From NCBI GenBank assembly GCA_026395685.1, contig JAPLYG010000016.1, positions 1,035 through 65,034 of the forward strand: a stretch of 64,000 nucleotides of DNA. Reading direction: 5' to 3'. Both the position numbers and the translations under genes were made by a program. This document shows, piece by piece, positions 1-64,000 of the stretch (position 1 is the stretch's first letter; every line of letters begins with the position of its first letter). The DNA is from Candidatus Parcubacteria bacterium. Lineage in GTDB: Bacteria > Patescibacteriota > Patescibacteriia > CAIXNZ01. A model generated the notes under the pieces. That model had not been told where the DNA came from and did no database searches. It saw only the letters and a list, made by a program, of their open reading frames with translations.

Positions 1-54
1 TACATAGAGATGAATTTTGTTGACTTTCATATTCGAAATTTATTTTTAAAATAC

Positions 55-939
55 TCATTTCCCATTTCTTAATTCATCCAGAAATTTTACCACATTCAAT
101 TCCGGGTAAACGCTTATCCTGGTTAAAGCGAATAAATCATCGGGATTTTGCCAGGCATCCTGATCAAAGGTCAACCCGCTGATGTAACCGGCGCTTTTAG
201 TCTTGTTTTTTATTTCTTCATTATATAGCCCAAAAGGATAAGCCAGGATATTCACCTGTTTATTTAAAAGTTTTTCCAGAAATTCTTTGGAATTAGCCAG
301 CTCAGAATCAATTTCCTCGCTTGTTGCTTTGGTCAATTTCGGATGCCAGACCGTGTGCGAACCGAATTCAACCAGACCGAATTTATCCAATTCTTTTATC
401 TGCTCCTCGGTCAGCCAATCCTCTCCCCTAACCCCTGTCATAATATACATTGATGATTTAACTTGGTACTTCTGCAAAATTGGCCAGGCATTGGTGTAAA
501 AATCCTCATTGCCGTCATCAAAAGTAATGACCATTATTTTATTTTCGGGGATTTGCATTGTCTGCAAATATGAGACAGCCTCGCTGGCAAATACTGCATG
601 GTAACCGTTGTCCATTAAACTTTTAAGCAAAGCTTCAAATTTTTTGGGCTCCAGATAAAAACTTTTACTGATTTTATCAGCGTGCTGAGGGGCTGTACCG
701 ATATGGTGAAAATTTAAAATCGGTAAAAAGGTTGTCTCTCCCGGCTCAATTTTCTTCATTCCGTCATTAATCGCATTTTCTTTTTGCGCTGACGCACTTT
801 CAGTCGAGTCTTGCCAATTATAATCAGAAGGCTGGGATTTAATATTGATAGCCAGATGATCAAGCAAAATAATTATCGCGGCTACCAATAGCCCGATCAT
901 TATATTGATAATTAAATTAAAGTGTTTGTCATTATCCAT
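55..939 (-). CDS. Polysaccharide deacetylase (NodB-homology domain), membrane-anchored
   Basis: N-terminal TM helix; NodB-type motifs 'ITFDDG', 'LNFHHIG', 'YIMTG' in the translation. Confidence 0.6.
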   Translation of the reverse strand: MDNDKHFNLIINIMIGLLVAAIIILLDHLAINIKSQPSDYNWQDSTESASAQKENAINDGMKKIEPGETTFLPILNFHHIGTAPQHADKISKSFYLEPKKFEALLKSLMDNGYHAVFASEAVSYLQTMQIPENKIMVITFDDGNEDFYTNAWPILQKYQVKSSMYIMTGVRGEDWLTEEQIKELDKFGLVEFGSHTVWHPKLTKATSEEIDSELANSKEFLEKLLNKQVNILAYPFGLYNEEIKNKTKSAGYISGLTFDQDAWQNPDDLFALTRISVYPELNVVKFLDELRNGK

Positions 940-1063
940 ATTTTCCTTAATTTTAGCATTGATTAACTTATAAAGGCAAATAAAAGAGCCCCTTTTTAGG
1001 ACTCCTTAATATACCGCTAATCAAATTACCAATTACTGATTACTTATTATTAATTTCCCCTAT

Positions 1064-1528
1064 CTACTTTATTCTATTCAGCTTTTTTATCAACTCATGA
1101 TGATCCATGGTAATAATATGCAAATCATGAATTATATTACAGGCGTTTTGCGTATATTTGCGTCGGGGCAATAATTGCCAATGAATATGAGCGATTGAGC
1201 AGCCAGAATATTGGCCGATATTAATACCGCAATTAAATGAATCAGTCTCAAAAAGCCGGCCCAAAGCTTTTTTACTTTTTTCCAACAATTTAAAAAATTC
1301 CGACTGTTCTTCAGTATTTAAATCTTCCAGCTGACAAATATGACGTTTGGGAATTAACATTAAATTCCCGTCTAAATAAGGATATTTATTGGCAAAAACC
1401 AGCCAGTACTTGCCTTCCAAACTCTTGACTGACTGCTGTTTAATCACTTTAGGATCGCAAAAAGAACAAGTCTTGATTTTATTTTTGATCTTGCGGTATT
1501 GCGCACGACCTTTTTCTAAAACTTTCAT
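1064..1528 (-). CDS. HIT-superfamily protein of the HxHxQ (GalT/Apa2-like) branch
   Basis: 'CSFCDP' Zn-like N-terminus and 'IAHIHWQLLPR' histidine-triad variant. Confidence 0.5.
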   Translation of the reverse strand: MKVLEKGRAQYRKIKNKIKTCSFCDPKVIKQQSVKSLEGKYWLVFANKYPYLDGNLMLIPKRHICQLEDLNTEEQSEFFKLLEKSKKALGRLFETDSFNCGINIGQYSGCSIAHIHWQLLPRRKYTQNACNIIHDLHIITMDHHELIKKLNRIK

Positions 1529-1598
1529 ATTATTTACTAAATTTATTAAATAAAAAAAGCCAGCTATACATATAATATAGCATGGCTAAAATTTTTTG

Positions 1599-2066
1599 TC
1601 AGGACTTTTTAATCCTTTCCATAATCTGCGAAGTGCTCATGTCAGGATGAGAATTACCGAATTCAACGACTTTAATGCCAAGATCACCAGCGATATGGCG
1701 TTTTTCCTCGTTTCTGGCAGCAGAAGTAGTGCTGGAGACAACCAGAATGTCAGGGTTAACCAGCGTAATCAAGAGGTTAATATCGTCAAAAATTACCACA
1801 TTATCCACACCTTTAATGGCTGCTACAACTTCTGCCCGGTATTTTCCCGGAATAATCGGGCGATTCTGCCCCTTCATCTTTTTAACCAAGGCATCGGAAT
1901 TTACGCCCACGACCAGATAGTCCCCCAAAGCAGCTGCATCACACAAATATTTGACATGGCCGACATGAAAAAGATCAAAGACACCGGCAGTTAACACAAT
2001 CTTTTTACCGATTTGTCTTCGCCGGCTAACACTCTCCGATAATTGCGACATCAATAAAACTGCCAT
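1599..2066 (-). CDS. Small cytidylyl/adenylyltransferase (RfaE domain II / TagD-like)
   Basis: 'GVFDLFHVGHVKYL' HxGH nucleotidyltransferase motif, ~155 aa. Confidence 0.6.
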   Translation of the reverse strand: MAVLLMSQLSESVSRRRQIGKKIVLTAGVFDLFHVGHVKYLCDAAALGDYLVVGVNSDALVKKMKGQNRPIIPGKYRAEVVAAIKGVDNVVIFDDINLLITLVNPDILVVSSTTSAARNEEKRHIAGDLGIKVVEFGNSHPDMSTSQIMERIKKS

Positions 2067-2211
2067 CTTACGCCCTCCCTACAATCTGAAAAAGCAAGTT
2101 ATAAGGATAGATTGCCGACAGTTGTTCCTGGAAATATAGTAAAGCTTTTTCTTTTTTTTGACAAGTAAAAACCCCGCAAAGCGGGGTTAATACTTAAAAA
2201 TATAGTGACTT

Positions 2212-2658
2212 TTATTTCACCGTTGCATTAACTGGTGCAGGATTTAATCCTGGCTTCTGTACAGCAACCGGACGAATCTGGATAGTTTCAGCTGAGATAC
2301 TGCCGTCAGAATTTTCTTTTCCGGTTATCATTAAATTTTGGCCGACAGCCAAATCTTCAGCTGTACCATCAACTGACTTTGATATTTTTGTGGAAGCTGA
2401 AAATAAAATTATTTTCGAGCCATTATCACGGATTTTGATAGATAAACTTTGATCATCTTTCGCAATTACTTCCCCGTTGGTAAAATTAGCGCCATTGGCC
2501 TGTCCTCGCATATTTCCGTTTGGACCTTGGCCTGTCATGCCAGGAAAATTACGAGGTCGACTTTGGCTTTTGCCATAAACCATGCCGCCGTAAAATGAAC
2601 CGCAGCCAATGGCAATGACTATGATGATAACTATAACGATGATCGAATTTTTGTTCAT
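2212..2658 (-). CDS. Hypothetical membrane-anchored/secreted protein
   Basis: ORF with N-terminal hydrophobic segment; likely ATG start at 2658 rather than the GTG at 2697. Confidence 0.4.
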   Translation of the reverse strand: MNKNSIIVIVIIIVIAIGCGSFYGGMVYGKSQSRPRNFPGMTGQGPNGNMRGQANGANFTNGEVIAKDDQSLSIKIRDNGSKIILFSASTKISKSVDGTAEDLAVGQNLMITGKENSDGSISAETIQIRPVAVQKPGLNPAPVNATVK

Positions 2659-2688
2659 AAATTTATAATTAATTATTATTGATACTGG

Positions 2689-2739
2689 CTTTGACACTTT
2701 AGTGTCAAAGCTACGACCTCAAACACTAAAGTGTTTGAG
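2689..2739. repeat. Pair of 9-bp-stem hairpins (CTTTGACAC-TTTA-GTGTCAAAG and CTCAAACAC-TAAA-GTGTTTGAG), REP-doublet-like
   Basis: Perfect palindromes read directly; cores ACTTTAGT/ACTAAAGT are inverse of each other. Confidence 0.5.
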
Positions 2740-2757
2740 CCTAAAATTAGATAAATA

Positions 2758-3978
2758 TTATTCATATCTAAGCGCCTCAATCGGATTCAAATTCGCTGCC
2801 CGGCGCGCCGGATAATAACCGAAAATAATACCGATTGCTGCTGAGACACCAAACGCTAATAAAATAGAAGACAGTGAAATACTGGTGGCAATACCACCAA
2901 AAATTCTCATACCAATGGAAATCAGCCAGCCGACTATAATGCCTATAATGCCTCCAAAAAAAGTTAAAGTAATTGCTTCAGCTAAAAACTGGCGGCTGAT
3001 CTCAATCTTCTTAGCTCCGATAGCTTTACGCAAACCTATTTCCCTGGTTCTTTCTGTCACATTGGTCAACATCATATTCATAATACCAATACCTCCGACA
3101 ACTAAAGAAATAGCGGCTACTGATGCTAAAAGCATTGTAAAGGTATTGGTAACAGAAGAAGCGGTTTCCACAATATCCGACTGATTCATGATGCTGAAAT
3201 CCGCTGAATCTGAATCTGTAATATTATGGCGAGACATTAATAAATCAGTAATTTCCTGTTCCAAGTTCGACATTGATTTTTCATCATAAGCCTGGACATT
3301 TATGGAATTGACACGCTGGTTGCCTGCCAAAAATTGCTGGGCGGTTGTCATGGGAACAAAAATAATATCATCCTGATTGCTGAAACCAGTACCTCCCTTA
3401 GAGACTGTAACTCCGACTATTTTAAATTCTATTTTATTGATACGTATTGTCTGGCCGACAGGATCAGCATCTTCACCGAAAAGATCATCTCTGACTGAGG
3501 GACCAAGCACTGCTACCCTAGCCATACTGGTTAAATTTTGAGCCGTAATAAAAACCCCGCTTTCAATTTCAATATTTCTGACTGCCGGGTAATCTGCCGT
3601 AACGCCGCTAACCGAGGTATTAGTATTAGTACCTTTGGCAGTTACCTGATAACGTCCTGATACTACCGGCGCTACAGCCTGGGCAGTGGTTTCAGTTCCT
3701 ATCGCATCAGCATCTTCCAGAGTTAAAGTCTGGGCAGAACCGCGGCCTTGGCTGACTTGAGTTCCAGCTCCCCGCTGAAAACCTGGCTGTACCATAATCA
3801 GATTGGAACCAAGATTTTGAATATTTGACTGAATACTTTGCTGTGAGCCCTGACCGATCGCAATCATCGCAATTACTGAACCGATACCGATAACAATGCC
3901 CAAAATGGTCAGGCCGGAACGGGCTTTATTGGTAATCAAAGCTGAATATGTTTCTGAGATTAAATCAGATGTTTTCAT
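2758..3978 (-). CDS. ABC transporter permease, MacB/FtsX-like
   Basis: N-terminal TM, large extracytoplasmic domain, C-terminal FtsX-type 4-TM bundle; directly downstream of ABC ATPase. Confidence 0.7.
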   Translation of the reverse strand: MKTSDLISETYSALITNKARSGLTILGIVIGIGSVIAMIAIGQGSQQSIQSNIQNLGSNLIMVQPGFQRGAGTQVSQGRGSAQTLTLEDADAIGTETTAQAVAPVVSGRYQVTAKGTNTNTSVSGVTADYPAVRNIEIESGVFITAQNLTSMARVAVLGPSVRDDLFGEDADPVGQTIRINKIEFKIVGVTVSKGGTGFSNQDDIIFVPMTTAQQFLAGNQRVNSINVQAYDEKSMSNLEQEITDLLMSRHNITDSDSADFSIMNQSDIVETASSVTNTFTMLLASVAAISLVVGGIGIMNMMLTNVTERTREIGLRKAIGAKKIEISRQFLAEAITLTFFGGIIGIIVGWLISIGMRIFGGIATSISLSSILLAFGVSAAIGIIFGYYPARRAANLNPIEALRYE

Positions 3979-3981
3979 AAA

Positions 3982-4686
3982 TTATTGTTTTATAATCTTT
4001 TTTTTACCATTTTTATTATCCTGCACAATAAGACCGTCACGAATCTGAATAATCCGATCGGCATGCTCGGCCACATCATGCTCATGAGTAATTAAAATAA
4101 TAGTATGATTTTGCTTTTCATTAAGCTCTTGAAATGTTCCCAATACTATTTCACCGGTTTTGGTATCCAGATTGCCAGTCGGTTCATCAGCCAGAATCAA
4201 TTTGGGGTTATTAACTAAGGCGCGGGCAATGGCAACACGTTGCATCTGGCCACCTGAGAGCTGATTGGATAAATGGTAATAATGAGATTCATCAAGGCCG
4301 ACATTTTTCAAAGCTTGCCTGGCGATCTTTTCCCGATCTTCCCTTTTTACCCCGGAATAGATAAAAGGCAAAAGCACATTACGCATTACCGTAGCGCGCC
4401 GCAATAAATTAAAAGACTGAAATACAAAACCAATCTTATTTTTTCTGATATCTGCCAATTCATCATCGGAAAGTTTGGCGACATCCTGTCCGTCAAAAAA
4501 ATATTGACCAGTCGTCGGCGTATCCAACGCCCCCAGAATGTGCATTAAAGTTGATTTACCAGACCCAGAGGGGCCGATAATAGCTACAAACTCTCCATCT
4601 TTAATAGTAAAAGACAAACCATTAAGCACAACCGTTTCATTATCTCCGTTAATATATTTTTTAGTAATATTTCTACATTCAATCAT
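3982..4686 (-). CDS. ABC transporter ATP-binding protein (MacB/LolD-type)
   Basis: Walker A '[10 protein letters not shown]', signature '[15 protein letters not shown]', Walker B '[11 protein letters not shown]'. Confidence 0.85.
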
Positions 4687-4703
4687 ATAAATAAGCTATT
4701 TTT

Positions 4704-6626
4704 TTATCTGCCGGGAGCGCCGCCGCCCATCATAAACAGGCTACGATTTGACGAAGATTGAGTTGTTGTACTTCTGGCATTGGTAGATGAATTAATAGTT
4801 CGGGTTATGATCTGAGCACCCACTGCCAAACCTTCTGTAATCTCGGTATATGAATCATTTGCTAAGCCGACCTGAACAATTTGCTGTTTGGGAGTTTTCT
4901 TTAAAATAACACCGGAATTATCAGTTGTCACTTCGACTTCTTCATCTGGGATTTCCACATAATTTACTCCGCCTGCTGTTTTAATTGCAGCGTTTGGGAC
5001 CATTAAAACATCCTGTTTAATATCAGTTATTATCGCCGCTGAAACGCTCATCCCTGATTTTACTCTTTCATCTTGAGTATCGAAAACTATTTTGACATTA
5101 TAAGTTACCACGCCCTGACTAACTGTACCGATAATATCAACATCTGCCACTCTTCCGCTGATGCTTAAATCGCTGATTGCGTCAAAAGTCAAAGTAACTT
5201 TCTGATCAACCTTTACTTTGGCGACATCAACTTCATTTAAAGAAATTTCAGCCATAAATTGTTTTGTAATTAATGTAGCTATTGCAGAACCAGCAGTAAC
5301 ATCATCATTAACGTCAATATCAATTGAGGCAATAAGACCGTCAAACGGAGCCCGCACGATATAATCACTTAAAATTTCCTGCGCATCAACCAAATCATTT
5401 TGACGTTGTTGTAAGGTCAGCTCGGCAGCGCGGAGTTCAAGTACATCAGGACCGTCTTTTAATTCCTCTAAATACGCCTCTTTTTCTTTAACTGTTAATT
5501 CTGCTGACTGCAAATCGTAAGGATTATTGTAATCATAATTATCCAAATTTCTAATTGCATCAGTTAAAGCCTGCTCATTATCTCTCAAAGTTGTTTGGCT
5601 TGAAGTTAATTTTGACAAATGATTGTCAATCTGCCCGATATATCCAGCTAAATCAGACTGATAATCCCGCACGGCCTGAAATATCGACTGATCACTCGCA
5701 GAACGAATATCGACCCAAGTATCAATATAGTTCTTTTCACTTTTAGCAGCTTGGGACATAGCCCTTACAGTCTCCAGTGTTTCTGACAAGACTGCTGCAA
5801 TTTCTTCATTATTAGAATAGCGGGTAATCTTTTTATAATTTTCAAAATTTACACTATACTTAGTGCGAGCATTATTATAATCATCTATTGTGCCATTTTG
5901 CAAAATTTCAAACTCAGATTTATCCTTGGCTGAACTAATAGAGTTGATCAAAGAACTTTTATTATCCTGACCCTTGGAAAAAAAATATTCAGCGTTGCTT
6001 AAATCATTACTATAAAGCACATCTTCCAAAGCTGTAATAATCGTCGGCAAATCTATAAAGGCATCGGAAATATTGCTGAAAGCGTCATCATAGCCTTTTT
6101 CTAAATTATCAATGGCGTTTTCTTTGGCAACTTTTGCTTTTTCAATATCCAATGGCTGTGTTTGCTTTAATTGCTCTAAAGTTGCCTTGGCACGCGTTAA
6201 ATCATTTTCAGCCTGTAATAATTCCAAAGCGGTCACAGATTCCTTTAATTTATTTAACGATAACTGCGCAGTTTCCAAATTAACCTGGGCATCACGCAAT
6301 GTTTTATAAGCATCATTGGCATCAATTTTAGCTATAACATCGCCAGCCTTAACCTCCTTTCCCTTTTTTGCTGAAATACCTATTACCGTGCCAGATACTT
6401 TTGACTTTATATCCAGTTCATTTTCTGAAGATACCTGTCCGCTGCCGCTTACTGAAGTAATAATTGTCCCTTTTTCTACAGTTGCAATGACATAACGAGT
6501 CGGCTCTGATTTTCCCGTCATAGACTTTACTAAAAAGTAACCAACAATAATTAAAACGGCAATGATAACCGCAGTAACAATTTTTCTTTTAGCTACAAAC
6601 TGAAAAATTCCATTTAGTATCTTCAT
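4704..6626 (-). CDS. Periplasmic adaptor (HlyD/MacA-like) with unusually long coiled-coil insert
   Basis: N-terminal TM, beta-barrel/lipoyl-like ends, ~350 aa of heptad-rich helix; operon position with ABC ATPase/permease. Confidence 0.55.
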   Translation of the reverse strand: MKILNGIFQFVAKRKIVTAVIIAVLIIVGYFLVKSMTGKSEPTRYVIATVEKGTIITSVSGSGQVSSENELDIKSKVSGTVIGISAKKGKEVKAGDVIAKIDANDAYKTLRDAQVNLETAQLSLNKLKESVTALELLQAENDLTRAKATLEQLKQTQPLDIEKAKVAKENAIDNLEKGYDDAFSNISDAFIDLPTIITALEDVLYSNDLSNAEYFFSKGQDNKSSLINSISSAKDKSEFEILQNGTIDDYNNARTKYSVNFENYKKITRYSNNEEIAAVLSETLETVRAMSQAAKSEKNYIDTWVDIRSASDQSIFQAVRDYQSDLAGYIGQIDNHLSKLTSSQTTLRDNEQALTDAIRNLDNYDYNNPYDLQSAELTVKEKEAYLEELKDGPDVLELRAAELTLQQRQNDLVDAQEILSDYIVRAPFDGLIASIDIDVNDDVTAGSAIATLITKQFMAEISLNEVDVAKVKVDQKVTLTFDAISDLSISGRVADVDIIGTVSQGVVTYNVKIVFDTQDERVKSGMSVSAAIITDIKQDVLMVPNAAIKTAGGVNYVEIPDEEVEVTTDNSGVILKKTPKQQIVQVGLANDSYTEITEGLAVGAQIITRTINSSTNARSTTTQSSSNRSLFMMGGGAPGR

Positions 6627-7169
6627 TTATTTGGCATTAATATTTAAAGTATTATCGAAGGGGGCAGCTTTATCAGGACTATCAATAGGCGCTAAGGGCT
6701 GACCATTTAAATTGTTTTTAGGGGGTTGTGGCATAAGTCTGATCAACCTAGCTTCAATTTGCCCCTGGCTATTCGGGTCACCAATAACAACAATCACCTC
6801 ATCTATTTTTAAATCCGAGATTTTGATTGTTTGATCAAAGCTTTTTATCACTGTCTTATCGTCAGTTGAAATGACTTTTTCAATATCATTTCTTCCTTTA
6901 ATGACAATGCTATTGCCCTCAACTTTTAATATTTGCCCGAAAATCCCGTTTGCTTCCATAAAATCTCGGTCGCGAAAACCCTTTAAAAAACCTTCTTTGG
7001 GTCCGGCGAAATTACGCTGATAATTATCATTCCAATGGCAGGAAAAGTCAGCCTTTTTACCACCTACAATCATCCCCGCTTTAAAAATAAGCAAAACAAT
7101 AATTAAGATACCCAGGATGATAATAATTGCCTGAAAAGATTTGGATTGAAAAATTTTATTAATGTCCAT
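6627..7169 (-). CDS. Hypothetical membrane-anchored protein (first gene of efflux operon)
   Basis: ORF contiguous with adaptor gene; N-terminal TM. Confidence 0.4.
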   Translation of the reverse strand: MDINKIFQSKSFQAIIIILGILIIVLLIFKAGMIVGGKKADFSCHWNDNYQRNFAGPKEGFLKGFRDRDFMEANGIFGQILKVEGNSIVIKGRNDIEKVISTDDKTVIKSFDQTIKISDLKIDEVIVVIGDPNSQGQIEARLIRLMPQPPKNNLNGQPLAPIDSPDKAAPFDNTLNINAK

Positions 7170-7183
7170 ATATTTATAAATTA

Positions 7184-7600
7184 TTAAATAATATTTAATC
7201 TAAATTTTTTCGCGTTATTGGCTAACAATCTGACAGACTCGCAAAAAGCCAGAGTACATACCAACAATAAAACCAAGCTGCTTATCGGCAAGCTTTCAGC
7301 TAAAGACATTAAATAATTCTGCCAATAAGACATCAAAATTTCATGATCTGAAAAAAGCAGGGTAAAAAACTGCCAAAAGCCTGTTTCTGCCAAATTAGAT
7401 CTAAAAACCATAAACGCAAAAACAGCAGCTACAGCCGATACTGTGCTGGAAACTGCAAATAATACTACTTTCAATTTCAATATCCTGGAATTGCTTAAAG
7501 CGTTGATCCTGGAAATTATTATTGCCTGGAGTTCTGCTGGCGGCTGCGGAGAATTTAATTTTGTGAACAATCTTTCAAAATCAGGTCTCATATAACTCAA
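7184..7600 (-). CDS. Putative anti-sigma factor (membrane protein downstream of ECF sigma)
   Basis: Position immediately after ECF sigma gene; single TM region; no recognisable catalytic motifs. Confidence 0.35.
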   Translation of the reverse strand: MSYMRPDFERLFTKLNSPQPPAELQAIIISRINALSNSRILKLKVVLFAVSSTVSAVAAVFAFMVFRSNLAETGFWQFFTLLFSDHEILMSYWQNYLMSLAESLPISSLVLLLVCTLAFCESVRLLANNAKKFRLNII

Positions 7601-7667
7601 ATTAATAATAAAAAAAGACCTCCTACTATATAATACGTGGCAGGTCTTTCTTTTGGTGCAAAGTTGC

Positions 7668-8234
7668 TTACTTTTTGATTAAAAGTCTGCGTAATTGGGT
7701 AATTGCCCGTAGATGCTGGCTTTTGACTGTATTCAAGGGTTTATTTAATATCTCACTAATTTCGAAAAAGGTTAAACCATCCTTATAATGCAGGCTGACT
7801 ACTAAACGGTAACTAAAAGGTAATTTATCTAAAATTCGAGATAGTTCTTCTGCCAGATTCTGCCTATCCCAAATTTCTGATGGCAAGGGCGCCGGATCAG
7901 AATAAGCCTCTTCCAGATTAATATCGTTATAAGACGCATTCAACTCTGAAAAAGTAAGATCTTTTTTCCGCCTAAAAAAATCAAGAGCCGTATTTTTGGC
8001 AATTATATAAAGCCATGATTTAAAATTTTTTTTATGGTCAAATTTTTTCAAATTGCTCCAGACTTTTATAAATGCATTCTGAGTAATATCCTGGGCATCG
8101 GCATTGTTTTTTACAAAATAATAAACAAAACGGTAAACCGCCTGAAAATAACGGCCGATTAAAATTTCCAGAGCAGCCTGGTCATGATTTAAGAGATAAG
8201 CATTAATTAATTTCTGGTCTGTAAAATTATCCAT
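7668..8234 (-). CDS. ECF-type RNA polymerase sigma-70 factor
   Basis: Sigma-70 region 2 and region 4 HTH ('LNTVKSQHLRAITQLRRLL') in 188 aa. Confidence 0.75.
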   Translation of the reverse strand: MDNFTDQKLINAYLLNHDQAALEILIGRYFQAVYRFVYYFVKNNADAQDITQNAFIKVWSNLKKFDHKKNFKSWLYIIAKNTALDFFRRKKDLTFSELNASYNDINLEEAYSDPAPLPSEIWDRQNLAEELSRILDKLPFSYRLVVSLHYKDGLTFFEISEILNKPLNTVKSQHLRAITQLRRLLIKK

Positions 8235-8300
8235 ATAAAATAATTATTTTCAGAATAACATAGAATAAGGCAAATAGAAAGTTAATTCTTTCCCTAAATA

Positions 8301-8328
8301 AAAAAACTCCGTTTTACGGAGCTTTTTT
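8301..8328 (-). terminator. Rho-independent terminator hairpin (ctccgttttacggag) with flanking A/T runs
   Basis: Hairpin plus T-run on minus strand just 3' of the helicase tail ORF. Confidence 0.5.
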
Positions 8329-8340
8329 ATTATTTTATTT

Positions 8341-8700
8341 TTAACGTCTGCGCCTGTTAAATGGTTTTGAGCTGCTGCTGCGATGCGGACGATGAGATCT
8401 TTTAAAATTATGTGAACTCGGCTTATCATTACTTTCCTGCGACTGTGTCTGCCCCTGTTCCCGAAATTTTGGAAACTGTATATTGAATTGGTCACGTTCT
8501 CCTTGAGCCTGAAACGGACGATGTCGACGGCCGCCTTGGAACTGGAAAGGCCGTTCGCGTCTTTCACCTAACGCCTTAAATGTAGATTGTCCCTGTCTGC
8601 TTTGAGCCAAAAATGGACGATCATTTCTAGACTGGCTTCGGAAAGGGCGTTGTCCGCGACCAGCTTGAAATCTAATCTTCAGTATTATCGGGTAAATCAA
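8341..8700 (-). pseudogene. +1-frame continuation of the helicase: degenerate motif VI plus R/G/Q-rich tail with RPF repeats; likely frameshifted 3' part of same gene
   Basis: Frame-2 translation 'KIRFQAGRGQR...' aligns to canonical 'HRIGRTGRAGR'; tail resembles RhlE/DeaD C-terminal extensions. Confidence 0.45.
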
Positions 8701-9709
8701 AATTTATTACATAAGCAATATCAGTAACATCAATGCCGCGGGAAGCAATATCCGTGGCCACTAAAATGCGGTAACGTCCTGTTTTAAAGCCTTTCAAGGC
8801 TTCTGTGCGCTGCGCTAAAGAGCGGTTGGAATGAATTTCAGCAGCCGGAAAGCCCATAGCTTTTAAATTGGCGGTTATTTTTTTGGCGCCAAATTTTGTA
8901 CGGCTAAAAATCAGGACAGTCCCCTGCGTATCAGTCAGCAATTTGTCCAAAAGCCTCATTTTATTTTCCTTCGGTACGATAAATAATTCTTGCTCCACGT
9001 TTTTGGCAGCAGTGCCAGCAGGTGCAACTTCAATTCGCAAAGGCAATTTCAGATAATTGGCAGCCAATTCAGCGATTGATTGCGGCATTGTAGCGGAAAA
9101 CATAAAAGTTTGGCGTTCAGACGGAGTCGCGCTTAAGATTCTTTTAATGTCGGGAATAAAGCCGATATCAAGCATACGATCACCCTCATCTAAGACCACA
9201 ATTTTAACCTGCTGTAAGGTTAAATTTTTTTCCTTCAAATGATTGAGTAAACGGCCGGGAGTGGAAATAATTACATGCGGGTTAGCTTTAATTTTTTGTT
9301 TCTGATCATAAGCAGAAGCACCGCCGATAATAGTCGCTGTTTTCAAACCGATATTTCTACCGATTTGCTGAAAAACATCATCAACCTGCAAAGCTAATTC
9401 GCGGGTCGGCAGTAAAATCAAAGCCTGGCCTTTTTTCTCAGCCAAAATCTGAATAATCGGCAAAGCAAAAGCAAGAGTTTTACCCGTGCCTGTTTGGGCA
9501 ATACCCACGATGTCTTTTCCTGCCAAAGCCAAAGGAATGCATTGTTCCTGAATTGGAGTAGGTTGGGAAAATTTAAGATTGGCCAGAATCTGCAATAATT
9601 TTGGCGAAACGCCTAAATCAGCAAAACTGGCAGTTTTTTTGTTAACTGTTGTCATATTTTTAATTAATTTGACCCGAGTTCCTTGGTGGGCCAAATCAAT
9701 ATGACACAT
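8672..9709 (-). CDS. DEAD-box RNA helicase core (Q, I, Ia, Ib, II='DEGD', III 'SAT', IV, V), ends before motif VI
   Basis: 'AQTGTGKT', 'TPGRL', 'VLDEGDRML', 'FSAT', 'RGIDV' motifs; stop immediately after 'INFDLPDNTED'. Confidence 0.8.
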   Translation of the reverse strand: MCHIDLAHQGTRVKLIKNMTTVNKKTASFADLGVSPKLLQILANLKFSQPTPIQEQCIPLALAGKDIVGIAQTGTGKTLAFALPIIQILAEKKGQALILLPTRELALQVDDVFQQIGRNIGLKTATIIGGASAYDQKQKIKANPHVIISTPGRLLNHLKEKNLTLQQVKIVVLDEGDRMLDIGFIPDIKRILSATPSERQTFMFSATMPQSIAELAANYLKLPLRIEVAPAGTAAKNVEQELFIVPKENKMRLLDKLLTDTQGTVLIFSRTKFGAKKITANLKAMGFPAAEIHSNRSLAQRTEALKGFKTGRYRILVATDIASRGIDVTDIAYVINFDLPDNTED

Positions 9710-10036
9710 TTGAGGTTCGAGTCCTGCAGCAATAAAAGCTGCTTATTTAGTTGAGATATTCATTATACTACATTAAATTGTTATTGTCAATTAAACACCC
9801 CCAAGTCGAGACTTTTAAATGATTTAATACTATTTCTAAATCTTGACTTTCCAAGGTTTTTTGTATAAAATAAGAATAACTGTTTCTGAATATTTTTAGT
9901 GTTTAATATTCAATATTTCAAAATCGGTGGGCTGGTCGGAGCAGGAAAGCGGTTGAACTATAAATTTATAAGACACGTATCACAATTAACGATATACGAA
10001 ACGAACATCGATACCGATTAACGTTTCACGATTTTT

Positions 10037-10108
10037 TGGGGAGTCGCCAAGTGGTAAGGCACCGCCCTTTGGAGGCGGCATTCATAGGTTCGAATCCTAT
10101 CTCCCCAG
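10037..10108 (+). tRNA. tRNA-Gln (anticodon TTG)
   Basis: Cloverleaf folded by hand; near-identical architecture to E. coli tRNA-Gln (UGGGG...CCCCAG), anticodon loop CTTTGGA. Confidence 0.85.
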
Positions 10109-10205
10109 CCTTCGTTCGCCGTAGCCCTGCTCCGCAGGGCGAAGGCGAACCTTCGCTTCAAAGTTTTGCCGGTACTACGGCGAACTTCGGCTGGTTTAGA
10201 CCAGC
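10106..10205. repeat. Copy A of ~100-nt GC-rich structured repeat (20-bp inverted arms CCAGCCTTCGTTCGCCGTAG / CTACGGCGAACTTCGGCTGG plus internal hairpins), overlapping tRNA-Gln 3' end
   Basis: Direct comparison with copy B at 11183-11285 (~95% identical). Confidence 0.7.
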
Positions 10206-10260
10206 TATATGTGGATATAACTTTCGACAGGCTTCGGCTGGCTCGGGCCAGCTAAATTAT

Positions 10261-10500
10261 ATGAAAATAGTTTATATAATTCAAAGTCAAAAAGACTTCA
10301 GTACTTATATCGGTGTTACTTCTGACTTAGAGGATCGTTTAAAACGCCATAACCATGGCGAAGTTTATACAACTAAAACAAGGATACCGTGGAAAATAAT
10401 TTGCTATTTTACTTTTACTTATAATCAGACCACTTACGATTTTGAGAGGTATTTAAAAACAGGAAGTGGTAGAGCTTTTCTTAATAAACATTTGTTATAA
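10261..10500 (+). CDS. Small GIY-YIG nuclease-domain protein (UPF0213/YazA-like)
   Basis: 'IVYIIQSQKDFSTYIGVTSDLEDRLKRHNHG' matches GIY-YIG signature; the longer track ORF 10036-10500 reads through the tRNA and is spurious. Confidence 0.65.
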   Translation: MKIVYIIQSQKDFSTYIGVTSDLEDRLKRHNHGEVYTTKTRIPWKIICYFTFTYNQTTYDFERYLKTGSGRAFLNKHLL

Positions 10501-10576
10501 TCAATCCACAGGACGTACTCTTAAGCGCACATCTGCTTTATTAATTATCTAAGATTAGTAAATCACTTTTTAAGAA

Positions 10577-10601
10577 AAAGGTTCGATTCCTTCCTGGCCT
10601 T
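10577..10601 (+). other. tRNA 3'-end-like fragment (T-arm AAGG-TTCGATT-CCTT + acceptor-like CCTGGCC) without 5' half
   Basis: GGTTCGATTCC T-loop consensus with no matching 5' acceptor strand upstream. Confidence 0.3.
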
Positions 10602-10638
10602 TCTCTAGACAAATTAATTAAATTAATTCAATAAAACC

Positions 10639-11073
10639 ATGGAATTCTTTATGAGTTTTGAAGAAGATGGCACGAAACCAGAGGATAAATGTGGGGAAAA
10701 GGCTCGAGAAGCAAGGATTGCAGTTGAGCCAAAGATTATAGATCTTGTAAAAAATCGAACATACAGCTCAATTATTCATAGAATTGCTATTATACCTGTA
10801 ATATATAGTCAAGAACTTTTAATAAAATTTCCTGCTCCTGAAAGAAAATACATTTCACATAAAAATGGTTTTGCTGATTTTCGTTTGTACGTTGACTATG
10901 AAAAATTTATTAATACCTCAGATGATGGCAGAGTTAAGCTTTTGTTAAAAAATATAATTGATTCAATAAGAATAATTTCAGCACGTCTTAAGAAAGATAT
11001 TAAGGGTGAAGAACTCGAAAATGATATTTTATCTCTATTTAATTATAATTACGAACAACTAAATGCTGTCTAA
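10639..11073 (+). CDS. Hypothetical protein (144 aa) inside repeat-bounded module
   Basis: ORF with upstream AT-rich region; no recognisable motifs. Confidence 0.4.
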   Translation: MEFFMSFEEDGTKPEDKCGEKAREARIAVEPKIIDLVKNRTYSSIIHRIAIIPVIYSQELLIKFPAPERKYISHKNGFADFRLYVDYEKFINTSDDGRVKLLLKNIIDSIRIISARLKKDIKGEELENDILSLFNYNYEQLNAV

Positions 11074-11182
11074 ATTGAAACCGATTTTTATTTTCGGTGG
11101 CAAAATATGAGCTTTTAAATACGAGGATGCGGAAATGTCGTGAGGAATCACTGAAAAAAGTTCTAACAACGTCCATCCTGGG

Positions 11183-11285
11183 CAGCCTTCGTTCGCCGTA
11201 GCCCTGCTCCGCAGGGTGAAGGCGAACCTTCGCTTAAAAATTTTGCCGGTACTACGGCGAACTTCGGCTGGCTTTGGCCAGCCAT
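11183..11285. repeat. Copy B of the ~100-nt structured repeat
   Basis: See copy A; ends with GGCTGGCTTTGGCCAGCC hairpin. Confidence 0.7.
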
Positions 11286-11463
11286 AATTTTAAGCTCTGC
11301 TTGGTGTAAAAAGTCGTCCTCGTTTTGAGGGCGATTTTTTAAAACAAAAAAACACCCGTTTTGATGGTGTTTATTTTTATATAAACAGTAATAGTTAATA
11401 ATCCCTCGGTAAACAGTGGGGGGTGGTTAAATGATATAAATCATTTGCCCCCACAAAAATAAA

Positions 11464-11649
11464 TTATTTAGATTTTGGGTCATAATCTTCAGCAGCATCC
11501 CAAGCCTTAGATAAACCGCTGACAATATTGGTTATTTCCGAATCTATGGAATTTTTAATGTCATGATTCCGTCCCTTAAAAAAAGATTCTAAAATAGCTT
11601 TAAGATATGCCGCCTGAAATTCGCCCTTGTTTTCAAAGCCTAATTTCAT
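11464..11649 (-). CDS. Small hypothetical protein (61 aa)
   Basis: Short ORF followed by hairpin GTGGGGG...CCCCCAC on minus strand. Confidence 0.25.
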   Translation of the reverse strand: MKLGFENKGEFQAAYLKAILESFFKGRNHDIKNSIDSEITNIVSGLSKAWDAAEDYDPKSK

Positions 11650-11903
11650 AGTTTATTCAATTGTTAAATTACCTTAATTAAGTCGACAAATTCTTAATCT
11701 GGTCATTAATTAATACAAACATTATACTTCATTTGAATAATCTTGGCAAGTATCAGGAAAAATAGAGAGTAAAAAGACCCGAAATCCCCAAAAAACAAAT
11801 AAAAACTCCTATTTCTACAATTGACATCCTTGAGCAAAGATGCTAATTTAATTAAAACCGTGACTGAGGGACTTATGTACATTAAATCTTAAGGAGGAGA
11901 AAA

Positions 11904-12458
11904 ATGATCAGCAAGTACAGAATGGAAATCGTATTTTGCATTACCAGCATGATTATTTGGGGAGTATGCAGTATGCTCATTACCGCTGGCAACTTTCACT
12001 ATGCTCTCTCAATGGAAGAAATAAAAGCGCAGAGTGAACTTTTTTGGACTGCCGATAAGTATTGGCACTATATCGGGTATAAAATTGCGGCTTTATATGC
12101 GCTCTTTGGAGGCTGTCTAGGCATCTTTTTAGCGCAATATTATCAAAGCCTGCCAGAAAAGGAAAAACATAGTATTCCGCTATCTGAGCTTAGGCGCAAA
12201 TATTATGGTTTAAAGCATTACATTCCCAGAACCATAGCGGCAAAAAATACTGCTGTAACAGGATTTGCAATCGGGCTAACATTCCTAACGTTTGCTGCAA
12301 TATATATTTTGCCAACTCTGCAAAATGAATTGATATTAGCCAACGAAACGCATATCCGCATAATTATGGGCATAATTGTCGCCTTTGTTATGTCCGGAGC
12401 ACCGGTGTATATTTCCCTGGCATTTTTAAAGAAAAATAGGGATGATGAAGATGTATAA
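11904..12458 (+). CDS. Hypothetical multi-pass membrane protein
   Basis: Strong SD AAGGAGG 8 nt upstream of ATG; TTGACA/TAATTT promoter ~80 bp upstream; 4-5 hydrophobic helices. Confidence 0.5.
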   Translation: MISKYRMEIVFCITSMIIWGVCSMLITAGNFHYALSMEEIKAQSELFWTADKYWHYIGYKIAALYALFGGCLGIFLAQYYQSLPEKEKHSIPLSELRRKYYGLKHYIPRTIAAKNTAVTGFAIGLTFLTFAAIYILPTLQNELILANETHIRIIMGIIVAFVMSGAPVYISLAFLKKNRDDEDV

Positions 12459-12510
12459 TACCAAAAGCCCCCGCACTGTTCGGCATGGGGGCTTTTATAT
12501 TATATTAATT

Positions 12511-13422
12511 TTACACTTTTACATAACGCTTAACCGCAATGTAACTGCTGATCAAGTTCAGTAAAATGGCGCCTAATAGTTCCAAGCCGAAAATCAAAAG
12601 AAAATTCTGATTGAAATATTTTACAATATTGAAATCACCTTCCAGAATAAGCTGTAAATATGGCCGGATAAAACCCAGCAAAGGATAAAGTATTAACAAA
12701 GTAATGACCATGGACATGATGCCGAAAATAACACCCTGAAGCAAAAACGGACCTTCCACAAACCAGTCAGTCGCGCCAATCAGTTTCATGGCAAAAATTT
12801 CCTCACGATGAGTATAGATAGCCATTCTGATGGCATTGAATATGATTAGAATTGAGATCAACGCAAAAACAAGGGCAATAATAATCACCGACCGCCCCAC
12901 CTTCTGGGTAATGCCGTTAATTTTCTCTATTACTGTCTTATGATCGTCAAAATCCTTGCTCTCAATCAAATTGTTGTATTGCGGAGTCTGCAAAATATCT
13001 AAGACTGCGGGGTAATCGCTAGAATTTTTTGCCTTAATTATTAAGCTGGCACCCAAAGGATTTTTCTCAATCTCCTCAACGGACTGGATAATCTTAGGAT
13101 TATCCTGATGTTTATTTTTAAAATTTTCCAGAGCCTGCTCTTTGGAAATATAATCAACGCTTTTAACCTGGGCCAGCCCCTGAATATATTTTTGTACATT
13201 CATCACCTGATCTTCTGATATTTCAGATTTAAAATATATACTGATATCAACCTTATCTTCAATCGTATTAATTGCTGTTTTAGCCACAACATTAAAAATG
13301 ACCAATAAATTAACAGTAACAAGCGCCAAAACTAAAATTGTCAAAGTCACTAAAGACAGCCAAAAATTACGGAAAAAATCCTGCAGAGCAAATTTTGTTA
13401 CCCTAAAAGTGCTGGCAAACAT
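12511..13422 (-). CDS. ftsX: Cell-division ABC permease FtsX
   Basis: ~300 aa, N-terminal TM, extracellular domain, C-terminal FtsX 3-TM bundle; adjacent to FtsE. Confidence 0.7.
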   Translation of the reverse strand: MFASTFRVTKFALQDFFRNFWLSLVTLTILVLALVTVNLLVIFNVVAKTAINTIEDKVDISIYFKSEISEDQVMNVQKYIQGLAQVKSVDYISKEQALENFKNKHQDNPKIIQSVEEIEKNPLGASLIIKAKNSSDYPAVLDILQTPQYNNLIESKDFDDHKTVIEKINGITQKVGRSVIIIALVFALISILIIFNAIRMAIYTHREEIFAMKLIGATDWFVEGPFLLQGVIFGIMSMVITLLILYPLLGFIRPYLQLILEGDFNIVKYFNQNFLLIFGLELLGAILLNLISSYIAVKRYVKV

Positions 13423-13448
13423 TATGATTAAAAATTATCAAATAAAAA

Positions 13449-14129
13449 TTAAAGAATATATTTCCCTTCTTCCTGATCACTTATAATTTCCCCGTGATCC
13501 ATCAGCACTACCCTCTTTTTAATGCGGTTAACTACATCCTTATTATGCGTAACCAGCATAATTGTTGTGCCGAATTCATTTATTTTTAAAAGCAAATCAA
13601 TAATATCCTTGGTGTTTAAACTGTCCAGATTACCAGTCGGCTCATCAGCCAATAATATTTTCGGGCGATGGACTAAAGCTCTGGCAATCGCTGCTCTCTG
13701 GATTTCACCTCCTGAAATCTGATCGGGATAATGGCCGGCTTTTTCTTTTAAGCCTACAATTTTTAAAACCTGCGGAACCACTGAGTTTATTCTTTTATTG
13801 GGAACCCCGCATACTTCTAAGGCAAAAGCTACATTTTCATAAATATTTTTACTGGGTAAAAGCTTAAAATCCTGATAAACAACGCCGATCTGACGTCTTA
13901 ATAAAGGAATTTCCTTCGCTTTAATGTCAGTAATATCCCATCCACCCACAATTATCTGGCCGGAATTTGGCTTCAGCTGGGAAGTTAAAAGCTTGATCAA
14001 GGTACTTTTCCCGGCGCCGCTTTGTCCCACAATTGAAACAAACTCTTTCGGGCGAATGGACAAATTAATATCCTTGACCGCTACTGTTTTGGGATAAAAT
14101 ATTTTACTAATTTTTTTAAATTGAATCAT
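13449..14129 (-). CDS. ftsE: Cell-division ABC ATPase FtsE
   Basis: 'GQSGAGKSTL', 'ISGGEIQRAAIARAL', '[11 protein letters not shown]', 226 aa. Confidence 0.8.
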   Translation of the reverse strand: MIQFKKISKIFYPKTVAVKDINLSIRPKEFVSIVGQSGAGKSTLIKLLTSQLKPNSGQIIVGGWDITDIKAKEIPLLRRQIGVVYQDFKLLPSKNIYENVAFALEVCGVPNKRINSVVPQVLKIVGLKEKAGHYPDQISGGEIQRAAIARALVHRPKILLADEPTGNLDSLNTKDIIDLLLKINEFGTTIMLVTHNKDVVNRIKKRVVLMDHGEIISDQEEGKYIL

Positions 14130-14175
14130 GGGACTTAACCACTAATATTTATTTACAAATTAACACGAATATTGA

Positions 14176-15093
14176 TTATTTAAGGGCGGCGGTAACCGGT
14201 TCAGCAAGTTCAACTTTAACCTTGCATAAACCAGCAGACTTTTTGGCTATCTGTTTAAAAGCGACTACGTCTAAATCGATTACTCGATTGGGATGGACAC
14301 TGCGATCAGGCCCCCAGTCATTAACTTTAACAATAATTGATTTGCCGTTATCAACATTCGTAACTTTTAATTTTGTGCCTTTGGGATAATCGGGCGAAGC
14401 TGCACAATTACAGCTTTTATACTTATACCAGGAAGCAACGCCTTCGGACATAATATTCAAATCATCCAATATTGCTACCTTTGCATATTTGAAATTTGTT
14501 TTGGAAACAATTTTACTCAATCCGTTATTAACTAAAGATTCAATTCCTATCCACTGCAATTTCTGTTCATCGAAATAATACATGGTCTTACGGAAATAAT
14601 CGTTTTCCAAATATCTGACTGAAAACCAAAACGGCTGGGCAAAGGTAACTTCCTGCGCAGTAACCAAATTAAATTCATAAATACGACTGGCAAACTGAAA
14701 ACCTTCCGGAGCTGCCATTATACTTTGCGGACCAAGCGCCAATTCCTTCATTTCCAATGAAGCATCTGAAGCAAAAGTTTCTTTATCTATTTGAAAAATA
14801 AACTGGTTATTGAATGCTTTGAATTTTTTACCTTTTGCCACTTCGTCTTTTTTAAAATCAAACCTTGTAGTATTTAAAACAACAATACCCAAATCCACAG
14901 CCTGAGCCAGTGCCGGAACGCCAATCACCGGGGCTGAATTATTTTCAATTACCGGGTTGCTTGATTCTGTTTGGAACTGGATATTACTTAAATCTGGCTG
15001 GGGGTCAACTGTAAAAACTTCTTGGGCTGAGGCTGGCTTGATAAAAACCAGACTTAATGATAGAATTAATAAAAATATGAGATTTTTTTTCAT
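14176..15093 (-). CDS. Secreted protein with C-terminal RlpA-like double-psi beta-barrel (DPBB) domain
   Basis: Signal peptide; C-terminal 'ASWYKYKSCNCAASPDYPKGTKLKVTNVDNGKSIIVKVNDWGPD...VIDLDVVAF' matches RlpA/3D domain pattern. Confidence 0.6.
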   Translation of the reverse strand: MKKNLIFLLILSLSLVFIKPASAQEVFTVDPQPDLSNIQFQTESSNPVIENNSAPVIGVPALAQAVDLGIVVLNTTRFDFKKDEVAKGKKFKAFNNQFIFQIDKETFASDASLEMKELALGPQSIMAAPEGFQFASRIYEFNLVTAQEVTFAQPFWFSVRYLENDYFRKTMYYFDEQKLQWIGIESLVNNGLSKIVSKTNFKYAKVAILDDLNIMSEGVASWYKYKSCNCAASPDYPKGTKLKVTNVDNGKSIIVKVNDWGPDRSVHPNRVIDLDVVAFKQIAKKSAGLCKVKVELAEPVTAALK

Positions 15094-15149
15094 AATATTT
15101 TATTTTTTATAACATAGTTATATCATGGATTACCTAAACTTCTAACTGG

Positions 15150-15220
15150 GCGGGATTAGTACAGTGGTAGTATATGACCTTCCCAAGGTCGAGACGGGGG
15201 TTCGATTCCCCTATCCCGCT
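15150..15220 (+). tRNA. tRNA-Gly (anticodon CCC)
   Basis: Hand-folded cloverleaf, acceptor GCGGGAT/ATCCCGC, anticodon loop TTCCCAA. Confidence 0.8.
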
Positions 15221-15226
15221 TAAAGT

Positions 15227-15299
15227 GCCCCTTTAGCTCAGTTGGTAGAGCGACGGTATCGTAAACCGTAGGTCGCCGGTTCAATCCCGGCAGGGGGCT
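15227..15299 (+). tRNA. tRNA-Thr (anticodon CGT)
   Basis: GCCCCTT-TA-GCTCAGTTGGTAGAGC..., anticodon loop ATCGTAA, T-loop TTCAATC. Confidence 0.85.
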
Positions 15300-15372
15300 A
15301 TATTTTTATGGGTTTTCCACAGAGTGGAATTCCCTTCTCAGATTACAAAAATTTTATCTTCTTAATTCAAAA

Positions 15373-15759
15373 CTAATTAAAGAAGTACGCCCACCATTTT
15401 TCCGGGTTACTTTTATTTTCCTCTACTACCTTATTTTCTTCACTTGCTAAAATCTCACTATTGGGTATTATTACCAGGTTCTCATTTTCTTTTTTTAAAC
15501 CCAATTTCAATTTAGCTTCCTGTTCAATAAAAGTATCTGTTTTCAAATACTTCACCAATTCCTCAAAATCCCGATTTTGTTTATTTAAATGCGCTATCTC
15601 GTCCTGAAGCAGTACAATGTCGGAATCAATCCGATAATTCCTGACTGATCCTTTGGCTAAACCGCCCAAAATAAATAAAAAAAGAAACAAACAAAAAACC
15701 AGAAAAAATTTTGAAAAAATCAAATCCGGAAAAATTTTCTTGTTTCTCCTTATTAGCAT
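15373..15759 (-). CDS. FtsB/DivIC-like septum-formation initiator
   Basis: Single N-terminal TM, coiled coil, 'IEQEAKLKLGLKKENENLVII' resembles DivIC/FtsB C-terminal motif. Confidence 0.5.
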   Translation of the reverse strand: MLIRRNKKIFPDLIFSKFFLVFCLFLFLFILGGLAKGSVRNYRIDSDIVLLQDEIAHLNKQNRDFEELVKYLKTDTFIEQEAKLKLGLKKENENLVIIPNSEILASEENKVVEENKSNPEKWWAYFFN

Positions 15760-15787
15760 AAAATTATTATATCACAAAATAAGGCTT

Positions 15788-16552
15788 CTATAAACTTTTT
15801 TTCTTAAAATTAGCTCCCATATCGTCATTTTCTTCATTTTTAGAACTATTATCATTATTCTCTTCTGCTTTTTCCAGCTCATCAACCAGCAACTTCTTAA
15901 GGCTTAATTCGCCGAAATTCTCCTTATATTCTGCTAACAATTCATCTAATTTATAATCCTCATACTCAGCCAGCTTGTCCTGATCTAAAAATTCTGACGT
16001 GATTTTATCTTTGCCTTTTTCACCTAAGCTTACTACCTTTTTAACATCAAGCTTCTTCCCTGTTTCTTCATTGATTAAGTCAGCCAAAACCTGATTGACT
16101 TTAGCCGGAAAGGCAATGTTGCCTAACTTTAGAATAGCAGCTTTCGCTTGAATTTTTATATCCCCCAAATGAAAAACAGACTGCATAACACCGCTAACTG
16201 AATATGAAATATCTAAAATTTTATCATAGCTTAAATCAGAGACAATTTTGTGAAAAAACCCCTTTCTATCGACATCAACCAACCTTTTACTAGTTATGAC
16301 GCAAGCATTTGCAAACCAGATATAAAATTCCCGAACTCCATAAAAAAATCCAGTCAATAAAATTGCGCAGAACAAAGCAACTCCAAGCTCACCAAGGCTA
16401 AAGAGCGGAAACATAAAAAAGAAAGCGCCTAAAATTAAAACCGTAGTAACAGCAATTTGCTTAGCATAAGTTATTGGATGATGATGTAACACCGCAATCA
16501 ATTCTTCATTAGCCTGCAAATTTATCTGTTTGGCAAAATATTTGTCTGACAT
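15788..16552 (-). CDS. Membrane protein with bacterial PH (YdbT/DUF304-like) domain
   Basis: Two TM helices flanking a PH-like region; acidic C-terminal tail. Confidence 0.4.
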   Translation of the reverse strand: MSDKYFAKQINLQANEELIAVLHHHPITYAKQIAVTTVLILGAFFFMFPLFSLGELGVALFCAILLTGFFYGVREFYIWFANACVITSKRLVDVDRKGFFHKIVSDLSYDKILDISYSVSGVMQSVFHLGDIKIQAKAAILKLGNIAFPAKVNQVLADLINEETGKKLDVKKVVSLGEKGKDKITSEFLDQDKLAEYEDYKLDELLAEYKENFGELSLKKLLVDELEKAEENNDNSSKNEENDDMGANFKKKSL

Positions 16553-16617
16553 GCTATTGGTAATTAGGAAGTTAGTAATTAGTAATTGGTTGTATAGTTG
16601 TTCAATTGTTAATTTGT

Positions 16618-17778
16618 TCAGTTGTTAATTTCAATAATTTCACAATTCCCCATCGCCTTATCCAATAATTCCTCAAACTTCCAATCTTTTTCAGTATCCA
16701 GAATTAAATTCAAATCAGAGCGGGTAACCGGATGTTGCGGGACATAGAGAGAACAACAATCAGCAAAAGGCTGACTGGAGAGCTCATATGTGCCGATTTG
16801 CCTGGCAATGGTTACTATTTCTTCTTTATTAAAGCCAATCAATGGCCTCAGAATCGGCAAATCAATTGCTTCAGAAATCGCGTGAATATTTTCAACGGTC
16901 TGTGAGGCAACCTGGCCCAGACTGTCTCCGGTAACCAGAGCTAAGACATTTTCCTTTTGGGCAATCAGACTGGCTATTCGCAGCATCATGCGGCGATAAA
17001 AAATTACACGATAAGCTGGCGGTACTTTATTTATTATTTCCTGTTGAATTTTTAAAAAAGGCACAAGATACAAACGACAACCATGCTGATATTCAGCCAA
17101 TACTTTAACCAAGTCCTTTACTTTCTCCTGATTTTCCTTGGGTGTCGCGGGATAAGAATCAAAATTAATAAAGATTATTTTCGCGCCCCGTTTTTGCATC
17201 AAATTAGCTGCCACCGGAGAATCAATGCCGCCAGAGATCAGGCATAACAATTTGTCTGAGACGCCGATCGGCAAACCGCCGCGGCAGATTATTTTATCGA
17301 AATAAATAAAGACAAAATTATTAACTATATCAATACGGCAATTCAAATCAGGCTTATGCAAATCAACTTTCTTTTTCATTGTTTCCAAGACCAATTCGCC
17401 TAACTTCGCACTGACCTGCTGTGAAGTCAAAGCAAAATTCTTATTGGCACGTCGAGTGGTAATACGAAATGTTTTAAATTTTTTATCCTTAAGTAAGGAC
17501 AAAAGATCCTGGCTAAGCTGATCTAAATCTAAAGCAGAATTCCAGGCCATAGCAAAATATTCAATGCCAAAAACCTTTAACAACTTTTCTGTAACCTTAT
17601 CTAAATCCCAGTTTTCCTCAATCAAGACAATAAAACGTCCATGCAAATCAAAAAGTGAAATTTTACCAAACTCCTTAAGCGCAAATTTGATATTATCAGC
17701 TAATTTTTTCTCAAAAAACTGCCTATTTCTCCCCTTCAAGGCAATTTCCCCATAGTGAATAATTATATACCGTAGCAT
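16618..17778 (-). CDS. thiI: tRNA 4-thiouridine synthase ThiI (THUMP + PP-loop)
   Basis: PP-loop 'SGGIDSPVAA'; THUMP-like N-terminus; 386 aa. Confidence 0.8.
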   Translation of the reverse strand: MLRYIIIHYGEIALKGRNRQFFEKKLADNIKFALKEFGKISLFDLHGRFIVLIEENWDLDKVTEKLLKVFGIEYFAMAWNSALDLDQLSQDLLSLLKDKKFKTFRITTRRANKNFALTSQQVSAKLGELVLETMKKKVDLHKPDLNCRIDIVNNFVFIYFDKIICRGGLPIGVSDKLLCLISGGIDSPVAANLMQKRGAKIIFINFDSYPATPKENQEKVKDLVKVLAEYQHGCRLYLVPFLKIQQEIINKVPPAYRVIFYRRMMLRIASLIAQKENVLALVTGDSLGQVASQTVENIHAISEAIDLPILRPLIGFNKEEIVTIARQIGTYELSSQPFADCCSLYVPQHPVTRSDLNLILDTEKDWKFEELLDKAMGNCEIIEINN

Positions 17779-17911
17779 AACTTAAATCATATATCTTAGA
17801 TCTTAAATCATATAATCATTTTAGCAAATTTTAGCCTTTTCGCCAAGAGCTTTTACACAAAAAATCGCCAGACTTTTTATCCTAACGATTTTTAGCTAAA
17901 AAGCTACTAAA

Positions 17912-19234
17912 TTATGATGTTAGTAATTCGCGTAAAACCTCTTTAGTTGCCAATCTGTCATCCCAGGGAGTAACAACGCCATTACTTTTAATGCTCTGCT
18001 CTGTTCCCTTGCCGGTAATTAAAACTAAATCCCCGGGCTGGGCTATTTCACAGGCGTACTTAATCGCTTCCCTGCGATCTGTTATTTTAAATAAAGTCTG
18101 ATTTTCAATTTTTCCTTTTTCGATTGCCCCGGCTGCAATTTCATTTAAAATTTTATCAGTCGTCTCATCATAAGAATCCTCATCAGTCAATATGGTAATA
18201 TCAGCCTCCTCGCCCGAAATCCTGCCCAAAGTCGGACGTTTCGCATGATCACGCACTCCTCCGGCTGAACCAAAAACATGAATAATACGATTTTTAGGAA
18301 ACAGTTTAATAGTATTAAACAAATTGGCAAAAGATACAGGATCATGAGCATAATCAACCAAGACAGAAAAATTCTGGCCTTCAGCAATCGATTCCATGCG
18401 GCCGGGCACACCACTCACCTTGGCTAAAGCTTGCTTACACTGATTTAAATTTAAACCAAATTGCAAGCCGACACAAATTGCGGCCAAACAGTTGTAAACG
18501 TTAAATCTACCAATCATTTTTGTTTTAAAATCTTCAGTACCAACCCGGAAGAAAGTACCATTCACCTGGAGATTTATATCACCAGCCAAAACCGCCTGAG
18601 CATCCGGAAGTTTACTGACAAAGCTTATACCATAGCCATACTTCTTATCAGCGCTAAAATTAAAATAATACTGCCAATGCTGGTCATCTAAATTTACCAC
18701 CAAAGTTTTGGGGATTTCCTTACCGTCGATTTTCTTTCTGGGAAATTTTGCTAAGCTGCTAAAAAGCTGGCCTTTGGCTTTTTTATAATTTTCAAACGAA
18801 CCATGAGCTTCAATGTGTTCCGGAGTTAAATTTGTAAAAACAGCAACATCATAATTTATCCCCCAATTGCGATTTTGCATTATGCCTTCAGAAGATGTTT
18901 CCACAACCGCATATTTACAACCGGCTGTCACCATCTCTCTTAGCATCTTTTGCAAAGCCAACCGGCCCTGCATAGTTTTATGAGTAGCGTTTATCCATTC
19001 CTTATCAGCAATTTTAAAATTCACGGTCGTCATTAAGCCGACTTTAGCGCCAGTTTCTTCCAAAACATTGGCAATCAGATTACTCGTCGTTGATTTACCA
19101 TTAGTGCCGGTAACACCGATGACAATCAATTTATTAGATGGAAAGCCATATCTGTAATTAGCCAAAACAGCCCAGCATTTATGATACGCTAAAAGCCAAT
19201 TTTTAGGGATTAATTTTCTTATTAAAGTTTTCAT
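17912..19234 (-). CDS. Mur ligase family protein (MurE-like)
   Basis: 'IGVTGTNGKSTT' P-loop and 'VDYAHDP' motif typical of MurE. Confidence 0.65.
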   Translation of the reverse strand: MKTLIRKLIPKNWLLAYHKCWAVLANYRYGFPSNKLIVIGVTGTNGKSTTSNLIANVLEETGAKVGLMTTVNFKIADKEWINATHKTMQGRLALQKMLREMVTAGCKYAVVETSSEGIMQNRNWGINYDVAVFTNLTPEHIEAHGSFENYKKAKGQLFSSLAKFPRKKIDGKEIPKTLVVNLDDQHWQYYFNFSADKKYGYGISFVSKLPDAQAVLAGDINLQVNGTFFRVGTEDFKTKMIGRFNVYNCLAAICVGLQFGLNLNQCKQALAKVSGVPGRMESIAEGQNFSVLVDYAHDPVSFANLFNTIKLFPKNRIIHVFGSAGGVRDHAKRPTLGRISGEEADITILTDEDSYDETTDKILNEIAAGAIEKGKIENQTLFKITDRREAIKYACEIAQPGDLVLITGKGTEQSIKSNGVVTPWDDRLATKEVLRELLTS

Positions 19235-19288
19235 TGTAATGTTTATTATTACTAAGTAATAGCTATCTTAGCATAAATAGCCCCAAAA

Positions 19289-21973
19289 TCAAATACTATT
19301 TTCCTTAATATTATTAGCTTTCTTTTCTCTGTATATATAGCTTATTTTGCCCAATTCAATGGCAAATATTTTTACGACAGCAATCCCTATTACAATCAGC
19401 CAGTCGCTAAAAACTATAGCCTTCAGCGCAAAAATATTCTGGATTGCAGGCGTATAAATTATCACAAGCTGCGCAATGAAAGCGGCTAAAACTGCAATAA
19501 TTAAATATTTATTTGACCAGAGCTTAATTCGCCAAATCGGCTGGCGCAAGCTTTTACAGGAAAAAGAATAAATCAGAGAGCTTATTACAATTGAGGTAAA
19601 AATTAAAGTGCGGATATATGCAATCTCATAATGTACACCTAGCAAATAAATAAAAATTATAAATAAAACCATATCAGTTATAATACCGATAAAAAATATT
19701 AGAAAATTCATTTCCTGATTTAAAATTGGTTCGTTTTTCTTACGCGGCCTAAACTTCATTACATCTTTTTCTCCTGGTTCAAAAGTCAAGGCAATATTTG
19801 GGAAACCGTCAGAAATAATATTAACATACAATATCTGCAAAGCAGTCAAAGGTAAAGGCAGACCCGCAACCAAGGAACCAACTACCAGTACCATCTGAGT
19901 AAAACTGTCTGCCAACAAATAAACAACAATCTTCCTGACATTATCAAAAATAACTCTTCCTTGGCGTACTGCATCCACAATTGTTTTAAAATTATCATCT
20001 AACAATATTATATCGGATGCTTCTTTGGCAACATCCGTGCCAGAGCCTAAAGCGACGCCAATATCTGAACTTTTTAAAGCCGGCGCATCATTTACGCCAT
20101 CCCCTAACATCGCCACCACCTCACCGTTTGCCTGCCAGGCATCGACAATTCGTAATTTATGTTTGGGAGAAACGCGGGAATAAATGGTAATTTCTCTTAC
20201 CTTTGCTTTTAATTCATCATCGCTTAATTTATCCAGGTCATCCCCTTCCAGTATATTTTTCTCATTAACTTTGAGTCCGATATCCTCGGCAATTGTTTTG
20301 ACGGTAAGTTTGTGATCACCCGTTATTATAATAGGCCTAATACCTGCTTCTTTACATAAATCAATTGTCATTTTTGCATCCTTACGCAACGGGTCTTTCA
20401 GCCCCAATACACCGGCAAAAATAAGATCAGCAAACTTTTGTTCTGAAAGTTCATTTACTTTGTGATCAACCTCCTTGTAAGCTATGGCTAAAACCCGCAA
20501 ACCCTGTATTGTTAAATTGTTGATATTCGCAATAATTTTCTTCTTCAGATCTTCATCAATTTTTATAATCTGCTCATTAATCTTGATTTCGGAACAAAAA
20601 TCCAAGACTCTTTCAGGAGCACCTTTTAAATAAATTATATTTTTGAGATTATTTATTTTATGAAGCGTTGCCATGTATTTCAAATCCGTACCAAAAGGTA
20701 TTTCATCTAGCCTGGGCAAATTATCTCTTAATTTCTGATAATCAAACCCGATTTCAATGCCTGCCTTTAAAATAGCTGTCTCGGTCGGATCACCTATAAA
20801 TTCTTCCGTTAAATTTTCTTCTGAAGTGCTTAAAGATGCATTATTGCTTATTACTGCCATGGAAAAAAGCTGCATATGATCAGCAATCTTTTTTACTTTC
20901 GTTGGCGAATCGAGCATATCTTTTTCCAAATCACAAAAGCCAGTCAGAGAGTAAGCTACCCTCATCTTACCTTCGGTCAAAGTACCTGTTTTATCGCTGC
21001 AAATCACAGAAGTAGAACCCAAAGTTTCAGCAGCCAATAACTTCCGAACCAAAGCTTTTTTACGTAAAATCTTCTGCATTCCAACGGTTAAAATAATGGT
21101 CAAAGAAACCAAAAGTCCTTCCGGGATTGAAGCCACGGCAATTGCCACAGCTGTTTCAAACATAACAAACAAATCATTGCCTAAAAAAATCCCTAAGATA
21201 AAAATAAATAGACATAATACTAAAATCACCATCCCTAATAAATTGCCAAAATGTTCCAACCCGGCTTGCAACGGGGTAGCCTCGCGTTCAGTTTCTCTTA
21301 TTAAACTGGCAATTTCTCCTAAATGTGTTTTTGTTCCTGTCTCTGTAATTATGACTTTAGCCCTGCCCCGGGTTACTATTGTGCCCATGAAAACTAAATT
21401 TGTTCGTTCAGCCAAATTAATGCCCTTAGCCAAGACTGAAGTATCTTTATTTACCGGCATTGATTCACCGGTAAGTGTTGCCTCGTTAAGCTGTAAATTG
21501 TAACTTTCCAAAATTCTTCCATCTGCGCCGACGCGATCACCCGCTTCTAGCAGTAAAATGTCGCCAATTACCAAATTTTGGCTGGAAATTATTATTTCCT
21601 TATTATCTCTGATCACTTTTGATTTAAAGGTGACTAATTTTCTCAAATGCTCTAGCGTTTTTTCAGCTTTATTTTCTTGTAAAAATCCAACCAAAGAATT
21701 AATCACAACGGCTGATAATATAACACCCGCATCAATAAACTCATGTAAAATAAAAGAAACTAAACCCGCAACGATTAATATATAGATCATCGGGCTTTTA
21801 AACTGCCGTAATAAAATAAAAATCCAAGAGGCTTTGGGGGATTCAGGAAGTTTGTTTATGCCAAATTTAATTAAACGACGGCCAACTTCTTCCTTATTTA
21901 ATCCTGATTCTTTCGCGCCTAAAAGCCGAAAAACCTCATTTAGCTCTAGATTGTGCCATAATAAATTAGGCAT
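19289..21973 (-). CDS. P-type cation-transporting ATPase (type II, Ca2+/Mg2+-like)
   Basis: 'CSDKTGTLT', 'PEGL', 'TGDHKLT', 'GDGVNDAPAL'; 10 predicted TM helices. Confidence 0.85.
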   Translation of the reverse strand: MPNLLWHNLELNEVFRLLGAKESGLNKEEVGRRLIKFGINKLPESPKASWIFILLRQFKSPMIYILIVAGLVSFILHEFIDAGVILSAVVINSLVGFLQENKAEKTLEHLRKLVTFKSKVIRDNKEIIISSQNLVIGDILLLEAGDRVGADGRILESYNLQLNEATLTGESMPVNKDTSVLAKGINLAERTNLVFMGTIVTRGRAKVIITETGTKTHLGEIASLIRETEREATPLQAGLEHFGNLLGMVILVLCLFIFILGIFLGNDLFVMFETAVAIAVASIPEGLLVSLTIILTVGMQKILRKKALVRKLLAAETLGSTSVICSDKTGTLTEGKMRVAYSLTGFCDLEKDMLDSPTKVKKIADHMQLFSMAVISNNASLSTSEENLTEEFIGDPTETAILKAGIEIGFDYQKLRDNLPRLDEIPFGTDLKYMATLHKINNLKNIIYLKGAPERVLDFCSEIKINEQIIKIDEDLKKKIIANINNLTIQGLRVLAIAYKEVDHKVNELSEQKFADLIFAGVLGLKDPLRKDAKMTIDLCKEAGIRPIIITGDHKLTVKTIAEDIGLKVNEKNILEGDDLDKLSDDELKAKVREITIYSRVSPKHKLRIVDAWQANGEVVAMLGDGVNDAPALKSSDIGVALGSGTDVAKEASDIILLDDNFKTIVDAVRQGRVIFDNVRKIVVYLLADSFTQMVLVVGSLVAGLPLPLTALQILYVNIISDGFPNIALTFEPGEKDVMKFRPRKKNEPILNQEMNFLIFFIGIITDMVLFIIFIYLLGVHYEIAYIRTLIFTSIVISSLIYSFSCKSLRQPIWRIKLWSNKYLIIAVLAAFIAQLVIIYTPAIQNIFALKAIVFSDWLIVIGIAVVKIFAIELGKISYIYREKKANNIKENSI

Positions 21974-22066
21974 ATAATTTTGATGCTATTTAACTATTAA
22001 TTAATTATATCAAATATTACAAATTAATTATACTAAAAAAGATTGCCAGTTTTGGCAATCTTTTCT

Positions 22067-22195
22067 TGGTGACCCGGCCTGCCTTCGCTTCCTCCTACGC
22101 CAAGACTTATGCGGACAAGAAAGCTTCGGCAGACAGGCTGGGGCTCGAACCCCCGCCTTCATCCCGCGTTGCGGAATTTCGGCGGGCAGGCAGGA
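22067..22195 (-). ncRNA. tRNA-Lys-derived degenerate element: shares ACCA, acceptor 3' strand, T-loop and downstream terminator with tRNA-Lys but has ~60 nt inserted between T-arm and acceptor and no matching 5' acceptor strand
   Basis: 45-bp block (22034-22078) identical to 22226-22271; 17-bp ggctggggctcgaaccc shared; cloverleaf cannot be completed. Confidence 0.4.
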
Positions 22196-22259
22196 CTATT
22201 CTTATTTTGATTGAAGCAGAGGGTCTAAAAAAAGATTGCCAGTTTTGGCAATCTTTTCT

Positions 22260-22335
22260 TGGTGACCCGGCTGGGGCTCGAACCCAGGACCCTCTGCTTA
22301 AAAGGCAGATGCTCTACCGACTGAGCTACCGAGTC
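22260..22335 (-). tRNA. tRNA-Lys (anticodon TTT), CCA encoded
   Basis: Reverse complement folds as GACTCGG-TA-GCTCAGTCGGTAGAGC-...CTTTTAA...-TTCGAGC-...CCGGGTC-A-CCA. Confidence 0.85.
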
Positions 22336-22505
22336 ATATGTTTAGTTTATAATTCAAAGTTTAAAATGCAAAATTGCAATTTATAATTATAAATTTTGGT
22401 ATTATATTTAAATAAATTTTCCAAAATTTTAAACTATAAATTGTCCCTCAAAGCGGGATGCCGCTTCGCGGCATAACTTTAAACTTTGCACTTTTAACTA
22501 ACTTG

Positions 22506-22579
22506 TTGCGGGGGTCGGATTTGAACCGACGACCTCCGGGTTATGGGCCCGGCGAGCTGCCAGACTGCTCTACCCCGCG
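22506..22579 (-). tRNA. Initiator tRNA-fMet (anticodon CAT)
   Basis: C1xA72 mismatch, three G-C pairs in anticodon stem (CCGGG/CCCGG), loop CCCATAA. Confidence 0.8.
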
Positions 22580-22688
22580 ATGATTAAATAAAAAATAACC
22601 ACTGCTGGTTAACACAATTATAGCAAAAACCACGTAAATCTTAAAGTTTTTATTATTATAATCCCTTTTTCAAAATAAATCAAGTCCG

Positions 22689-23324
22689 CTAACTGCTTTT
22701 TAGCTCAAATTCCAAAAGATCTTTTTTTGTATTCAAAGGCTGCCAAAAACCTTCATGCTTGTATAACTTAAGCTTTAGCTTGGGAAAGACATCATATTCC
22801 AGGCTTCCTTTAGTTGCTAAGAGATTAATTAAGTCGTCTTTATTAAATAAATACCAGCCACAGCTGACCCAATCCTTCAAAACCGGCTTTTCAATGAACT
22901 TGGCATAGCCATTTTCCTCTGTAACCAAACCAAACGGCAATTGCGGATGAGCCACGCAGATCGCGTTTGGTCCTAATGTTTCCAGTTTTTCTAAATTAAT
23001 ATCAGTAATATCGTCACAATTTAAACAAAGAACAAGATCTGAACTTGCCAGGTCAATTGCCTGCCTTAAAGCGCCAGCCGTGCCTAATGGTTCAGTCTCA
23101 ATGGCAAATTCTATAGGATAGTCGGGATAATTAACCTTAACATAATCAATAATCTCCTCAGCTTTATAGCCTAAAGAAAGAATAATCTTAGCTAACTTTT
23201 TGGTTGCGAATAAATAATCAAGCTGATGCCCCAAAATCGCTTTATCTTTGACTTTGACCAGTGGCTTAGGTAAAACATCTTCCATGCGATTGCCTTTGCC
23301 TCCGGCTAAAATAATTGCTTCCAT
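22689..23324 (-). CDS. Small sugar-/phospho-alcohol nucleotidyltransferase (NTP_transferase fold, LicC/GMPP-like)
   Basis: 'MEAIILAGGKGNRM' signature G-rich loop; 211 aa. Confidence 0.65.
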   Translation of the reverse strand: MEAIILAGGKGNRMEDVLPKPLVKVKDKAILGHQLDYLFATKKLAKIILSLGYKAEEIIDYVKVNYPDYPIEFAIETEPLGTAGALRQAIDLASSDLVLCLNCDDITDINLEKLETLGPNAICVAHPQLPFGLVTEENGYAKFIEKPVLKDWVSCGWYLFNKDDLINLLATKGSLEYDVFPKLKLKLYKHEGFWQPLNTKKDLLEFELKSS

Positions 23325-23327
23325 AAT

Positions 23328-24647
23328 TTAGATTAATTTATAGACTTTAGGAATCGGTTTTATAAAATCCTGCGCCCAAGCATAGGTATAAGCGCCCTGA
23401 TTAGGTATGATAATCAAATCATTTTCTGTCATTTTTTGAGCATAGCAATAGTGACCCCAGAAATCTTCAGGCATACATAAATTGCCGTACATCGCCACTT
23501 CTATTTCTTTTAAGGCTGGATGAGTCAAATTAATTACCGGGAAATAGTATGTCGTATAATATTCCCAGCCGACCATATTATTGCCGGCGTTTAAAATTAC
23601 ATTGCCTGAACTTTTAACATCTGCTACCCGCATTACCAGATGCATCGATTTAGCGCTTATTATTCTGCCTGGTTCAAAAAAATAGCTAGACTTAACTATC
23701 GGCTTTAAATGCAAATTAATCGCCTGAAAAATACTCTCTGCATATTGCGACGAGGTTGGAGTTTTGAAAATAAAATACTTATCAAAAAAGTCAAGCCGCT
23801 TATCAAAATATTCAGCCGCCAGCTTTATTATCTCTCCTTGCGGCTCTGCCCAGGGATAATATCCGTCTAAAGCTGTGGGGTAAAATCCGCCGCCCAAATC
23901 AATAAATTTAATTTGCGCTAAGTCAGATTTACTGAAATGAATTTTTAAATATTTCCCCAAAATCCTGATTATTTCCTGATACGGTTGTACTTCCAAATTC
24001 AAACTCATATGGCATTGGATGCCCTGCAATTCAATTTGAGGATATTTTTTTGCCGCTTGCCAGAATCTGGCTAAATCATCAAGAGCAATGCCAAATTTTG
24101 ACCAACTGCCATGCAGTGGGGTATAAATCCTAATACCGGCTCTTATTTTCTCTCCCCTGCCAAGGAGCGCGGCAATTTTTTCTAATTCGCGGAAACTGTC
24201 AATTTGAATAATAACTCTAGCTCGGTTTTTTATGGCTAATTTTAATTCTGACTCGCTTTTACCCGGCCCGCTAAAAATTATTTTCTTAGCCTTGCAGTCC
24301 AAAGCCATTTCTAATTCTCGTCCGCTCGAGACATCAAGGCCCATGCCTTGGCGCACCGCGATTTTCAAAATTTCAGGATAATGATTTGATTTAACCGCAT
24401 AATAAGGCTGCTGATCAAACTTATACTTGCCAAAAGACGATTGAAAGTCTTTAATGCTCGCTATCAGCGATTTAACATCAAACAGATAAAATGGCTCTGA
24501 AGTTTTAGCTGCAATGGCTTTAATCTTTTTCTTTAATTTTAGAGTTTGCCTTACAATTGCTAAAAGACTGCCCCTTTCAGCGGTTACTTTTTGTTTTAGT
24601 AATTTCCAAATTAATTTTTCTTGCGCTGACTGATTCTTTAGCAGCAT
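23328..24647 (-). CDS. PLP-dependent decarboxylase of the Orn/DAP/Arg decarboxylase (alanine-racemase fold) family
   Basis: 'YYAVKSNHYPEILKIAVRQGMGLDVSSGRELEMAL' PLP-lysine motif; 439 aa. Confidence 0.7.
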   Translation of the reverse strand: MLLKNQSAQEKLIWKLLKQKVTAERGSLLAIVRQTLKLKKKIKAIAAKTSEPFYLFDVKSLIASIKDFQSSFGKYKFDQQPYYAVKSNHYPEILKIAVRQGMGLDVSSGRELEMALDCKAKKIIFSGPGKSESELKLAIKNRARVIIQIDSFRELEKIAALLGRGEKIRAGIRIYTPLHGSWSKFGIALDDLARFWQAAKKYPQIELQGIQCHMSLNLEVQPYQEIIRILGKYLKIHFSKSDLAQIKFIDLGGGFYPTALDGYYPWAEPQGEIIKLAAEYFDKRLDFFDKYFIFKTPTSSQYAESIFQAINLHLKPIVKSSYFFEPGRIISAKSMHLVMRVADVKSSGNVILNAGNNMVGWEYYTTYYFPVINLTHPALKEIEVAMYGNLCMPEDFWGHYCYAQKMTENDLIIIPNQGAYTYAWAQDFIKPIPKVYKLI

Positions 24648-24674
24648 AGATTACCCGTTATAACTCCAATAAAT

Positions 24675-27098
24675 CTATTTGGTATTGGCCATTAGATGAA
24701 AATAAGGCGGACGATTTTTATAGCGTTTAATTGCCAAATACATTATTTCTTCAATAAACTGCCCATAATCTTGCCCGGTTAATTCTGCACAATTGGGCAC
24801 GCAATCACCCATATTGATTGAAGGGTTGGGATTTAATTCCAAAACATAAGGGTTGTCATCTTTGTCTACGCGAATTTCTACCCGGCCATAATCATGACAG
24901 TCTAGAATATTGTATGTATCCAAAGCCATTTCGCCCAATAATGTCTCTAACTTTTTACTGATATTGCGTACCGGACGCTGAACAACAATCCCCATCTTTT
25001 CTGCAGAAATATCCGGGGAAAATTTAATATCATGGGTGTAAATGTGCCATTGTCCCTGAGTCATGTCTTTAAAAATTGAGCGGGATAAGGGTAAAACCTT
25101 CAAATCATTTTCTTCACTTCCCAAAATTGAAACATCATATTCATCGCCTTCTATATATTCTTCAATCAAAGCCGGCGAGCCTAAGTCGATAATTACTTTT
25201 TTCAGTTGTTTAGTTAGCTCTTCAGTATTAGTCACAACCGACTCATTAGTAATGCCGATGGAATTATCGGTATTTGAAGGCTTAACAATCAGCGGATAAC
25301 GCAAATTCTGATCAATTTCATCGTCCATTGAATAGACATAATCCCATTTGGGGGTTGGAATGCCATGAAAAGCCAATAACTTTTTAACTCTAATTTTATC
25401 AATACATAAACTTAATGTTGACGGATTCGAACCAGTATAAGGTATTTGCAATATATCCAGCAAGGCGGCGGCATGCGGTTCCAGCAGACTGGAATCATTA
25501 ATCCTTTCACAGACATTAAATACCAAATCCACATCGCTTTCACTTAATTCCTTAAAAGCTTTCTGAATATTATTAAAATCAAAAAAGGTAACTTTATATC
25601 CCCGATCCTTTAAAGTTTTTTCTATATTGCGTCCGACTGACATCAAATCAGCATTGACCAAATTTTCCCCTTCTTCAAAAATATTACAGGCTATGCCTAC
25701 GTGCAATTTCTTTTGTTCAGACTTAGACATCCTTCTGATTTTTTCAATTCTGGCCGCCCGAACAAATAAATCAGGTTTAATAGCTGCTAAAGAAAGACTA
25801 TTTTTTCTGGAAGTTTTACCAAAAGAAGATTCTGGGGCAAACTTTGCCACTTCAAATTTTACATATTTCATCGCCTCTCTCAGATTATCCTGAGCGTCAA
25901 GCAAGCTGTAGCCTGAAGCTGTAATCCAACCCAAATTATCATAGCCTTCAGGAGGAGCAAAAATCGGATCACCTATCTCCTTATAAAAATGCATTTCCCC
26001 GATTGACGGCCATTTTTCAATTTCATAATCAATATTAGCGGAAATCAACACCCCGGAATAATCGGGACGAAAATCCTGACCAATAATATATTTTAAAGGA
26101 TTGTCCGGTTTTTTTATTTTAATGAAGTAACCCAAAGCAACTTTAACCGCATACTCAATCAAATCTACGCCCCAACAGCCTTTAATATAGGAGTAAATAT
26201 AATCACCGCCCATACGCAGATTAATTTCAATTGGCACCGGGCCATGAGGGGTGGATTTTGCCTCCCAATGCACAATGCCATTTTGCAAGCCCAGTTTTTC
26301 CAATGTTTCTTCAGCCTGCTCAAATAATTCCTGCTGTTGCAAAGCTGGCAAACTTGAAGGGATTGATTGCCCAACTTCTACAAAAAATGGCTCCTGCGTC
26401 TGAAAATTATCAGAAATAGACCAAAATTTTACTTTGCCGTTCTGGATAATAATATCAATATCGACTTCATCGCCGTCAATATATTCTTCCACGAAAATAT
26501 CCAGGCCGTCAGCCAAAGCGCTTTCAGTCGTAGTCGAAATATTTTTTTTAATATAATTGTAGGTATTTGCCAAATCATCCTTGCCATTTACCTTGATAAC
26601 AAAAGCGCTGGAAGCGCCATAAGCCGGCTTAATTACTACAGGAAATTTAAAATCATCAGGCAAATTTTGAATTTCAGCCACTGATTTCAGTAAAACATGC
26701 TTTGGCGTAGCAATACCGTTTTGTTCGCAAAAATCCCTGAATAAATATTTATTCCTGACTTTTTTGGCAATATTATAAGGGATGCCTACCCAATTAAATT
26801 TATCAGCAATTTTGGCAGTCAATAAAACATCATCCTCCCAAAAAGTTACCACGCCGCTAATCTTAACTTCCGGATTACTGGCGATAAATTCCTTAATTGC
26901 GTTGATGCATTCAGTCTGATTGGTATTATCCGCCAAAATCCAATGATCAATATATGGCGCTGCCCAATTTTTTTCTTTATTGAGACAAACGACTTTCAAG
27001 CCAAGCCTTTTTAATTTTTGCAGAATAAAACGCTTTTTTATTGACCCGGTATTAACGACCAGAATTGTTTTGTCCTCAAAATTATTTCCGTTTCTCAT
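24675..27098 (-). CDS. Large protein with two tandem ATP-grasp (Ddl-like) ligase domains
   Basis: Two copies of 'G(I)(A/P)TPK...(F/Y)P(V/L)(V/I)(I/V)KP' ATP-grasp cores at ~aa 120-330 and ~aa 560-790. Confidence 0.6.
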   Translation of the reverse strand: MRNGNNFEDKTILVVNTGSIKKRFILQKLKRLGLKVVCLNKEKNWAAPYIDHWILADNTNQTECINAIKEFIASNPEVKISGVVTFWEDDVLLTAKIADKFNWVGIPYNIAKKVRNKYLFRDFCEQNGIATPKHVLLKSVAEIQNLPDDFKFPVVIKPAYGASSAFVIKVNGKDDLANTYNYIKKNISTTTESALADGLDIFVEEYIDGDEVDIDIIIQNGKVKFWSISDNFQTQEPFFVEVGQSIPSSLPALQQQELFEQAEETLEKLGLQNGIVHWEAKSTPHGPVPIEINLRMGGDYIYSYIKGCWGVDLIEYAVKVALGYFIKIKKPDNPLKYIIGQDFRPDYSGVLISANIDYEIEKWPSIGEMHFYKEIGDPIFAPPEGYDNLGWITASGYSLLDAQDNLREAMKYVKFEVAKFAPESSFGKTSRKNSLSLAAIKPDLFVRAARIEKIRRMSKSEQKKLHVGIACNIFEEGENLVNADLMSVGRNIEKTLKDRGYKVTFFDFNNIQKAFKELSESDVDLVFNVCERINDSSLLEPHAAALLDILQIPYTGSNPSTLSLCIDKIRVKKLLAFHGIPTPKWDYVYSMDDEIDQNLRYPLIVKPSNTDNSIGITNESVVTNTEELTKQLKKVIIDLGSPALIEEYIEGDEYDVSILGSEENDLKVLPLSRSIFKDMTQGQWHIYTHDIKFSPDISAEKMGIVVQRPVRNISKKLETLLGEMALDTYNILDCHDYGRVEIRVDKDDNPYVLELNPNPSINMGDCVPNCAELTGQDYGQFIEEIMYLAIKRYKNRPPYFHLMANTK

Positions 27099-28369
27099 AT
27101 GAGTGTTTTTAATTCCTCCTGATAAATATTTAGTAACTTAGTTTGTAAATGTTTGGGCGCAGTACGCATGGGATAAACTTTAAAAAATTTATGATGCAGC
27201 ATTTTTTCCTGCTTAATGGTTTTATCCAGATACTTTTTCTTAAATAGCTCCATCAAGTCGCCATGGTGCCCTAAGCGATAAGCCATTAAAAAGGCCAAAC
27301 GTTGTTCGTCTTTAACAGCCGAAGGCATTTCATAAGCGCGTGTAATTTTCTTGGCGAAAAGCGGATATAAATCCCTATATTTAATATTAAAAAAGTCTTT
27401 GTTAAATCCGATTTTTTTGGGGTCACCGCCGACAGCAACTGAATACAGGTAAGCTTTGGCGCACATCGGGCAATGATAGCACCATCTATCCCTTGACGCC
27501 GTATCCAAGGAACAGGACATTAAATATTTTAAAAGCTTGGGATATCGATGGTATAATATTTTCATTTCCGCCAAATTATAAATCCCTTCCACCAGACTAA
27601 CAGCCTGAAAATTTCCTGAACTAAACTTATCAAAATATTTATTCATGGGACTCAAATAAACCGAAGACTGGTCAAATGACGGATAAGATTTAACACCCTG
27701 CTCCATCCAATAATCGTCAAAATTCTTTTCATTGCCTAGAATTAAATATTTTGCCTGGTAATGATAAGAAAAAGGCAACAACTCTAAAGCAAAAATCAAC
27801 ATACCGTTAGCGCTATCCCAGCCTTTTATTTTAATTGGCAAAGCCTTATTGAGATAAATTGCGTCCAAATTATCTTCAAAATATTCTATTTGCTTATGTT
27901 GTTCCCGGCAAAATTGGCTGATTATTCTTTTCTTAAATTTGTGTTCTAAGCTCTGCTCATCCTCCTTTTCAATAACGTATATCAGCCGGCAAGCTAAGCC
28001 TATTTCTTCGGCCAAACCATAAGAAAGCAAGCTGTCCTTGCCAAATGACAAAGCTAAAATCGCCTGAGACTCAACATTCGCCTGAGACGGGAGTTTTGTT
28101 TTTTCTTTTGGAATATGTAAAAAATCTTCTTGGCGATTTTTAATATATAATCCCAGCTGTTTAGTTTTAATTTTATTTAAATAGGCAACTCTGCCTAAGT
28201 CACCAAACAAACCATAATCAACTATTTTTCTGATGACCGGGTTGTTAAATCCAAATTGTATATTAATTTTACCGGAAGCAGCTATCGGCGCTGCACTCGC
28301 ATAAATAAAATTTTCAATTAAAAAATTTTTGGCTTTAAAATCTTTCCAGACACTGCGAGGATAAACCAT
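27095..28369 (-). CDS. Hypothetical protein with PP-loop-like 'SFGKDS' (adenine-nucleotide alpha-hydrolase-like) and C-terminal CxxCPxC
   Basis: Motif-level only; 4-bp overlap with upstream ATP-grasp gene. Confidence 0.35.
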   Translation of the reverse strand: MVYPRSVWKDFKAKNFLIENFIYASAAPIAASGKINIQFGFNNPVIRKIVDYGLFGDLGRVAYLNKIKTKQLGLYIKNRQEDFLHIPKEKTKLPSQANVESQAILALSFGKDSLLSYGLAEEIGLACRLIYVIEKEDEQSLEHKFKKRIISQFCREQHKQIEYFEDNLDAIYLNKALPIKIKGWDSANGMLIFALELLPFSYHYQAKYLILGNEKNFDDYWMEQGVKSYPSFDQSSVYLSPMNKYFDKFSSGNFQAVSLVEGIYNLAEMKILYHRYPKLLKYLMSCSLDTASRDRWCYHCPMCAKAYLYSVAVGGDPKKIGFNKDFFNIKYRDLYPLFAKKITRAYEMPSAVKDEQRLAFLMAYRLGHHGDLMELFKKKYLDKTIKQEKMLHHKFFKVYPMRTAPKHLQTKLLNIYQEELKTLI

Positions 28370-28474
28370 CGGATAAGAATCCTTGCCGTTAATCAGGATA
28401 TTAAAGCCTGAAGGATTAATTGAATATGAAATTTTTACCTGGGAATTTTTGATATTATTAAATTAATTCGCGGC

Positions 28475-28888
28475 TTATTGATACTTATAATCATAGGTTG
28501 AATATGCGACTGTCAATTCCTCGCCTTTTTTTATATTTCTGATGGTTACGAATTTTTCTCCGCCGTCAATTGTTTTCAAATTTGGCGTAGTAGAATTATT
28601 CACAAAAAAAGAAATATCCATGCCATTGAATCCGGTTTCCGGAATATAAACGGAACGATCTTCTTCAATCACGCAAAAATCGTCAACCAATTTTAAGATT
28701 TCTTCATCCAAATCCTTGAGCTCATCCATTTGAAATTTAATCCACTCCAGGCTTTCATTGCCAAAAGGATCAGTCCCTTCAGGAATATCGCGGATGGCAA
28801 AAACGCCCACGCCTTCAACCGCAGACGGCCTCAGCCGGCAATATGTATTTTTTATTTTATTTAAAAGCGTTTCTTTATCAAGAGCCAT
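28475..28888 (-). CDS. Small SET-domain-like protein (tentative)
   Basis: 'GVGVFAIRDIPEGT' and C-terminal 'IKKGEELTVAYSTY' resemble SET N- and C-motifs. Confidence 0.3.
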   Translation of the reverse strand: MALDKETLLNKIKNTYCRLRPSAVEGVGVFAIRDIPEGTDPFGNESLEWIKFQMDELKDLDEEILKLVDDFCVIEEDRSVYIPETGFNGMDISFFVNNSTTPNLKTIDGGEKFVTIRNIKKGEELTVAYSTYDYKYQ

Positions 28889-28928
28889 GACATTAAAATA
28901 AATTATTAATTCGAGTTTCTAATAAAGT

Positions 28929-29831
28929 TTACTCCCGTTTTAAACATATTACTAAACTATATATTGTATTTGGTAAATATTTTTTTTGAGTCGGCAAGAC
29001 TACTTTTTTAAAAATCTCGCCCAGTTGATCACCATCTTCAAAATTATAGTCTCCTTCTTCAGGCGGAGGAATCGGACCAGCTTCCTGCAAAATTACTAAA
29101 TGGTCAGCGGGCATATCTTTTAAAGGCGGGGTAACTCCGCAATCAGCATAGTCTTTCAATAATGCCCGGCTTATTTTTTCAATCATAGCCTGCTCTCTAG
29201 AAGTGCCCCGATCATTCAAATTTTCATTTTTATAACCGCAATAAAATCCATTGTAACCGTTTTCACGACCGACGTTCAGCTGTTTTTTAACAGCGCCTGG
29301 TGTTGTTGAACAGCTGACAACCGCATCATAATTTCCCCGTAGAAACATTTGCCGATATAAATCTTCACAAACGCCCTGATTGCGGTTTTTAAATTTTGTA
29401 AATACTAAATTAACTAAAAAACCCTTTTTATTTCCCGGCACATCAATATTTTTTCCAGTTAAAAAGCCGGCTAGTTTGCCATTTTTTACCGTCAGATAAA
29501 TTGAGTCAGAATCGCCGAAGTCGCCTTCTTTTATATTCTCTATTGCCTCATCCCTATTTGTTTTATCTTTCATGTCAAACCTAACATTTTTATTGCGCGG
29601 GCCAAAAGCCTGAAGCACTGATTCACCAAAAATATTACACAATTTTTCTAATTGAGCAGGAGATTCCCAAGCATCTCGATCCACTATGTCTAATTTCAAT
29701 AATTCAATATTTTTATTTTCCGGATCAGGTTTTTGAATAATCTCAATTTTTACACCTGCTAAACTATTTTCCAGTTTGCTGCCAAATGATTCCCCAAATA
29801 TCTTCCCCATCGACTTTTCATTAATATTCAT
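28929..29831 (-). CDS. Hypothetical protein, possibly GNAT-like fold
   Basis: 'NRNQGVCEDLYRQ' weak acyl-CoA-binding motif A. Confidence 0.25.
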   Translation of the reverse strand: MNINEKSMGKIFGESFGSKLENSLAGVKIEIIQKPDPENKNIELLKLDIVDRDAWESPAQLEKLCNIFGESVLQAFGPRNKNVRFDMKDKTNRDEAIENIKEGDFGDSDSIYLTVKNGKLAGFLTGKNIDVPGNKKGFLVNLVFTKFKNRNQGVCEDLYRQMFLRGNYDAVVSCSTTPGAVKKQLNVGRENGYNGFYCGYKNENLNDRGTSREQAMIEKISRALLKDYADCGVTPPLKDMPADHLVILQEAGPIPPPEEGDYNFEDGDQLGEIFKKVVLPTQKKYLPNTIYSLVICLKRE

Positions 29832-30001
29832 TTAAAAAAATTATTATTAAAAAATTTTAATCTTATTTTATATTTTAAGTATATGACTAGTGATTTTGAT
29901 TGTCAATGATTTTTTGAATCTTTTTGTAAAATTAAAATTTATTTTTAAAAATGCTATTGCTAATAAAAAAGAGTCTCAACCGATGAGACTCTTAGTTGCC
30001 C

Positions 30002-31051
30002 TCACTGCAACTGATAACGAGCTGCTGCTGATAAAATAATTGCTTTCAGCATTTGAGAATATTTCCGACTGGTTAAATTCCAGATCTTTGCCAAATGTCC
30101 GTCCCAGCACCAGCCGGGATTAGGATTGACTTCCAAAATGCGCGGGAAACCCTTGGCATCAAGACGCCAATCAATACGTGCATAATCTTGGCAACACAAA
30201 GCCGTAAACATCAGTTTGGAATAAGAAGCAATTATATTTCTAGTTGACGCGGGAATATTTGCCAAACGACTTTTCACCTGCCAATATGGCGAATCAGGCA
30301 ACCATTTGGCTTCCCAACCCTGAATCGGCGGCAAGTTAGACGGCAAACAGGAATAATCTTCTTCGATAATCGGTAATACTTCAGAACCGATTATCCCGCA
30401 GGTCAGATCTTGTCCTGTCAAAAATTCCTGAAAAATAACCTCATCATTATAATGAGCTTCTTCTCTGAGGAATTTCAGGCTCCGTAAAAGCTCTGCGCTA
30501 TTATAAACCACATTTTGCGCAAAAATTCCCATTCCGCCATCACCACACCTGGGTTTGATAATGATCGGATAATGACAAATTTCTTCCCAAGACTGGTAAG
30601 TTTTCGGAAAAGGCACTCCCAGCAATTGTGCTAATCTAAAAACACCGGCCTTGTCATAACATTGCTCCATACACTCAGCTCCGGCACCGGTATATGGCAA
30701 GTTCAATTCTTCCAATATTAAAGGGATTGCCTTTTCCTGTCGCGGATTATTAAACAAACCCTCGTCGCACAAATTTACCACTAGCCACACATCGCTTTTT
30801 ATCGCCTTCAAATCTCCAATTAAGCTTCTGTGATTATCCAATAAAACAAAATCAAATTCTTGCAGCTGCCGCGAAGCATCTTCAAGAACATTGATTGTCT
30901 TTAAATCTTCGTCATTAAATTGACCACCTCGCTTAATCTGATCAGGGAAACGATGATCGCCCAGAATAACGGCAATTAATTTCGGCTCGACTGCAGATAA
31001 TTCAGACTCAAAACTTCCTGTCATTTGCTTTCCCCTGAATATCTTTGACAT
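30002..31051 (-). CDS. D-alanine--D-alanine ligase-family ATP-grasp enzyme
   Basis: N-terminal 'LILEELNLPYTGAGAECMEQCYDKAGVFRLAQLLGVPFP' matches Ddl N/central pattern; 'YPIIIKPRCGDGGMGIF' ATP-grasp core. Confidence 0.6.
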   Translation of the reverse strand: MSKIFRGKQMTGSFESELSAVEPKLIAVILGDHRFPDQIKRGGQFNDEDLKTINVLEDASRQLQEFDFVLLDNHRSLIGDLKAIKSDVWLVVNLCDEGLFNNPRQEKAIPLILEELNLPYTGAGAECMEQCYDKAGVFRLAQLLGVPFPKTYQSWEEICHYPIIIKPRCGDGGMGIFAQNVVYNSAELLRSLKFLREEAHYNDEVIFQEFLTGQDLTCGIIGSEVLPIIEEDYSCLPSNLPPIQGWEAKWLPDSPYWQVKSRLANIPASTRNIIASYSKLMFTALCCQDYARIDWRLDAKGFPRILEVNPNPGWCWDGHLAKIWNLTSRKYSQMLKAIILSAAARYQLQ

Positions 31052-31137
31052 GATGATGTAAAGAACTGATTAGGCAGTATATATTTTTGTAACAAAAAAG
31101 TCAAGACAAAAATCCTGACTATTTAAATTTATATCAG

Positions 31138-31659
31138 TTAAACTAGAAAATTCTTTTCCTTTAACTTCTTCAGCGCGGTTAATGTAAGTCTCTTTTTCTG
31201 CGTCTGATAAATTTTTCCCGCAAATTTTTTTGCCTCGTCATAATCAGCCCAGAGATAATCATCAAATTCTGTTTGGGCAATATCCAGATCTTTAATTTTG
31301 CTTTGCACGGCAACTAAATAATATCTCTTGCCTTTCATTTGAATATTCTCGCCGGCTATTGTTTTTATTTCTCTCGTCCCCTGAGCTGCTGCCGGAAAAG
31401 TTATGACCTCAGTATCGAGAAATTCTATTTGTTCAGTTTTAATATTTAAATCCAGCCCTAATTCTTCTTTTATTTCACGATTCAATGTATCTGCTAATGA
31501 CTCACCTATTTCAATTCCGCCCTGAGGCAATTGCCACAATTCATGTTCCTTTTTATACACCAGCAGGATCTTCTGATCATTAATAATACAAGCAACAGCC
31601 ACGGGACGATAACCCCGCTCTTTCACTTCTTCGATTTCCTGATCAAACTTAGTTGCCAT
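31138..31659 (-). CDS. NUDIX hydrolase
   Basis: Nudix box 'GGIEIGESLADTLNREIKEELGL'. Confidence 0.75.
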   Translation of the reverse strand: MATKFDQEIEEVKERGYRPVAVACIINDQKILLVYKKEHELWQLPQGGIEIGESLADTLNREIKEELGLDLNIKTEQIEFLDTEVITFPAAAQGTREIKTIAGENIQMKGKRYYLVAVQSKIKDLDIAQTEFDDYLWADYDEAKKFAGKIYQTQKKRLTLTALKKLKEKNFLV

Positions 31660-32755
31660 GGATGTTTAAATGCTGAAAAATTAAATCAACATATTTTCGG
31701 GCAGCATCTCCTGCCATAAGCTGGAAAATATTTCTGCCTAAGGCTAAACGATCCCCTGAATTTCGCATAAAATATTCAATCACTTCTACCAGACTATCTT
31801 TATTTAACTGTGATTGTGCGAGAATTTTGACCGCATTATTTTTGGCAAAATACTTGGCATTAATCTCCTGATGGCCGGGAATGGGTATGACAACAGCAGG
31901 CTTGCCCAAAACTGCAAATTCTGTCAGCGCAGAAAAGCCTGCCCTGCTAATTATCAAATCAGCCGCAGCCAAAGCATCAAAGATTTCCCTATTTAAAAAA
32001 CCATACTCTCGATAACGCATAGTGACTAACTTCATTTGCTCACGGCTATAATAATTCAAAAGGTGTCCGCTGATTGTTTTGCCTTTACCGGCAAGATGAA
32101 TAACCTGATACTTTGACGCCAAATACCCGATAGACTCCAATACTGCCTGATTAAGGGTCTGAGCGCCTGTTCCTCCCCCGATGATTAATATTATTGGCAA
32201 ATCAGAATTTAATTGAAAAAGATGGATAGCCTTTTCCCGGCTGCCGGAAAAAATTTCAGTTCTGACCGGATTGCCAATGCAAACTGTTTTCTTTTTATCA
32301 AAACTTTCAATCTGTTCCGGAAAAGTAACGGTAATTACATCAGCCTTTTTAGCCATCAGTTTATTTGCCAGACCTATTTCCAAATCCTGCTGATGAACGA
32401 AAATTTTAATTTTTAAAAATCTGGCAGCATATACAACAGGCACCGCCACAAAGCTGCCGGCGGTTAAAATCACCTCGGGTTTAAATTTACGCAAAATAAA
32501 GAATGACTTAACAAATCCGCAGATAAAAATAAAGGGAGCAATAATATTCCATCCGGAAAAATAACGGCGTAATTTGGCAGCGCTAATGGTTTTAAAAGGA
32601 ATAGAGTATTTGGCTATTAATTCTTTTTCGGGACCGTTTTTGGTTCCCAACCATAAAACTTCCAGGCTTGGCTCCCTGGTTTTTAATTCTTCATAAATTG
32701 CCACAAGCGGAGAAACACTACCCATCGTGCCCCCTCCGGAAAATAGTATCTTCAT
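31649..32755 (-). CDS. murG: MurG-like UDP-GlcNAc:lipid I GlcNAc transferase (GT28)
   Basis: 'KILFSGGGTMGSVSPLVAI' N-terminal G-loop; C-terminal GT-B domain; context with ftsW/murD. Confidence 0.75.
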   Translation of the reverse strand: MKILFSGGGTMGSVSPLVAIYEELKTREPSLEVLWLGTKNGPEKELIAKYSIPFKTISAAKLRRYFSGWNIIAPFIFICGFVKSFFILRKFKPEVILTAGSFVAVPVVYAARFLKIKIFVHQQDLEIGLANKLMAKKADVITVTFPEQIESFDKKKTVCIGNPVRTEIFSGSREKAIHLFQLNSDLPIILIIGGGTGAQTLNQAVLESIGYLASKYQVIHLAGKGKTISGHLLNYYSREQMKLVTMRYREYGFLNREIFDALAAADLIISRAGFSALTEFAVLGKPAVVIPIPGHQEINAKYFAKNNAVKILAQSQLNKDSLVEVIEYFMRNSGDRLALGRNIFQLMAGDAARKYVDLIFQHLNIHGN

Positions 32756-32879
32756 AGTTTTTTTAATTTACAATAACCAATAACACAATCATCAAACAAT
32801 AATTAATAACCAATTCCTAAAAACTATTTGCTATTAGAATTTAAAATTTGTTTGATTATCGGTGATTGATTATTGATTA

Positions 32880-33995
32880 TTATTCACGTGTCTGACGGGA
32901 GACATTAACTACAATCCCACACGCAGCCATTAAAACAGCCAACGACGTACCGCCATAACTGATGAATGGCAAAGGCACTCCGGTCAAAGGTAAAAGACCG
33001 ACCATAGCACCAATATTAACAAAAGTTTGAATAAGAATCCAGCTGACAATGCCGATAACCAGCAATTTTCCAAAATTATCCTGCGCTAGCTGGGCGATTT
33101 TCAAACCTCTCAATAATAAGAATATATAACCGCCGATTAATAATGTAACGACTAAAAAACCTAATTCTTCGGCAATAATGGCAAAAATTGAATCTCCGGA
33201 AACTTCCGGTAAATACTGAAATTTTTGACGCGACATTCCAAAGCCCCTGCCCCAAATTCCGCCGGAGCCGATTGCCAAAAAAGCCTGGTTGATATGATAG
33301 CCAATACCTTGAGGGTCTAATTCAGGATGTAAAAATATTGAAAGACGCGCTGCGCGATAAGGAGCAATTCTTATTAATACCCAAAGTCCGACTATAGAAC
33401 CAAGACCGACTCCAACCATATGCATTAAATTAGCTCCTCCGATAAAATATATTGTTAAAGAAATCAAGGCAATAATAGTCATTGTTCCCAAATCTGGCTG
33501 CAAAACAAGCAAAAAAGTAATAATACCCAAAACACTTAAAAAAGGAACCAATCCTTCCGAAAAATCACCTGCTCTTTTATGTCCTCTGTTTTCCAGCCAT
33601 GAAGCAAGATAAATAACAAAAGTAAGCTTTACTAATTCTGAAGGCTGGAACGAAGCACCCAGAATATTTATCCAACTTTTCGCGGTGCCGTAACCAGAGC
33701 CGATACCGGGAATGAAAACCATAACTAATAAACCGATCGAAACAAGCAGCATCCAGAAGGAAATTTTTTTAAAAATACGGTAATCTATAAAAGAAAAAAT
33801 TATAAAAGCAATAAGACCGGGCAAAGCTCCCCAGAGAATCTGATGTTTTAATAAATAGTAGCTATCACCAAATTTTTCATAAGACAAAGAAACGCTGGCC
33901 GAAGATAGCATTATTAAACCAAAAATAATAATACAAGCCAGCGTAATAATAAAGCCGTAATCAGGCTGATGCCAGTTTTTTGCAGAAAAACGCAT
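32880..33995 (-). CDS. ftsW: SEDS-family peptidoglycan polymerase FtsW/RodA
   Basis: 10-TM protein with conserved SEDS loop motifs; between murG and murD. Confidence 0.8.
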   Translation of the reverse strand: MRFSAKNWHQPDYGFIITLACIIIFGLIMLSSASVSLSYEKFGDSYYLLKHQILWGALPGLIAFIIFSFIDYRIFKKISFWMLLVSIGLLVMVFIPGIGSGYGTAKSWINILGASFQPSELVKLTFVIYLASWLENRGHKRAGDFSEGLVPFLSVLGIITFLLVLQPDLGTMTIIALISLTIYFIGGANLMHMVGVGLGSIVGLWVLIRIAPYRAARLSIFLHPELDPQGIGYHINQAFLAIGSGGIWGRGFGMSRQKFQYLPEVSGDSIFAIIAEELGFLVVTLLIGGYIFLLLRGLKIAQLAQDNFGKLLVIGIVSWILIQTFVNIGAMVGLLPLTGVPLPFISYGGTSLAVLMAACGIVVNVSRQTRE

Positions 33996-33998
33996 AAT

Positions 33999-35396
33999 TT
34001 ATTTTATTTTTTTTACAGCTGAGTTAAACTGGTCTCCCCTGTCAAATTCATTAATAAAAAGCCCAAAGCTGGCAGCCCCGGGAGAAAGCAAAAAGGTATC
34101 GCCTTTTTTTAAAATATACTTAGCTTGTTTAAAAGCTTCACTCATAGAATCTACAAAAACTAAATTTTCATTAAAATTTATCTTATTTAGCTCTTTCACT
34201 AATTTTTCAGTTGCTGTACCTTCAAATAAAATCAAAGCCTTTACTTTACTTTTCAGCACCCGAGCCATATCTTTAAATTCTAATTTTTTATCCGTTCCAC
34301 CTGCCAGCAACACAACCTTTTGCTCTAAAGAATTCAAGGCGGCAATAACCGCGTCCGGGGTGGTTGCCGTCGTGTCATTAATATATTTAATGCCCTTATA
34401 AGCACGAACCAATTGCATCCGGCCTTCGATACCGTTAAATCCGGCAACAACTTTTTTTATAATCAAAAATGGCACTCCAAAAACTCGGGTTAAAACAACA
34501 GCCCCCATGATATTTAATAAATTATGTTCGCCTTTTAACTTCAGCTCGCCTACATTAATAACTTTTTCTCTTTTGCCGTTGCGCTGATAATAAATCCAGC
34601 CATCTGATATATATGCCCCGTTTTCTTGAATTTTTAATTTATTTAAGCTAAACCAAAAAACCTGAGACTTGGCTTTTGAGCCCATCTGCCTGGTATAGTT
34701 ATTATCTTTATTCAAAACAATGAAATTATCACGAGTTTGGTATTTCCAAATCAATGATTTGGCCGCTGTATAATCAGCCATGCCCCTATAAGTGTTTAAA
34801 TGATCGCGCATTACATTAGTCACCAACGCATACTTTGGACTAGTTTTTGTTTCCCCCAGACCTTCTAATTGCCAGGAAGACAATTCCAAAATTACAGGAA
34901 TGTCTTTCTTAATCTTAGATAGATAGTCTAAGGGAGAAACTCTGATATTGCCTCCCATGATTGCACCTTTTTTATAGGCTTTTATAATCTTGTATACCAA
35001 TGAAGTAGTTGTACTTTTGCCTTTGGTGCCGGTAATGCCTAAAATCCGATCAGACTGACAAAGTTTAAAGAAGAGGCTTAAATCAGTTTCAATTAAAACT
35101 TTATGGGCAATGGCAGCCTGTAAATATTTGGAATCACGCCTCACTCCGGGATTTTTAATTATCATGTCGGCTTTAATAAAGTCAGCTATACGATGTTCTC
35201 CCAGTACGTATTTAATATTCTTTTTATATTTTTTTAACTGATTAAGTGAATTTGCCAGCAATTTTGCGGATCTTAAATCTGTCACGGTTAATAACGCGCC
35301 TTTTTGGGCTAAAAACTTCGTGACAGCTAATCCGCCGCCATGGACGCCAAGCCCCATTATGGTTATTTTCTTACCTTTAAAATCCAGGTTTTGCAT
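33999..35396 (-). CDS. murD: UDP-N-acetylmuramoylalanine--D-glutamate ligase MurD
   Basis: Rossmann N-domain 'GLGVHGGG', 'ITGTKGKSTTTSLV' P-loop, 465 aa. Confidence 0.8.
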   Translation of the reverse strand: MQNLDFKGKKITIMGLGVHGGGLAVTKFLAQKGALLTVTDLRSAKLLANSLNQLKKYKKNIKYVLGEHRIADFIKADMIIKNPGVRRDSKYLQAAIAHKVLIETDLSLFFKLCQSDRILGITGTKGKSTTTSLVYKIIKAYKKGAIMGGNIRVSPLDYLSKIKKDIPVILELSSWQLEGLGETKTSPKYALVTNVMRDHLNTYRGMADYTAAKSLIWKYQTRDNFIVLNKDNNYTRQMGSKAKSQVFWFSLNKLKIQENGAYISDGWIYYQRNGKREKVINVGELKLKGEHNLLNIMGAVVLTRVFGVPFLIIKKVVAGFNGIEGRMQLVRAYKGIKYINDTTATTPDAVIAALNSLEQKVVLLAGGTDKKLEFKDMARVLKSKVKALILFEGTATEKLVKELNKINFNENLVFVDSMSEAFKQAKYILKKGDTFLLSPGAASFGLFINEFDRGDQFNSAVKKIK

Positions 35397-35493
35397 AGTA
35401 TAAATATTATTGCTATATCTAATATCTTAGCAAAATTTAAGCAAAAAGAAAATCCTTCGCAAAAAGCGACGAAGGATTTTCCAAACTATCATT

Positions 35494-35712
35494 TTATTTA
35501 AGGATCGCAGAAATTACCAATGCAACACTATACATAAAAGCTGCCAATACAATGGCGATAGCAATAGGCCTTTTGGCGACCCCGCGCAAATACTTGACCT
35601 CGACAATCATCTTGTCAAAAATCCAGATAGAAAATCCATACGCCACTGCCATTGTTAATGCAATCACAATTGACCAGGCTAAAATGAAAAAATAGCTTTC
35701 GAAATTTTGCAT
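35494..35712 (-). CDS. Small two-TM membrane protein
   Basis: 72-aa ORF, two hydrophobic helices. Confidence 0.35.
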   Translation of the reverse strand: MQNFESYFFILAWSIVIALTMAVAYGFSIWIFDKMIVEVKYLRGVAKRPIAIAIVLAAFMYSVALVISAILK

Positions 35713-35774
35713 ATTCTATTACCCCGCGCCCTCTGTAGCTTTAGCGTAAGAGGGCTTAATATTTAATTTTTATA

Positions 35775-36650
35775 TTAAAATTTAACCGGCACTGAAACTA
35801 AATCCTTTTCTGTTTGACCGTCCATTAAAAATACCTCAACAAAACCTTCTTTCGTTGTGGAAAATTCATAACTAACCTTTAAACTAAAATCTCCATACCC
35901 GTCTGAACCGACATTTTTTACAGATCCTGAAATATTTATCAGAGGTTGCCCACTCGCACTTTTTACCCGGACATAGACTTTATTGTCAGTAGCTTTAGCT
36001 CTGCCTTCTATCTGAATCGGAGAACTCAATTGCTGATCAGCAACCGGCATCGTCACAGTCAGATCCTTGGTTGATGTAATATTAGTTGAAGTAATGTTCT
36101 CTTTAGCTGGATCCTGTGCGCAATCTTCATATCTTATTAAAACATTATCACAGGTGTTATACCACCCTTCACTTCTGGTTCCAATTAAGCGGCATTCTTT
36201 AAAACATTTACCCTTGAGGCATTCACCGCGAAAATATGCCCATTCATCACAAATACTTTGGTCACTAAAAACACACAGGCCAGCCTCTCCGCCTGTTGTC
36301 TGATAATTTTCAGATTTGCCGCCGTCAGCCTGACATTTTACAGATGCCGGATTTGCGATCTGAGTGTTAACATTCGTATTAACATTTGAATTGGCATCCT
36401 TATTCTCATTAATATTTACCTTCTCTGTTTCAGTTTCTTTTACATTATCCTCCTTGATCATTACCTTCAAGGTACACCAACCGGGCAAATAATCATCGCC
36501 CTGAAAAGCGTTAATTACGCTGCATAAAGGTGAAAATGCTTTGGCCCAAACACCGCCGGGTGAAAAAGGTACGCAAAAATAAACAACAAAAAAAAGAATC
36601 AACAGAATATTTAATAAAATAGACAATTTACTTGCTGTTTTTGATTTCAT
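35775..36650 (-). CDS. Secreted Cys-rich protein with DUF333-like (putative hemolysin) segment
   Basis: Signal/TM N-terminus; 'GLCVFSDQSICDEWAYFRGEC' resembles DUF333; TATAAT -10 on minus strand at ~36680. Confidence 0.4.
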   Translation of the reverse strand: MKSKTASKLSILLNILLILFFVVYFCVPFSPGGVWAKAFSPLCSVINAFQGDDYLPGWCTLKVMIKEDNVKETETEKVNINENKDANSNVNTNVNTQIANPASVKCQADGGKSENYQTTGGEAGLCVFSDQSICDEWAYFRGECLKGKCFKECRLIGTRSEGWYNTCDNVLIRYEDCAQDPAKENITSTNITSTKDLTVTMPVADQQLSSPIQIEGRAKATDNKVYVRVKSASGQPLINISGSVKNVGSDGYGDFSLKVSYEFSTTKEGFVEVFLMDGQTEKDLVSVPVKF

Positions 36651-36788
36651 ATTTTTTCAAATTTAATAATTAAGGCTGAATATATTATAGCACAAATCCT
36701 TTAAAAATGTTAATTAGTTTATTAGTTAATTGGTATATTCGTAGCTAATTCGTAACAATAATAAAAGCCCGTCGGTTTCCCGCGGGCA

Positions 36789-37325
36789 TTATTTTTCTAA
36801 TCTAAGACAACATTTTCCATATTCGCTTTCAATCTGTTGCAGTATTTGAGCAACCACATCCTCTGGTTTCAAGGAAGAAGTATCAAACAATGTTTCTCCA
36901 GGCAATCTAAAAGTCTTATACCAATCAATCGTCAGTTCTTTAGGGCTAAACCTATACCGGACATCCAAAAGGGGCCGGGCCTGATCTCTCTGCAAAATAG
37001 TGGTTAACGGAGGATAAAGCAAAAAAGAAAATAGTTTGTAATAATGTATCTTGGCTAATCTTTGATAACCCTGATACTGGTATTTCTGATGGGAATGAAT
37101 GTCGGCTATTATACTACGCCGGACTTGCATTAACTCTTCAGCTAAAAACATCGCTGTTTTATAAGCCAAACGGGTGCGCCAGGTACTGCGCTTAGTCCAA
37201 TCAATGCCTCTTTTAAAAGCATCAAAATCAATGTGGCTAATGTCAGCAATTTTTTCCTTTAGCAAGGAGACTACAGTAGATTTGCCTGCACAGATAGGGC
37301 CTCTGATTAATATAATCATGGGCAT
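36789..37325 (-). CDS. P-loop NTPase/kinase-like protein
   Basis: 'MPMIILIRGPICAGKSTVV' Walker A at probable true start (track ORF extends to 37439). Confidence 0.45.
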   Translation of the reverse strand: MPMIILIRGPICAGKSTVVSLLKEKIADISHIDFDAFKRGIDWTKRSTWRTRLAYKTAMFLAEELMQVRRSIIADIHSHQKYQYQGYQRLAKIHYYKLFSFLLYPPLTTILQRDQARPLLDVRYRFSPKELTIDWYKTFRLPGETLFDTSSLKPEDVVAQILQQIESEYGKCCLRLEK

Positions 37326-37452
37326 AATTTCTCTCGTCCCTACTTTTTCCTTTCGCATGGCACCTCCTTTCAAAGATCGATCCTGGGTTTTTAGCATCTT
37401 GGCATAACCCCTTTTATAATGCAACTTATCAATCCACAAATCTTAATTCAAA

Positions 37453-38133
37453 TTACTTTTCCGACAGCACCTTTTCTGCAACTCTCAACCCTTCAATACT
37501 ATTTATCTGCAGCCACTTGGTGGCTTTGATTATCTTAACCGGGTAATCCCTGGAAACTACAACCAGTGTCTGGGGCAAGCCAAACTCCTCCTTATCTTTT
37601 AGCTTGACCAATGGATATTTGAAAAATTTATCAGTCAGAACATATAAGCCAGTATTAACCAGGCTCTGTTTGCGGTTATGCACACCTTCCACTATATCAG
37701 CCAAATTGCCGGCTTCATCCGTGACAATCCTGCCACCCAGGTATTTACCGTTTATTTCTGAAACCAGCATGCATTGTTCATGAACCAAAGATTTATTCAT
37801 ATCTGAAAAGGAATAAATATCATCACCCATCATAACCATGAACCTATTGTTCAGGATATCCCTGCATTCATGCAAAGCATTGCCGGTACCCAACAATTTC
37901 TTTTGTTTTACATAGGTAATCTTACAACACTTATAATTATTGCCGAAATGATTAATTATCTGTTGCCCCATATATCCGATAACCAACACTATTTCATCTA
38001 TCTCTTTCGGCAAGTTATCCAAATTATGTTCCAGCAAGTTTTTCCCGGCCACGCGAATCATGGGTTTGGGGACATGCCAAGTTAATGGTCTTAATCTAGT
38101 GCCGGCTCCTGCGGCTAAAATAACGCATTGCAT
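37453..38133 (-). CDS. Sugar-phosphate nucleotidyltransferase
   Basis: 'MQCVILAAGAGTRLRPLT' signature. Confidence 0.65.
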   Translation of the reverse strand: MQCVILAAGAGTRLRPLTWHVPKPMIRVAGKNLLEHNLDNLPKEIDEIVLVIGYMGQQIINHFGNNYKCCKITYVKQKKLLGTGNALHECRDILNNRFMVMMGDDIYSFSDMNKSLVHEQCMLVSEINGKYLGGRIVTDEAGNLADIVEGVHNRKQSLVNTGLYVLTDKFFKYPLVKLKDKEEFGLPQTLVVVSRDYPVKIIKATKWLQINSIEGLRVAEKVLSEK

Positions 38134-38136
38134 AAA

Positions 38137-38877
38137 TTATTTAAGTAAATCCCAAAGTCTTAAAAAAATTATTTTTTGAGTTTCGCAAATCATCTTATTC
38201 TCAATAATAACTCCAACAGGGTTGCCTTTGGCGTCGCGGGAGATAAACGCACACTTATTATTATAAATTAAAATGAATGTAGCTGATTGATTTTTGGTGC
38301 CCAACCATCTTCTTTCATCAAGTCCGTGAGTGGCCCCGCCTTCGGCTAAAGAGATAGCTTTTACCTGGATCCCCTTTTTAATGCGCTGTTTGGTAAAATC
38401 AGGAAAGGCCTGATTCAAATCATCACTGGCTTCAGTTGCAGAATAGACAAAATACTCCCTAGATTCCTGTTCTGACATGGTAATTAGTAAATCATCTAGT
38501 ATTTCTCTTATGCCTTTTGTCCCCTCATAAAACTTTGTAGTAGGCAAATTTTCGCCCTTATCCTGCAAAGCTTTTAACTCAGGAATCAAATCACTAAAAT
38601 TATCTTTTATCTTTAGCAATTCCTGTTCTTTATTTTCTACCAGCTTAACCAAACTAGACGGATTTTCAGCCACAAACTTTTGTTTGGTATCCTGATGAAA
38701 ATAAGAGACCAGTCCTTTTTCCTGCAAGCTTTTTAAAATGTCATAAGCTGAACCGCGGTTTAAATCAGCGAGTTCTGCCAATGAACGGACGGAAATTGCC
38801 CCGTATTCCAAAAGAGTCAGATAAACTTTAATTTCTTTGTCATTTAAACCCAACTTTTTAAAAATTGATAAGTCCAT
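38137..38877 (-). CDS. TrmB-family transcriptional regulator
   Basis: N-terminal winged HTH 'IKVYLTLLEYGAISVRSLAELADLNRGSAYDILKSLQEKGLV'. Confidence 0.6.
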   Translation of the reverse strand: MDLSIFKKLGLNDKEIKVYLTLLEYGAISVRSLAELADLNRGSAYDILKSLQEKGLVSYFHQDTKQKFVAENPSSLVKLVENKEQELLKIKDNFSDLIPELKALQDKGENLPTTKFYEGTKGIREILDDLLITMSEQESREYFVYSATEASDDLNQAFPDFTKQRIKKGIQVKAISLAEGGATHGLDERRWLGTKNQSATFILIYNNKCAFISRDAKGNPVGVIIENKMICETQKIIFLRLWDLLK

Positions 38878-38912
38878 AAAAATGTAATTAGCAATAAAAT
38901 GAAAGTTAAAAA

Positions 38913-39027
38913 GGCCTGGAGGGATACTGGGTGGTTAAGAAGTTAGTAAGATCATTTAGTTATATACGCGTGTATATAAGACTAAACAAACTCACTACTT
39001 CTCACCAACCCAGTCCCTCCAGAGGCC
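38913..39027. repeat. ~115-nt structured element: ~37-bp imperfect inverted arms flanking a central TATATACGCGTGTATATA palindrome
   Basis: Arms ggcctggagggatactgggtggttaagaagttagtaag / ctcactacttctcaccaacccagtccctccagaggcc are reverse complements with few mismatches. Confidence 0.5.
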
Positions 39028-39210
39028 TTAATTTAATGTACCACGCCCTCCATTTATCAATATTCCTACTTTAAGTATATGACCCCAACAAATTATTGTC
39101 AAATATTTCTCTACAACATATAGCTATTACTCATTATTTTATTTAATTTTAGCATTATTTTATATATTATTTTGTCAACTATTTATTCGAATGTAAAAAG
39201 TTATCCACAA

Positions 39211-39238
39211 CCAAAAAAGAGGGCAAATACCCTCTTTA
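39211..39238 (-). terminator. Rho-independent terminator downstream of mraY (AAGAGGG-caaata-CCCTCTT + T-run)
   Basis: Perfect 7-bp GC-rich stem followed by U-run on minus strand. Confidence 0.55.
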
Positions 39239-39374
39239 AACTTCAACCTTCATACTTCAGACTTTGGCCTTAAAAATATTACTCCTAAATTATATCAGCC
39301 AAAGGCTGATCCGCCTCTGGCGGAAACTTCCAATTGTAATTTTACATTTTACATTTTGCACTTTAAACTTTTAA

Positions 39375-40424
39375 CTAATAAATTTTATCCATCAAACTAA
39401 TCACCACCCCAATCACCGCCATGACCGTAGCAATCAGCCAAAAACGCATAACAATCTTGCATTCTGGCCAGCCCTGAGCTTCCAAGTGATGATGAATGGG
39501 CGCGGAAATAAAGACTTTACGCTTAAAAAATCTTTTTGAAGTCAATTGAATCGCAGAAGATGAAACTTCAATTACAAATAGAAAACCGATTATCGGTAAT
39601 AATAAAACTGAATTAGTGAGCATAGCCACAATACCCAAGGTTATTCCCAACCCCATGGAGCCGGTATCACCCATATAAAAACGAGCTGGATTGATGTTAA
39701 ACCATAAAAAGGCTAAGAGTGCGCCTACAATTACCCCGCAAAAAGCGGATAAATCATAATTACCCTGCGTAAATGCAATAATGCCAAAAGCGGCAAAAGA
39801 GGAAGCCAAAAGTCCGCCTGCCAAACCATCCAATCCGTCAGTAATATTAACCGCATTTGAAGTAGCTACCATGATAAAAACCGAAACCGGAATGAACCAC
39901 CAGCCAATTTCAAAATTATTAATAAATGGTATGCGAATAACGTCCCAATCAAGTTTAAAATAAAACCAAAAAGCTCCCACCAGGGCAATTACTGTATAAA
40001 TCAGCAATTTATAGCGCATTTGCAAACCTCCGCCTTTGGAGCCTATACCTTTAATATTTAAAATATCATCAACCACACCGACAAGAGCGGCAGCCACTAA
40101 TGCGCCTAAAGGCAAATAAGTTTCTGAACGAGTTAAAAAATTCAATTTATCAAAAATTCCCCAGTCAGTCCACATGGCTAAACCATAAAAAGCCAGAGCC
40201 AAAACTAAAGTTGTTACCCAAATTAAAATCCCGCCCATGGTCGGCGTTCCTGCTTTATGTGCATGTAATTGTGACATGACCGGCGCACCCGATTCAGCTG
40301 GTCGTATATTCTTGCCCCATTTATATTTATACATGAAATGGGTCAAAAGCGGGGTTGATAAAAGTGCAACGATAAAAGCTAAGGCGGTTAAAAATAAAAT
40401 CTTAATGACGCTGAAATTATCCAT
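39375..40424 (-). CDS. mraY: Phospho-MurNAc-pentapeptide translocase MraY
   Basis: 10-TM protein with MraY loop motifs ('NAVNITDGLDGLA', 'GDTGSMGLG'-like 'MGDTGSMGLG'). Confidence 0.85.
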   Translation of the reverse strand: MDNFSVIKILFLTALAFIVALLSTPLLTHFMYKYKWGKNIRPAESGAPVMSQLHAHKAGTPTMGGILIWVTTLVLALAFYGLAMWTDWGIFDKLNFLTRSETYLPLGALVAAALVGVVDDILNIKGIGSKGGGLQMRYKLLIYTVIALVGAFWFYFKLDWDVIRIPFINNFEIGWWFIPVSVFIMVATSNAVNITDGLDGLAGGLLASSFAAFGIIAFTQGNYDLSAFCGVIVGALLAFLWFNINPARFYMGDTGSMGLGITLGIVAMLTNSVLLLPIIGFLFVIEVSSSAIQLTSKRFFKRKVFISAPIHHHLEAQGWPECKIVMRFWLIATVMAVIGVVISLMDKIY

Positions 40425-40439
40425 ATTATTAATTTTAAA

Positions 40440-40826
40440 CTAAATATTTAATAAAATCACAAAAATCCCGGCGGCAAATAAAATCAGCTGCAAAGCTGTC
40501 TGGGAGAAAACTAGAAAATGACTGATCATTTTCTCCTGCAGATAAAACAAATAAGCCAAAATATTATTAAAAATCAAAATAAACAAACCGAAGGCGGGAA
40601 TTATCAACGCCTGATACCAAGGTCCGACTTTATCAATGCCAAAATAAACATTATAATGCAGAGCAATCTGGCCCGAATCAGACAAATATGAAAAAGGTGA
40701 CAGCTTAAAATAAAGCGCTCCCCACAAGGTAACATTAATCAATATTCCTATAACCAAATTAATTTTGAACCAAATATCTTCGCGAAACGGATGCTCCAGA
40801 AATTTTGATATGCTATATAGCCACAT
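40440..40826 (-). CDS. Hypothetical 4-TM membrane protein
   Basis: Hydrophobic 128-aa ORF. Confidence 0.4.
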   Translation of the reverse strand: MWLYSISKFLEHPFREDIWFKINLVIGILINVTLWGALYFKLSPFSYLSDSGQIALHYNVYFGIDKVGPWYQALIIPAFGLFILIFNNILAYLFYLQEKMISHFLVFSQTALQLILFAAGIFVILLNI

Positions 40827-40954
40827 GGATTTAAGTCTAAAGTTAAAAGTCTAAAGTCTAAAGTTGTGAGAATTTACTTTATTTTAGCACAATACCTCTA
40901 AAAATAAAAGTCCCGATTTCCCAGAGTTCTTATTTGTATTCTAAATATTTTTAC

Positions 40955-42214
40955 TCAATTTTTTCGTTTTAAGGGCGACATTTCACGCAGCCTTTTTACA
41001 ATAGCCGGCAAAACTTCGATTACCCTGTCAATTTCCTTGGCAGTAGTTCCCTTGCCCAGGGTAAAGCGCAAAGATGCGTGGCAATCTTCAGCCGGAATAT
41101 CCATGGCGCGTAAAACATGAGAGGGTTCCAAGGAGCCGGAAGCGCAGGCTGAACCAGTAGAAACCGCAATACCTTCCAAATCAAGCATCAAAAGCATACT
41201 CTCCCCTTCAGCACCTAAAAAGCTGATATTCGCATTGCCTGGTACGCGTTTTTCCAAATTACCGTTAATTTGAGTATCGGGAATTTTCTTCGTTAAACCC
41301 GCAATCAATTTATCCCTTAATTTTCCAATTTTATCGTTTATTTCTGTTTGCTCTTTATTTACCAATTCTATTGCCACGCCCAAACCGACAATTCCAGCGA
41401 CATTATAAGTCCCCGGCCTGATATTATATTCCTGATGTCCACCAAAAATAATGGACTTAATCGGCGTGCCTTCTTTGATGTACAAAGCTCCAATTCCTTT
41501 GGGTCCGTAAATTTTATGTCCGGAAATTGTAATAAAATCAGTTTTTAAATAATCCGCCTTCATCGGGCAATAATTAACCGCCTGCACTGCATCAGTGTGA
41601 AAATAAATCTTATCATACAAATCCTTCGGACTTCGTACTTCGGACTTCGGCCTTCGTTTTAAGTTCGCCTTTTCAACAATTTCCCCGATTTTACGGATGG
41701 GCTGAATCGTTCCGATCTCATTATTAACATACATAATGGAAACCAAAATCGTATTGTCTTTAATTGCTTCTTTTATTTCATTTATTTTAACAACCCCATT
41801 AGAATCAACATTAACGAAAGTCACTTCAGCTAATCCTTCTTTTACCAATTCCTGACAAACCTCCAAAATTGCCGGGTGTTCAATTTTTGAAGTAATAATA
41901 TGAAATTTCTTGTCCTCCGGAGCTTTAGCGGAGGAGGATTCTTTTTTAGCGTTGCGAAATGCCATGAGCAAGCCGCGCAAGACCAGATTATTGCTTTCAG
42001 TCGCTCCGGAAGTAAAAATTACCTCCTTGAACTTGCAGCCAAAAAGATTAGCCAGCTGTTCCCTGGCCCAATCAACACCTTTAATCGCTTCTTGACCAAA
42101 GGAATGCAATGAGGACGCATTACCAAAAATATCAGTAAGATATGGCTGCATTTTTTTTAGAACTTGCGGATCAAGCGGCGTAGTCGCAGAATGATCCAAA
42201 TATATCTTTTCCAT
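40955..42214 (-). CDS. iscS: Cysteine desulfurase (IscS/NifS class V aminotransferase) with short repeat-encoded insertion
   Basis: 'ITSKIEHPAILE', PLP-lysine 'ISGHKIYGPKGIGALYI', active-site 'SGSACAS'; ~19-aa insertion encoded by ACTTCG microrepeat at 41620-41660. Confidence 0.8.
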   Translation of the reverse strand: MEKIYLDHSATTPLDPQVLKKMQPYLTDIFGNASSLHSFGQEAIKGVDWAREQLANLFGCKFKEVIFTSGATESNNLVLRGLLMAFRNAKKESSSAKAPEDKKFHIITSKIEHPAILEVCQELVKEGLAEVTFVNVDSNGVVKINEIKEAIKDNTILVSIMYVNNEIGTIQPIRKIGEIVEKANLKRRPKSEVRSPKDLYDKIYFHTDAVQAVNYCPMKADYLKTDFITISGHKIYGPKGIGALYIKEGTPIKSIIFGGHQEYNIRPGTYNVAGIVGLGVAIELVNKEQTEINDKIGKLRDKLIAGLTKKIPDTQINGNLEKRVPGNANISFLGAEGESMLLMLDLEGIAVSTGSACASGSLEPSHVLRAMDIPAEDCHASLRFTLGKGTTAKEIDRVIEVLPAIVKRLREMSPLKRKN

Positions 42215-42335
42215 ATTAGTTTATTAGTTAATTGGTTAATCAGTTTATTAGTCAAGCAACCTTATACAACTTTATAAAACCTAATACAACCTCATATAAC
42301 TTCCTTTTTCATACTTCGGCCTTCATCCTTAGGCC

Positions 42336-42560
42336 TTAAACCGCAATCACCTCTTTGACGCCTTTAACCTCTTTTTTAATCTGAGCCTCAATCCCCATCT
42401 TCAAAGTCATCTGCGACATGGGACAGTGAGCGCAGTGGCCGAGCAATTTAACTTTCACAATCCCCTTTTTTTCATCAACATCAACCAACTCCACATCCCC
42501 TCCATCCATCTGAAGTCCCGGCCTGACTTCTTCTAAAATTTTCTCAATTTGTTTTTTCAT
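42336..42560 (-). CDS. Nfu/NifU C-terminal-domain Fe-S carrier protein
   Basis: 'VRPGLQMDGGDVELVDVD...GHCAHCPMSQMTLK' CxxC Nfu signature. Confidence 0.7.
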   Translation of the reverse strand: MKKQIEKILEEVRPGLQMDGGDVELVDVDEKKGIVKVKLLGHCAHCPMSQMTLKMGIEAQIKKEVKGVKEVIAV

Positions 42561-42577
42561 AATGTTGTATTATTACA

Positions 42578-43149
42578 GGGGACTTTAGTCCCCGTTTGAT
42601 TTATTTAATATTTATATTTTTCAACAGGCAAATTCAATTCCCAATTTAAATTTTTCACATTTCCAATAATTTCCAAGATTGATTTTTTCTCATATTTCGT
42701 TAACAAATTATTATAATTTGAATACTCATATTTATTTAGATCATAAATATCCTCAACCAATCCATGTTTCCAGGGGTTCCCCAGTATATACCCCATAACC
42801 TTATAATATGCTTCCTGATTAAAAACATTACTAATATAATAACTATCCCAAATTGGTTTTGATATATTTTCCAGTAAAAAAGAAACACCACCATTAATCT
42901 TTTGAATAATTTTTGGCACATCCTTACCAGTCTTTAAGTAAAAAAGAATATGGTAATGATTCCTTAAAATACAATAAGAGTCATAAGAAAAATCATAAAT
43001 TGATTGCATTGATAAAATTTTTCCCAAAAGAAGCTTCCTATTATCTTCATTCTCAAAACAATTCAGACCATCAATAGTTCTACTTGTTAAAAAATAATAG
43101 TTATAGTCAAGATAGAATTTCATATTGTCTTACGCAGACTAAAGTCTGC
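42578..43149 (-). mobile_element. IS200/IS605-family-like unit: Y1 (HUH) transposase/RAYT-like ORF (42605-43123) flanked by subterminal hairpins GGGGACTTTAGTCCCC (42578-42593) and GCAGACTAAAGTCTGC (43134-43149)
   Basis: Translation shows 'NHYHIL' HUH motif, 'YILGNPWKHGLV' and C-terminal Tyr-rich helix typical of IS200-like/REP-associated tyrosine transposases; flanking palindromes share the GACT-TTA-AGTC core in opposite orientation. Confidence 0.5.
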
Positions 43150-43163
43150 TATAATAATTCATA

Positions 43164-43586
43164 TTAACAGTGCGCATGTTCCTCTTCTTCCAATTTTTCC
43201 GTAAAAGTCTCCCCGCGATAATCAGCCACGGCTTTTTTCAGTCCAGCTGCCGCCAAAACAGAACAGTGAATTTTTTCTTTGGGCATACCGCCAAGCTTTT
43301 CCGCAATCTGCTCGCGGGTAATTTTTAAAGCCTCTTCAATTGTTTTACCTTTTGCCATTTCAGTCAGCATCGAAGATGAGGCAATGGCAGCGCCGCAGCC
43401 TAGAGTTTGGAATTTAATGTCTTTGATAATTTCTTCGCCTTTCTCGTTTTTATCAACCTCAATATAAATCTTCATCATATCACCGCAGACAGGATTACCT
43501 ACTTCGCCCACGCCATCAGGACTTGCTAATTCGCCCTGATTGCGCGGATTTTTGAAATGGTCCATTAAAATTTGAGTGTATTGCAT
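43164..43586 (-). CDS. iscU: Fe-S cluster scaffold IscU
   Basis: 'GNPVCGDMMKIYI', 'LGCGAAIASSS', 'HC' C-terminus. Confidence 0.85.
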   Translation of the reverse strand: MQYTQILMDHFKNPRNQGELASPDGVGEVGNPVCGDMMKIYIEVDKNEKGEEIIKDIKFQTLGCGAAIASSSMLTEMAKGKTIEEALKITREQIAEKLGGMPKEKIHCSVLAAAGLKKAVADYRGETFTEKLEEEEHAHC

Positions 43587-43674
43587 ATTTTTTAAGGCCG
43601 AGGTCTCAAGGATGAAGTCTGGATTATTTTATAATCTTCAAATTACTTCATACTTCGTACTTCGTGCTTCATAC

Positions 43675-44118
43675 TTATTTAATTAAATCGCTTAATTTAA
43701 TTGAATTCAAAGTTTTACTAATGCCCTGATCCAGCTTTTGCCACACAATCTTACTCTGGCAATCACATCCTTTTTTTGCGCATAAACCGCCGATCCCGGC
43801 GCAAACATATGGGGCCAAACTACCTTCTAACGCTGTAAGAATATCCTTTACTGAAATCCTTAGCGCAGGCTTGGCTAATTTATATCCGCCGTTAACGCCT
43901 TTAACACTCACCACTATCTTGGCCCTTTTCAATTTGGCAAAAAGACGCTCCAAATAAGCCAAAGAGATTTTTTCTTCCTTGGCAATTTTAGCTAGTGAAT
44001 AAGGCACATTTCCCTGATTTTTCGACAAATTTACCAATGCCCTTAATCCGTATTCAGATTTTGTGGAAAACATCATATCTTTCGGCCTTTGGACTTCATC
44101 CTTCGGCCTTAATTCCAA
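43675..44118 (-). CDS. iscR: Rrf2-family regulator (IscR-like) with C-terminal Cys cluster
   Basis: 'SEYGLRALVNL' Rrf2 HTH; 'CAGIGGLCAKKGCDC'. Confidence 0.75.
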   Translation of the reverse strand: MELRPKDEVQRPKDMMFSTKSEYGLRALVNLSKNQGNVPYSLAKIAKEEKISLAYLERLFAKLKRAKIVVSVKGVNGGYKLAKPALRISVKDILTALEGSLAPYVCAGIGGLCAKKGCDCQSKIVWQKLDQGISKTLNSIKLSDLIK

Positions 44119-44307
44119 CCAATTTAGTTGGTATTCATATTATATCCGCTTATAACCAGATAGTCAAGCCAACTTATTGACAGCCATTTCAAAATCTGTT
44201 AAACTATTTTTATAAAATATTAAGGTGCAGAGGCAGTTTACGGCAGACGCTTTACCGTCAGACGAAACAGCCATCAAAACCTTTTAACAATTAATGATCT
44301 AAAAGAT

Positions 44308-44592
44308 ATGTCACATAAAAAAGCAGGTGGTAGTTCCGCCAATGGACGGGATTCAAATTCCCAAAGACTGGGCGTAAAACGCTACGAAGGTCAGCTTGTC
44401 ACTGCAGGAAATATTCTGGTTCGACAAAGAGGCGTGGCAATCAGACCCGGACAAAATGTAATGAAAGGCAAAGACGATACTCTCTTTACTATAATTGACG
44501 GCATTGTTAAATTTACTGAACGCAAAGTGCGCAGATTTAATAACCATCTATTAAAAGCAAAATTTGTCAGTGTTTTACCGGTAAAAAAATAA
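44308..44592 (+). CDS. rpmA: Ribosomal protein L27
   Basis: '[28 protein letters not shown]...VRQRG' near-identical pattern to bacterial L27; TTGACA-17-TAAACT promoter at ~44180. Confidence 0.85.
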
Positions 44593-44653
44593 TATCGTAA
44601 TATAAAAGAACGACGCAGCCAATGTGTCGTTCTTTTTATTTGTAATAATTCTT

Positions 44654-45328
44654 TTATTCTAACAGAGGTGATGTCAGATCATTAATTTCCGCTGTTTCGG
44701 GGATTTTAAACATAATATCTTCTATCCGGTTAAAATTAAATTTCTCATAAGTTGTTATGCTTTTGCCGTCAGTTGTTTCAGCTTCAACCTTGACTGGCAA
44801 ACCATACTTTTGCCAAAGCCAGACTCTAGTTAAGTATGCTCCATCTTTATATTGCACAAGCAAACAATTTATATTATCAACGACTTCTTTGCCCACGATT
44901 TCCAAATTATATTTTTCCAGCCCAGCTGCCAAATCCATTGCTGTTGCATCTGCCCGAGCCCCCAAGCTCAAGATCATTTTGTCGGCTGTATTATTTTCAG
45001 GATTGTAAAGATAAAAAATATTATTTTCCTGGTCAGAAATCGAAATCGTCTTTTTCCCGTTTTTTTCTTTCTCTATCCTAATCTTTTCTTTATTTTGCCA
45101 ATATTTTCCCTTAGACACCTGCCCGTTTTCAGTTTGAACGTTAAAATCATAATAAATATTTTTTATATTTTTTGCCCGGCTAATTAATTCCTCAACCTTA
45201 TCTGTTTCTGTAAGCTCTGATGTCTTGATTACTAATTTTGAATCGCCATCCTGTACATAAACCTTCTTACAGGCGCTTAAACTGACAACAATCAAAAGAC
45301 ACAAAATTAGAAATAAATACTTCTTCAT
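44654..45328 (-). CDS. Lipoprotein (lipobox LSAC), function unknown
   Basis: 'MKKYLFLILCLLIVVSLSAC' signal peptidase II motif. Confidence 0.45.
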   Translation of the reverse strand: MKKYLFLILCLLIVVSLSACKKVYVQDGDSKLVIKTSELTETDKVEELISRAKNIKNIYYDFNVQTENGQVSKGKYWQNKEKIRIEKEKNGKKTISISDQENNIFYLYNPENNTADKMILSLGARADATAMDLAAGLEKYNLEIVGKEVVDNINCLLVQYKDGAYLTRVWLWQKYGLPVKVEAETTDGKSITTYEKFNFNRIEDIMFKIPETAEINDLTSPLLE

Positions 45329-45370
45329 ATCTATACTTTATAATTAATCATAAAAATAAAAGCCTGTAAT

Positions 45371-46219
45371 TTATTGAATAGTATATTCGACTTTTGACTG
45401 CTGACCATCAGACAAAATGATGACTATCGAGTATTTGCCAACTGGCCAACTTGTAACCGGCTTAGAAAATGAAAAATTTGAAATAATATCTCCGCCCTGT
45501 TTAACCTCATCAGTTACCGGCCCGACCTGATCTCCGGTTGGCAAATAAGTCATTACAGCCTCAATCAGTAAACCGGGCGTTGTTTTGGTAATATATGCTG
45601 AAACCAGTATTTTCTCGGTCTCGGGCGCAAAAACGTCTTTTGACTGACTAACTACTCCACGCTGATCAACTTTATCACCCACTTTAACTTCCATTATTTT
45701 CGTCTCCTTGCCAGACAATTCAGGATTTAGCTGTAAAATATCGGCGTTCAACAAACTCTCTATCTGCGGAAAAGAAAATCCCTGTTTTTCCTGAGCTGGC
45801 TCCATATTAATAGCAGAAATTTTCCATTCCTTTCCTTCCCTAATAAAACTGAATTCAACTGTTTTACTCAAGCCGTTATTGGAATTTAAATTAACCACCA
45901 ATAATCCGGTGTCTTTGGTAATTTTTCTTTTGGTAACCGCATAATGGTTATAATTGGCTAGCACGGGATACTGCTCAATAAAAGCCTTGAACTGGTCCAA
46001 AGAAGTAGCTTTTTGAAAATCTTGTGCTGTCAAACTGTAGGCATTGGCAAAATCCTTATTTTTTATAAATTCTAATTGCTTGGCTGTTACATTCTCCAAC
46101 GCAGCTGAAGCCCAATACAATACTAATCCGCTAAGGAGAATAAACCCCACCAAAAATGCCAGAATTTGCAACGTCAAGATTAATTTTTTATTGGAAAAAA
46201 TTTGGAAAATTTGAGTCAT
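45371..46219 (-). CDS. Hypothetical membrane-anchored extracytoplasmic protein
   Basis: N-terminal TM then soluble domain. Confidence 0.4.
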   Translation of the reverse strand: MTQIFQIFSNKKLILTLQILAFLVGFILLSGLVLYWASAALENVTAKQLEFIKNKDFANAYSLTAQDFQKATSLDQFKAFIEQYPVLANYNHYAVTKRKITKDTGLLVVNLNSNNGLSKTVEFSFIREGKEWKISAINMEPAQEKQGFSFPQIESLLNADILQLNPELSGKETKIMEVKVGDKVDQRGVVSQSKDVFAPETEKILVSAYITKTTPGLLIEAVMTYLPTGDQVGPVTDEVKQGGDIISNFSFSKPVTSWPVGKYSIVIILSDGQQSKVEYTIQ

Positions 46220-46233
46220 AACTATAATATTTT

Positions 46234-48321
46234 TTACTGGACAGAATAAAATTCAAAATCATTTACCTTTTCCCAGTCGCGCTCATTCAAGACAGTAATT
46301 TTCTCATTGCTGATTATATATAAATAATCATTTAAATATAAAGCGCGTTTAACCCCCTGATCACTGACAGCTTTAACCAGCTTCAGTTGGTCATTTTTAT
46401 AGGAAAAGACATACCCGCCCTTGCCGCCTGGCAGGAAAAAGACCTCATACTTGGAATCCATTAAAAAGGCGTGATGATTCGTTACTGCCTCTGACCAATA
46501 TTCCTCCAGCAGATATTTTGCCAATTCTTTGGGATCAGACGGATTGGAAACATCAAAAATGGCGACTTTAACCTTATTATTTTCCTCGCCAATGCCGATA
46601 ATCTTATCTTTATTAATCGGGTGCAGATAGCCTGAATAGCCGGGGATCTTTAGTTCACCTTTTAATTCCGGCTTTTTGGGATTTGATAAATCAATCACAT
46701 AAAAAGGATCGGTCTGGCGAAAAGTAACCACATAACCTTTATCTTCAATAAATCTGGCTGAATATATCCTTTCTGTTAAGCCCAGATCCAAAACTGAACC
46801 GATAACCTTTAAATCCTTATCTAAAACATAAACATCATTGGCGCTTTCACTCGTACCGCCGCCAACCATGCCGAACCAGGATTGGCCGACTGTTGTGGCC
46901 ACGCGCAGATTGCCATTATATTCATCGAGGCTGAACTGATTCAGCGGTTTTCCCGGCACACTGCCATTGGCAGTAATTTTAAAACCATCTATCGCGATTT
47001 TAAAAATGCCTGATTGTTCCAGTTCCCGGCGATGTGCCTTGCCATAAGTTTGCATTCTATTAGTCATTTCATTTTCCAAAAGCATGCGGTCATCATCGTT
47101 AAGTGAACTGATCCAACGCTCCATAACAGTGTTTAATTCCGCCATTTTAGCCTGAGAACCCAAATCATAAGTTTGTAATTTCTGTAATTTATCAGTCACC
47201 CAGCTAGGTACTATGTCGGAATTTTCCTTGAAAAAATTAAACAAATATCTGACCATGTCCCCCGGATAATAATAAGTGACAAAAATATTGTCCTTAGACA
47301 CATAGATGATTGACTGAGAATTTGACCCGACAAAAGATACAGTTTTTTCTACTTTTCCATCAGCAGGATTTATGGCCATGACCGTAAAAGTTGCATCTGT
47401 CGGCACAATTACTTCGGGATGATAAATATCGGTACAGCTGATAGACACCCCGCTACCGTCAATTTTAAGAGGTTCATATGGACAAGGCTGGTCATATTTA
47501 ATATTATTTCTGGTAATCACATATATTTTGTCCTGATACAGCCGGCTGGTTAAAATATAGCTGTTATCACCCGCTTCTGCGGTCCATTTAACCGCTGGCT
47601 TTGCTTTGTCGGAAATATCATAGCCGTAAATTTTCCTGTTATCATCGCTAAAAACCGTTAAAATATTATTTTTTAAAAGCATTGAGCCGTTAATTTCCAA
47701 TTCTGAATCAAGCTTTAAATCAGCCGGCGGATAAGCCTTAACCAGTTTTATTCCGTTTTTAATTTCACGGGATATCGGAGGTACCGGAGCAATTTCAGTG
47801 TTTACATCTGGTGCAAACTCGATCATTGGTACTGATACCGGGATTTGCCTATAGGGCTGAAACCAGCGATCACCGGAAAAATATATTTCTTTGCCGTCAG
47901 TTTTGACAATATCAGGCTCATCAATGCCGCTAACCTGGACATTGGTCTCGGAAACTCTGTCTGCGCCAATACTGCCGGTAGACAACCCGGTGCTTTCACT
48001 AAATGAGCCCAAATCATCCAAGGCAAATTCTCCCCCACTATTTGAAGCTGGAGAAGTAAATTCACGTATTACAGTACTACTATATCCTGTCTGAGACGAG
48101 ACGCTTGCTTCTTCCAGATATTTTTTAAATTCATCATTAGAGGTAAATTTTTTAATGCCCTTTAACTGGCCGGATAAATCATTTTGACTGTTTAGATTTA
48201 AAAAACTGAAGTTCTGCTGATTGTTGTTTTTATAATTTAAAACAAAATACAGCAAAGCGCCATTTATTACTACCAAAAGCAGAATAATCACAATAAATAA
48301 AATCTTTAAATTTTTGTTCAT
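46234..48321 (-). CDS. Large secreted/membrane-anchored beta-propeller-domain protein
   Basis: N-terminal TM; C-terminal half with repeated beta-strand blades ('YVTFRQTDPFYVIDLSNPKKPELKGELKIPGYSGYLHP'). Confidence 0.5.
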   Translation of the reverse strand: MNKNLKILFIVIILLLVVINGALLYFVLNYKNNNQQNFSFLNLNSQNDLSGQLKGIKKFTSNDEFKKYLEEASVSSQTGYSSTVIREFTSPASNSGGEFALDDLGSFSESTGLSTGSIGADRVSETNVQVSGIDEPDIVKTDGKEIYFSGDRWFQPYRQIPVSVPMIEFAPDVNTEIAPVPPISREIKNGIKLVKAYPPADLKLDSELEINGSMLLKNNILTVFSDDNRKIYGYDISDKAKPAVKWTAEAGDNSYILTSRLYQDKIYVITRNNIKYDQPCPYEPLKIDGSGVSISCTDIYHPEVIVPTDATFTVMAINPADGKVEKTVSFVGSNSQSIIYVSKDNIFVTYYYPGDMVRYLFNFFKENSDIVPSWVTDKLQKLQTYDLGSQAKMAELNTVMERWISSLNDDDRMLLENEMTNRMQTYGKAHRRELEQSGIFKIAIDGFKITANGSVPGKPLNQFSLDEYNGNLRVATTVGQSWFGMVGGGTSESANDVYVLDKDLKVIGSVLDLGLTERIYSARFIEDKGYVVTFRQTDPFYVIDLSNPKKPELKGELKIPGYSGYLHPINKDKIIGIGEENNKVKVAIFDVSNPSDPKELAKYLLEEYWSEAVTNHHAFLMDSKYEVFFLPGGKGGYVFSYKNDQLKLVKAVSDQGVKRALYLNDYLYIISNEKITVLNERDWEKVNDFEFYSVQ

Positions 48322-48460
48322 AGTCCTAATTATTAATTAAATATCTTATATTATTAATCCACGAGAAAGGCACCTTAAGGTAACATTAAGCTGAATATAT
48401 TATATCATTTTTCTTTAACAATAAAAAAAGGTTATACACCGCTACAAAATTGCCGCAAAC

Positions 48461-48499
48461 AAAAAATCACGAAAGCGCTTGGACATTTCGTGATTTTTA
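48461..48499. terminator. Bidirectional terminator hairpin (ATCACGAAA-loop-TTTCGTGAT) with A- and T-runs
   Basis: 9-bp perfect stem flanked by A6/T5. Confidence 0.55.
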
Positions 48500-48519
48500 A
48501 TTTGAATTAAAGAGTATTT

Positions 48520-49821
48520 TTATAGCTGTTCATCTTCATACCATTTTATATTGCGGGAAATATACATCACAACTGCCAATATCATAAACAGAAAAACACT
48601 TCCCATCAAAAAGGCGTAATCTTCCGACTGCAAAATAACATACATAAAAATATAGAGCAAAGCCAGAATTCCGCCGATAACCAGGGCCATATTATTTTTT
48701 TTGAAAATTGCCCTGGAGTAAAGGGAAATAAGCAAGGTGGTAGCAAGGGAGGCTATTAAATAAGCTATATTGAAATTAATATTTTCAGCCAAGGACAATA
48801 ATAAGGCGTAAAAAATTACCAGGGCCAGCCCAACCAAAAGATACTGAAACGGATGAATCCTTTTCTTATAAATAACTTCCACAAAAAAATAGGCTAAAAA
48901 AGTAAGGAAGATGACTAAAATCGCATATTTAACCGAACGTTGGGTCTTTTGATAATGATCAGCCGGTATTAGTAAATCCACGCCAAATTCCGCATTATCA
49001 ATATCATAAGCTTTATCCTGCCAAATCTGAGGAAAATTACGGTTTAAATCAAGTACTTTCCAGTTAGCCGTAAAGCCTTGGGCAGTCACTTCCCGGCTAT
49101 CAGGCAAAAATTTACCCGCGAAACTTGGACTTGGCCAATCAGACTTTATGCTGACTTGAGTCTCTTTGCCCAAGGGAGAAAAATATAAATATTCACTGCC
49201 ATTTATTTTCACTTCCAGATTAAAATCAAAAGTTTGCTCAGCGCTCTCAGCCGTCAGAATAAGCGGGGCACTGACACCTGATTCAAAAAGATCCTTTGCC
49301 TTGGCGCCAGATTCAAAAGTTAGCTCTTTACTGCCGAAATTCATGACAATAGTTTCTTTGATACCTCTCATATCGGGTATGCCTAAAGAAATATAAGCGT
49401 CATGCCACTGGATATTTTCAGACGAGATCCCTAAGTCACTGTAACTAATCCCTTTAAACTGTCCGCTGATTTTCAAATTTGATTTATAGACTGCGGCTTC
49501 AAAAATACCCCGTTTAAGTATTTCCGGCTTAATTTCGCCATCTACTTTCAAAACATCAGGTAACACATAGATAAATCCTTTGATATTAGACATCTTAGTT
49601 TTGTCAAAAGTCAAATAAGGAATTGAAATTACCGGGCCGACAATAGTTTGCGCATTGCCCCATTTTTCGCTAACCTCGCTGATAGCTTCGCTCTGGCGCT
49701 GTTTTCTTTCATAAACCAGACCATAAAGCATTAAAGTGGGAATTAATAAAACTAAAATCAAACAGCCTATTACCACCAATTTAACGCTGATTGACTTTCG
49801 AAACCATTGGCTTGCAGACAT
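48520..49821 (-). CDS. CreD-like inner-membrane protein
   Basis: N-terminus aligns with E. coli CreD pattern (TM, 'YERKQRQSEAISEVSEKWGNAQTIVGPVISIPY'), C-terminal multi-TM. Confidence 0.6.
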   Translation of the reverse strand: MSASQWFRKSISVKLVVIGCLILVLLIPTLMLYGLVYERKQRQSEAISEVSEKWGNAQTIVGPVISIPYLTFDKTKMSNIKGFIYVLPDVLKVDGEIKPEILKRGIFEAAVYKSNLKISGQFKGISYSDLGISSENIQWHDAYISLGIPDMRGIKETIVMNFGSKELTFESGAKAKDLFESGVSAPLILTAESAEQTFDFNLEVKINGSEYLYFSPLGKETQVSIKSDWPSPSFAGKFLPDSREVTAQGFTANWKVLDLNRNFPQIWQDKAYDIDNAEFGVDLLIPADHYQKTQRSVKYAILVIFLTFLAYFFVEVIYKKRIHPFQYLLVGLALVIFYALLLSLAENINFNIAYLIASLATTLLISLYSRAIFKKNNMALVIGGILALLYIFMYVILQSEDYAFLMGSVFLFMILAVVMYISRNIKWYEDEQL

Positions 49822-49963
49822 ATTTTCACAATTAATAATTAGCTAAATTGAGATTCCCCCTACCAAGAGTAAGAAGACTTCTAATGTAGAATAATTCTAA
49901 AACAAAACTGAAATAAAATCAAGAACCGACCCCGCGATGCAAAGCCGGTCTTATTGATACCTA

Positions 49964-50210
49964 TTGACAATTTTCTCAAGCTATGCTAGTATACCACTAC
50001 GTCTGGGCAGGCTGATGGCAGACATTGGCTGGGCCGAGTAAGGTCGCCTTGGACCGAGTGGCAAAGCAACAAAGCAAGGCTGCGGTCAAGAAAACGTCGG
50101 AATATCTTGACCTAAGCGAAAAAAGGATCCGGCTTACTCCCTAGGCTTGCCCGGCCTTTGGAGGACCAACATGACAGGGCAACCCCGGGACTGCAAACCG
50201 GGGCTTTTTA
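49964..50210 (+). ncRNA. Candidate ~210-nt structured small RNA with its own TTGACA-17-TAGTAT promoter and CCCCGG...CCGGGG+U-run terminator; identity unknown
   Basis: GC ~55% in AT-rich genome, multiple internal stems (e.g. GGTCAAGA...TCTTGACC), no ORF, no plus-strand gene downstream. Confidence 0.35.
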
Positions 50211-50307
50211 TTTTCTACAAATTTAATGCGAATATACTAAAAACACCCCACAGAGCGGAGTGTTTTTTTGCAACCTCATAAAACTTAATATAACTTCATA
50301 CAACCGC

Positions 50308-51936
50308 TCAAGAGATCGCCGCCTTAATAAACTCTTTAAAAAGCGGATGCGGCTTCAACGGTCTTGACTTGAATTCAGGATGAAATTGTGTGGCCACAAA
50401 AAATTTATGATTCGGCACTTCAATGATTTCTACTAAATTATTATCAGGAGAAGTTCCGGCAATGCGCAAACCTTTTTCTTCCAGTAACTTCCTGTATTGA
50501 TTATTAAATTCATAACGATGGCGATGGCGTTCGGAAATTTCTTTTTGTCCATATGCTTTATAGCTGACAGAATCTTTATTTAAAACACAAGGATAAGCTC
50601 CCAAGCGCATAGTACCGCCCATTTTCTTGGTTTTAATTTTCTCAATTTGATCTTCCATAGTATGAACCACAGGGTAAGGCGTATTTTCATCAACTTCCGG
50701 AGTATTAGCATTTTCCAAACCAGCCACATGGCGGGCAAATTCAATTGTCGCCAATTGCATGCCATAGCATAAGCCTAAATATGGAATATTATTTTCCCGA
50801 CAATATTTAATAGCCTGAATTTTGCCTTCAATGCCTCTCATGCCAAAACCGCCCGGCACAATAATGCCGTCGTATTTTTTTAATTCAGCCAGTTTGGCAG
50901 GATCTTTTTCGTATTCCTCAGAATTTATCCAGCAAAGTACGGGCTGACGATTATTGGCCCAAGCCGCATGCTTAATTGCTTCAATTACTGAAATGTAAGA
51001 ATCTGACAAAGTAAAATTGCCTGTGGCAAAATATTTGCCGACAATGCCGATATTTACTTTTTCTTTGCTGGCCTTAATTACTTCCACCAATTTTTCCCAA
51101 TCTTTCAGATCTTTCCCCTTATCTTTTAAGCCAAACTTTTCCAGAATTCTATTGCCAAGCTCGTCTTTCTCAAAATTTAAAGGAATTTCATAAATAGTAT
51201 CGACATCCGGGGCTGAAATGGCGTTTCCTTTTGGTATATTACAAAAAGTAGCCAATTTTTCCTTGCGTACTTCATCCAAAGGAACCTCTGCCCGGCATAA
51301 AATAAAATCGGGAAAAATACCAGTGCTGTTTAAGGCACGTACGGCTGTTTGCGTTGGCTTAGTCTTCATTTCACCTATTTTTGAAGGTATGGGCAGATAG
51401 CTGACCAGAATGACAATAACATCATTGGGCGTTTCGGTTCTCATCATGCGGGCTGCTTCCAAAAACAAAATATTCTGATATTCGCCGACAGTACCGCCGA
51501 TTTCAATAATAGTAAAATCAGATTTTGCCAATTCAGAAGCTTTTTTAATACGGTTAATGACTTCCTGCGGCACATGTGGCACAACTTCCACGCATTTTCC
51601 GCCATATTCTAAATTCCTTTCCCGCTGAATCACGCTTAAATAAACACGACCGGTTGTCATATAATTTGTTGACAGAATATCCTGATCTAAAAATCTTTCA
51701 TAATTACCGATATCCTGGTCGGTTTCATCGCCGTCATCAGTTACAAAAACTTCGCCGTGTTCAGTCGGATTCATTGTTCCGGCATCAACATTGATATAGG
51801 GATCAATTTTAATAGCTGTAACTTTATAGCCTTTGCTTTGTAAAATTTTACCGATTGAAGCGCAGGAAACACCCTTGCCTACTCCGGACATCACGCCACC
51901 GGCAACAAAAATGTATTTGGGGGTCATATCTTCCAA
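50308..51936 (-). CDS. pyrG: CTP synthase
   Basis: 'YIFVAGGVMSGVGKG' synthetase domain, C-terminal class-I glutamine amidotransferase 'GLCYGMQ'. Confidence 0.9.
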   Translation of the reverse strand: MEDMTPKYIFVAGGVMSGVGKGVSCASIGKILQSKGYKVTAIKIDPYINVDAGTMNPTEHGEVFVTDDGDETDQDIGNYERFLDQDILSTNYMTTGRVYLSVIQRERNLEYGGKCVEVVPHVPQEVINRIKKASELAKSDFTIIEIGGTVGEYQNILFLEAARMMRTETPNDVIVILVSYLPIPSKIGEMKTKPTQTAVRALNSTGIFPDFILCRAEVPLDEVRKEKLATFCNIPKGNAISAPDVDTIYEIPLNFEKDELGNRILEKFGLKDKGKDLKDWEKLVEVIKASKEKVNIGIVGKYFATGNFTLSDSYISVIEAIKHAAWANNRQPVLCWINSEEYEKDPAKLAELKKYDGIIVPGGFGMRGIEGKIQAIKYCRENNIPYLGLCYGMQLATIEFARHVAGLENANTPEVDENTPYPVVHTMEDQIEKIKTKKMGGTMRLGAYPCVLNKDSVSYKAYGQKEISERHRHRYEFNNQYRKLLEEKGLRIAGTSPDNNLVEIIEVPNHKFFVATQFHPEFKSRPLKPHPLFKEFIKAAIS

Positions 51937-52024
51937 AATTAAAAATTAAAAATTTAAAATTAAAAATTGCCGAAAGTAATTTTTAAATTTAAGTTTTCAA
52001 TCAAGCAACAAAAAAGAGAGGCTA

Positions 52025-52471
52025 TTATTCCTCTCTGGCGACAGTAAGTCCAATCTTGGCAGTTACTCCTGTGCCAAAATCAACTAAGACATCATAATAT
52101 CCTAAACTTTTAATAGGTTGCTCTAATTTAATATATTTAGTGTCAATAACAAATTTGCGCTCTTTCAATTCCTCGGCAATTTTTACGGCGTTTATGGAGC
52201 CGAATAAAGTTTTCTTTTCGTCTGCTTTTGCCTTGATGGTAATTTTTATATTATTTATTTTTCTGGCAATTTCTTTATTTTTTTTAGCTCTATTTTCCAC
52301 TTTTTTGATCTGCTGTCTCTTTTTAGTTTCCATTTCGTTTATTGTCGCATCCGAAGCGATTTTAACCAAACCATTAGGCAATAAATAATTGCGGGCAAAG
52401 CCTTCACTCACCTCTTTTACTTCCCCGGTTTTACCCAAATTTGGGACAGTTTTTATTAAAATCACTTTCAT
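52025..52471 (-). CDS. rplI: Ribosomal protein L9
   Basis: 'MKVILIKTVPNLGKTGEVKEVSEGFARNYLLPNGLV'. Confidence 0.85.
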   Translation of the reverse strand: MKVILIKTVPNLGKTGEVKEVSEGFARNYLLPNGLVKIASDATINEMETKKRQQIKKVENRAKKNKEIARKINNIKITIKAKADEKKTLFGSINAVKIAEELKERKFVIDTKYIKLEQPIKSLGYYDVLVDFGTGVTAKIGLTVAREE

Positions 52472-52576
52472 ATTATTATAAATAAAACATGTTTTGAACT
52501 GTGAGCCTTGAGCATAAAGCTCTAAGCCCCAAGCCCGAAGCTCTAAGCTTACGAAATTATTCTACACTAAAAAATA

Positions 52577-52975
52577 TTAATTGCCAAATAATCCTGCCCA
52601 AAAGCCCTTGCTCTCCGAAGCTTTAGCAGAGGAGGGTTTTTCAGATTCAGAATCGTTTTCATCATCTGACGCTTTATCTGCAGCTAGAACTATATTATAG
52701 ATTCGCTGCGCTTCTTGCTTTACCAAATCTGAATCATAATCTCCGCTATGAGCGGTATAACCTTCGTATGAAACTTTTTTCTGGTCCAAATGCAAACTCA
52801 AAATTAACGGATCTTCGGAATTAATATACATATGAAAACGCGGATAAAAATCAGAACGCAATCTTTTTACGTAACTGGTTTCTCTGGTGCGCGAATCTCT
52901 AATCTGGCCATAACCGCAGCGTCTGACCAAAAAATCAGCATTTTTATTAAATTTTTGGTTAAATGGAATTTTCAT
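52577..52975 (-). CDS. Hypothetical protein with acidic Ser/Asp-rich tail
   Basis: ORF only. Confidence 0.35.
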   Translation of the reverse strand: MKIPFNQKFNKNADFLVRRCGYGQIRDSRTRETSYVKRLRSDFYPRFHMYINSEDPLILSLHLDQKKVSYEGYTAHSGDYDSDLVKQEAQRIYNIVLAADKASDDENDSESEKPSSAKASESKGFWAGLFGN

Positions 52976-52982
52976 TATAATT

Positions 52983-53336
52983 TTATTTAACTTTTTGAAA
53001 TTTTACGATAATTATCGGATCATATTTATTTCCCAATTCATCCAAAATTTCCACTTTTTCACCCTTTATTAGCCTATTAAAAGCCAAATCACTGATCATT
53101 TCATTGTCTGCATCTATATCCAGCTTCAAATCTTCCAATTTCTCAAAATCTTTAATCATCGCTGATTTAACGGTTGATTCAATCTCTTTTTTATGAATTT
53201 TCAATTTTTCAATTTCATCTTTAACTTCCTGATACTCGCTGCTGTGTGATAATTCGCTTTTATAAGCGTCGCGAATCACTTTCTGGTCTGCTTTAAACTT
53301 TTTAACACGATCAAAAATTTCTTGGATGTCCTGCAT
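52983..53336 (-). CDS. Hypothetical coiled-coil protein
   Basis: ORF only. Confidence 0.35.
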   Translation of the reverse strand: MQDIQEIFDRVKKFKADQKVIRDAYKSELSHSSEYQEVKDEIEKLKIHKKEIESTVKSAMIKDFEKLEDLKLDIDADNEMISDLAFNRLIKGEKVEILDELGNKYDPIIIVKFQKVK

Positions 53337-53754
53337 AGGATTTTTAAAAATTATTAATCAAAAATACCATTTTATTATAACCTATTTTACTAACCGCATC
53401 AATTGTTGATAAGTCTTTTATTTTGCTGTAAACTATTAAAAAACAAATGCCTTTTAAAAATCCATTATTTTAATCCAATTATACTTAAACTCTGAGTAAA
53501 GAGCAACCTCACAAATATAATATACAATAAATGCTTTTATCTTGACAAAATAACTATTTTATGTCGTAAGTCAATATTCGCAAAAAATGACTTGACAATT
53601 ATTTACGAAGTTGCTAAGGTATCATATGGTTTAAATACAGAGGCCAAAGAGGCCGCGTACCTTTTTAATATATATAAGGCAAGGGGAGGCAAACAAAGAT
53701 TCAAAACAGCTCTGCATTGCGGAGCCAAACCGTCTGAAAAAGGAGACCTGACAG

Positions 53755-54924
53755 ATGAAGAAAATCACCGCATTCACGGCCATGGCGGTCATGATTCTCA
53801 TGACCATGCTCTCGGGCTGCACCAAGCCCGCCCCCGGCAACGGCAACAACCCCATCGGCGCCCAGCCCAACGACCCCCGCGCGTCCGAAATGACCGTCTC
53901 GTGGACCTACGACACCCCCGGCTCGCTCAAGTGGGAATCCGGAGACCTGACCCCCATCAAGGACAGCGACGACGGCCTCTGGAAAATGCTCTACGACCCG
54001 GCCGGCGTCAGCCCGACCGCCATTACCCCCGGCTTTCCGCCGGGCTACGTGGCCATCGGTGGTGACGCGATCAACCCGACCTGCAATAACCCGTACAACC
54101 CCGCGTGTCGGACGGACATCTCGTCCAACTGCACCAACGGCGTCTGCACGGCGTCCGTGAATCTGCCCATCGGCTCCTGGAACGGCATCTGGTTCTGGTA
54201 TGATGGTCAGGTACGCGTCGACCACATCACGCTTTCCGCCGGGACCCAGTCCTGGCCGCTCGTCAACTACTCCGTGATCGCCGGCGATACCGCTCCGACT
54301 ACCAATCCGCTGCACCAGTCCTGGGTCGCAGCCTGTGTCCGCATCGACAGACCCACGCCCACGACCATCGACGTCAACCGCGACGTCGCCAATAACGCCA
54401 GGTGCCAGGAAGTGATCTACAACATCGAAATCTGGGCCAACGGCGACTCCAGCGTGAACGTCCTCGACGACAAGTTCGTTCCCTGGAACGGTCTGCAGGC
54501 TCACGAAGGAGACATGAAGATCAAGTCAACGCTTCTGCCTCCGACCGTACAGTCCGGCAGTACCCTATTCCCGAGAATCGTGTGGAACACCAACGCGTAC
54601 ATCCACCGCATCTCGAGCGTGGCCGCTTCGAGTTCCTGGTGGCTCGCCTTCTACAGCCATGACCGGGGCGACACCGCGCCGCCCAATCTGCTGTCCCCGA
54701 TCCACGGCGGCGTGTCCATTCGCACCTACCGCTACGGCGCCGGCTGGGCCATCCCGACCACGCCCAACTGCACCACCGAGCTCCAGAACATGATCAACCT
54801 GAATACGATCAACCCGCTGCTCGAGCCATTCTACGTCCTGCAAGTGACGGGTATCAACACCACGTCCAACTGCGTCACCCAGGGCGTGGACACCCGAAGC
54901 CAGATCTTCGGATTCGCAAATTAG
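53755..54924 (+). CDS. High-GC lipoprotein of unknown function (lipobox LSGC), Cys/Trp/Pro/Thr-rich, compositionally foreign
   Basis: RBS AAAGGAG 9 nt upstream; 'MKKITAFTAMAVMILMTMLSGC' signal; GC ~65% with third positions almost all G/C versus ~33% GC flanks; two hairpins after stop. Confidence 0.6.
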   Translation: MKKITAFTAMAVMILMTMLSGCTKPAPGNGNNPIGAQPNDPRASEMTVSWTYDTPGSLKWESGDLTPIKDSDDGLWKMLYDPAGVSPTAITPGFPPGYVAIGGDAINPTCNNPYNPACRTDISSNCTNGVCTASVNLPIGSWNGIWFWYDGQVRVDHITLSAGTQSWPLVNYSVIAGDTAPTTNPLHQSWVAACVRIDRPTPTTIDVNRDVANNARCQEVIYNIEIWANGDSSVNVLDDKFVPWNGLQAHEGDMKIKSTLLPPTVQSGSTLFPRIVWNTNAYIHRISSVAASSSWWLAFYSHDRGDTAPPNLLSPIHGGVSIRTYRYGAGWAIPTTPNCTTELQNMINLNTINPLLEPFYVLQVTGINTTSNCVTQGVDTRSQIFGFAN

Positions 54925-55006
54925 GGGTTGCCTCCCCCTACTTGACCAAAAGCCCCAGGTACTTCGGTACTTGGGGCTTTAAAATTGATTTTTTAGGCTA
55001 ATATCT

Positions 55007-56275
55007 TTATTTTTTCAATAAAATTTCCAGAGCTTTATCCATTTGAGGATCTTTATCTTTATTAAAATCATCCGGTGTCAATTTTACTTCAATATCCGGT
55101 AAAATACCTTCACCATCTATTAAATTCTCGTGTGGAGTAAGCCATAAGGCAATTGTCAATTTAATTGAAGATCCATCGTCTAAGGGAAATATTGTTTGCA
55201 CAGAACCTTTGCCAAAACTTTTTTCGCCGATTAAAGTAGCCAGCTTATAATCCTTTAATGCGCCGGCAACGATTTCCGAGCCAGAGGCACTGCCTCCGTT
55301 AATCAAAACTACGGTGGGAAAATCTTTTAATCTGGCCTGACCAGTGCTTTTATTTTCCTTCAAACTGCCGTCGCTGGCTTTTTCATAAACCACGACTCCA
55401 TTTTCCACCCATTCACTCGTGACATTTATTGCAGTGTCCAAAAATCCGCCCGGGTTATTTCTTAAATCCAAAATAATGCCCTGGGGATTTTTTTGCACGA
55501 TTTCCATTACTGCTTTTTTAAATGCCGCATCAGTATCCTCATTAAAATAGCGTAATTCTAAATATGCGATATTATTATCCAGCATTTTCCATTTTACGCT
55601 TTCTATTTTAATCTTGGAACGGATTATTTTATATTCCTTGGGGTCGTTTATGCCGTTGCGCCCAATCAATAAATTTACTTCTGTGCCCTTAGGCCCTCTG
55701 ATTTTGCTGACTGCAAAATCTAAACTCATACCAGAAGTATCTGCGCCGTCAATAGCTAAAATTGTATCTCCGCTCAACAACCCGGCTTTTTCCGCAGGTG
55801 AATCGGGCAAGGGCGCGACAATGGTGATCTTATCATTTTTAACTGCTATTTCTGCGCCTATTCCTTCAAAATTACCTTTTAATTCTTCGGTAAATTCTTT
55901 GCTGGTATCCGGGTCAAAAAAAACTGAATGCGGATCGCCTAAAGCGGCAACACTGCCGGCCATAGCCCCATAAAAAAGCTCTGTTTCATTGACCGGCTGC
56001 TTAACATAATTATTTTCGATAATTTCCCAGGCATCCCAAAACAAATTAAAATTGACCTTATTGCTTAAAAAATCAGGCTTTGCTTTCTTATTAAAAACAA
56101 CTCCCATTTTTTCACCATCGACCGAATCACTCACTACTTTGTATGTCTGCCGTCCGGCAATTAGGCCTAAAATAAATGATAAAAAAATAAGCAATAAAAC
56201 AGCATAGAACTTAACAAATCGCCGAAAAAATTTTTTTTCAGATTTTGGCACATCTAAAAGACTTGGCCGTTCCAT
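55007..56275 (-). CDS. ctpA: C-terminal processing (S41, tail-specific) protease with PDZ domain
   Basis: PDZ 'AEKAGLLSGDTILAIDG'; S41 'LINGGSASGSEIVAGAL', 'GEKSFGKGSVQ'. Confidence 0.8.
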   Translation of the reverse strand: MERPSLLDVPKSEKKFFRRFVKFYAVLLLIFLSFILGLIAGRQTYKVVSDSVDGEKMGVVFNKKAKPDFLSNKVNFNLFWDAWEIIENNYVKQPVNETELFYGAMAGSVAALGDPHSVFFDPDTSKEFTEELKGNFEGIGAEIAVKNDKITIVAPLPDSPAEKAGLLSGDTILAIDGADTSGMSLDFAVSKIRGPKGTEVNLLIGRNGINDPKEYKIIRSKIKIESVKWKMLDNNIAYLELRYFNEDTDAAFKKAVMEIVQKNPQGIILDLRNNPGGFLDTAINVTSEWVENGVVVYEKASDGSLKENKSTGQARLKDFPTVVLINGGSASGSEIVAGALKDYKLATLIGEKSFGKGSVQTIFPLDDGSSIKLTIALWLTPHENLIDGEGILPDIEVKLTPDDFNKDKDPQMDKALEILLKK

Positions 56276-56437
56276 AAATTTTTATTATGAATAAAATATC
56301 CAATCCTAAAATGGACTTATTATATTAATATTAACAAAATTCTACGGAATTAGCAATCTTGATTTAATTGCACTCTTACGCTATAATCAAAACAATTATA
56401 TTATTAACATTTCTACCGTAACATTAACTAAATTTAT

Positions 56438-57817
56438 ATGAATTTAAAAACCAGGCGTATAATCATGTACAGTTTTATACTGGCATTTTTAATTTTAGCG
56501 CCGATAGTGATATTCTATTCTTCTGGCTACCGTTTTGATTTAAAAAGGCATCAAGTGCTCAAGACGGGCACTCTTTTTCTGGAAGCCAAAGAAATAAACA
56601 AGGCAAATTTATATGTAAATAACAAATTAATTGAAGATCCTTTTAGCAATAAAAAATATATTTATAACCTTTTACCCGGTGAATATTTGGTTAAATTATC
56701 GAAATCAGGCTATCACGACTGGCAAAAAAAAGCCATAATTTACAGCGGGCTGACCACTTTTATTAAAGATGCGATATTATTCAAAAAAGACGTTCCCCTG
56801 CAGATAGCGGATGGGAATATTTCCGAATTATATCTTTCACCTGATTCTTCTAAAATTGCCTACCTGGAAAAAAATGATACTTTTTCTGAAATATACCTTT
56901 TAGATCTATCCAGTAACAACACTGATTTAATTTATCGATTTACCAGTAAAGATCAAACAACAAGCTTAAGCTGGGCGGCAAGCAGCAAAAAAATAATGCT
57001 TAGTTATGACAGTACCCATATAATTATTGACACTAATAATCCGAAAAATATTTTTAGCCTTAACGCAGTTACCAATTTCAAAGCCCAAAATATTATCTGG
57101 GATATAAACAGCGACAATATTCTGTTCACGGAGTATCAAGACAGCATTTATCGCATAGATCTATACAATAAAAAATCAGAAAAGATATTTTCTTCGCCCG
57201 ATACCCAAATTAACCCGACGTTTTTTATTGAAGGCAATGATATTTTTTATATCTCAGAACAAATCGGCCAAAACAGCTTAAATAAATACAATCTCCAGTT
57301 TAAAACCGAGAAACAAATCATAGAATTAAGTAAAAACAGCAACTATAAGTTTATCAAGAGCACCAATAACTATTTAGGGCTGATTGATCTGGATCAACAG
57401 AATTTATTGCTTATTAAAAAGATAGATGCCGACTATGTTACTAGCCTCCAGAACCAAACTAAAAACTTTAATGCTAAGGAAGCTTTCTGGGATGATAAAC
57501 AGAATCAACTGCTCATTTATGATGATTTTGAAATTAAAATTTATAATACGGATGCTAATAAAGAACTTTTTATAAACCGCTATGGCAACCCCATTAAAAA
57601 AATAAGCTGGTATCCCGATCTGAGCCATCTATTAATTTTATTTGATAATAATATTGAAATAATAGATATTACCCAGGAAGTCGGGACAAGAAACTATATA
57701 GAAATTGCCAAATTTGACCAAATCTCAAATTTTGCCGTAACGCCCGACGGAAAAGCTGTATACTTTTCCGGCCAAATCGGCAAACAACAAGGTTTGTATC
57801 GTCTCAATCTGCAGTAA
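56438..57817 (+). CDS. Membrane-anchored PEGA-domain protein with repeat-rich C-terminal region
   Basis: N-terminal TM; 'NLLPGEYLVKLSKSGYHDWQKKA' PEGA-like segment. Confidence 0.5.
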   Translation: MNLKTRRIIMYSFILAFLILAPIVIFYSSGYRFDLKRHQVLKTGTLFLEAKEINKANLYVNNKLIEDPFSNKKYIYNLLPGEYLVKLSKSGYHDWQKKAIIYSGLTTFIKDAILFKKDVPLQIADGNISELYLSPDSSKIAYLEKNDTFSEIYLLDLSSNNTDLIYRFTSKDQTTSLSWAASSKKIMLSYDSTHIIIDTNNPKNIFSLNAVTNFKAQNIIWDINSDNILFTEYQDSIYRIDLYNKKSEKIFSSPDTQINPTFFIEGNDIFYISEQIGQNSLNKYNLQFKTEKQIIELSKNSNYKFIKSTNNYLGLIDLDQQNLLLIKKIDADYVTSLQNQTKNFNAKEAFWDDKQNQLLIYDDFEIKIYNTDANKELFINRYGNPIKKISWYPDLSHLLILFDNNIEIIDITQEVGTRNYIEIAKFDQISNFAVTPDGKAVYFSGQIGKQQGLYRLNLQ

Positions 57818-57876
57818 ACTCATTATTATAAAAAATAAAAAAGACTCCTTGCCGCGGGGTCTTTTTGTTATTTATA

Positions 57877-58593
57877 TTATTTTAATTTTGACTCAGCCCA
57901 AATACTGGCGCGCAATAATTCCGTATAATTATCAACATCAAACCAATCCCCTTCCAGCAATCCATAGCTAAGCTGATTATTCCGCAGATAATAGTTATTA
58001 ACATCAATCAATTCCAATTCACCTCTTAATGAAGGTTGTAGGCTGGGAATTACCTGCCAGACTTGCTTGTCATAAAAACTTAATCCCGTAACGGCCAAAT
58101 CGCTTTTTGCTGAAAACGGCCGATCTTCAAACCCGGTAATTTTCTGGTTCTCAATTTTGGCAACAGTGAATAATTCAGGCCGGCTTACGCTCTTTAATAA
58201 TATTTTGGCGCCACTGCCGTTGTTTTCATAATCGGAAACATCATTAGAGATATCAGATGCAAAAATATTATCTCCAAGTATCATGGCAATTTTTTGCTCC
58301 TGCGCAAAAGCCTGCCCCAAGCCCAAAGCCTGAGCAATGCCCCCGGCTTCTTTCTGGACACCAAATTCGAAATTTATCTCGGGGAAATAATGGGGATTTA
58401 ATAATTTTTTAAATTGCTCAATGCTTTCTTTGCCCGTAACCACCATGATCTCGCGGATGCCTGCCTTGGTTAAAGTTTCAATCGGATAATAAACCATCGG
58501 CTTATTAAAAACCGGCAGAAGATGCTTATTTATTACCGCGGTGCAAGGATACATGCGCGATCCCATGCCGCCGGCTAAAATTATTCCCTTCAT
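57877..58593 (-). CDS. RmlA-like glucose-1-phosphate nucleotidyltransferase (short form), paralog 1
   Basis: 'MKGIILAGGMGSRMYPCT'. Confidence 0.65.
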   Translation of the reverse strand: MKGIILAGGMGSRMYPCTAVINKHLLPVFNKPMVYYPIETLTKAGIREIMVVTGKESIEQFKKLLNPHYFPEINFEFGVQKEAGGIAQALGLGQAFAQEQKIAMILGDNIFASDISNDVSDYENNGSGAKILLKSVSRPELFTVAKIENQKITGFEDRPFSAKSDLAVTGLSFYDKQVWQVIPSLQPSLRGELELIDVNNYYLRNNQLSYGLLEGDWFDVDNYTELLRASIWAESKLK

Positions 58594-59315
58594 ATGATTA
58601 AATTTTGATGCAATTTTTCCTTGGCTAAGTTCTGCGCCCGCAGCAAACTGTCAAAAGTACCGGCATCAATCCACTCCCCCTGTACCAAAGCGACTTCTAG
58701 TTCCCCTTTTTCTAAATACCAATTATGCAAATCAACAATCTCCAGTTCATTGCGCTGGCTGGGTTTCAGATTTTTAGCAACTTCAACTACACGATGATCA
58801 TAAAGATAAAGGCCGGTAACAGCATAGTCACTTACCCACTCTTTAGGCTTCTCCACTATTTTTTCAGCTTTCATCCTGCTGTCCATTTTTACCACTCCAA
58901 ACCTTTCCGGATCTGTTACTTTTTTGGCAAAAACTTTAGCGCCGCTTTTAAAATTTTTAATATCTTCGCTAAAATCATCCTCGAAAATATTATCGCCTAA
59001 AATCATGGCCACATTTTCCTGGTCGATGAAATTTTCACCGATGATAAATGCCTCAGGCAATCCGCCCGGCTTGTCCTGGATTTCATAGGTAAATTTTACA
59101 CCGAACTCTTTACCGCTGCCCAAAAGATTAAGATAATCACCCGCTCTTTCCGGTGAGACAATTATTAAAATCTCCTTGATTCCCGCCTTGATCAAAGTAT
59201 TTAAAGGATAATAAATCATCGGCCGATTATAAATCGGTAAAAGTTGTTTGCTGGTAATTTTGGTGCAGGGACGCAGCCTGGTAGCTGCTCCGCCTGATAA
59301 GATTATTCCTCTCAT
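58590..59315 (-). CDS. RmlA-like nucleotidyltransferase, paralog 2 (tandem)
   Basis: 'MRGIILSGGAATRLRPCT'; 4-bp overlap with paralog 1. Confidence 0.65.
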   Translation of the reverse strand: MRGIILSGGAATRLRPCTKITSKQLLPIYNRPMIYYPLNTLIKAGIKEILIIVSPERAGDYLNLLGSGKEFGVKFTYEIQDKPGGLPEAFIIGENFIDQENVAMILGDNIFEDDFSEDIKNFKSGAKVFAKKVTDPERFGVVKMDSRMKAEKIVEKPKEWVSDYAVTGLYLYDHRVVEVAKNLKPSQRNELEIVDLHNWYLEKGELEVALVQGEWIDAGTFDSLLRAQNLAKEKLHQNLII

Positions 59316-59327
59316 ATTTTTTAAATT

Positions 59328-60185
59328 TTAATCATTAACCTTTAATTCTAAATATTCTCTTAAAGCCTCCTCCCAATTTTTCAAAGGAGGCAATTTACTG
59401 TTAATCAAAGCTGAGTGAGCCGGACGTTTTGCCGGTCTCAGAAATTCAGAGGATGCGCAAGGCTCTACCATAACTGCTAAATGAGCCAGTTCAAATATTT
59501 TTTGAGCAAAGTCATACCAGGAGATGCCGCCTTCTTTTGTTTCATTAGTTGCATGATAAACGCCAAAAGCTAAATTATTACTTAAAATATAAACTATTTG
59601 TTTGGCCAAATCAAGTGCGCTCGTCGGCTTGCCGAATTGATCATTTACAACCTTTATTTCCTTCTTATCTTGTCCCAATTTCAGCATGGTTTTCACGAAG
59701 TTATTGCCGTTTTTGCCGTAAAGCCATGATGTTCTGATTAAATAATATCGGTCACTGATATTCTGCAAAGTTTTTTCGCCTAAGAGTTTGGAATCACCGT
59801 AGAAATTAACCGGGCCGAACTCTTTAGAATCCTCAGCATAGCCTTTTTTATTTTGACCATTAAACACATAATCCGTAGAAATATGAACCAGCACCGCACC
59901 GCATTTTTTGGCAGTCAAAGCCAGATAGCCGACGGCCTGATTATTTACCTGCAAAGCCAGGTCTTTTTTCATCTCGCAATCATCAACTGCAGTAAAAGCC
60001 GCGCAATTAATAATTATCTCGGGCTTTAACATGGTGATTTTATCATTAACCTGATTATGATCAGCAATATCTATTTCTTCACGGTCCCACAAGGTGGGCT
60101 TTTGGTCGGCTAATAAAACTGCCAATTCCGATCCCAACATTCCCTTGGCTCCCAATATTAAAATTTTTTTATTATTCTGTCCCAT
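59328..60185 (-). CDS. rmlD: dTDP-4-dehydrorhamnose reductase
   Basis: 'ILILGAKGMLGSEL' NAD(P) loop, 'YHATNETKEGGISWYDFA' RmlD motif. Confidence 0.8.
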   Translation of the reverse strand: MGQNNKKILILGAKGMLGSELAVLLADQKPTLWDREEIDIADHNQVNDKITMLKPEIIINCAAFTAVDDCEMKKDLALQVNNQAVGYLALTAKKCGAVLVHISTDYVFNGQNKKGYAEDSKEFGPVNFYGDSKLLGEKTLQNISDRYYLIRTSWLYGKNGNNFVKTMLKLGQDKKEIKVVNDQFGKPTSALDLAKQIVYILSNNLAFGVYHATNETKEGGISWYDFAQKIFELAHLAVMVEPCASSEFLRPAKRPAHSALINSKLPPLKNWEEALREYLELKVND

Positions 60186-60254
60186 GCATTAAATTTAGCT
60201 CAAATAGCAAATTTCTGCAAATAAAAAACCCCAAAATGCACAAACACTTCGGGG

Positions 60255-60605
60255 CTAGTTTTCTGTTTTTTTCTGTTGCTCATAAAGCTCCAGCGTCATC
60301 TTAAGCCTTAGAGTCTGCCAAAACTCCGCAAGTTTTGGGAAATCATTTTCAGCCTTGGTAATATTCTGGTGAGCCTCCTCGGGAGTGGAGTAAAGGAAAC
60401 TGATGGTAAAAAGAATGCCATTACTCATTGGCAAATCTTGCGCTAAATCATATAGACAGGAAGTTATTCCTTGCAGGTATCCGGCATTTATTAAAGATCT
60501 AAGATAGCGATAAAGCATGCAAAACTCTTTTTCAGTAAAATGTTCATTTAAAGAACTAAGCTGCAGGGTAATTTTAGCTTTCAGTTCAGCTGTGAGCTGC
60601 ATCAT
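60255..60605 (-). CDS. Hypothetical protein (116 aa), divergent from plus-strand operon
   Basis: ORF only. Confidence 0.35.
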   Translation of the reverse strand: MMQLTAELKAKITLQLSSLNEHFTEKEFCMLYRYLRSLINAGYLQGITSCLYDLAQDLPMSNGILFTISFLYSTPEEAHQNITKAENDFPKLAEFWQTLRLKMTLELYEQQKKTEN

Positions 60606-60658
60606 GTGAAATCCCCCTTTATTAGATGTATATTTTATGATACCCTATATTTATAAGC

Positions 60659-60703
60659 TTGTCAATATAAGGAGTTGACAAATCTTATTTTTTATGTTAG
60701 TAT
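60659..60703 (+). promoter_or_regulatory. Sigma-70-like promoter (TTGACA 60675-60680, 17-bp spacer, TAGTAT 60698-60703) overlapped by palindrome TTGTCAA-N9-TTGACAA (60659-60681)
   Basis: Read directly; palindrome half-site coincides with -35 box. Confidence 0.45.
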
Positions 60704-60733
60704 ATAGTATAAACCTACTAATTAGCTAAATTT

Positions 60734-61363
60734 ATGGACAATAAAAATATCCCTACTTTCGCACTTACCTCAGCTAGCACAAATATTGCTTCCCAGGCAA
60801 TTGTATTAAATTTTGATAAAATATTTTCCGATGAACAAGAAAAACACAAAGAAATTGGCAAAGAAAAAACTGGGGATTTAAGAACTTTCAAAACAACTAA
60901 AGAATTACTCCATGAATTTGAGGGACAAATGACTAGCTGGCCAATTGAAAATTTTCCCTCTTTTATTGAATTTACTAAAAAAATGATCGGGGACAAGTCA
61001 CAGGAATTGTTTATGGATGATTTTGCTTTTTCTCAACAAAAAGCCTGCCAGGCTCTGATTAAAAAAATTGAATCTTATTTCTCAAATTTACGAATCAAAA
61101 CAATGGAAAAAGGTAAAATCGTAACAAGCTTAAATACGGATAAAGTCCTACCTGAGACTTTGGCTAACTATAAAAAATATCTTATTTTGGCACTAAAAAC
61201 TACAAATGAAAGAATAGCCCTCTTTAAAAGTGAAATTGAAATGGCGCAGAACAATAATGATCCGACAAATGAAAGCAAATTTAATTATGCTTATCTTGAA
61301 GATCTTGCGACAAAATCTGATGCAGGCAACTTATTAAAAGAATTAATTCTTACTAAAACTTAA
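60734..61363 (+). CDS. Hypothetical protein (209 aa)
   Basis: ORF downstream of promoter/operator; no motif recognised. Confidence 0.4.
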   Translation: MDNKNIPTFALTSASTNIASQAIVLNFDKIFSDEQEKHKEIGKEKTGDLRTFKTTKELLHEFEGQMTSWPIENFPSFIEFTKKMIGDKSQELFMDDFAFSQQKACQALIKKIESYFSNLRIKTMEKGKIVTSLNTDKVLPETLANYKKYLILALKTTNERIALFKSEIEMAQNNNDPTNESKFNYAYLEDLATKSDAGNLLKELILTKT

Positions 61364-61375
61364 ATTTGCTCAAAT

Positions 61376-61936
61376 ATGCCTCAATATGAAAGAGAAGATA
61401 AAGAAACTCCTCAATCCGCCTTAAAAAAAATGCTTACTTTTGAGGATCAATGGCTACCGAAAGATAGGCTAGCACAAAAAGGCAACCAACTTTTAAAACA
61501 AATAAATCGAACCCGGGACGTAAACGGTGAATTTTCGCCGGAAGCTGTCGGGAAAATTGAACGAATTATTCAGGTATTTGAAGAAAATATAGATAAAATA
61601 TATAATAGTGGAGAGGCTACCGAGCTAGTGAATCAAGACAAAATGAAACTTTATAATTTTGAAAAAGTTCGAGCCCTGTCATTTTTACCCGATGAAGCAA
61701 TCCCGGCGCTCGAAGATGAAATAAGAAAATCAAAAAATGATTTTAATAAAATGCAAGATCTGCAAGCAAATATCGGGCTGATAATGCAGTATTGGCAAAA
61801 CCAATTACGAGTCATAAATTTAAAGGAAATTCCGACAGAACAAGACAGAAGGAGAGAAGATAAACTAAAAGATAAGCTCGTTGAGCTGCAAAAATTACTT
61901 TTTAAAAATTTTCCTAAGGAATCAAAACAATCATGA
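61376..61936 (+). CDS. Hypothetical coiled-coil protein (186 aa)
   Basis: ORF; charged heptad-rich sequence. Confidence 0.4.
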   Translation: MPQYEREDKETPQSALKKMLTFEDQWLPKDRLAQKGNQLLKQINRTRDVNGEFSPEAVGKIERIIQVFEENIDKIYNSGEATELVNQDKMKLYNFEKVRALSFLPDEAIPALEDEIRKSKNDFNKMQDLQANIGLIMQYWQNQLRVINLKEIPTEQDRRREDKLKDKLVELQKLLFKNFPKESKQS

Positions 61937-62091
61937 ACTCTAAACAACAAAAACTTTTACTAATCCTAAAAAGTCTTAGATCAAAGCTGGCGCTGATCCG
62001 CCGACAGGTTCTTGCAGATAAAAAAGGGCAGGAATCCGTTGATGCGCAAAAGCAGGCAGCTGATCTGCGGGCAAAAATAAAAAATCTTTAA
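61933..62091 (+). CDS. Small cationic amphipathic-helix peptide (52 aa), translationally coupled (ATGA overlap)
   Basis: ATG overlaps upstream stop; 'KLLLILKSLRSKLALIRRQVL'. Confidence 0.3.
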   Translation: MNSKQQKLLLILKSLRSKLALIRRQVLADKKGQESVDAQKQAADLRAKIKNL

Positions 62092-62100
62092 CCAAAAATT

Positions 62101-62199
62101 ATGACCTCAAACAAACAAAATTGCCAAAAAATCGCCAAAGTTCTCAGCAAATTCAAAACCAAACTGATGAAAATAAGAACTAAGCTACTTAATTCTTAA
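62101..62199 (+). CDS. Second small cationic peptide (32 aa), paralog-like to the 52-aa peptide
   Basis: 'IAKVLSKFKTKLMKIRTKLL' shares pattern with preceding peptide. Confidence 0.25.
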   Translation: MTSNKQNCQKIAKVLSKFKTKLMKIRTKLLNS

Positions 62200-62214
62200 A
62201 TATAATATAAATAT

Positions 62215-62676
62215 ATGAACCGACCACAAGCAGAAAAAAAGCAGGCACAGGAAACAATATTTTTAAAACCAGGTGAAGATTTTGACCAGCAACTGGCAAA
62301 ATTGCTTGGAGAATTTGAGTCTGAAACGAGAGAGACCGTTGAACTAGTTGACCCGACAAACCCAAAGCATAGAAAACAGCTGGGGGAAATTTCCTTGGCC
62401 CTTAAAGAAGCAGAAAATGAAGTGGATAAACTTGATTTTGACGAATCATTAGATGCAAGAAAAAAACTTAAGCAATTGGCAACAAAATTAAGAAAACTTC
62501 AGCAGCTACAGGCGGAAGAAGACCAACTCCAGGCACACATTGAACAAACCAATAAAAATCTCAAGAGCAGACTCAAGGGAGACCCCACAGACCCTCTACG
62601 CATAAGAAAAAGATCGTTAGAACAGCAATTACAAAAGGTAAGGGGAGCAATCAGCGAAACCCGACAGGCAATATAA
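62215..62676 (+). CDS. Hypothetical coiled-coil protein (153 aa)
   Basis: ORF; K/E/Q-rich heptads. Confidence 0.4.
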   Translation: MNRPQAEKKQAQETIFLKPGEDFDQQLAKLLGEFESETRETVELVDPTNPKHRKQLGEISLALKEAENEVDKLDFDESLDARKKLKQLATKLRKLQQLQAEEDQLQAHIEQTNKNLKSRLKGDPTDPLRIRKRSLEQQLQKVRGAISETRQAI

Positions 62677-62697
62677 ATATTAAAAAGGACGAAGTTT

Positions 62698-63183
62698 TTA
62701 CTCCGTCTTTTTTAGTATCTTGGTAATCTTTTTAATAATATTTCTGCTTTCCATGATTCTACGATGGTGATAATCAAGCAAAATAAACCAAACAGCCACT
62801 ATGATGCCGAGGGAGTCAATAAGCACGTCGCGATAAGTGCCTACCCTGCCATAAATAAAAGTCTGATGATACTCATCGGAAATCGCATATAAAAGCGTAA
62901 AAACAAAACTCCAAAATATATCCCAGTAAATATGCCTCTCTTCTGTCTGATGCAAAATCCTGAAAATCAAAAAGGTCAAAACAGCATATTCAAACATATG
63001 GGCAATCTTTCTGATTATAAAAGTGTACAAGTCAAAACCGCCTAAAAAGCCCAGGGATTGATTTGATAAATAATATATGGCCAGCATCCAGAGAATCAAA
63101 CTGACATACTTTTCATATTTCTGAAAATGACGATGATTTATCAGATTTAAAATTGCAGATTTAAAATTATTGACTATTTTCAT
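62698..63183 (-). CDS. VanZ-family membrane protein
   Basis: 'HMFEYAVLTFLIFRIL...YAISDEYHQTFIYGRVGTYRDVLIDSLG' matches VanZ-like signature. Confidence 0.6.
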   Translation of the reverse strand: MKIVNNFKSAILNLINHRHFQKYEKYVSLILWMLAIYYLSNQSLGFLGGFDLYTFIIRKIAHMFEYAVLTFLIFRILHQTEERHIYWDIFWSFVFTLLYAISDEYHQTFIYGRVGTYRDVLIDSLGIIVAVWFILLDYHHRRIMESRNIIKKITKILKKTE

Positions 63184-63184
63184 A

Positions 63185-64000
63185 TTAGATTTTTTTATAA
63201 TTTTCTACAAAACCTTTGCCTAAAAGCGGTCGCCACCAGCTTTCATTTTTAACATACCAATCAACAACCTGATCAATGCCCGCTTCAAATTCAATTTCAG
63301 GCTGCCAACCCAGTTCTGCTCTTATTTTAGTGGTGTCTAATAAATAACGACGATCATGACCAGGACGATCCTCAACATAGACTTTTAAGGTTTCAGGTTT
63401 ATTTAAACGTCTTAAAACTGCTGCGGCAATTTCTTCAACGCTTTTTTCCACTCCGCTGCCAATATTATAAGCTTCGCCGACCTTTCCTTTCTTTATGATT
63501 AAATCAATGGCCTTGCAATGATCTAGAGTATGCAGCCATTCCCTTCTGTTCTGACTGCTCTTAAACAAAGGCAATTCCTGATCCTGCAAAGCATTAGTCA
63601 CAAATCGAGGAATTACCTTTTCAGGAAACTGATAAGGGCCGTAATTATTAGCGCAATGGCTAATTGTTATCGGGAGCTTAAAAGTATGGTAATAAGCCAT
63701 AACTTCGTGATTAGCGCCGGCTTTAGAAGCGTTATAGGGGGTTTTAGGCATGTATGGGTCTTCCTCCTTAAATGAGCGTTTTTCCTCCAATGCCAAATCT
63801 CCAAAGACCTCACAAGTAGAAATATGATGGAAACGATCAACCCCGGCGTCCTTAGCCGCCTCCAAAAGCATCTGAGTGCCCAAAACATTAGTTTTAACAA
63901 AGATATCAGGCTCAACCATAGCCCGTCCATTATGAGATTCAGCCGCAAAATTTACCACGACATTAATTTTTTCATCGTTAAACAACTTTTTATTTCGCTC
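63185..64000 (-). CDS. rmlB: dTDP-glucose 4,6-dehydratase (C-terminal ~270 aa; N-terminus beyond window)
   Basis: 'YNASKAGANHEV' YxxxK, 'HISTCEVFGDL', 'CANNYGPYQFPEKVIPRF'. Confidence 0.8.
   Translation of the reverse strand, partial: ERNKKLFNDEKINVVVNFAAESHNGRAMVEPDIFVKTNVLGTQMLLEAAKDAGVDRFHHISTCEVFGDLALEEKRSFKEEDPYMPKTPYNASKAGANHEVMAYYHTFKLPITISHCANNYGPYQFPEKVIPRFVTNALQDQELPLFKSSQNRREWLHTLDHCKAIDLIIKKGKVGEAYNIGSGVEKSVEEIAAAVLRRLNKPETLKVYVEDRPGHDRRYLLDTTKIRAELGWQPEIEFEAGIDQVVDWYVKNESWWRPLLGKGFVENYKKI

Follow-up and report, generated by a model that had tools for sequence, protein, structure and literature searches.

We have identified a structured, GC-rich 'tRNA-trailer' element that, together with a gene for a GIY-YIG protein of about 80 aa, is likely to form a free-standing nuclease cassette at the 3' ends of tRNA and tmRNA genes; the cassette occurs in the Patescibacteria/CPR and probably beyond. 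The window, a 64-kb stretch of a Candidatus Parcubacteria MAG, holds one complete cassette (tRNA-Gln, element copy L and the GIY-YIG gene) and a solo element, copy R, 1077 nt downstream. The best reading of this layout is a cassette that resides at tRNA 3' ends and has undergone duplication or rearrangement through recombination between copies of the element. It looks like an undescribed nuclease cassette lodging behind tRNA genes, not like a worn-out integrase island, and no published description of such an arrangement of GIY-YIG gene, tRNA and element was found in the literature searched. The features are as follows (coordinates in the window, strand, identity and basis).

9714-9742, + strand: orphan T-loop motif GGTTCGAGTCC, then a terminator-like hairpin (9726-9742); motif scan and terminator scan.
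10037-10110, + strand: intact tRNA-Gln (UUG); ARAGORN to 10110, Rfam tRNA 10037-10108 with 65.2 bits.
10106-10209, + strand: element copy L (core); direct repeat, model R1 with 118 bits, fold z-score, covariation.
10210-10257, + strand: second copy of the 47-nt terminal module (linker and hairpin CTTCGGCTGGCTCGGGCCAGC); repeat search and pattern search.
10261-10500, + strand: stand-alone GIY-YIG nuclease of 79 aa, UPF0213/Slx1-like; Pfam PF01541.
10577-10601, + strand: orphan tRNA T-arm and 3' acceptor-like fragment GGTTCGATTCCTTCCTGGCC; T-loop motif GGTTCGATTCC in the motif scan.
10639-11073, + strand: Imm44-family immunity gene (144-aa ORF); Pfam PF15571 and NCBI name.
11158-11182, + strand: degenerate stretch AGTTCTAACAACGTCCATCCTGGG, T-loop/acceptor-like, abutting copy R on its 5' side; weak, by inspection.
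11183-11286, + strand: element copy R, solo, with no GIY-YIG gene 3' of it; direct repeat, model R1 with 114 bits, fold z-score.
11313-11341, + strand: intrinsic-terminator-like hairpin GTCGTCCTCGTTTTGAGGGCGATTTTTT closing the module; by eye, absent from the consensus-scan list.
22105-22195, - strand: third, diverged member of the element family; model R1 with 31 bits, E 3.9e-5.

The direct repeats, described in the sequence-only reading as about 100 nt long and about 95% identical, are real and span 104 nt, with a somewhat lower identity of 93% (97 of 104 positions). Two exact occurrences of a 31-nt core were found in the 64 kb, where 0.00 are expected by chance, and the full repeat has two close copies and a diverged one. 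That reading had correctly placed the start of the repeat within the last 3 nt of tRNA-Gln: these nucleotides (CAG) plus CC are the opening 5 nt of copy L, and the module is indeed anchored at the tRNA 3' end. It was also right about the GC-rich, structured character of the repeat, which has about 60% GC vs about 37% in the genome, and both copies of which fold far better than shuffles (z -5.4 for L and -6.4 for R). Copy L consists of a hairpin H1 (outer stem, 3x3 internal loop GUA/GAA and inner stem), an A/U-rich linker, H2 and a terminal hairpin H3 (GGCTGG..CCAGC). The 47-nt terminal module is doubled in copy L, with an extra terminal hairpin at 10232-10252, and single in copy R; the pattern of this hairpin matches three times in the window vs 0.04 expected. 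H3 of copy R with its U-rich tail scores as terminator-like (site 11266-11283). Imperfect inverted arms of 19-20 nt (85%) are located at the ends of the 104-nt element. A short flanking direct repeat of 5-6 nt, X and X'', resembles a target-site duplication; X' pairs with both, which RNA helices would explain as well.

The diverged third element is situated downstream of tRNA-Lys and interleaved with an exact duplicate of the 3' end of this tRNA (22136-22152 and 22035-22078, exact repeats of 17 nt and 44 nt). Altogether, two of the five tRNAs in the window are accompanied by an element.

Covariation supports two alternative predicted folds of the element; in one of them the final tRNA bases pair with the element. 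In a model of only six sequences from about five lineages, each fold gave 93.6% paired cells with seven pairs changed on both sides, against 23-47% in slid controls. The X:X' pairing changes along with the tRNA end (CCAGCC/GGCTGG for Gln, CCTGCC/GGCAGG for Trp and CCCCGA/TCGGGG for Pro), and duplexes across the tRNA-element junction beat shuffles in six of nine cases, at <=11/500. The fold is left intact by all seven substitutions that distinguish L from R, among them one compensatory pair and two G-C/G-U switches; 0.08% of random sets of seven substitutions keep the fold energy. The cloverleaf of tRNA-Gln is retained when the whole precursor is folded. A search of Rfam, at gathering scores and also at E<=10, gave no family for the element, and at gathering score the window and seven related loci yielded tRNA and tmRNA only. 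The best sub-threshold match on the element was DUF3577 RNA, on the opposite strand and with 18.8 bits vs a cut-off of 42.6.

The ORF at 10261-10500 had been read from the sequence as a GIY-YIG domain, and Pfam agrees (PF01541, 51.7 bits vs a cut-off of 22.6, E 1.1e-13). Among the 71 homologues found, the residues Y5, Y16, G18, R26, H30 and E62 are invariant or nearly so across 26, and an invariant FERYLKTGSG motif is the hallmark of the subfamily. By sequence, relatives are PDB entries 1zg2 (2.6e-11) and 1ywl (1.6e-6) and Slx1 (1.4e-6). The AF2 model (pLDDT 96.5, elements E-E-H-E-H-H) retrieved 1zg2 and Slx1 at the top of the Foldseek ranking, with rmsd of 1.6-2.2 A to UPF0213 and Slx1 and a TM of about 0.7 for Slx1; I-TevI was much weaker. 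Judged by sequence and model, the protein thus belongs to the UPF0213/Slx1-like clade of GIY-YIG. It shares size class and catalytic residues with UPF0213/YhbQ (1zg2, 1ywl) and the Slx1 domain, yet forms a distinct subfamily with its invariant motif; Slx1, moreover, requires Slx4 and a RING domain, both absent here. The catalytic domain spans residues 1-79, with no DNA-binding domain, in contrast to proven homing enzymes. The subfamily comprises 4551 representatives of 50%-identity clusters at E<=1e-10. To our knowledge, and in the literature searched, UPF0213 genes have not been described as neighbours of tRNA 3' ends or as having a structured leader.

The related loci were all retrieved via the GIY-YIG protein, so the association between element and nuclease was measured from one side only; as a family association, it is well supported. 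In every independent locus retrieved, a homologous GC-rich element lies between the 3' end of a tRNA or tmRNA and a GIY-YIG gene of about 80 aa, the stable-RNA partners being tRNA-Gln, Trp, Pro, Ser, Met and, twice, tmRNA. The gap is 0 nt, on the same strand, for tRNA-Gln in the window, tRNA-Trp (L008), tRNA-Pro (L028), tRNA-Ser (L011-15), tRNA-Met (L019-26) and tmRNA (L017, L018, L033, L012). Elements of the same architecture are found directly 5' of GIY-YIG in L008, L007, L005, L028 and L032 (model R1, 76-97 bits), and the nuclease gene follows the element in at least seven independent lineages. Element, tRNA and nuclease gene point the same way in all cases. An excess of tRNA T-arm translations among over-extended cluster representatives of the subfamily (see below) indicates that the association is general. 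Since the element elsewhere stands singly before GIY-YIG, between it and the tRNA or tmRNA, or solo after a tRNA, the nuclease is its regular partner and not mere cargo between two repeats, as had been supposed.

Variation among these loci is considerable. The Shapirobacteria locus L014 contains a tRNA, an element, GIY-YIG, tRNA-Ser and a further element, the direct repeats being 133 nt long and 98% identical. Because this bracketed layout recurs in an unrelated lineage, repeated recombination at such sites is plausible. One genome (L012) has two cassettes at different stable-RNA genes; L012 also shows a solo element after tRNA-Ser(tga); in L016 this site is empty, no element following its tRNA-Ser(tga). 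Among the sequences retrieved, no cassette-free allele of one and the same tRNA locus came up in a close relative. L007 and L008 have different upstream junctions. Samples of a single locus vary in how many hairpin modules they contain; the window has two homologous copies and L032 has three. A terminator and a TATAAT box are located between element and gene in L032, and co-transcription of the two is therefore not universal. Contig breaks about 500 nt upstream of the gene were considered as a sign of a multicopy element, which was not borne out at L005: the break there lies in an IS3-like transposase fragment plus a separate conserved region of about 200 nt, and contig breaks are consequently no evidence of copy number.

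A module that serves the host and has no mobility is unlikely, in our view, to explain these data. The element would then be a tRNA/tmRNA 3' trailer for processing, stabilisation or termination, the nuclease would be a domesticated, housekeeping enzyme of DNA repair or RNA processing, expressed from stable-RNA operons by happenstance, and copy R would be a local duplication. Three genomes share the synteny SmpB-tmRNA-element-GIY-YIG-infC-rplT, and the GIY-YIG protein is under purifying selection, with a catalytic core strongly conserved across thousands of clusters; solo elements after tRNAs, the structural constraint on both copies L and R and the terminator-like end of copy R also agree with such a service. 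The two cassettes in a single genome, the change of tRNA species between lineages and the polymorphism of one locus in presence/absence and module number, by contrast, point to mobility, as do the restriction of the element to two of five window tRNAs and the chimeric tRNA 3' remnants and exact partial tRNA duplications beside elements. Between L017 and L033, which belong to different species, the cassette is syntenic, the protein 84% and the leader about 90% identical; such conservation is as compatible with a stable and possibly domesticated resident as with a selfish one.

The distribution of the element speaks against a generic dispersed palindrome of the REP/MITE kind, flanking genes by coincidence and unrelated to the nuclease, which we consider very improbable. 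Its imperfect terminal inverted repeats, the likeness of X/X'' to a target-site duplication and the variable copy number of its module are what such a palindrome would show, but the copies in the 64 kb (two close, one diverged) are all at tRNA ends or remnants, the orientation relative to tRNA and nuclease gene is constant, and the gene follows in lineage after lineage. In the 209 kb searched with model R1 at E<1e-3 (the window and about 145 kb of loci), every match was associated with a GIY-YIG gene or with a tRNA or a remnant of one. The sequence-only reading had named beforehand, as the observation that would speak against it, a repeat occurring at many unrelated sites between genes, and this was not seen there. 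Scans with exact patterns gave chance matches only: CGGCGAACTTCGGCTGGNNNNNNCCAGC matched once in the GTDB species representatives, in a GC-rich coding region, and not at all in viral contigs, and the inverted-arm pattern GTTCGCCGTAG N40-60 CTACGGCGAAC retrieved three unrelated perfect palindromes from JGI metagenomes. A profile search of viral contigs gave one distant GIY-YIG homologue, 38% identical, whose upstream region lacks a tRNA and has just a short hairpin in place of a full element. REP/BIME-RAYT systems and the ends of IS200/IS605 do resemble the cassette in having GC-rich hairpin repeats, variable in module number, that flank a small dedicated nuclease gene. Their nuclease, however, is of the HUH type and not GIY-YIG, and the flanking copies here are direct, not inverted, and restricted to tRNA ends.

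Orphan remnants of tRNA T-arms are enriched around the elements. The T-loop motif GGTTCRANNCC occurs nine times in the window vs 0.68 expected; five occurrences are within tRNAs and three are orphans beside elements (9714, 10580 and 22141). The motif at 25423 was rejected as a remnant, since it lies inside a coding region, and was taken as chance. The stretch at 9714-9742, about 300 nt upstream of tRNA-Gln, is possibly a remnant of a tRNA 3' end. For the fragment at 10577-10601, which had been proposed as a tRNA 3' end, the T-loop motif is present, although neither ARAGORN nor the Rfam tRNA model called it; its T-arm shares an identical 14-mer with the T-arm of tRNA-Trp in L008, and its acceptor part does not match the acceptor strand of tRNA-Gln. 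The degenerate stretch before copy R resembles the one upstream of the L032 element in an alignment with real tRNA 3' ends. The order before the solo element is thus an orphan T-arm remnant, an Imm44 immunity gene and then R.

The Imm44 gene corresponds to the ORF of 144 aa that had been said to contain no recognisable domain, mistakenly so: residues 1-130 match PF15571 (4e-13, 50.2 bits vs a cut-off of 25; profile positions 1-126 of 126), and a 100% identical NCBI record is named Imm44 family immunity protein, with its start at 10651 and 140 aa. We regard it as orphan immunity cargo, because no toxin partner is nearby; the only other Imm44 relative found adjoins an IS630-type transposase. NCBIfam and PADLOC returned nothing meaningful for the GIY-YIG and Imm44 proteins. 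ORFs between 7.2 and 14.1 kb code for a putative anti-sigma protein, a sigma factor, a DEAD-box helicase, GIY-YIG, Imm44, small or membrane proteins, FtsX and FtsE. No recombinase gene was found within about 3 kb on either side of the module, in line with the absence of an integrase reported before.

These results bear on the interpretation of the repeats as attL and attR of a decayed or satellite site-specific integrative element, formed by an integrase at the 3' end of tRNA-Gln, which we now find very unlikely. Like integrative elements that target tRNAs, the module has a tRNA 3' anchor, tRNA 3' remnants and direct repeats that start at the tRNA end and bracket accessory genes, Imm44 being typical of these. 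Unlike them, it has no integrase in or near it, totals only about 1.2 kb and has a structured repeat of 104 nt that adjoins the tRNA, the overlap being limited to 3 nt and not comprising a tRNA 3' segment; the stretch before copy R is merely degenerate T-arm-like. The repeat is moreover a conserved structured element that covaries across lineages and normally stands singly before the GIY-YIG gene, and structure-preserving differences between L and R would not be expected of passive att scars. Of the suggested repeated insertion at this site, what stands is the accumulation of tRNA 3' remnants and plausible recombination; an integrase as its agent does not.

The proposed resident nuclease cassette has close parallels among free-standing GIY-YIG genes of phages. 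SegB, an enzyme of about 220 aa, is one of the Seg-type proteins of T-even phages, whose genes, as here, are intergenic and inside or beside tRNA genes. It is a free-standing GIY-YIG enzyme in phage tRNA arrays that cleaves at the T-loop motif RAWTSGAAC and, via microhomology, gives rise to segmental duplication (PMC13096335). The tRNA remnants bounded by T-loops and the repeat-bracketed segments around the gene in the window are similar. SegB differs in being phage-borne and having an added DNA-binding domain, whereas our protein is a bare 79-aa catalytic domain, nearer to UPF0213/Slx1 than to I-TevI, in a cellular (CPR) genome and with a conserved, structured GC-rich leader as part of the cassette; homing is here a proposal. 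Insertions in CPR rRNA genes also encode GIY-YIG proteins and are neither group I nor group II introns (Tsurumaki et al. 2024, PMC11270868). They share with the cassette the clade and the position of GIY-YIG ORFs within stable-RNA transcription units, but lie inside 16S/23S genes, whereas the cassette abuts tRNA/tmRNA 3' ends; the likeness is drawn from published descriptions.

As to the mechanism, we infer that transcription starting at the tRNA promoter reads through into the cassette; the scan gave no promoter-like site on the + strand between tRNA-Gln and the GIY-YIG gene. The element would act as an autonomous folded domain next to the acceptor stem that allows release of the tRNA by processing, and would serve as 5' leader to the nuclease mRNA. 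Pairing of X, at the tRNA 3' end, with X' in the element would compete with the hairpin X':X'', a competition that could couple tRNA folding or processing to expression. Structured parts of stable-RNA precursors are known as tRNA 3'ETS and as rRNA intervening sequences excised by RNase III, and the same is proposed here; as in those excised substrates, a long predicted helix closes the inserted domain. Unlike them, the element leads into a protein gene and matches no Rfam family. The direct repeats may stem from recombination between element copies, either by duplication driven by homologous recombination or double-strand-break repair or by integration of units of element plus gene. The nuclease, predicted to be structure-specific, may stimulate this recombination by cutting the hairpin or cruciform DNA of the element or the DNA of the tRNA gene, and the T-arm remnants, by analogy with phage SegB, might be its scars.

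A bolder idea, and in our opinion a rather doubtful one, is that the element is a new structured RNA, a 3' extension of tRNA/tmRNA whose X' segment acts as a switch- or guide-like module for expression or targeting of the Slx1-like nuclease. X' would pair with the tRNA's own 3' terminus or with its downstream mimic X'', so that whether the minimal GIY-YIG nuclease is expressed, or where it is targeted, would be linked to the state of that terminus. If true, this would represent an RNA-assisted selfish nuclease system for stable-RNA genes, widespread in CPR bacteria.

Stand-alone GIY-YIG proteins of the UPF0213/YhbQ type are among the commonest uncharacterised small nucleases, the present subfamily alone amounting to thousands of 50%-identity clusters, and the genomic grammar of tRNA/tmRNA 3' end, hairpin element and nuclease gene provides a testable idea of their function and substrate. 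The element itself is a candidate for a new structured RNA/DNA motif, supported by covariation and not in Rfam. In streamlined CPR genomes, ends of tRNA genes emerge as hot spots where change occurs on a small scale, in the form of partial tRNA duplications, cargo capture (the Imm44 gene) and variable hairpin arrays.

The element was also considered as coding sequence, given an ORF of 154 aa that runs from the tRNA into the GIY-YIG gene. This was rejected, as the frame crosses the tRNA itself; the ORF exists because GC-rich sequence is poor in stop codons. The same artefact is the source of N-terminal extensions in database proteins and explains why gene callers frequently produce spurious ones through tRNA genes: nine of 67 over-extended 50%-cluster representatives translate the tRNA T-arm (GSNP, FES or SSSL), as compared with 1.0 +/- 1.0 in shuffles.

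Two 104-nt direct repeats, copies L and R (10106-10209 and 11183-11286), lie in the window at a spacing of 1077 nt. The repeat posited by the sequence-only reading is thus real, though its identity is 93%, not ~95%, and copy L does begin with CAG, the final three bases of tRNA-Gln. The 31-nt repeat core occurs exactly twice in the 64-kb window (0.00 expected) and the terminal hairpin motif three times (0.04 expected), the extra one at 10232-10252. Copies L and R have a GC content of ~60% (window, ~37%) and both fold far better than their shuffles, with z-scores of -5.4 and -6.4. Copy L contains a 47-nt terminal module twice; L032, a locus of a GIY-YIG homologue from another genome, contains it three times. 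Copies L and R differ at seven positions: a single compensatory pair, a switch from G-C to G-U, another from G-U to G-C and, for the remainder, changes in loops or linkers. These differences keep the fold energy, as only 0.08% of random seven-substitution sets do; therefore, both copies are under structural constraint.

Scans for DNA patterns in public genomes and metagenomes returned chance matches only, and loci were therefore collected via homologues of the GIY-YIG protein. Every relative of the element was consequently reached through that protein, which entails an ascertainment bias. In the fetched loci, a GC-rich stretch of 65-230 nt with many hairpins lies ahead of the ~80-aa gene. Five of these stretches repeat the layout of the window base for base, with CCTTCG followed by hairpin H1, which has two tiers and a 3x3 internal loop (GUA/GAA, GAA/GAA or AUA/GAC), then an A/U-rich linker (CTTCGCTTnAA..AATTCTG), CTTCG again and the terminal hairpin H3. 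Under the covariance model R1, made from six sequences, the window copies score 118 and 114 bits and their relatives 76-97 bits; the model also recovered solo elements behind tRNA-Ser(tga) in a Shapirobacteria locus. No matching family was found in Rfam. The repeat belongs to a conserved structured element family. A generic REP/MITE repeat is contradicted by the distribution of copies within the sequence available. The proposal that the copies are attL and attR of an integrative element also fails, as no recombinase gene was found within about 3 kb on either side and the repeat itself is a conserved structured element.

The element family is joined to the 3' ends of tRNA or tmRNA genes and to this GIY-YIG subfamily. 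The GC-rich stretch follows the stable-RNA gene without any gap and always on the same strand:

Stable-RNA genes immediately upstream of the GC-rich stretch
Window: tRNA-Gln
L008: tRNA-Trp
L028: tRNA-Pro
L011-15: tRNA-Ser(gct)
L019-26: tRNA-Met
L017, L018, L033 and the second cassette of L012: tmRNA

Where a tRNA is missing (copy R, L032, L005 and L007), the preceding 25-30 nt weakly resemble, by inspection, a degenerate T-loop plus acceptor strand. In two lineages, L005 (230-395) and L007 (200-390), the position of the tRNA ahead of the element is taken by a conserved non-coding region of ~200 nt (GTCTCATTTGTCTCA ... GACCCGAGTGCCTCA) without a match in Rfam; in L005 this region sits after an IS3-like transposase fragment.

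As an independent check of tRNA adjacency, we inspected the best 150 of 4551 cluster representatives of the subfamily (50% identity, E<=1e-10). Gene-caller N-terminal extensions of at least 20 aa were found in 67 of the 150, and nine of these 67 contain a translated tRNA T-arm (GSNP, FES, SSSL), a lower bound, compared with 1.0 +/- 1.0 in shuffles. This finding shows that tRNA adjacency is general in the subfamily. Many gene calls among database proteins P0074-P0223 are spuriously extended N-terminally through the GC-rich leader and even the upstream tRNA gene (example: MVEHLLAKEDVASSSLVTRSS).

The alignment used for covariation, A6, gives equal support to two mutually exclusive folds. In each, 93.6% of cells are paired and seven pairs are changed on both sides, on a basis of about five lineages, whereas slid controls have 23-47% of cells paired. 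The first fold consists of the local hairpins H1 and H3. In the second, a long-range helix pairs X, made up of the closing bases of the tRNA and CC, with the element segment X' and joins the 5' arm of H1 to a distal copy of its partner. X' is likewise able to pair with a copy of the tRNA end that lies downstream, X'', and the three segments vary jointly with tRNA identity:

Segments X, X' and X'' by tRNA
Gln: CCAGCC, GGCTGG, CCAGC
Trp: CCTGCC, GGCAGG, CCTGCC
Pro: CCCCGA, TCGGGG, CCCGAC

Junction-spanning duplexes beat shuffles in six of nine independent cases, including tmRNA-linked leaders of different sequence. When the whole precursor is folded, the tRNA takes up its cloverleaf, and the element closes into a domain that lies right against the acceptor stem. 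In five of seven modules H3 ends in a G-U pair, which on the opposite strand would be A-C; this favours a plus-strand RNA.

The 79-aa ORF encodes a GIY-YIG domain, as had been noticed. It retains the catalytic residues and an invariant FERYLKTGSG motif, and has no DNA-binding domain. The solved structures closest to it, by both sequence and fold, are those of UPF0213 proteins and of the Slx1 nuclease domain (predicted structure with pLDDT 96.5, rmsd to Slx1 1.6-2.2 A), whereas I-TevI is more distant. The window has one copy of the gene; L011, L012 and L013 have two each. The 144-aa ORF, previously taken for an orphan, matches the whole Imm44 immunity-protein profile with a score above the Pfam threshold. 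Imm44 is rare (two matches), the other homologue lying beside an IS630-type transposase, and the likeliest view of the gene is that it was captured as cargo. The GIY-YIG and Imm44 proteins both have counterparts of 100% identity on a 143,279-bp contig of a Candidatus Parcubacteria MAG in NCBI.

Among such loci, bracketing by repeats is a recurring state. The Shapirobacteria locus reads tRNA-Ser(gct), element, GIY-YIG, tRNA-Ser(tga), element, which is the layout of the window but with an intact second tRNA; in one sample the flanking repeats are 133 nt long and 98% identical, and the number of hairpin modules varies between samples. The Shapirobacteria leaders (L012, 9931-10452) consist of 21-nt tandem units (CGCCTTCGNCTNGNCGAAGTC...) in six copies, a number that varies between samples at the same locus. 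On L016 (358-640), a Shapirobacteria-like contig, the same tRNA-Ser(tga) has neither element nor GC-rich trailer and represents an empty site. Downstream of a second tRNA-Ser of L016 lie a T-loop fragment and a duplicate of the last 16 nt of that tRNA, with an insert of ~80 nt, rich in GC/purine, between the two.

Similar remnants are found in the window. The proposed tRNA 3' fragment (10577-10601) does contain a T-loop motif, but is not called by tRNA tools. The motif occurs nine times (0.68 expected), with orphan copies adjoining elements at 9714, 10580 and 22141, and one within a gene at 25423. Two features belong to the region of the third orphan:

22105-22195, minus strand: diverged third element (R1, 31 bits)
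22035-22335, minus strand: tRNA-Lys and, after it, an exact duplicate of its 3' part (T-loop/T-stem, 17 nt; acceptor, CCA and terminator, 44 nt)

An H1-like hairpin precedes the duplicate, which is interrupted by a 58-nt GC-rich insert after CCCCAG|CC, a junction common to this duplicate and tRNA-Gln.

Transcription of the cassette would start at the tRNA promoter and read through; between the tRNA and the GIY-YIG gene of the window no promoter-like site was found, but L032 carries a terminator and a -10 box of its own. The element may part tRNA from mRNA or serve for switching. The direct repeats would have arisen by recombination between element copies, a process that a structure-specific nuclease may stimulate by acting on hairpin DNA or tRNA-gene DNA. 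The closest precedents are phage SegB, whose cut at a T-loop motif leads to microhomology-based segmental duplication in tRNA regions (PMC13096335), and the non-intron insertions encoding GIY-YIG in rRNA genes of CPR (PMC11270868). A serious rival is a non-mobile module that serves the host; the tmRNA-linked cassette of another lineage is syntenic and conserved across species.

Three Portnoybacteria-like genomes (L017, L018 and L033, 8978-10800) keep the order SmpB, tmRNA, GC-rich leader, GIY-YIG, infC, rpmI, rplT. The nuclease gene ends 12 nt upstream of infC and may therefore be co-transcribed with a core translation operon.

Two other stretches of the window deserve attention. A non-coding GC-rich stretch of 224 nt (49988-50211, plus strand), for which Rfam gave nothing at gathering scores, has a terminator-like hairpin at its end and is a candidate for an unannotated structured RNA. 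An ORF of ~1.2 kb (53736-54923, plus strand), with 62-78% GC in a genome of 37% GC, has an N-terminus resembling a lipoprotein signal (MKKITAFTAMAVMILMTMLSGC...), is followed by a terminator and appears to be a foreign gene of recent acquisition.

What the first reader, a model, noticed from the sequence alone, without database searches (positions are those of the whole stretch)
22689..31659. Ligase-rich accessory cluster fused to the mur/ftsW operon: NTP-transferase, PLP decarboxylase, double ATP-grasp, PP-loop-like, SET-like, GNAT-like?, Ddl-like ATP-grasp, Nudix
Nine co-directional genes with short or overlapping junctions sit immediately upstream of murG-ftsW-murD. Three ATP-grasp domains (two fused in an 807-aa protein, plus a Ddl-family enzyme), an Orn/DAP-type PLP decarboxylase and nucleotidyltransferase/Nudix genes together resemble a pathway building a non-canonical amino-acid/peptide or aminated nucleotide-activated precursor. 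This is plausibly an atypical peptidoglycan stem-peptide/cross-bridge route, or a small peptide/polyamine conjugate. The SET-like and PP-loop/CxxC proteins have no obvious role, so the cluster is a candidate undescribed pathway.
Basis: inference. Interest (0 to 1): 0.65.

Follow-up and report, generated by a model that had tools for sequence, protein, structure and literature searches.

The report
Conserved ligase–MurL-like pseudopeptide gene module
Next to the cell-wall genes of this candidate-phyla-radiation bacterium lies an undescribed enzyme set for joining amino acids without ribosomes. It pairs ATP-grasp ligases with a distant relative of the peptide epimerase MurL. The same set recurs in ultra-small and Asgard archaea, so it is probably not a peptidoglycan pathway.

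Summary
The domain calls are right, but the region is not one nine-gene cluster fused to the mur operon. It has eight genes on the minus strand, downstream of murD-ftsW-murG. Terminator-like hairpins split them into three units: murD-ftsW-murG-Nudix; a lone Ddl-like ATP-grasp (349 aa); and GNAT-like–SET–'PP-loop'–double ATP-grasp–PLP decarboxylase–NTP-transferase.

The 424-aa 'PP-loop' protein models with pLDDT 93.8 as a QueC-like fold, with a GKDS loop and a four-Cys motif. It belongs to a family with no Pfam model. [quoted passage not shown]

At least 470 species genomes encode the family (Patescibacteria, DPANN, Bathyarchaeia, Asgard and others). In 39 of 56 well-flanked loci a Ddl-like ATP-grasp lies within 6 kb. 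Recurrent additions are an LAL-type ATP-grasp, the decarboxylase, lysine-2,3-aminomutase (often fused to the ligase), SET and GNAT. Only 5 of the 56 loci lie by mur/ftsW.

Best reading: a ribosome-independent pathway to a lysine-type pseudopeptide whose terminal carboxylate is adenylated, probably epimerised, then decarboxylated and N-decorated. The product is unknown. No description of it was found in the papers searched.

The parts
27095..28369 (-). MurL-like / QueC-fold PP-loop ATPase (424 aa as called; it probably starts about 28 codons further upstream). This is the anchor gene of the module. Predicted role: adenylate a carboxylate.
   Evidence: AF2 model pLDDT 93.8. Best Foldseek PDB hits are QatC, Cap9 and QueC, then other PP-loop enzymes. 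Invariant GKDS loop and C286/C297/C300/C303. No Pfam hit. 38 of 40 family members hit NCBIfam MurL, best E 3e-12, colinear over HMM positions about 100-445 of 447. A conserved in-frame N-terminal stretch lies upstream of the ATG with no canonical start codon.
24675..27098 (-). Fused double ATP-grasp ligase (807 aa). The N-terminal half is of the L-amino-acid-ligase type; the C-terminal half is Ddl-like. Its start overlaps the stop of the MurL-like gene by 4 nt.
   Evidence: Pfam ATP-grasp_4 2.6e-30, LAL_C2, Dala_Dala_lig_C 4.8e-33. PDB: 3vot L-amino acid ligase 2.8e-24 and BacD for the N half; Ddl structures for the C half. Below the NCBIfam Ddl cut-off (193.8 vs 243 bits). K215/R255/E270/N272 equivalents are kept; Y216->F, S281->D, L282->C. 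The 801-816-aa fusion is conserved next to the MurL-like gene in many Patescibacteria loci.
23328..24647 (-). Fold-type III PLP decarboxylase (439 aa) of the DAP/Orn decarboxylase family. It is not an orthologue of LysA.
   Evidence: Pfam Orn_Arg_deC_N 3.6e-30 and Orn_DAP_Arg_deC. lysA HMM 144.6 bits vs cut-off 297.9. PDB: DAP decarboxylases; full-length match to N-citrylornithine decarboxylase 7kh2; also BtrK and D-Orn/D-Lys decarboxylase. Found within 6 kb of the MurL-like gene in 17 of 56 well-flanked loci, including archaea.
28475..28888 (-). Small SET-domain protein (137 aa), a predicted SAM-dependent amine (lysine-type) N-methyltransferase. Recurrent accessory gene.
   Evidence: Pfam SET 34.8 bits vs 22.4. 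No PDB sequence hit. SET genes sit inside the module in L005, L014, L019 (Patescibacteria) and in L003/L004, L033 (Woesearchaeota).
28929..29831 (-). GNAT-like accessory protein (300 aa), first gene of the predicted core transcription unit.
   Evidence: No Pfam or NCBIfam hit. Only 3 homologues in the word-indexed search. Homologues lie next to the decarboxylase in L018 and L019, and in L005. AF2 pLDDT 61.8. All best listed Foldseek PDB hits are GNAT acetyltransferases, E about 2e-4. Bona fide GNAT genes accompany the module in L007 and in Asgard loci.
22689..23324 (-). Short sugar-phosphate-type nucleotidyltransferase (211 aa), 3 nt after the decarboxylase. Membership in the module is uncertain and specific to this subclade.
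   Evidence: Pfam NTP_transferase 4.5e-15. Best NCBIfam match HddC, 94.8 bits vs cut-off 300. It follows the decarboxylase only in the window, L005, L008 and L032.
30002..31051 (-). Stand-alone Ddl-like ATP-grasp (349 aa), probably its own transcription unit. It belongs to a separate widespread family and is probably not part of the core module.
   Evidence: Pfam Dala_Dala_lig_C 1e-17. NCBIfam Ddl 79.4 bits vs 243. K215/R255/D257/E270/N272 kept; Y216->W, S281->G, L282->H. 582 homologues at E<=1e-20, with listed hits 42-50% identical in Asgard, DPANN and Desulfobacterota, many fused to a class I methyltransferase. Stand-alone contexts in L087-L089. Absent from the closest relative's locus L005. 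Long separate branch in the NJ tree.
31138..31659 (-). Nudix hydrolase (173 aa). It overlaps the end of murG by 11 nt and is followed by a terminator-like hairpin. It belongs with murD-ftsW-murG, not with the module.
   Evidence: Pfam NUDIX 1.6e-16. Coordinates. Hairpin at 31120-31099. Nudix lies within 6 kb of the MurL-like gene in only 4 of 56 well-flanked loci.
29969..29993 (-). Intrinsic-terminator-like hairpin just after the 349-aa gene: AAGAGTCTCA-tcggt-TGAGACTCTT followed by TTTTTAT.
   Evidence: It lies in the 170-nt gap between the 349-aa and 300-aa genes.
29878..29906 (-). Sigma-70-like promoter (TTGACA-17-TATACT, 11 of 12 matches) about 45 nt upstream of the 300-aa gene. Predicted start of the core transcription unit.
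   Evidence: This is a consensus match only.
31099..31120 (-). Terminator-like hairpin (9 pairs) with a T-run after the Nudix gene, overlapped by a promoter-like site (TTGACT-17-TATACT) for the 349-aa gene.

Best explanation
The core of the finding is 22689/23328-29831: GNAT-like, SET, MurL-like PP-loop enzyme, LAL-Ddl double ATP-grasp and fold-III PLP decarboxylase. It is a self-contained, ribosome- and NRPS-independent pathway to a short amide-linked 'pseudopeptide'. It is not a branch of peptidoglycan synthesis.

Proposed mechanism:
1. The L-amino-acid-ligase half and the Ddl-like half of the 807-aa protein each form an amide bond through an acyl-phosphate.
2. The translationally coupled MurL-like enzyme adenylates the free terminal carboxylate of the ligase product (ATP to AMP + PPi). 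By analogy with MurL, its only characterised relative, it inverts that residue from L to D. This would be a 'ligate-then-epimerise' logic like MurD2/MurL.
3. The DAP-decarboxylase-family enzyme removes the alpha-carboxyl of a diamino-acid moiety (Lys/Orn/DAP type) that still has a free alpha-amine. This leaves an amine terminus, as FslC does on N-citrylornithine.
4. The SET and GNAT-like proteins methylate or acylate free amines.

In archaeal versions, a lysine-2,3-aminomutase-like enzyme supplies a beta-amino acid directly to a fused Ddl-like ligase. This points to lysine or beta-lysine as a building block.

Shown: domain identities, the fold of the MurL-like protein, its distant homology to MurL, and gene co-localisation across phyla.
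Inferred: substrates, order of steps, epimerisation, and the nature and role of the product (a polycationic or capped small solute, or a surface decoration).
For: - Conserved neighbourhood. The MurL-like family has a Ddl-like ATP-grasp within 6 kb in 39 of 56 loci with at least 3 kb of flank. An LAL-type ATP-grasp is present in 17, the decarboxylase in 17, an aminomutase in 12 and a second MurL-like paralogue in 10.
- The same set (Ddl-like x2, ATP-grasp_4, MurL-like, decarboxylase, aminomutase) occurs in Nanoarchaeota and other DPANN-like loci such as L025, L026, L028 and L085. Woesearchaeota carry aminomutase-Ddl fusion / SET / decarboxylase / MurL-like.
- The C-terminal half of the 807-aa protein groups with the second archaeal Ddl-like gene in an NJ tree.
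- MurL link: 38 of 40 family members hit NF041275, best E 3e-12, colinear over most of a 447-position model and of similar length. MurL needs ATP and Mg2+, yields AMP, and converts a C-terminal L-Glu to D-Glu after MurD2 ligation (PMC5808125, PMC8788868).
- PP-loop/QueC fold, pLDDT 93.8, with GKDS and a four-Cys motif. Characterised QueC-type enzymes act by adenylating a carboxylate (established knowledge of QueC).
- The 4-nt overlap between the MurL-like and 807-aa genes suggests coupled expression.
- Both Ddl-like domains keep the catalytic residues but not the D-Ala2-binding residues. Neither reaches the NCBIfam Ddl cut-off.
- The decarboxylase aligns over its full length with N-citrylornithine decarboxylase.
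- The aminomutase scores 504.7 bits against lysine 2,3-aminomutase AblA (cut-off 525.4) and passes the KamA family cut-off.
- No conserved small ORF (carrier or precursor peptide) was found near the modules.
Against: - No product, substrate or activity is known for any member. The MurL similarity is remote: 14.7 bits for the window protein, 45.7 bits at best, against a cut-off of 700. Function may therefore differ.
- A QueC-like fold equally allows amidation or ligation rather than epimerisation.
- 17 of the 56 well-flanked loci have no ATP-grasp nearby. Bathyarchaeia loci instead carry ABC exporter and radical-SAM genes. The family is thus not tied to a single pathway.
- Patescibacteria modules lack the aminomutase, so lysine or beta-lysine as a substrate is extrapolated from archaea.
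- Promoter and terminator calls are consensus matches only.
- The GNAT assignment rests on a low-confidence model.
Confidence: 0.5

Rival explanations
1. The pathway is the same small-molecule route, but the MurL-like enzyme is an amidating or ligating enzyme rather than an epimerase. After adenylation, the carboxylate is attacked by ammonia or an amine, as in QueC, or as in the protein-conjugating QatC and Cap9. Together with a GNAT cap and decarboxylation, this would give a charge-neutralised, capped di- or tripeptide. The logic resembles the osmolyte N-acetylglutaminylglutamine amide, which is made by a GNAT-ATP-grasp enzyme plus a PP-loop amidotransferase.
For: - The best structural matches are QatC, Cap9 and QueC, and the four-Cys motif resembles QueC's.
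- GNAT or GNAT-like genes recur in the module.
- Large clusters carry two MurL-like paralogues alongside 3-4 ATP-grasps, which fits extra bond-forming steps.
- The NAGGN comparison rests on my own knowledge of that pathway (Ngg/AsnO).
Against: - By sequence the family is closer to MurL (38 of 40 members) than to QueC (3 of 40, best E 1e-4).
- No glutaminase or ammonia-donor gene appears in the neighbourhoods listed.
Confidence: 0.2
2. This is a peptidoglycan-linked function in Patescibacteria. The module would build or edit a non-canonical stem-peptide residue, dipeptide or cross-bridge. For example, it could supply D-residues without racemases, or process a DAP/Lys-type residue for MurE.
For: - The module is adjacent to murD-ftsW-murG in the window, L005, L008 and L032.
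- A MurE gene lies within about 9 kb in the window, and near the MurL-like gene in L005, L013 and L016.
- MurL itself works on the stem peptide (PMC5808125).
- The ligase domains are Ddl-like, and the decarboxylase belongs to the DAP-decarboxylase family.
Against: - Only 5 of 56 well-flanked loci lie by mur/ftsW genes. Other Patescibacteria modules sit by dnaG/rpoD or elsewhere.
- The module is common in DPANN, Bathyarchaeia and Asgard archaea.
- Terminator-like hairpins separate it from murG.
- The window's MurD passes the canonical MurD model (405.7 bits vs 211.95).
- The D-Ala2-binding residues of Ddl are not conserved.
Confidence: 0.1
3. This is a protein post-translational modification system. 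The ATP-grasp ligases would add amino acids (possibly beta-lysine) to a protein side chain or terminus, as RimK or tubulin-tyrosine ligase do. The QueC-like enzyme would conjugate or edit a terminus, as QatC and Cap9 do. SET would methylate a lysine.
For: - QatC and Cap9, which act on proteins according to their PDB entry descriptions, are the top structural hits.
- SET domains are classically protein-lysine methyltransferases, and KamA-family aminomutases include EpmB of EF-P beta-lysylation (established knowledge; one search lists the EpmB model at 223-237 bits for the best archaeal members, below its 369.3 cut-off).
Against: - No conserved candidate target or carrier gene, large or small, accompanies the module.
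- The ligases are of the Ddl and L-amino-acid-ligase types, which act on free amino acids, not the RimK type.
- The aminomutase is closest to AblA, not EpmB.
- A fold-III PLP decarboxylase needs a free alpha-amino acid moiety (established knowledge).
Confidence: 0.12
4. The genes are juxtaposed by chance. They are unrelated housekeeping genes that happen to share a strand.
For: This holds for the periphery. Nudix, the 349-aa ATP-grasp and perhaps the NTP-transferase are not conserved with the core.
Against: The core genes co-occur across bacterial and archaeal phyla, often overlapping or fused.
Confidence: 0.03

Closest known systems
[quoted passage not shown]
   Same: An amide ligase sits next to a roughly 450-aa enzyme that is homologous over most of its length. 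MurL uses ATP and Mg2+, releases AMP, and acts on the residue just added at the C-terminus (PMC5808125, PMC8788868).
   Different: - The homology is remote: 14.7-45.7 bits against a cut-off of 700.
- The partner ligase here is an ATP-grasp (Ddl or LAL type), not a Mur ligase.
- The module occurs in archaea and mostly away from mur genes.
- It carries a decarboxylase, SET, GNAT and aminomutase that have no counterpart in the MurD2/MurL pair as described in those reviews.
QueC and QueC-like enzymes (QatC of QatABCD, Cap9 of type IV CBASS)
   Same: Same PP-loop fold. These are the best structural matches. The family has a P-loop variant, SFGKDS, and a C-x10-C-x2-C-x2-C motif.
   Different: - The window protein has no significant Pfam QueC hit, and only 3 of 40 members hit it weakly.
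- It has an extra N-terminal domain of about 100 aa and a C-terminal helical domain of about 120 aa.
- None of the six neighbourhoods listed with Pfam annotation holds a 7-deazaguanine biosynthesis gene or a defence gene.
L-amino-acid ligases (BacD/YwfE, BL00235) and D-Ala-D-Ala ligase
   Same: The two halves of the 807-aa protein match these families by Pfam and PDB sequence search. The catalytic residues are kept.
   Different: - The two are fused into one protein.
- The Ddl-like half falls below the NCBIfam Ddl cut-off and lacks the Tyr216/Ser281/Leu282 equivalents.
- No bacilysin-type partner genes are present.
ATP-grasp plus fold-III decarboxylase pairs: FslA/FslC (rhizoferrin) and BtrJ/BtrK (butirosin side chain)
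   Same: In these pairs a carboxylate-amine ligation step is combined with a DAP-decarboxylase-family enzyme acting on a tethered amino acid that still has a free alpha-amine (for the sequence matches; the pathway logic is from my own knowledge).
   Different: There is no NIS synthetase and no acyl carrier protein here. The similarity is partial for BtrK (residues 41-175) and full-length but weak for FslC (E 1.1e-17).
AblA/AblB (N-epsilon-acetyl-beta-lysine) and Ngg/AsnO (N-acetylglutaminylglutamine amide) osmolyte pathways
   Same: The enzyme types are shared: a lysine-2,3-aminomutase-like enzyme plus GNAT in archaeal versions, and GNAT + ATP-grasp + PP-loop enzyme logic (own knowledge).
   Different: - The aminomutase falls just below the AblA cut-off (504.7 vs 525.4 bits).
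- The ligases and the PP-loop enzyme belong to different families from Ngg/AsnO.
- The Patescibacteria modules examined lack the aminomutase.

Membership tests
[quoted passage not shown] | Score at or above the curated equivalog cut-off (700 bits) | tested here: not met
   The window protein scores 14.7 bits, E 0.0082. The best family member scores 45.7 bits.
[quoted passage not shown] | Colinear homology over most of the length, with similar size | tested here: met
   38 of 40 members match. Individual matches together span HMM positions about 99-445 of 447, in proteins of 442-471 aa.
[quoted passage not shown] | Genomic pairing with a MurD2-type Mur ligase, in a genome that lacks glutamate racemase | tested here: inconclusive
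   The adjacent ligase is an ATP-grasp. The nearby MurD passes the canonical MurD model (405.7 bits), but that model may not separate MurD from MurD2. The rest of the genome is not available.
[quoted passage not shown] | ATP/Mg2+-dependent, AMP-forming, one-way L-to-D epimerisation of a C-terminal residue | not testable with these tools
   This needs an enzyme assay with chiral analysis.
QueC (PF06508) | PP-loop fold with an SGGxDS-type loop and a four-Cys zinc motif | tested here: met
   Foldseek hits QueC structures 2pg3 and 3bl5 at probability 1.00. Invariant G-K-D-S and C286/C297/C300/C303.
QueC (PF06508) | Pfam gathering score, and a queD/queE/folE or 7-deazaguanine gene context | tested here: not met
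   No Pfam hit for the window protein; 3 of 40 members hit weakly. No such neighbour appears in the Pfam-annotated neighbourhoods.
[quoted passage not shown] | NCBIfam Ddl subfamily cut-off (243 bits) | tested here: not met
   The 807-aa protein scores 193.8 bits and the 349-aa protein 79.4 bits.
[quoted passage not shown] | Catalytic residues Lys215, Arg255, Asp257, Glu270, Asn272 (E. coli DdlB numbering) | tested here: met
   Alignments to the E. coli DdlB structures 1iov and 1iow. All are kept in the 349-aa protein. In the C-terminal half of the 807-aa protein, Asp257 is Glu.
[quoted passage not shown] | Second-substrate (D-Ala2) residues Tyr216, Ser281, Leu282 | tested here: not met
   349-aa protein: Trp, Gly, His. 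C-terminal half of the 807-aa protein: Phe, Asp, Cys. Residue roles are from my own knowledge of DdlB.
L-amino-acid ligase (BacD / BL00235 type) | ATP-grasp_4 core plus the LAL_C2 C-terminal domain, with sequence similarity to solved L-amino-acid ligases | tested here: met
   ATP-grasp_4 105.6 bits; LAL_C2 30.0 bits vs 29.4. 3vot E 2.8e-24; BacD E 2e-9.
Diaminopimelate decarboxylase LysA (TIGR01048) | Equivalog cut-off (297.9 bits) | tested here: not met
   144.6 bits. The protein does belong to the fold-III Orn/DAP/Arg decarboxylase superfamily (PF02784 105.6 bits, PF00278 29.3 bits).
SET-domain methyltransferase (PF00856) | Pfam gathering score | tested here: met
   34.8 bits vs 22.4. Read by eye in the translation: NNSTTPN and GEELTVAY...Y stretches sit where SET motifs lie. 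Activity is not testable here.
GNAT acetyltransferase | Pfam GNAT model hit or a confident GNAT fold | tested here: inconclusive
   No Pfam hit. The model has pLDDT 61.8. All best listed Foldseek hits are GNATs, but only at E about 2e-4 and TM 0.25-0.32 relative to the query.
dcw (mur/fts) operon | Co-transcription with murG, and adjacency to mur genes conserved across lineages | tested here: not met
   Two terminator-like hairpins lie between murG/Nudix and the core. Mur/ftsW genes lie within 6 kb in only 5 of 56 well-flanked loci.

The most novel reading that the evidence does not exclude
The MurL-like/Ddl-like pair is a racemase-independent, ATP-driven 'ligate-then-epimerise' machine. It installs D-residues into lysine- or beta-lysine-derived pseudopeptides, which a D-centre-specific decarboxylase of the DAP-decarboxylase family then trims to amine termini. 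That would make these the first MurL-type peptide epimerases outside peptidoglycan synthesis and the first in archaea. They would yield a previously unknown class of polycationic or capped metabolites shared by CPR bacteria, DPANN and Asgard archaea, possibly a polyamine substitute or a surface or symbiosis factor in organisms with minimal metabolism.
Probability: 0.25. Interest if true: 0.8.

Novelty: new variant of a known kind. Interest (0 to 1): 0.6.

Why it matters
- MurL is described in the reviews read here as an unprecedented peptide epimerase with no recognised domains and an unclear mechanism (PMC5808125, PMC8788868). Placing it in the QueC-like PP-loop fold gives it a structural and mechanistic frame.
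- The finding also uncovers a sizeable sister family in Patescibacteria, DPANN, Bathyarchaeia and Asgard archaea: 168 representatives at E<=1e-30 among 1.84 billion, and at least 470 species genomes.
- It defines a compact operon that could be expressed in a laboratory host.
- These organisms have tiny genomes and yet keep 4-8 genes for this module. Its product is therefore likely to matter for their physiology or host association.
- For annotation, neither 'Ddl'-named ligase here reaches the NCBIfam Ddl cut-off or keeps the D-Ala2-binding residues, and the 'LysA'-like decarboxylase scores below the lysA cut-off. None of them should be counted as evidence of peptidoglycan or lysine biosynthesis in metabolic reconstructions of CPR or DPANN genomes.

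Tried and rejected
- Chlamydia-type MurC-Ddl fusion for the 807-aa protein: rejected. There is no Mur ligase domain; both halves are ATP-grasp.
- Searching PDB sequences with a profile of the 424-aa family: no hit even at E<=10. Only the fold comparison worked.
- Six counted literature searches, plus one query rejected for syntax, and five papers read. No description of this module was found. The Aravind 2010 paper, the DPANN protein-family paper and the pseudomurein paper do not cover it.
- Trying to bridge to MurL through the most divergent family representatives: they hit MurL no better (1 of 10, E 8e-4).
- Searching for conserved small ORFs (25-69 aa; precursor or carrier) around the modules: none is shared beyond near-identical loci.
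- The apparent N-terminal extensions of some family members (544-596 aa) look like low-complexity sequence or ORF-calling artefacts by eye, not extra domains; no domain search was run on them.
- The 349-aa ATP-grasp as the housekeeping Ddl left over from the dcw cluster: unlikely. It is far below the Ddl cut-off and has altered substrate residues. Its closest relatives are archaeal and deltaproteobacterial stand-alone or methyltransferase-fused proteins.
- The 349-aa ATP-grasp as the orthologue of the first archaeal Ddl-like gene: not resolved. It forms its own long branch in the NJ tree.
- The P-type ATPase and Gmad2/DUF333 genes as module parts: seen near the module in only about 3 loci; treated as local synteny.

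Full report
**What is there**

The window comes from a Candidatus Parcubacteria metagenome-assembled genome. The 424-aa ORF is identical to NCBI protein NTZ49_04280. GC content across the finding is about 34-40%, in line with most of the window.

All relevant genes are on the minus strand. In transcriptional order they are:
- mraY (39375-40424)
- a TrmB-type regulator, an NTP-transferase, an AAA_33 protein and a DUF333/Gmad2 protein
- murD (33999-35396; TIGR01087 405.7 bits)
- ftsW
- murG (31649-32755; 253.7 bits vs cut-off 250.25)
- the eight genes of the finding
- tRNA-Met and tRNA-Lys
- a P-type ATPase
- murE (17912-19234; 373.9 bits)

The finding therefore lies downstream of murD-ftsW-murG, not upstream. 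It contains eight genes, not nine.

**Domain check**

- 211 aa: NTP_transferase. The best match is HddC, far below its cut-off.
- 439 aa: fold-III Orn/DAP decarboxylase. The lysA model scores 144.6 bits against a cut-off of 297.9.
- 807 aa: two ATP-grasp modules. The N-terminal half is an L-amino-acid-ligase type (ATP-grasp_4 + LAL_C2). Its best PDB match is 3vot, E 2.8e-24, and it also matches BacD. The C-terminal half is Ddl-like, at 193.8 bits against the 243-bit Ddl cut-off.
- 137 aa: SET.
- 349 aa: Ddl-like, at only 79.4 bits against 243.
- 173 aa: Nudix.
- The 424-aa and 300-aa ORFs have no Pfam hit.

Both Ddl-like domains were aligned to the E. coli DdlB structures. They keep Lys215, Arg255, Asp/Glu257, Glu270 and Asn272. 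They replace Tyr216, Ser281 and Leu282, which hold the second D-Ala. They look like active ligases, but not D-Ala-D-Ala ligases.

**The 424-aa protein**

An alignment of 40 homologues gave an AlphaFold model with pLDDT 93.8 and pTM 0.93.

Foldseek against the PDB returns QatC (9y02_B), Cap9 (9nto_B) and QueC (2pg3, 3bl5), followed by NcsA, TtuA, ThiI and other PP-loop enzymes. The invariant residues include G110-K-D-S113 and C286/C297/C300/C303. This spacing, C-x10-C-x2-C-x2-C, resembles the zinc site of QueC.

By sequence there is no PDB relative, and only 3 of 40 members touch Pfam QueC. In contrast, 38 of 40 members hit the NCBIfam equivalog for MurL, with best E 3.1e-12. The individual matches together span HMM positions about 99-445 of 447, in proteins of about the same length.

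[quoted passage not shown] It requires ATP and Mg2+ and releases AMP. The reviews describe it as having no known conserved domain (PMC5808125, PMC8788868).

The family is therefore a distant, near-full-length homologue of MurL with a QueC-like PP-loop fold. It is far below the membership threshold of 700 bits. The safe inference is that it adenylates a carboxylate. Epimerisation is the most likely outcome by homology, and amidation or ligation is the alternative.

A profile search of 1.84 billion cluster representatives finds 168 proteins at E<=1e-30, 420 at E<=1e-10 and 1233 at E<=1e-3. This is a small family.

**Gene neighbourhoods**

I examined five neighbourhoods with Pfam annotation. I then scanned one genome per GTDB species. 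At least 470 genomes encode a relative, and 79 loci were fetched. ORFs in all loci were scored with phmmer against seed proteins from the window and from archaeal loci and clustered without reference to the seeds.

Fifty-six loci have at least 3 kb on both sides. Within 6 kb of the MurL-like gene they carry:

| Neighbour | Loci (of 56) |
|---|---|
| Ddl-like ATP-grasp | 39 |
| LAL-type ATP-grasp | 17 |
| decarboxylase | 17 |
| KamA-family aminomutase | 12 |
| second MurL-like paralogue | 10 |
| SET | 5 |
| mur/ftsW genes | 5 |

Typical forms of the module:
- Patescibacteria: MurL-like, an 801-816-aa LAL-Ddl fusion, with or without a 444-aa ATP-grasp_3, then the decarboxylase, with or without SET or the 300-aa family.
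- Nanoarchaeota and related DPANN-like loci: Ddl-like, Ddl-like, MurL-like (sometimes two), ATP-grasp_4, decarboxylase, aminomutase.
- Woesearchaeota: an aminomutase-Ddl fusion, SET, decarboxylase, MurL-like.
- Asgard: MurL-like, Ddl-like, GNAT and a threonine-synthase-like PLP enzyme.
- Bathyarchaeia: MurL-like with an ABC exporter and a radical-SAM gene, and no ATP-grasp.

The aminomutase scores 504.7 bits against lysine 2,3-aminomutase AblA (cut-off 525.4). It passes the KamA family cut-off.

In an NJ tree of Ddl-like domains, the C-terminal half of the 807-aa fusion groups with the second archaeal Ddl-like gene. The window's 349-aa protein forms its own long branch together with L008 and L032.

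No conserved small ORF accompanies the modules.

**What belongs and what does not**

True murD-ftsW-murG synteny with the module is seen only in the window, its 75%-identical relative L005, and L008 and L032, which are about 55% identical. Other Patescibacteria carry the module next to dnaG/rpoD or elsewhere.

Within the window, a clean hairpin with a T-run (29993-29969) follows the 349-aa gene. A TTGACA-17-TATACT site (29906-29878) comes after it, ahead of the 300-aa gene. Another hairpin (31120-31099) follows Nudix. These are consensus matches only, but both hairpins sit in intergenic gaps. They suggest three transcription units:
1. murD-ftsW-murG-Nudix
2. the 349-aa ATP-grasp alone
3. GNAT-like, SET, MurL-like, 807-aa ligase, decarboxylase, NTP-transferase

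The 349-aa protein has 582 homologues at E<=1e-20. The listed hits in Asgard, DPANN, Desulfobacterota and others are 42-50% identical to it. Many are fused to a class I methyltransferase, and in the three loci I examined the gene stands alone. It is absent from L005. I treat it as a separate orphan family.

Nudix is not conserved with the module. The NTP-transferase follows the decarboxylase only in this subclade.

The 300-aa ORF has few homologues. These lie next to the decarboxylase in two Komeilibacteria loci (L018, L019) and in L005. Its low-confidence model matches only GNAT folds among the best listed hits. It is a plausible accessory gene.

**Mechanism**

The best-supported reading is an amide-ligase assembly line for a small molecule.
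- The ATP-grasp domains make amide bonds.
- The MurL-like enzyme adenylates the new terminal carboxylate and probably inverts that residue. Its gene overlaps the ligase gene by 4 nt, and the logic parallels MurD2/MurL.
- The decarboxylase removes the carboxyl of a diamino-acid moiety that retains a free alpha-amine. It aligns over its full length with N-citrylornithine decarboxylase 7kh2 and also matches BtrK and D-Orn/D-Lys decarboxylase.
- SET and GNAT decorate amines.
- Fusion of the aminomutase to a ligase in archaea points to lysine or beta-lysine chemistry.

The product, the order of steps and the physiological role are inferred, not shown.

Rival readings are:
- amidation or ligation by the PP-loop enzyme, giving a capped dipeptide amide
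- a peptidoglycan-linked role restricted to Patescibacteria
- protein modification
- chance juxtaposition, which holds only for the peripheral genes

**Novelty**

No description of the module or of the MurL-like family was found in the searchable literature. The family has no Pfam or NCBIfam model of its own.

Every component belongs to a known superfamily. The ligase-plus-MurL logic also has a precedent. I therefore rate this as a new variant of a known kind.

What is new:
- the QueC-fold assignment for the MurL lineage
- the spread of that lineage into archaea
- a conserved, compact operon with an unknown product

Noticed in passing
window 28370-28462 (minus strand): The roughly 28 codons in frame upstream of the annotated ATG of the MurL-like gene encode IKNSQVKISYSINPSGFNILINGKDSYP. 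This is 23 of 28 identical to the N-terminus of the L005 orthologue. There is no ATG, GTG or TTG after the in-frame stop. The gene may start at ATC or ATT, or the N-terminus was lost recently. Most homologues are about 35 aa longer than the 424-aa call.
   Followed up: partly
window 53700-54900: A 1.2-kb segment has 58-65% GC in a genome of about 37% GC. It holds a 389-aa plus-strand ORF (53755-54924) with a lipoprotein-like signal peptide (MKKITAFTAMAVMILMTMLSGC). There is no Pfam, Rfam or tandem-repeat hit. It may be a recent horizontal acquisition or an assembly chimera.
   Followed up: partly
window 30002-31051, and loci L087-L089: The 349-aa Ddl-like protein belongs to a well-conserved family. 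The listed homologues are 42-50% identical between this CPR bacterium, Asgard and DPANN archaea, and Desulfobacterota. Many carry an N-terminal class I SAM methyltransferase (540-610 aa). In the three loci examined the gene stands alone. Its function is unknown.
   Followed up: partly
window 36789-38877: Between mraY and murD lie a TrmB-type regulator, a GlmU/AglF-like sugar-1-phosphate nucleotidyltransferase (226 aa; its NCBIfam hits include a sub-threshold match to MurU, 78.8 bits vs cut-off 250) and an AAA_33 kinase-like protein. This may be a sugar-nucleotide salvage unit inside the fragmented dcw region. TrmB and the NTP-transferase are conserved in L005.
   Followed up: no
window 42605-43123: An IS200/Y1-transposase-like ORF (172 aa) sits between the NifU-like gene (43164-43586) and the class V aminotransferase (cysteine desulfurase-like) gene (40955-42214).
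   Followed up: no
L008 17456-18661, L032 7009-8850, L019 9883-11640, L022 3640-5460, L027 8137-9894: A 400-613-aa protein with no Pfam hit lies inside or beside the module in five Patescibacteria loci. The representative examined (L027) has an HExxH-like motif (HEYSH). In L008 and L032 it sits between the 807-aa ligase and the decarboxylase. It is absent from the window and may be a peptidase accessory.
   Followed up: partly
L040, L042, L043, L046, L052 (Bathyarchaeia): In these loci the MurL-like gene has no ATP-grasp neighbour. It follows an ABC ATPase, an ABC-2 permease and a radical-SAM-like gene, and precedes a 131-aa protein. This is a different and possibly export-linked context for the same family.
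   Followed up: no
L050, L059, L072, L075, L076, L083: These loci hold convergent pairs of two MurL-like paralogues with overlapping 3' ends and no ligase detected nearby. This is another recurrent arrangement of the family.
   Followed up: no

Follow-up and report, generated by a model that had tools for sequence, protein, structure and literature searches.

The heptanucleotide repeat carried in frame by the iscS gene of a Candidatus Parcubacteria bacterium is a clear, if unexceptional, example of simple-sequence DNA in bacteria, and it probably arose in place, as a degenerate tandem array within a permissive, lysine-rich surface loop of the encoded cysteine desulfurase. For this repeat, the first-pass annotation of the stretch analysed here (64,000 nucleotides, hereafter the window) had proposed a short mobile element landed in frame, with slippage-prone simple-sequence DNA as the alternative; the evidence favours that alternative, and the array agrees with what is known of bacteria, in which heptameric simple-sequence repeats are over-represented. 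The clean allelic series found at the site suggests a route by which a 7-nt repeat can enter an essential gene, namely growth in place with three-unit survivors only.

The array within the cysteine desulfurase gene

The tandem ACTTCG-type repeat first noticed within iscS was confirmed, both in the sequence and by TRF, as five heptamers (Table 1). Its 35 bases form five 7-base units placed head-to-tail, which read tccttcg gacttcg tacttcg gacttcg gccttcg on the forward strand and, following aaa, CGAAGGC CGAAGTC CGAAGTA CGAAGTC CGAAGGA on the coding strand. TRF reported a period of 7 with 4.7 copies and 88% matches at 41624-41656, and a lag-7 scan of the window also picked up the array, so that a tandem 7-nt unit in at least three copies was found by both. 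The imperfect units occupy codons 187-198 of 419 (protein context ...NLKRRPKSEVRSPKDLYDK...), and the first of them consists of the conserved Arg187 codon and the next 4 nt. No palindromic or hairpin character was apparent in the RNA fold of 41600-41680 on the minus strand (z -0.35), and the hairpin list contained no inverted repeat at the array.

Searches with the host ORF returned IscS/NFS1 matches in the PDB (E 1e-92 to 2e-96) and, in NCBIfam, FeS_nifS at 488.6 bits and IscS at 403 bits, both under their equivalog cut-offs. No other NifS/IscS-type cysteine desulfurase gene was seen in the isc operon. By homology search its product was 100% identical to P0001, annotated as 'MAG: Candidatus Parcubacteria bacterium' and forming a single-member cluster; an exact-protein look-up with the same sequence gave no match. 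The solved IscS/NFS1 structures have a gap of 13-18 residues opposite the array-encoded stretch, which bears out the earlier claim that the extra loop is an insertion relative to IscS homologues. The loop is predicted to be a low-confidence coil within an otherwise confident model, with a mean pLDDT of 66 for residues 191-200 and 87.5 for the whole protein.

The same protein contains a second insert, at site 1, which lies opposite a 13-residue gap in the PDB homologues, has a mean pLDDT of 56 at residues 91-100, and is encoded by a palindrome present in the hairpin list. Relatives have patchy inserts of the 'SASAKASAD' type at this site. Similar palindromes with a GCTTTAGC core lie near 35742, between genes, and near 52624, within the frame of another gene, so the genome probably harbours small elements capable of in-frame insertion. 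Palindromes with a TTTA centre and at least 7 pairs numbered two, against 0-2 in shuffles, too few for a REP family in the window.

Table 1. Coordinates of the heptad arrays and associated features in the window.
Feature	Position	Strand	Context and evidence
Heptanucleotide array (CGAAGNN)x5	41622-41656	-	In frame in NifS/IscS gene, IscS loop 'site 2'; encodes RRPKSEVRSPKD
NifS/IscS-type class I cysteine desulfurase gene, 419 aa, array host	40955-42214	-	ORF; PDB and NCBIfam matches
Second in-frame insert, IscS 'site 1', SSSAKAPED	41913-41935		Imperfect palindrome TCCTCCG-gagctttag-CGGAGGA; no heptad array
(TGAAGNN)x4 array	39234-39265	-	Downstream of mraY, just before terminator-like hairpin 39216-39237; TRF, lag scan
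(GACTTTA)x5 array, other unit	40831-40867	-	Abuts start codon of 128-aa gene downstream of iscS; TRF period 7, 4.6 copies
(YNAAGNN)n array	42300-42335	-	Directly after nfu stop codon, nfu>iscS spacer; TRF row 42308-42337
GAAG-type heptads, opposite orientation, AAGGCCG AGGTCTC AAGGATG AAGTC	43594-43619	+	iscR>iscU spacer; sequence
(YGAAGYA)x4 array	43641-43677	-	Overlaps iscR stop codon, iscR>iscU spacer; TRF 43644-43676, period 7, 4.7 copies
Degenerate (YRAAGKN)x4 array	44081-44111	-	iscR leader; TRF 44081-44110, period 7, 4.3 copies, 65% matches
UUCG-loop hairpin	54949-54980	+	Between convergent genes; 14 bp, -24.5 kcal/mol, z -6.0

Comparison of the same site in relatives revealed an allelic series. 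Two relatives are insert-free and hold two proto-units, aaa CGCAAAA TTAAAAA TTCATTTGAT in L202 and aaa CGAAAAT TGAAAAA TGCCTTTGAT in L002, and two others hold five units, aaa CGAAAGC TGAAAGC TGAAAGC TTAAAGC TGAAAAA TTCATTTGAT in L201 and aaa CGAAGTC CGAAGTC TGAAGTC CGAAGTC CGAATAG in L203. In the window, L203 and L201 alike, the array opens at one conserved Arg codon and closes against a shared downstream sequence. Copy number thus differs at one locus with conserved flanks, and the step from the two units of L002 and L202 to the five of the window, L203 and L201 is always three units, equal to 21 nt or seven residues, the flanks being identical. Homologues at 47-72% identity have lag-7 arrays at this site as well, each starting at its own AGA Arg codon; the units in distant lineages are AGAATTA (L003 and L073), AGAATCA (L015) and AGAATGC (L048), with AGAATNA as the general form alongside others. 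In a neighbour-joining tree of 60 homologues, insert-bearing and insert-free sequences were interleaved, with mixed neighbours such as P0003 with P0014, P0015 with P0020, and P0008/P0009 with P0012/P0013, and at least four gain or loss events are needed to explain the pattern. The reading frame was kept in all of the more than 80 IscS homologues examined. Orthologues with the same loop and no repeat-like DNA, which the first-pass annotation had named as evidence against its view, were not encountered; loop-bearing L203 and L001 carry repeat DNA. A 30-nt GC-rich palindrome, which looks like a nested insertion, splits the orthologous array of L001.

Period-7 arrays in the window and in related loci

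A search of the window for GAAGNNNGAAGNNNGAAG with at most one mismatch gave 14 matches in five clusters, all on the minus strand and all within 39.2-44.1 kb, against 0.44 in shuffles. Of the four further sites that had been assigned to the iscS repeat's family, those after nfu, in the iscR>iscU spacer and in the iscR leader stood as period-7 arrays with a GAAG core on the same strand, but the one at 54946-54975 fell away: it holds no tandem array and is a UUCG-loop hairpin unmatched by the GAAGNNNGAAGNNNGAAG pattern, with the tail TTTAAAATTGATTTTTT and no call from a consensus terminator scan. The CTTCGGCTGG hairpins at 10190-10252 and 11266-11283, which had also been counted as members, proved to be part of an unrelated 95-nt direct repeat, which begins at the 3' end of a tRNA and whose copies enclose GIY-YIG and Imm44 ORFs; this is a different element from the heptad arrays. 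The fifth GAAG-core cluster, downstream of mraY, had been absent from the earlier list, and the equivalent place in L201 reads CGAAGTC CGAAGGC CGAAGTA. The five arrays share only the YGAAG core, with nothing in common beyond 4-5 nt. Their occurrence on one strand within 5 kb is not predicted by in-place slippage from unrelated seeds, so that a model of growth in place needs some copying between arrays, a purine-rich compositional bias or selection on the motif to account for the shared core and strand. Two of the spacers with GAAG arrays carry other units in relatives.

From the array after nfu to the iscS ATG the spacer is taken up by 10-mer and 8-mer arrays; the core of the post-nfu array recurs at the orthologous position in L001, L002 and L202, with 3-5 units across these and the window. 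In the iscR>iscU spacer, where relatives have other heptad units, the plus-strand heptads pair with the minus-strand array in the transcript, and the whole spacer forms a long imperfect hairpin (-17.7 kcal/mol, z -3.3, with 0 of 200 shuffles as stable); this layout of array plus inverted array is kept in the window and L202 with differing units. The array of the iscR leader sits between a promoter-like site at 44167-44139 (promoter scan, 11/12 matches) and position 44076, where iscR probably starts. The long iscR ORF has 14 additional codons that pass through this array, and the Rrf2 profile begins at residue 15 of that ORF. The (GACTTTA)x5 array is unstructured as RNA (z +1.2); L002, L201, L202 and L203 have it at the same place with the same unit, whereas the remainder of its spacer is not conserved. 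Several spacer arrays are likewise conserved in position and unit across species with about 80% identical IscS proteins, the neighbouring spacer not being conserved, which speaks against pure mutational noise and hints at function. Rfam identified only tRNAs over the window, and the arrays are explained by no known RNA family. IscR/Rrf2 operator sites were considered as a source of the arrays and judged unlikely, known IscR sites being about 25 bp long and partly palindromic; a separate palindrome at 44115-44131 is a better candidate for an IscR operator than the arrays.

Among short tandem repeats, period-7 arrays predominate in these uncultured, small-genome bacteria and form part of their gene spacers. 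The lag scan of the window found seven arrays at lag 7, 0-2 at other lags and none in shuffles. Across 75 related loci (457 kb) there were 51 arrays at lag 7, 23 at lag 14 and otherwise 0-7 at lags 4-13 and 15; three close relatives (35.6 kb) had 17 lag-7 arrays and the E. coli K-12 control (150 kb) had none. In these comparisons the arrays were commoner than chance and than other unit lengths. Nearly half of the 51 (24) fell in three IscS hot spots (aa ~82-110, 167-216 and 258-295), and 13 were in noncoding DNA. Arrays per kb were about six times more numerous in IscS than in other coding DNA of the sampled loci, the arrays being phylogenetically non-independent, and permissive A-rich loops may be the cause of this excess. 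Unit types in the 64-kb window numbered at least six: YGAAGNN, GACTTTA, GTAAAAT, TTTTTAA, RRGCTTN, AATNAGT and others. At least 120 stretches of (CGAAGNN)x4 were found in many unrelated phyla, with none labelled CPR among the matches listed; the motif is therefore not lineage-specific, and the listing bears on that question only, not on distribution. Because the flanks of these stretches were rich in other heptad arrays, they made a biased control, and E. coli K-12 was used for that reason.

Growth in place and the alternatives

Growth in place would begin with tandem duplication of the heptamer that starts at the conserved Arg187 codon (CGA plus AAGN). The frame would be kept only by changes of three units, so that the viable alleles would be those with two units and no loop or with five units and the loop PKSEVRS+. 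Each unit would be read in all three frames, yielding P-K, S-E-V and R-S, and since the purine-rich sense unit has no stop in any frame and specifies hydrophilic residues only, its product would be tolerated as a disordered loop. The molecular cause is presumably slipped-strand mispairing or template slippage during replication, filtered by selection for frame and for tolerance of the loop; given the degeneracy of the arrays (65-88% matches), present-day slippage rates may be low. The same process probably acts genome-wide in this Parcubacteria lineage, filling part of the spacers and recurring in three IscS loops of many relatives. Directly observed were the tandem structure, the series of two and five units between identical flanks, arrays that begin at an Arg codon in several lineages with units particular to each, their patchy distribution among sister sequences and the lag-7 excess.

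Three-unit steps of this kind would add or remove a ready-made 7-residue hydrophilic loop at once. When CPR proteins are annotated, such loops and unusual N-terminal extensions, the long iscR ORF being an example, are best read as repeat-born.

A tentative and, in our view, rather doubtful reading is that the period-7 arrays of this Parcubacteria lineage are more than slippage debris and form a maintained part of intercistronic spacers and leaders, keeping their position, at times as array plus inverted array, while the unit sequence turns over. They would serve SD-independent translation or mRNA processing, and the generator behind them would repeatedly add 7-aa modules to three cysteine desulfurase loops. 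If this were true, IscS would preferentially accumulate, or benefit from, disordered loops born of repeats across the Candidate Phyla Radiation.

It is also unlikely that the heptad arrays act as functional cis elements of transcripts, whether as unstructured leaders or standby sites for SD-poor initiation, as intercistronic hairpins stabilising or processing mRNA, or through a factor with a 7-nt register, with the iscS array either produced incidentally by the generator of the others or selected as a protein loop. Such a role would agree with the unstructured (GACTTTA)x5 array kept at the start codon of the 128-aa gene in all five relatives, whose spacers otherwise diverge, and with the layout of the iscR>iscU spacer, shared by the window and L202, whose fold in the window was more stable than all 200 shuffles. 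However, common descent and homogenisation by slippage can also give positional conservation, the differences in unit from site to site make a single sequence-specific reader unlikely, and arrays also occur in coding loops, where the role makes no sense. A strong SD-like motif was present in just 3 of 67 genes, which is in keeping with the idea but too rare for a contrast between arrays and SD motifs. A precedent is offered by the TAACTGA heptamers of Beggiatoaceae, which lie upstream of starts in SD-lacking regions and have a proposed post-transcriptional role (PMC4679880). If spacer arrays do function, they would bear on translation start in SD-poor bacteria.

It is quite improbable that a short mobile microrepeat akin to RPE, SDR, MITE or REP elements is transposed or copied between sites, with one copy landing in frame in iscS. 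The five arrays do have a common core and orientation within 5 kb, but just 4-5 nt are held in common, and no full-length likeness extending to the ends was found among dispersed copies. The operon also includes a gene, missing from relatives, for a RAYT-like Y1 transposase, the palindrome breaking the L001 array resembles a nested insertion, and GCTTTAGC-core palindromes occur in a spacer and, in frame, within another gene and at IscS site 1. Against mobility, the iscS array begins at the conserved Arg codon and is built from local codons, its flanks are those of the 2-unit alleles, and the insert is not foreign to the local sequence, as the empty sites already hold two proto-units. The units also vary by lineage in step with local codons, no terminal inverted repeats, hairpin (z -0.35) or target duplication mark the array, and (CGAAGNN)x4 is spread over many unrelated phyla in its 120 or more stretches.

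A phase-variable contingency locus like neuO, in which gain or loss of a single heptad switches IscS on and off, would share the three-unit arithmetic (PMC3046976, PMC13001214), but it is highly improbable for an array that is imperfect (88%), short (five units) and at codons 187-198, mid-gene and not near the 5' end, of the only such desulfurase gene seen in its operon, with every homologue examined in frame.

Comparison with known repeat systems

In the literature we found no direct report of heptanucleotide repeats in CPR, Parcubacteria or Patescibacteria. Bacterial simple-sequence repeats were surveyed in 2007, reportedly by Mrazek et al. PMC4692102, citing a 2007 survey, describes heptameric repeats as over-represented in bacteria; Xanthomonas has GGGAATC, Nostoc GGGGAYT and Calothrix the STRR heptamers. 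Like our arrays, these are tandem 7-nt units, typically in about four copies and often heterogeneous, with a conserved core and two variable positions; they are mainly intergenic and near gene ends, vary in length and sequence between close relatives at a given locus, and have polymerase slippage as their proposed cause. In contrast, the window has no single genome-wide unit but at least six unit types in 64 kb, its arrays lack G-quadruplex potential, and they recur in frame inside an essential enzyme of a small-genome Parcubacteria bacterium. One dominant unit at many loci, as in the STRR, TAACTGA and GGGAATC families, was not found.

In neuO of the E. coli K1 CUS-3 prophage, a coding (AAGACTC)n VNTR gives a full-length product only at multiples of three units (PMC3046976, PMC13001214). 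It resembles the iscS array in being a coding heptanucleotide repeat whose units are read in three frames as a 7-aa protein repeat. However, in neuO a perfect repeat at the 5' end rapidly turns an accessory gene on and off, whereas the iscS array is degenerate, internal and fixed in frame in a housekeeping enzyme.

The TAACTGA direct repeats are known from marine Beggiatoaceae, cyanobacteria and Bacteroidetes (PMC4679880). They occur as 2-6 heptamer copies just upstream of starts or overlapping the stop of the upstream gene, where SD motifs are rare, and a few copies lie inside ORFs, chiefly at the protein periphery. Unlike the arrays of the window, which use many units and are stop-free where genic, TAACTGA is one fixed unit genome-wide with stops in all frames in one orientation.

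Short repeats in frame are also known from the Rickettsia palindromic elements, reportedly described by Ogata et al. in 2000, and from the cyanobacterial small dispersed repeats, said to have been described by Elhai et al. in 2008. An excerpt of PMC5896051 adds Coxiella MITEs inserted in frame. As a group, these elements reportedly share with our array a place in frame in housekeeping genes, surface exposure and a presence that varies among orthologues; they differ as dispersed palindromes, 20-150 nt long and conserved over their full length, the heptad array being a local tandem duplication. The likeness is better for the IscS palindrome at site 1 than for the heptad array.

Borg tandem repeats, according to an excerpt of PMC9879509, create intrinsically disordered regions. 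Within what that excerpt covers, they resemble the iscS array in their independent origin, fast evolution and addition of disordered hydrophilic segments by genic copies, and the iscS array for its part has a 7-nt unit that is read in all three frames and would be tolerated only in steps of three.

The heptad array in iscS and its relatives in the window

The isc-type operon on the minus strand, which carries most genes of the window (37% G+C), lies between 44.1 and 40.9 kb, and its desulfurase was 100% identical to a 'Candidatus Parcubacteria bacterium' MAG protein in a homology search. Within iscS, TRF defined an array of period 7 (4.7 copies, 88% matches) translated as RRPKSEVRSPKD; three heptads make 21 nt, and each unit is read in three frames, as P-K, S-E-V and R-S. 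Two stretches of the protein, at residues ~88-101 and ~181-198, are extra relative to the solved structures of IscS/NFS1. An AlphaFold2 model from 68 homologues was confident overall (mean pLDDT 87.5), with predicted coil at residues 91-100 (mean pLDDT 56) and 191-200 (66), the second insert following helix 173-187 and preceding the strand that bears the invariant D208 and Q211. The extra loop described in the first-pass annotation as absent from homologues was thus borne out as an insertion relative to solved IscS/NFS1, although it is one of two.

Scanning the window for GAAGNNNGAAGNNNGAAG with at most one mismatch gave 14 matches, against 0.44 expected from dinucleotide-preserving shuffles, in five clusters that all lie on the minus strand within 5 kb. 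Four of the five ACTTCG sites originally listed are real members, and the scan added a fifth array that had not been listed. The remaining site contains no tandem array. Convergent genes flank a UUCG-loop hairpin of 14 bp there (54949-54980; z -6.0), and a consensus scan called no terminator. The gene upstream of this hairpin has 59-63% G+C in a 37% window and is likely foreign DNA. The CTTCGGCTGG hairpins, once assigned to the same family, proved to be part of a separate, GC-hairpin-rich direct repeat of 95 nt, whose start coincides with a tRNA 3' end and whose copies bracket a GIY-YIG ORF and an Imm44-like ORF; this region is probably an integrated cassette with a duplicated attachment sequence.

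Coordinates of features in the window
Feature	Position	Strand	Remark
Rrf2/IscR-like regulator	43675-44076	-	long ORF to 44118
IscU/NifU	43164-43586	-	
RAYT-like Y1 transposase	42605-43123	-	
Hairpins flanking it	42578-42593; 43134-43149		GGGGAC-TTTA-GTCCCC and GCAGAC-TAAA-GTCTGC
Nfu-like protein	42336-42560	-	
NifS/IscS-type cysteine desulfurase	40955-42214	-	419 aa
GAAG array clusters	39234-39265; 41624-41655; 42300-42331; 43646-43677; 44087-44111	-	GAAGNNNGAAGNNNGAAG pattern
First IscS insert (site 1)	41913-41935		encodes SSSAKAPED
GCTTTAGC-core palindromes	centred near 35742; 52624		intergenic; encodes PSSAKASES
Gene with in-frame palindrome	52577-52975		near its C-terminus
nfu-iscS spacer remainder	42215-42300		
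Gene with upstream spacer copy	35775-36650		copy at 36709-36739
Promoter-like TTGACT-17-TATAAT	44139-44167	-	11/12 matches
iscR-leader palindrome	44115-44131		CCAACCAATTTAGTTGG
Adjacent long palindromes	2686-2713; 2717-2740		11 and 9 pairs; centres ACTTTAGT and ACTAAAGT
Genes on either side	2212-2697; 2758-3978		
High-G+C gene	53755-54924	+	
UUCG-loop hairpin	54946-54975 (as first listed); hairpin 54949-54980		
95-nt repeat copies	10108-10205; 11185-11283		
tRNA	10037-10108		
GIY-YIG ORF; Imm44-like ORF	10264-10500; 10639-11073		

Origin of the iscS array

Homologues at 60-86% identity were hypervariable at exactly the sites of the two IscS inserts. When orthologous DNA was compared from the conserved Arg187 codon onwards, empty copies of the second site held two proto-units and filled ones five, a gap of exactly three units, or 21 nt and 7 aa, and the first array unit of the window gene opens with the conserved Arg codon itself. 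At the same site, homologues at 47-72% identity carry lag-7 arrays of other units that start at their own Arg codons (AGAATTA in L003 and L073, AGAATCA in L015, AGAATGC in L048), and the CTTAAAT and CTGAAAT units of L057 are likewise in register with that codon. Sequences with and without the loop are interleaved among sisters in an NJ tree, so that the loop must have been gained or lost four or more times.

Heptads of the coding strand at the second IscS site of the window and four orthologous loci
Locus	Units
L202, no loop	aaa CGCAAAA TTAAAAA TTCATTTGAT
L002, no loop	aaa CGAAAAT TGAAAAA TGCCTTTGAT
L201	aaa CGAAAGC TGAAAGC TGAAAGC TTAAAGC TGAAAAA TTCATTTGAT
L203	aaa CGAAGTC CGAAGTC TGAAGTC CGAAGTC CGAATAG
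Window (41622-41656)	aaa CGAAGGC CGAAGTC CGAAGTA CGAAGTC CGAAGGA

Because of the proto-units in empty sites, the three-unit step, the Arg codon that opens the array, the lineage-specific units and the patchy tree, we favour local tandem duplication, of which, judged from these alignments, the two- versus five-unit series is the signature; a foreign element would look different. We consider it quite probable that the iscS array is a bacterial heptanucleotide simple-sequence repeat that arose in place. Slippage-prone simple-sequence DNA had been offered as the alternative to a mobile repeat landing in frame, and it is this alternative that the allelic series supports; the mobile repeat finds no support, since the units are built from local codons. 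The refuting case named in the first-pass annotation, the same loop without repeat DNA, did not turn up: the loop-bearing orthologues L203 and L001 carry the repeat as well. In L001 the array (locus ~1060-1100) is broken by a 30-nt GC-rich palindrome, gccgcggagcggcatcccgctacgcggga, which encodes SRGAASRYAG and looks like a nested insertion.

That the ACTTCG array is itself one of the nearby mobile or palindromic elements was rejected; those are other things. The RAYT-like IS200/Y1 gene between iscU and nfu scored 26 bits against Y1_Tnp (Pfam cut-off 23) and 66.6 bits against REP_Tyr_transpos, below the NCBIfam cut-off of 80. In three close relatives the operon lacks this gene and a (GTCTAAA)n array occupies the spacer, and by this comparison the gene is an insertion peculiar to the window genome. 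The centre of two adjacent intergenic palindromes near the start of the window resembles that of the RAYT-flanking hairpins. In the first IscS insert, which forms an imperfect palindrome, the core is GCTTTAGC and the arms are CCTCC/GGAGG-like; the core recurs in two further palindromes. Inserts of the 'SASAKASAD' type are patchy among relatives at this site, and different palindromes or heptad arrays occupy it in other lineages. This lineage thus probably has small palindromic elements capable of inserting in frame, much as the palindromic elements of Rickettsia do.

Period-7 arrays in spacers and across genomes

For the array counts, a self-match scan required 17 or more matches in 21 and skipped regions of low complexity. 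At a looser threshold, lag-7 arrays covered 6.0% of noncoding and 0.2% of coding bases of the window, the unit varying by site (GACTTTA, GTAAAAT, TTTTTAA, RRGCTTN and others). The 51 arrays of the related loci comprised 24 in IscS, at three hot spots, 14 in ~311 kb of other coding DNA and 13 in 57 kb of noncoding DNA; IscS thus held 24 of 38 coding arrays, at ~6 times the density of the other sampled coding DNA, the arrays not being phylogenetically independent. These recurrent hot spots for in-frame arrays in the CPR cysteine desulfurases of loci L001-L080 were amino acids ~82-110, 167-216 and 258-295, the first also taking palindromes.

Array counts by repeat lag
Sample	Lag 7	Lag 14	Other lags
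Window, 64 kb	7	4	0-2 (lags 4-13 and 15); shuffles 0
75 related IscS loci, 457 kb	51	23	0-7
Three close relatives, 35.6 kb	17	10	0-4 (lags 4-13 and 15)
E. coli K-12, 150 kb	0	0	lag 6, 3; lag 12, 1; rest 0

Among the 8-kb stretches, from many phyla, that a contig scan for (CGAAGNN)x4 listed, removal of the CGAAG arrays left 71 arrays at lag 7, 55 at lag 14 and 1-17 at other lags. Genomes of many phyla with a (CGAAGNN)n array thus carry numerous other period-7 arrays in the same stretches, and the clustering of heptad arrays by genome extends well outside the CPR.

In close relatives, heptads fill many spacers of the isc loci all the way between the stop and start codons, and in some of them an array precedes an inverted copy of itself. 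The iscR-iscU spacer of the window has this form and folds better than 200 of 200 shuffles (z -3.3). Several spacer arrays keep position and unit while the adjoining sequence diverges, most clearly (GACTTTA)x5, which in five genomes lies directly against the start of a 128-aa gene and is unstructured as RNA. The five GAAG arrays share core and strand, and in two of the spacers concerned relatives carry different units; some copying between arrays, compositional bias or motif selection is needed for this sharing. We regard it as unlikely that the spacer arrays act in cis; in favour are their conservation, the rarity of strong Shine-Dalgarno-like motifs (no further than 18 nt from the start codon in 3 of 67 crude gene models of the whole window) and the similar placement of the TAACTGA repeats of Beggiatoaceae (PMC4679880). 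Such a role, if true, would leave the origin of the iscS array unchanged.

The remainder of the nfu-iscS spacer, up to the iscS start codon, holds tandem arrays of a 10-mer (CAACCTTATA-like) and an 8-mer (TATTAGTT-like), and its 22-nt attagtttattagttaattggt recurs upstream of another gene. In the iscR leader, a promoter-like sequence is followed by a palindrome, a candidate Rrf2/IscR operator, and the L201 and L202 leaders have a similar palindrome.

Mechanism and known heptameric repeats

Replication slippage or template switching would add and remove units, and in coding sequence only net changes by a multiple of 3 nt would survive, which for whole units would mean three-unit steps. On the sense strand the units are rich in purines (GAAG, AAAG), lack stop codons and encode K, E, R and S, so that A-rich surface loops with many lysines would readily seed arrays and would also tolerate them. 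The clean allelic series, in which an essential enzyme stays in frame by three-unit steps, and the dominance of period-7 arrays in a CPR lineage make the case a little more than routine. The slippage reading agrees with the literature on heptameric repeats: one paper reports the suggestion that their over-representation relates to how much DNA the active site of the polymerase holds (PMC4692102), and neuO of E. coli K1 follows the same multiple-of-three heptad arithmetic in coding sequence (PMC3046976, PMC13001214).
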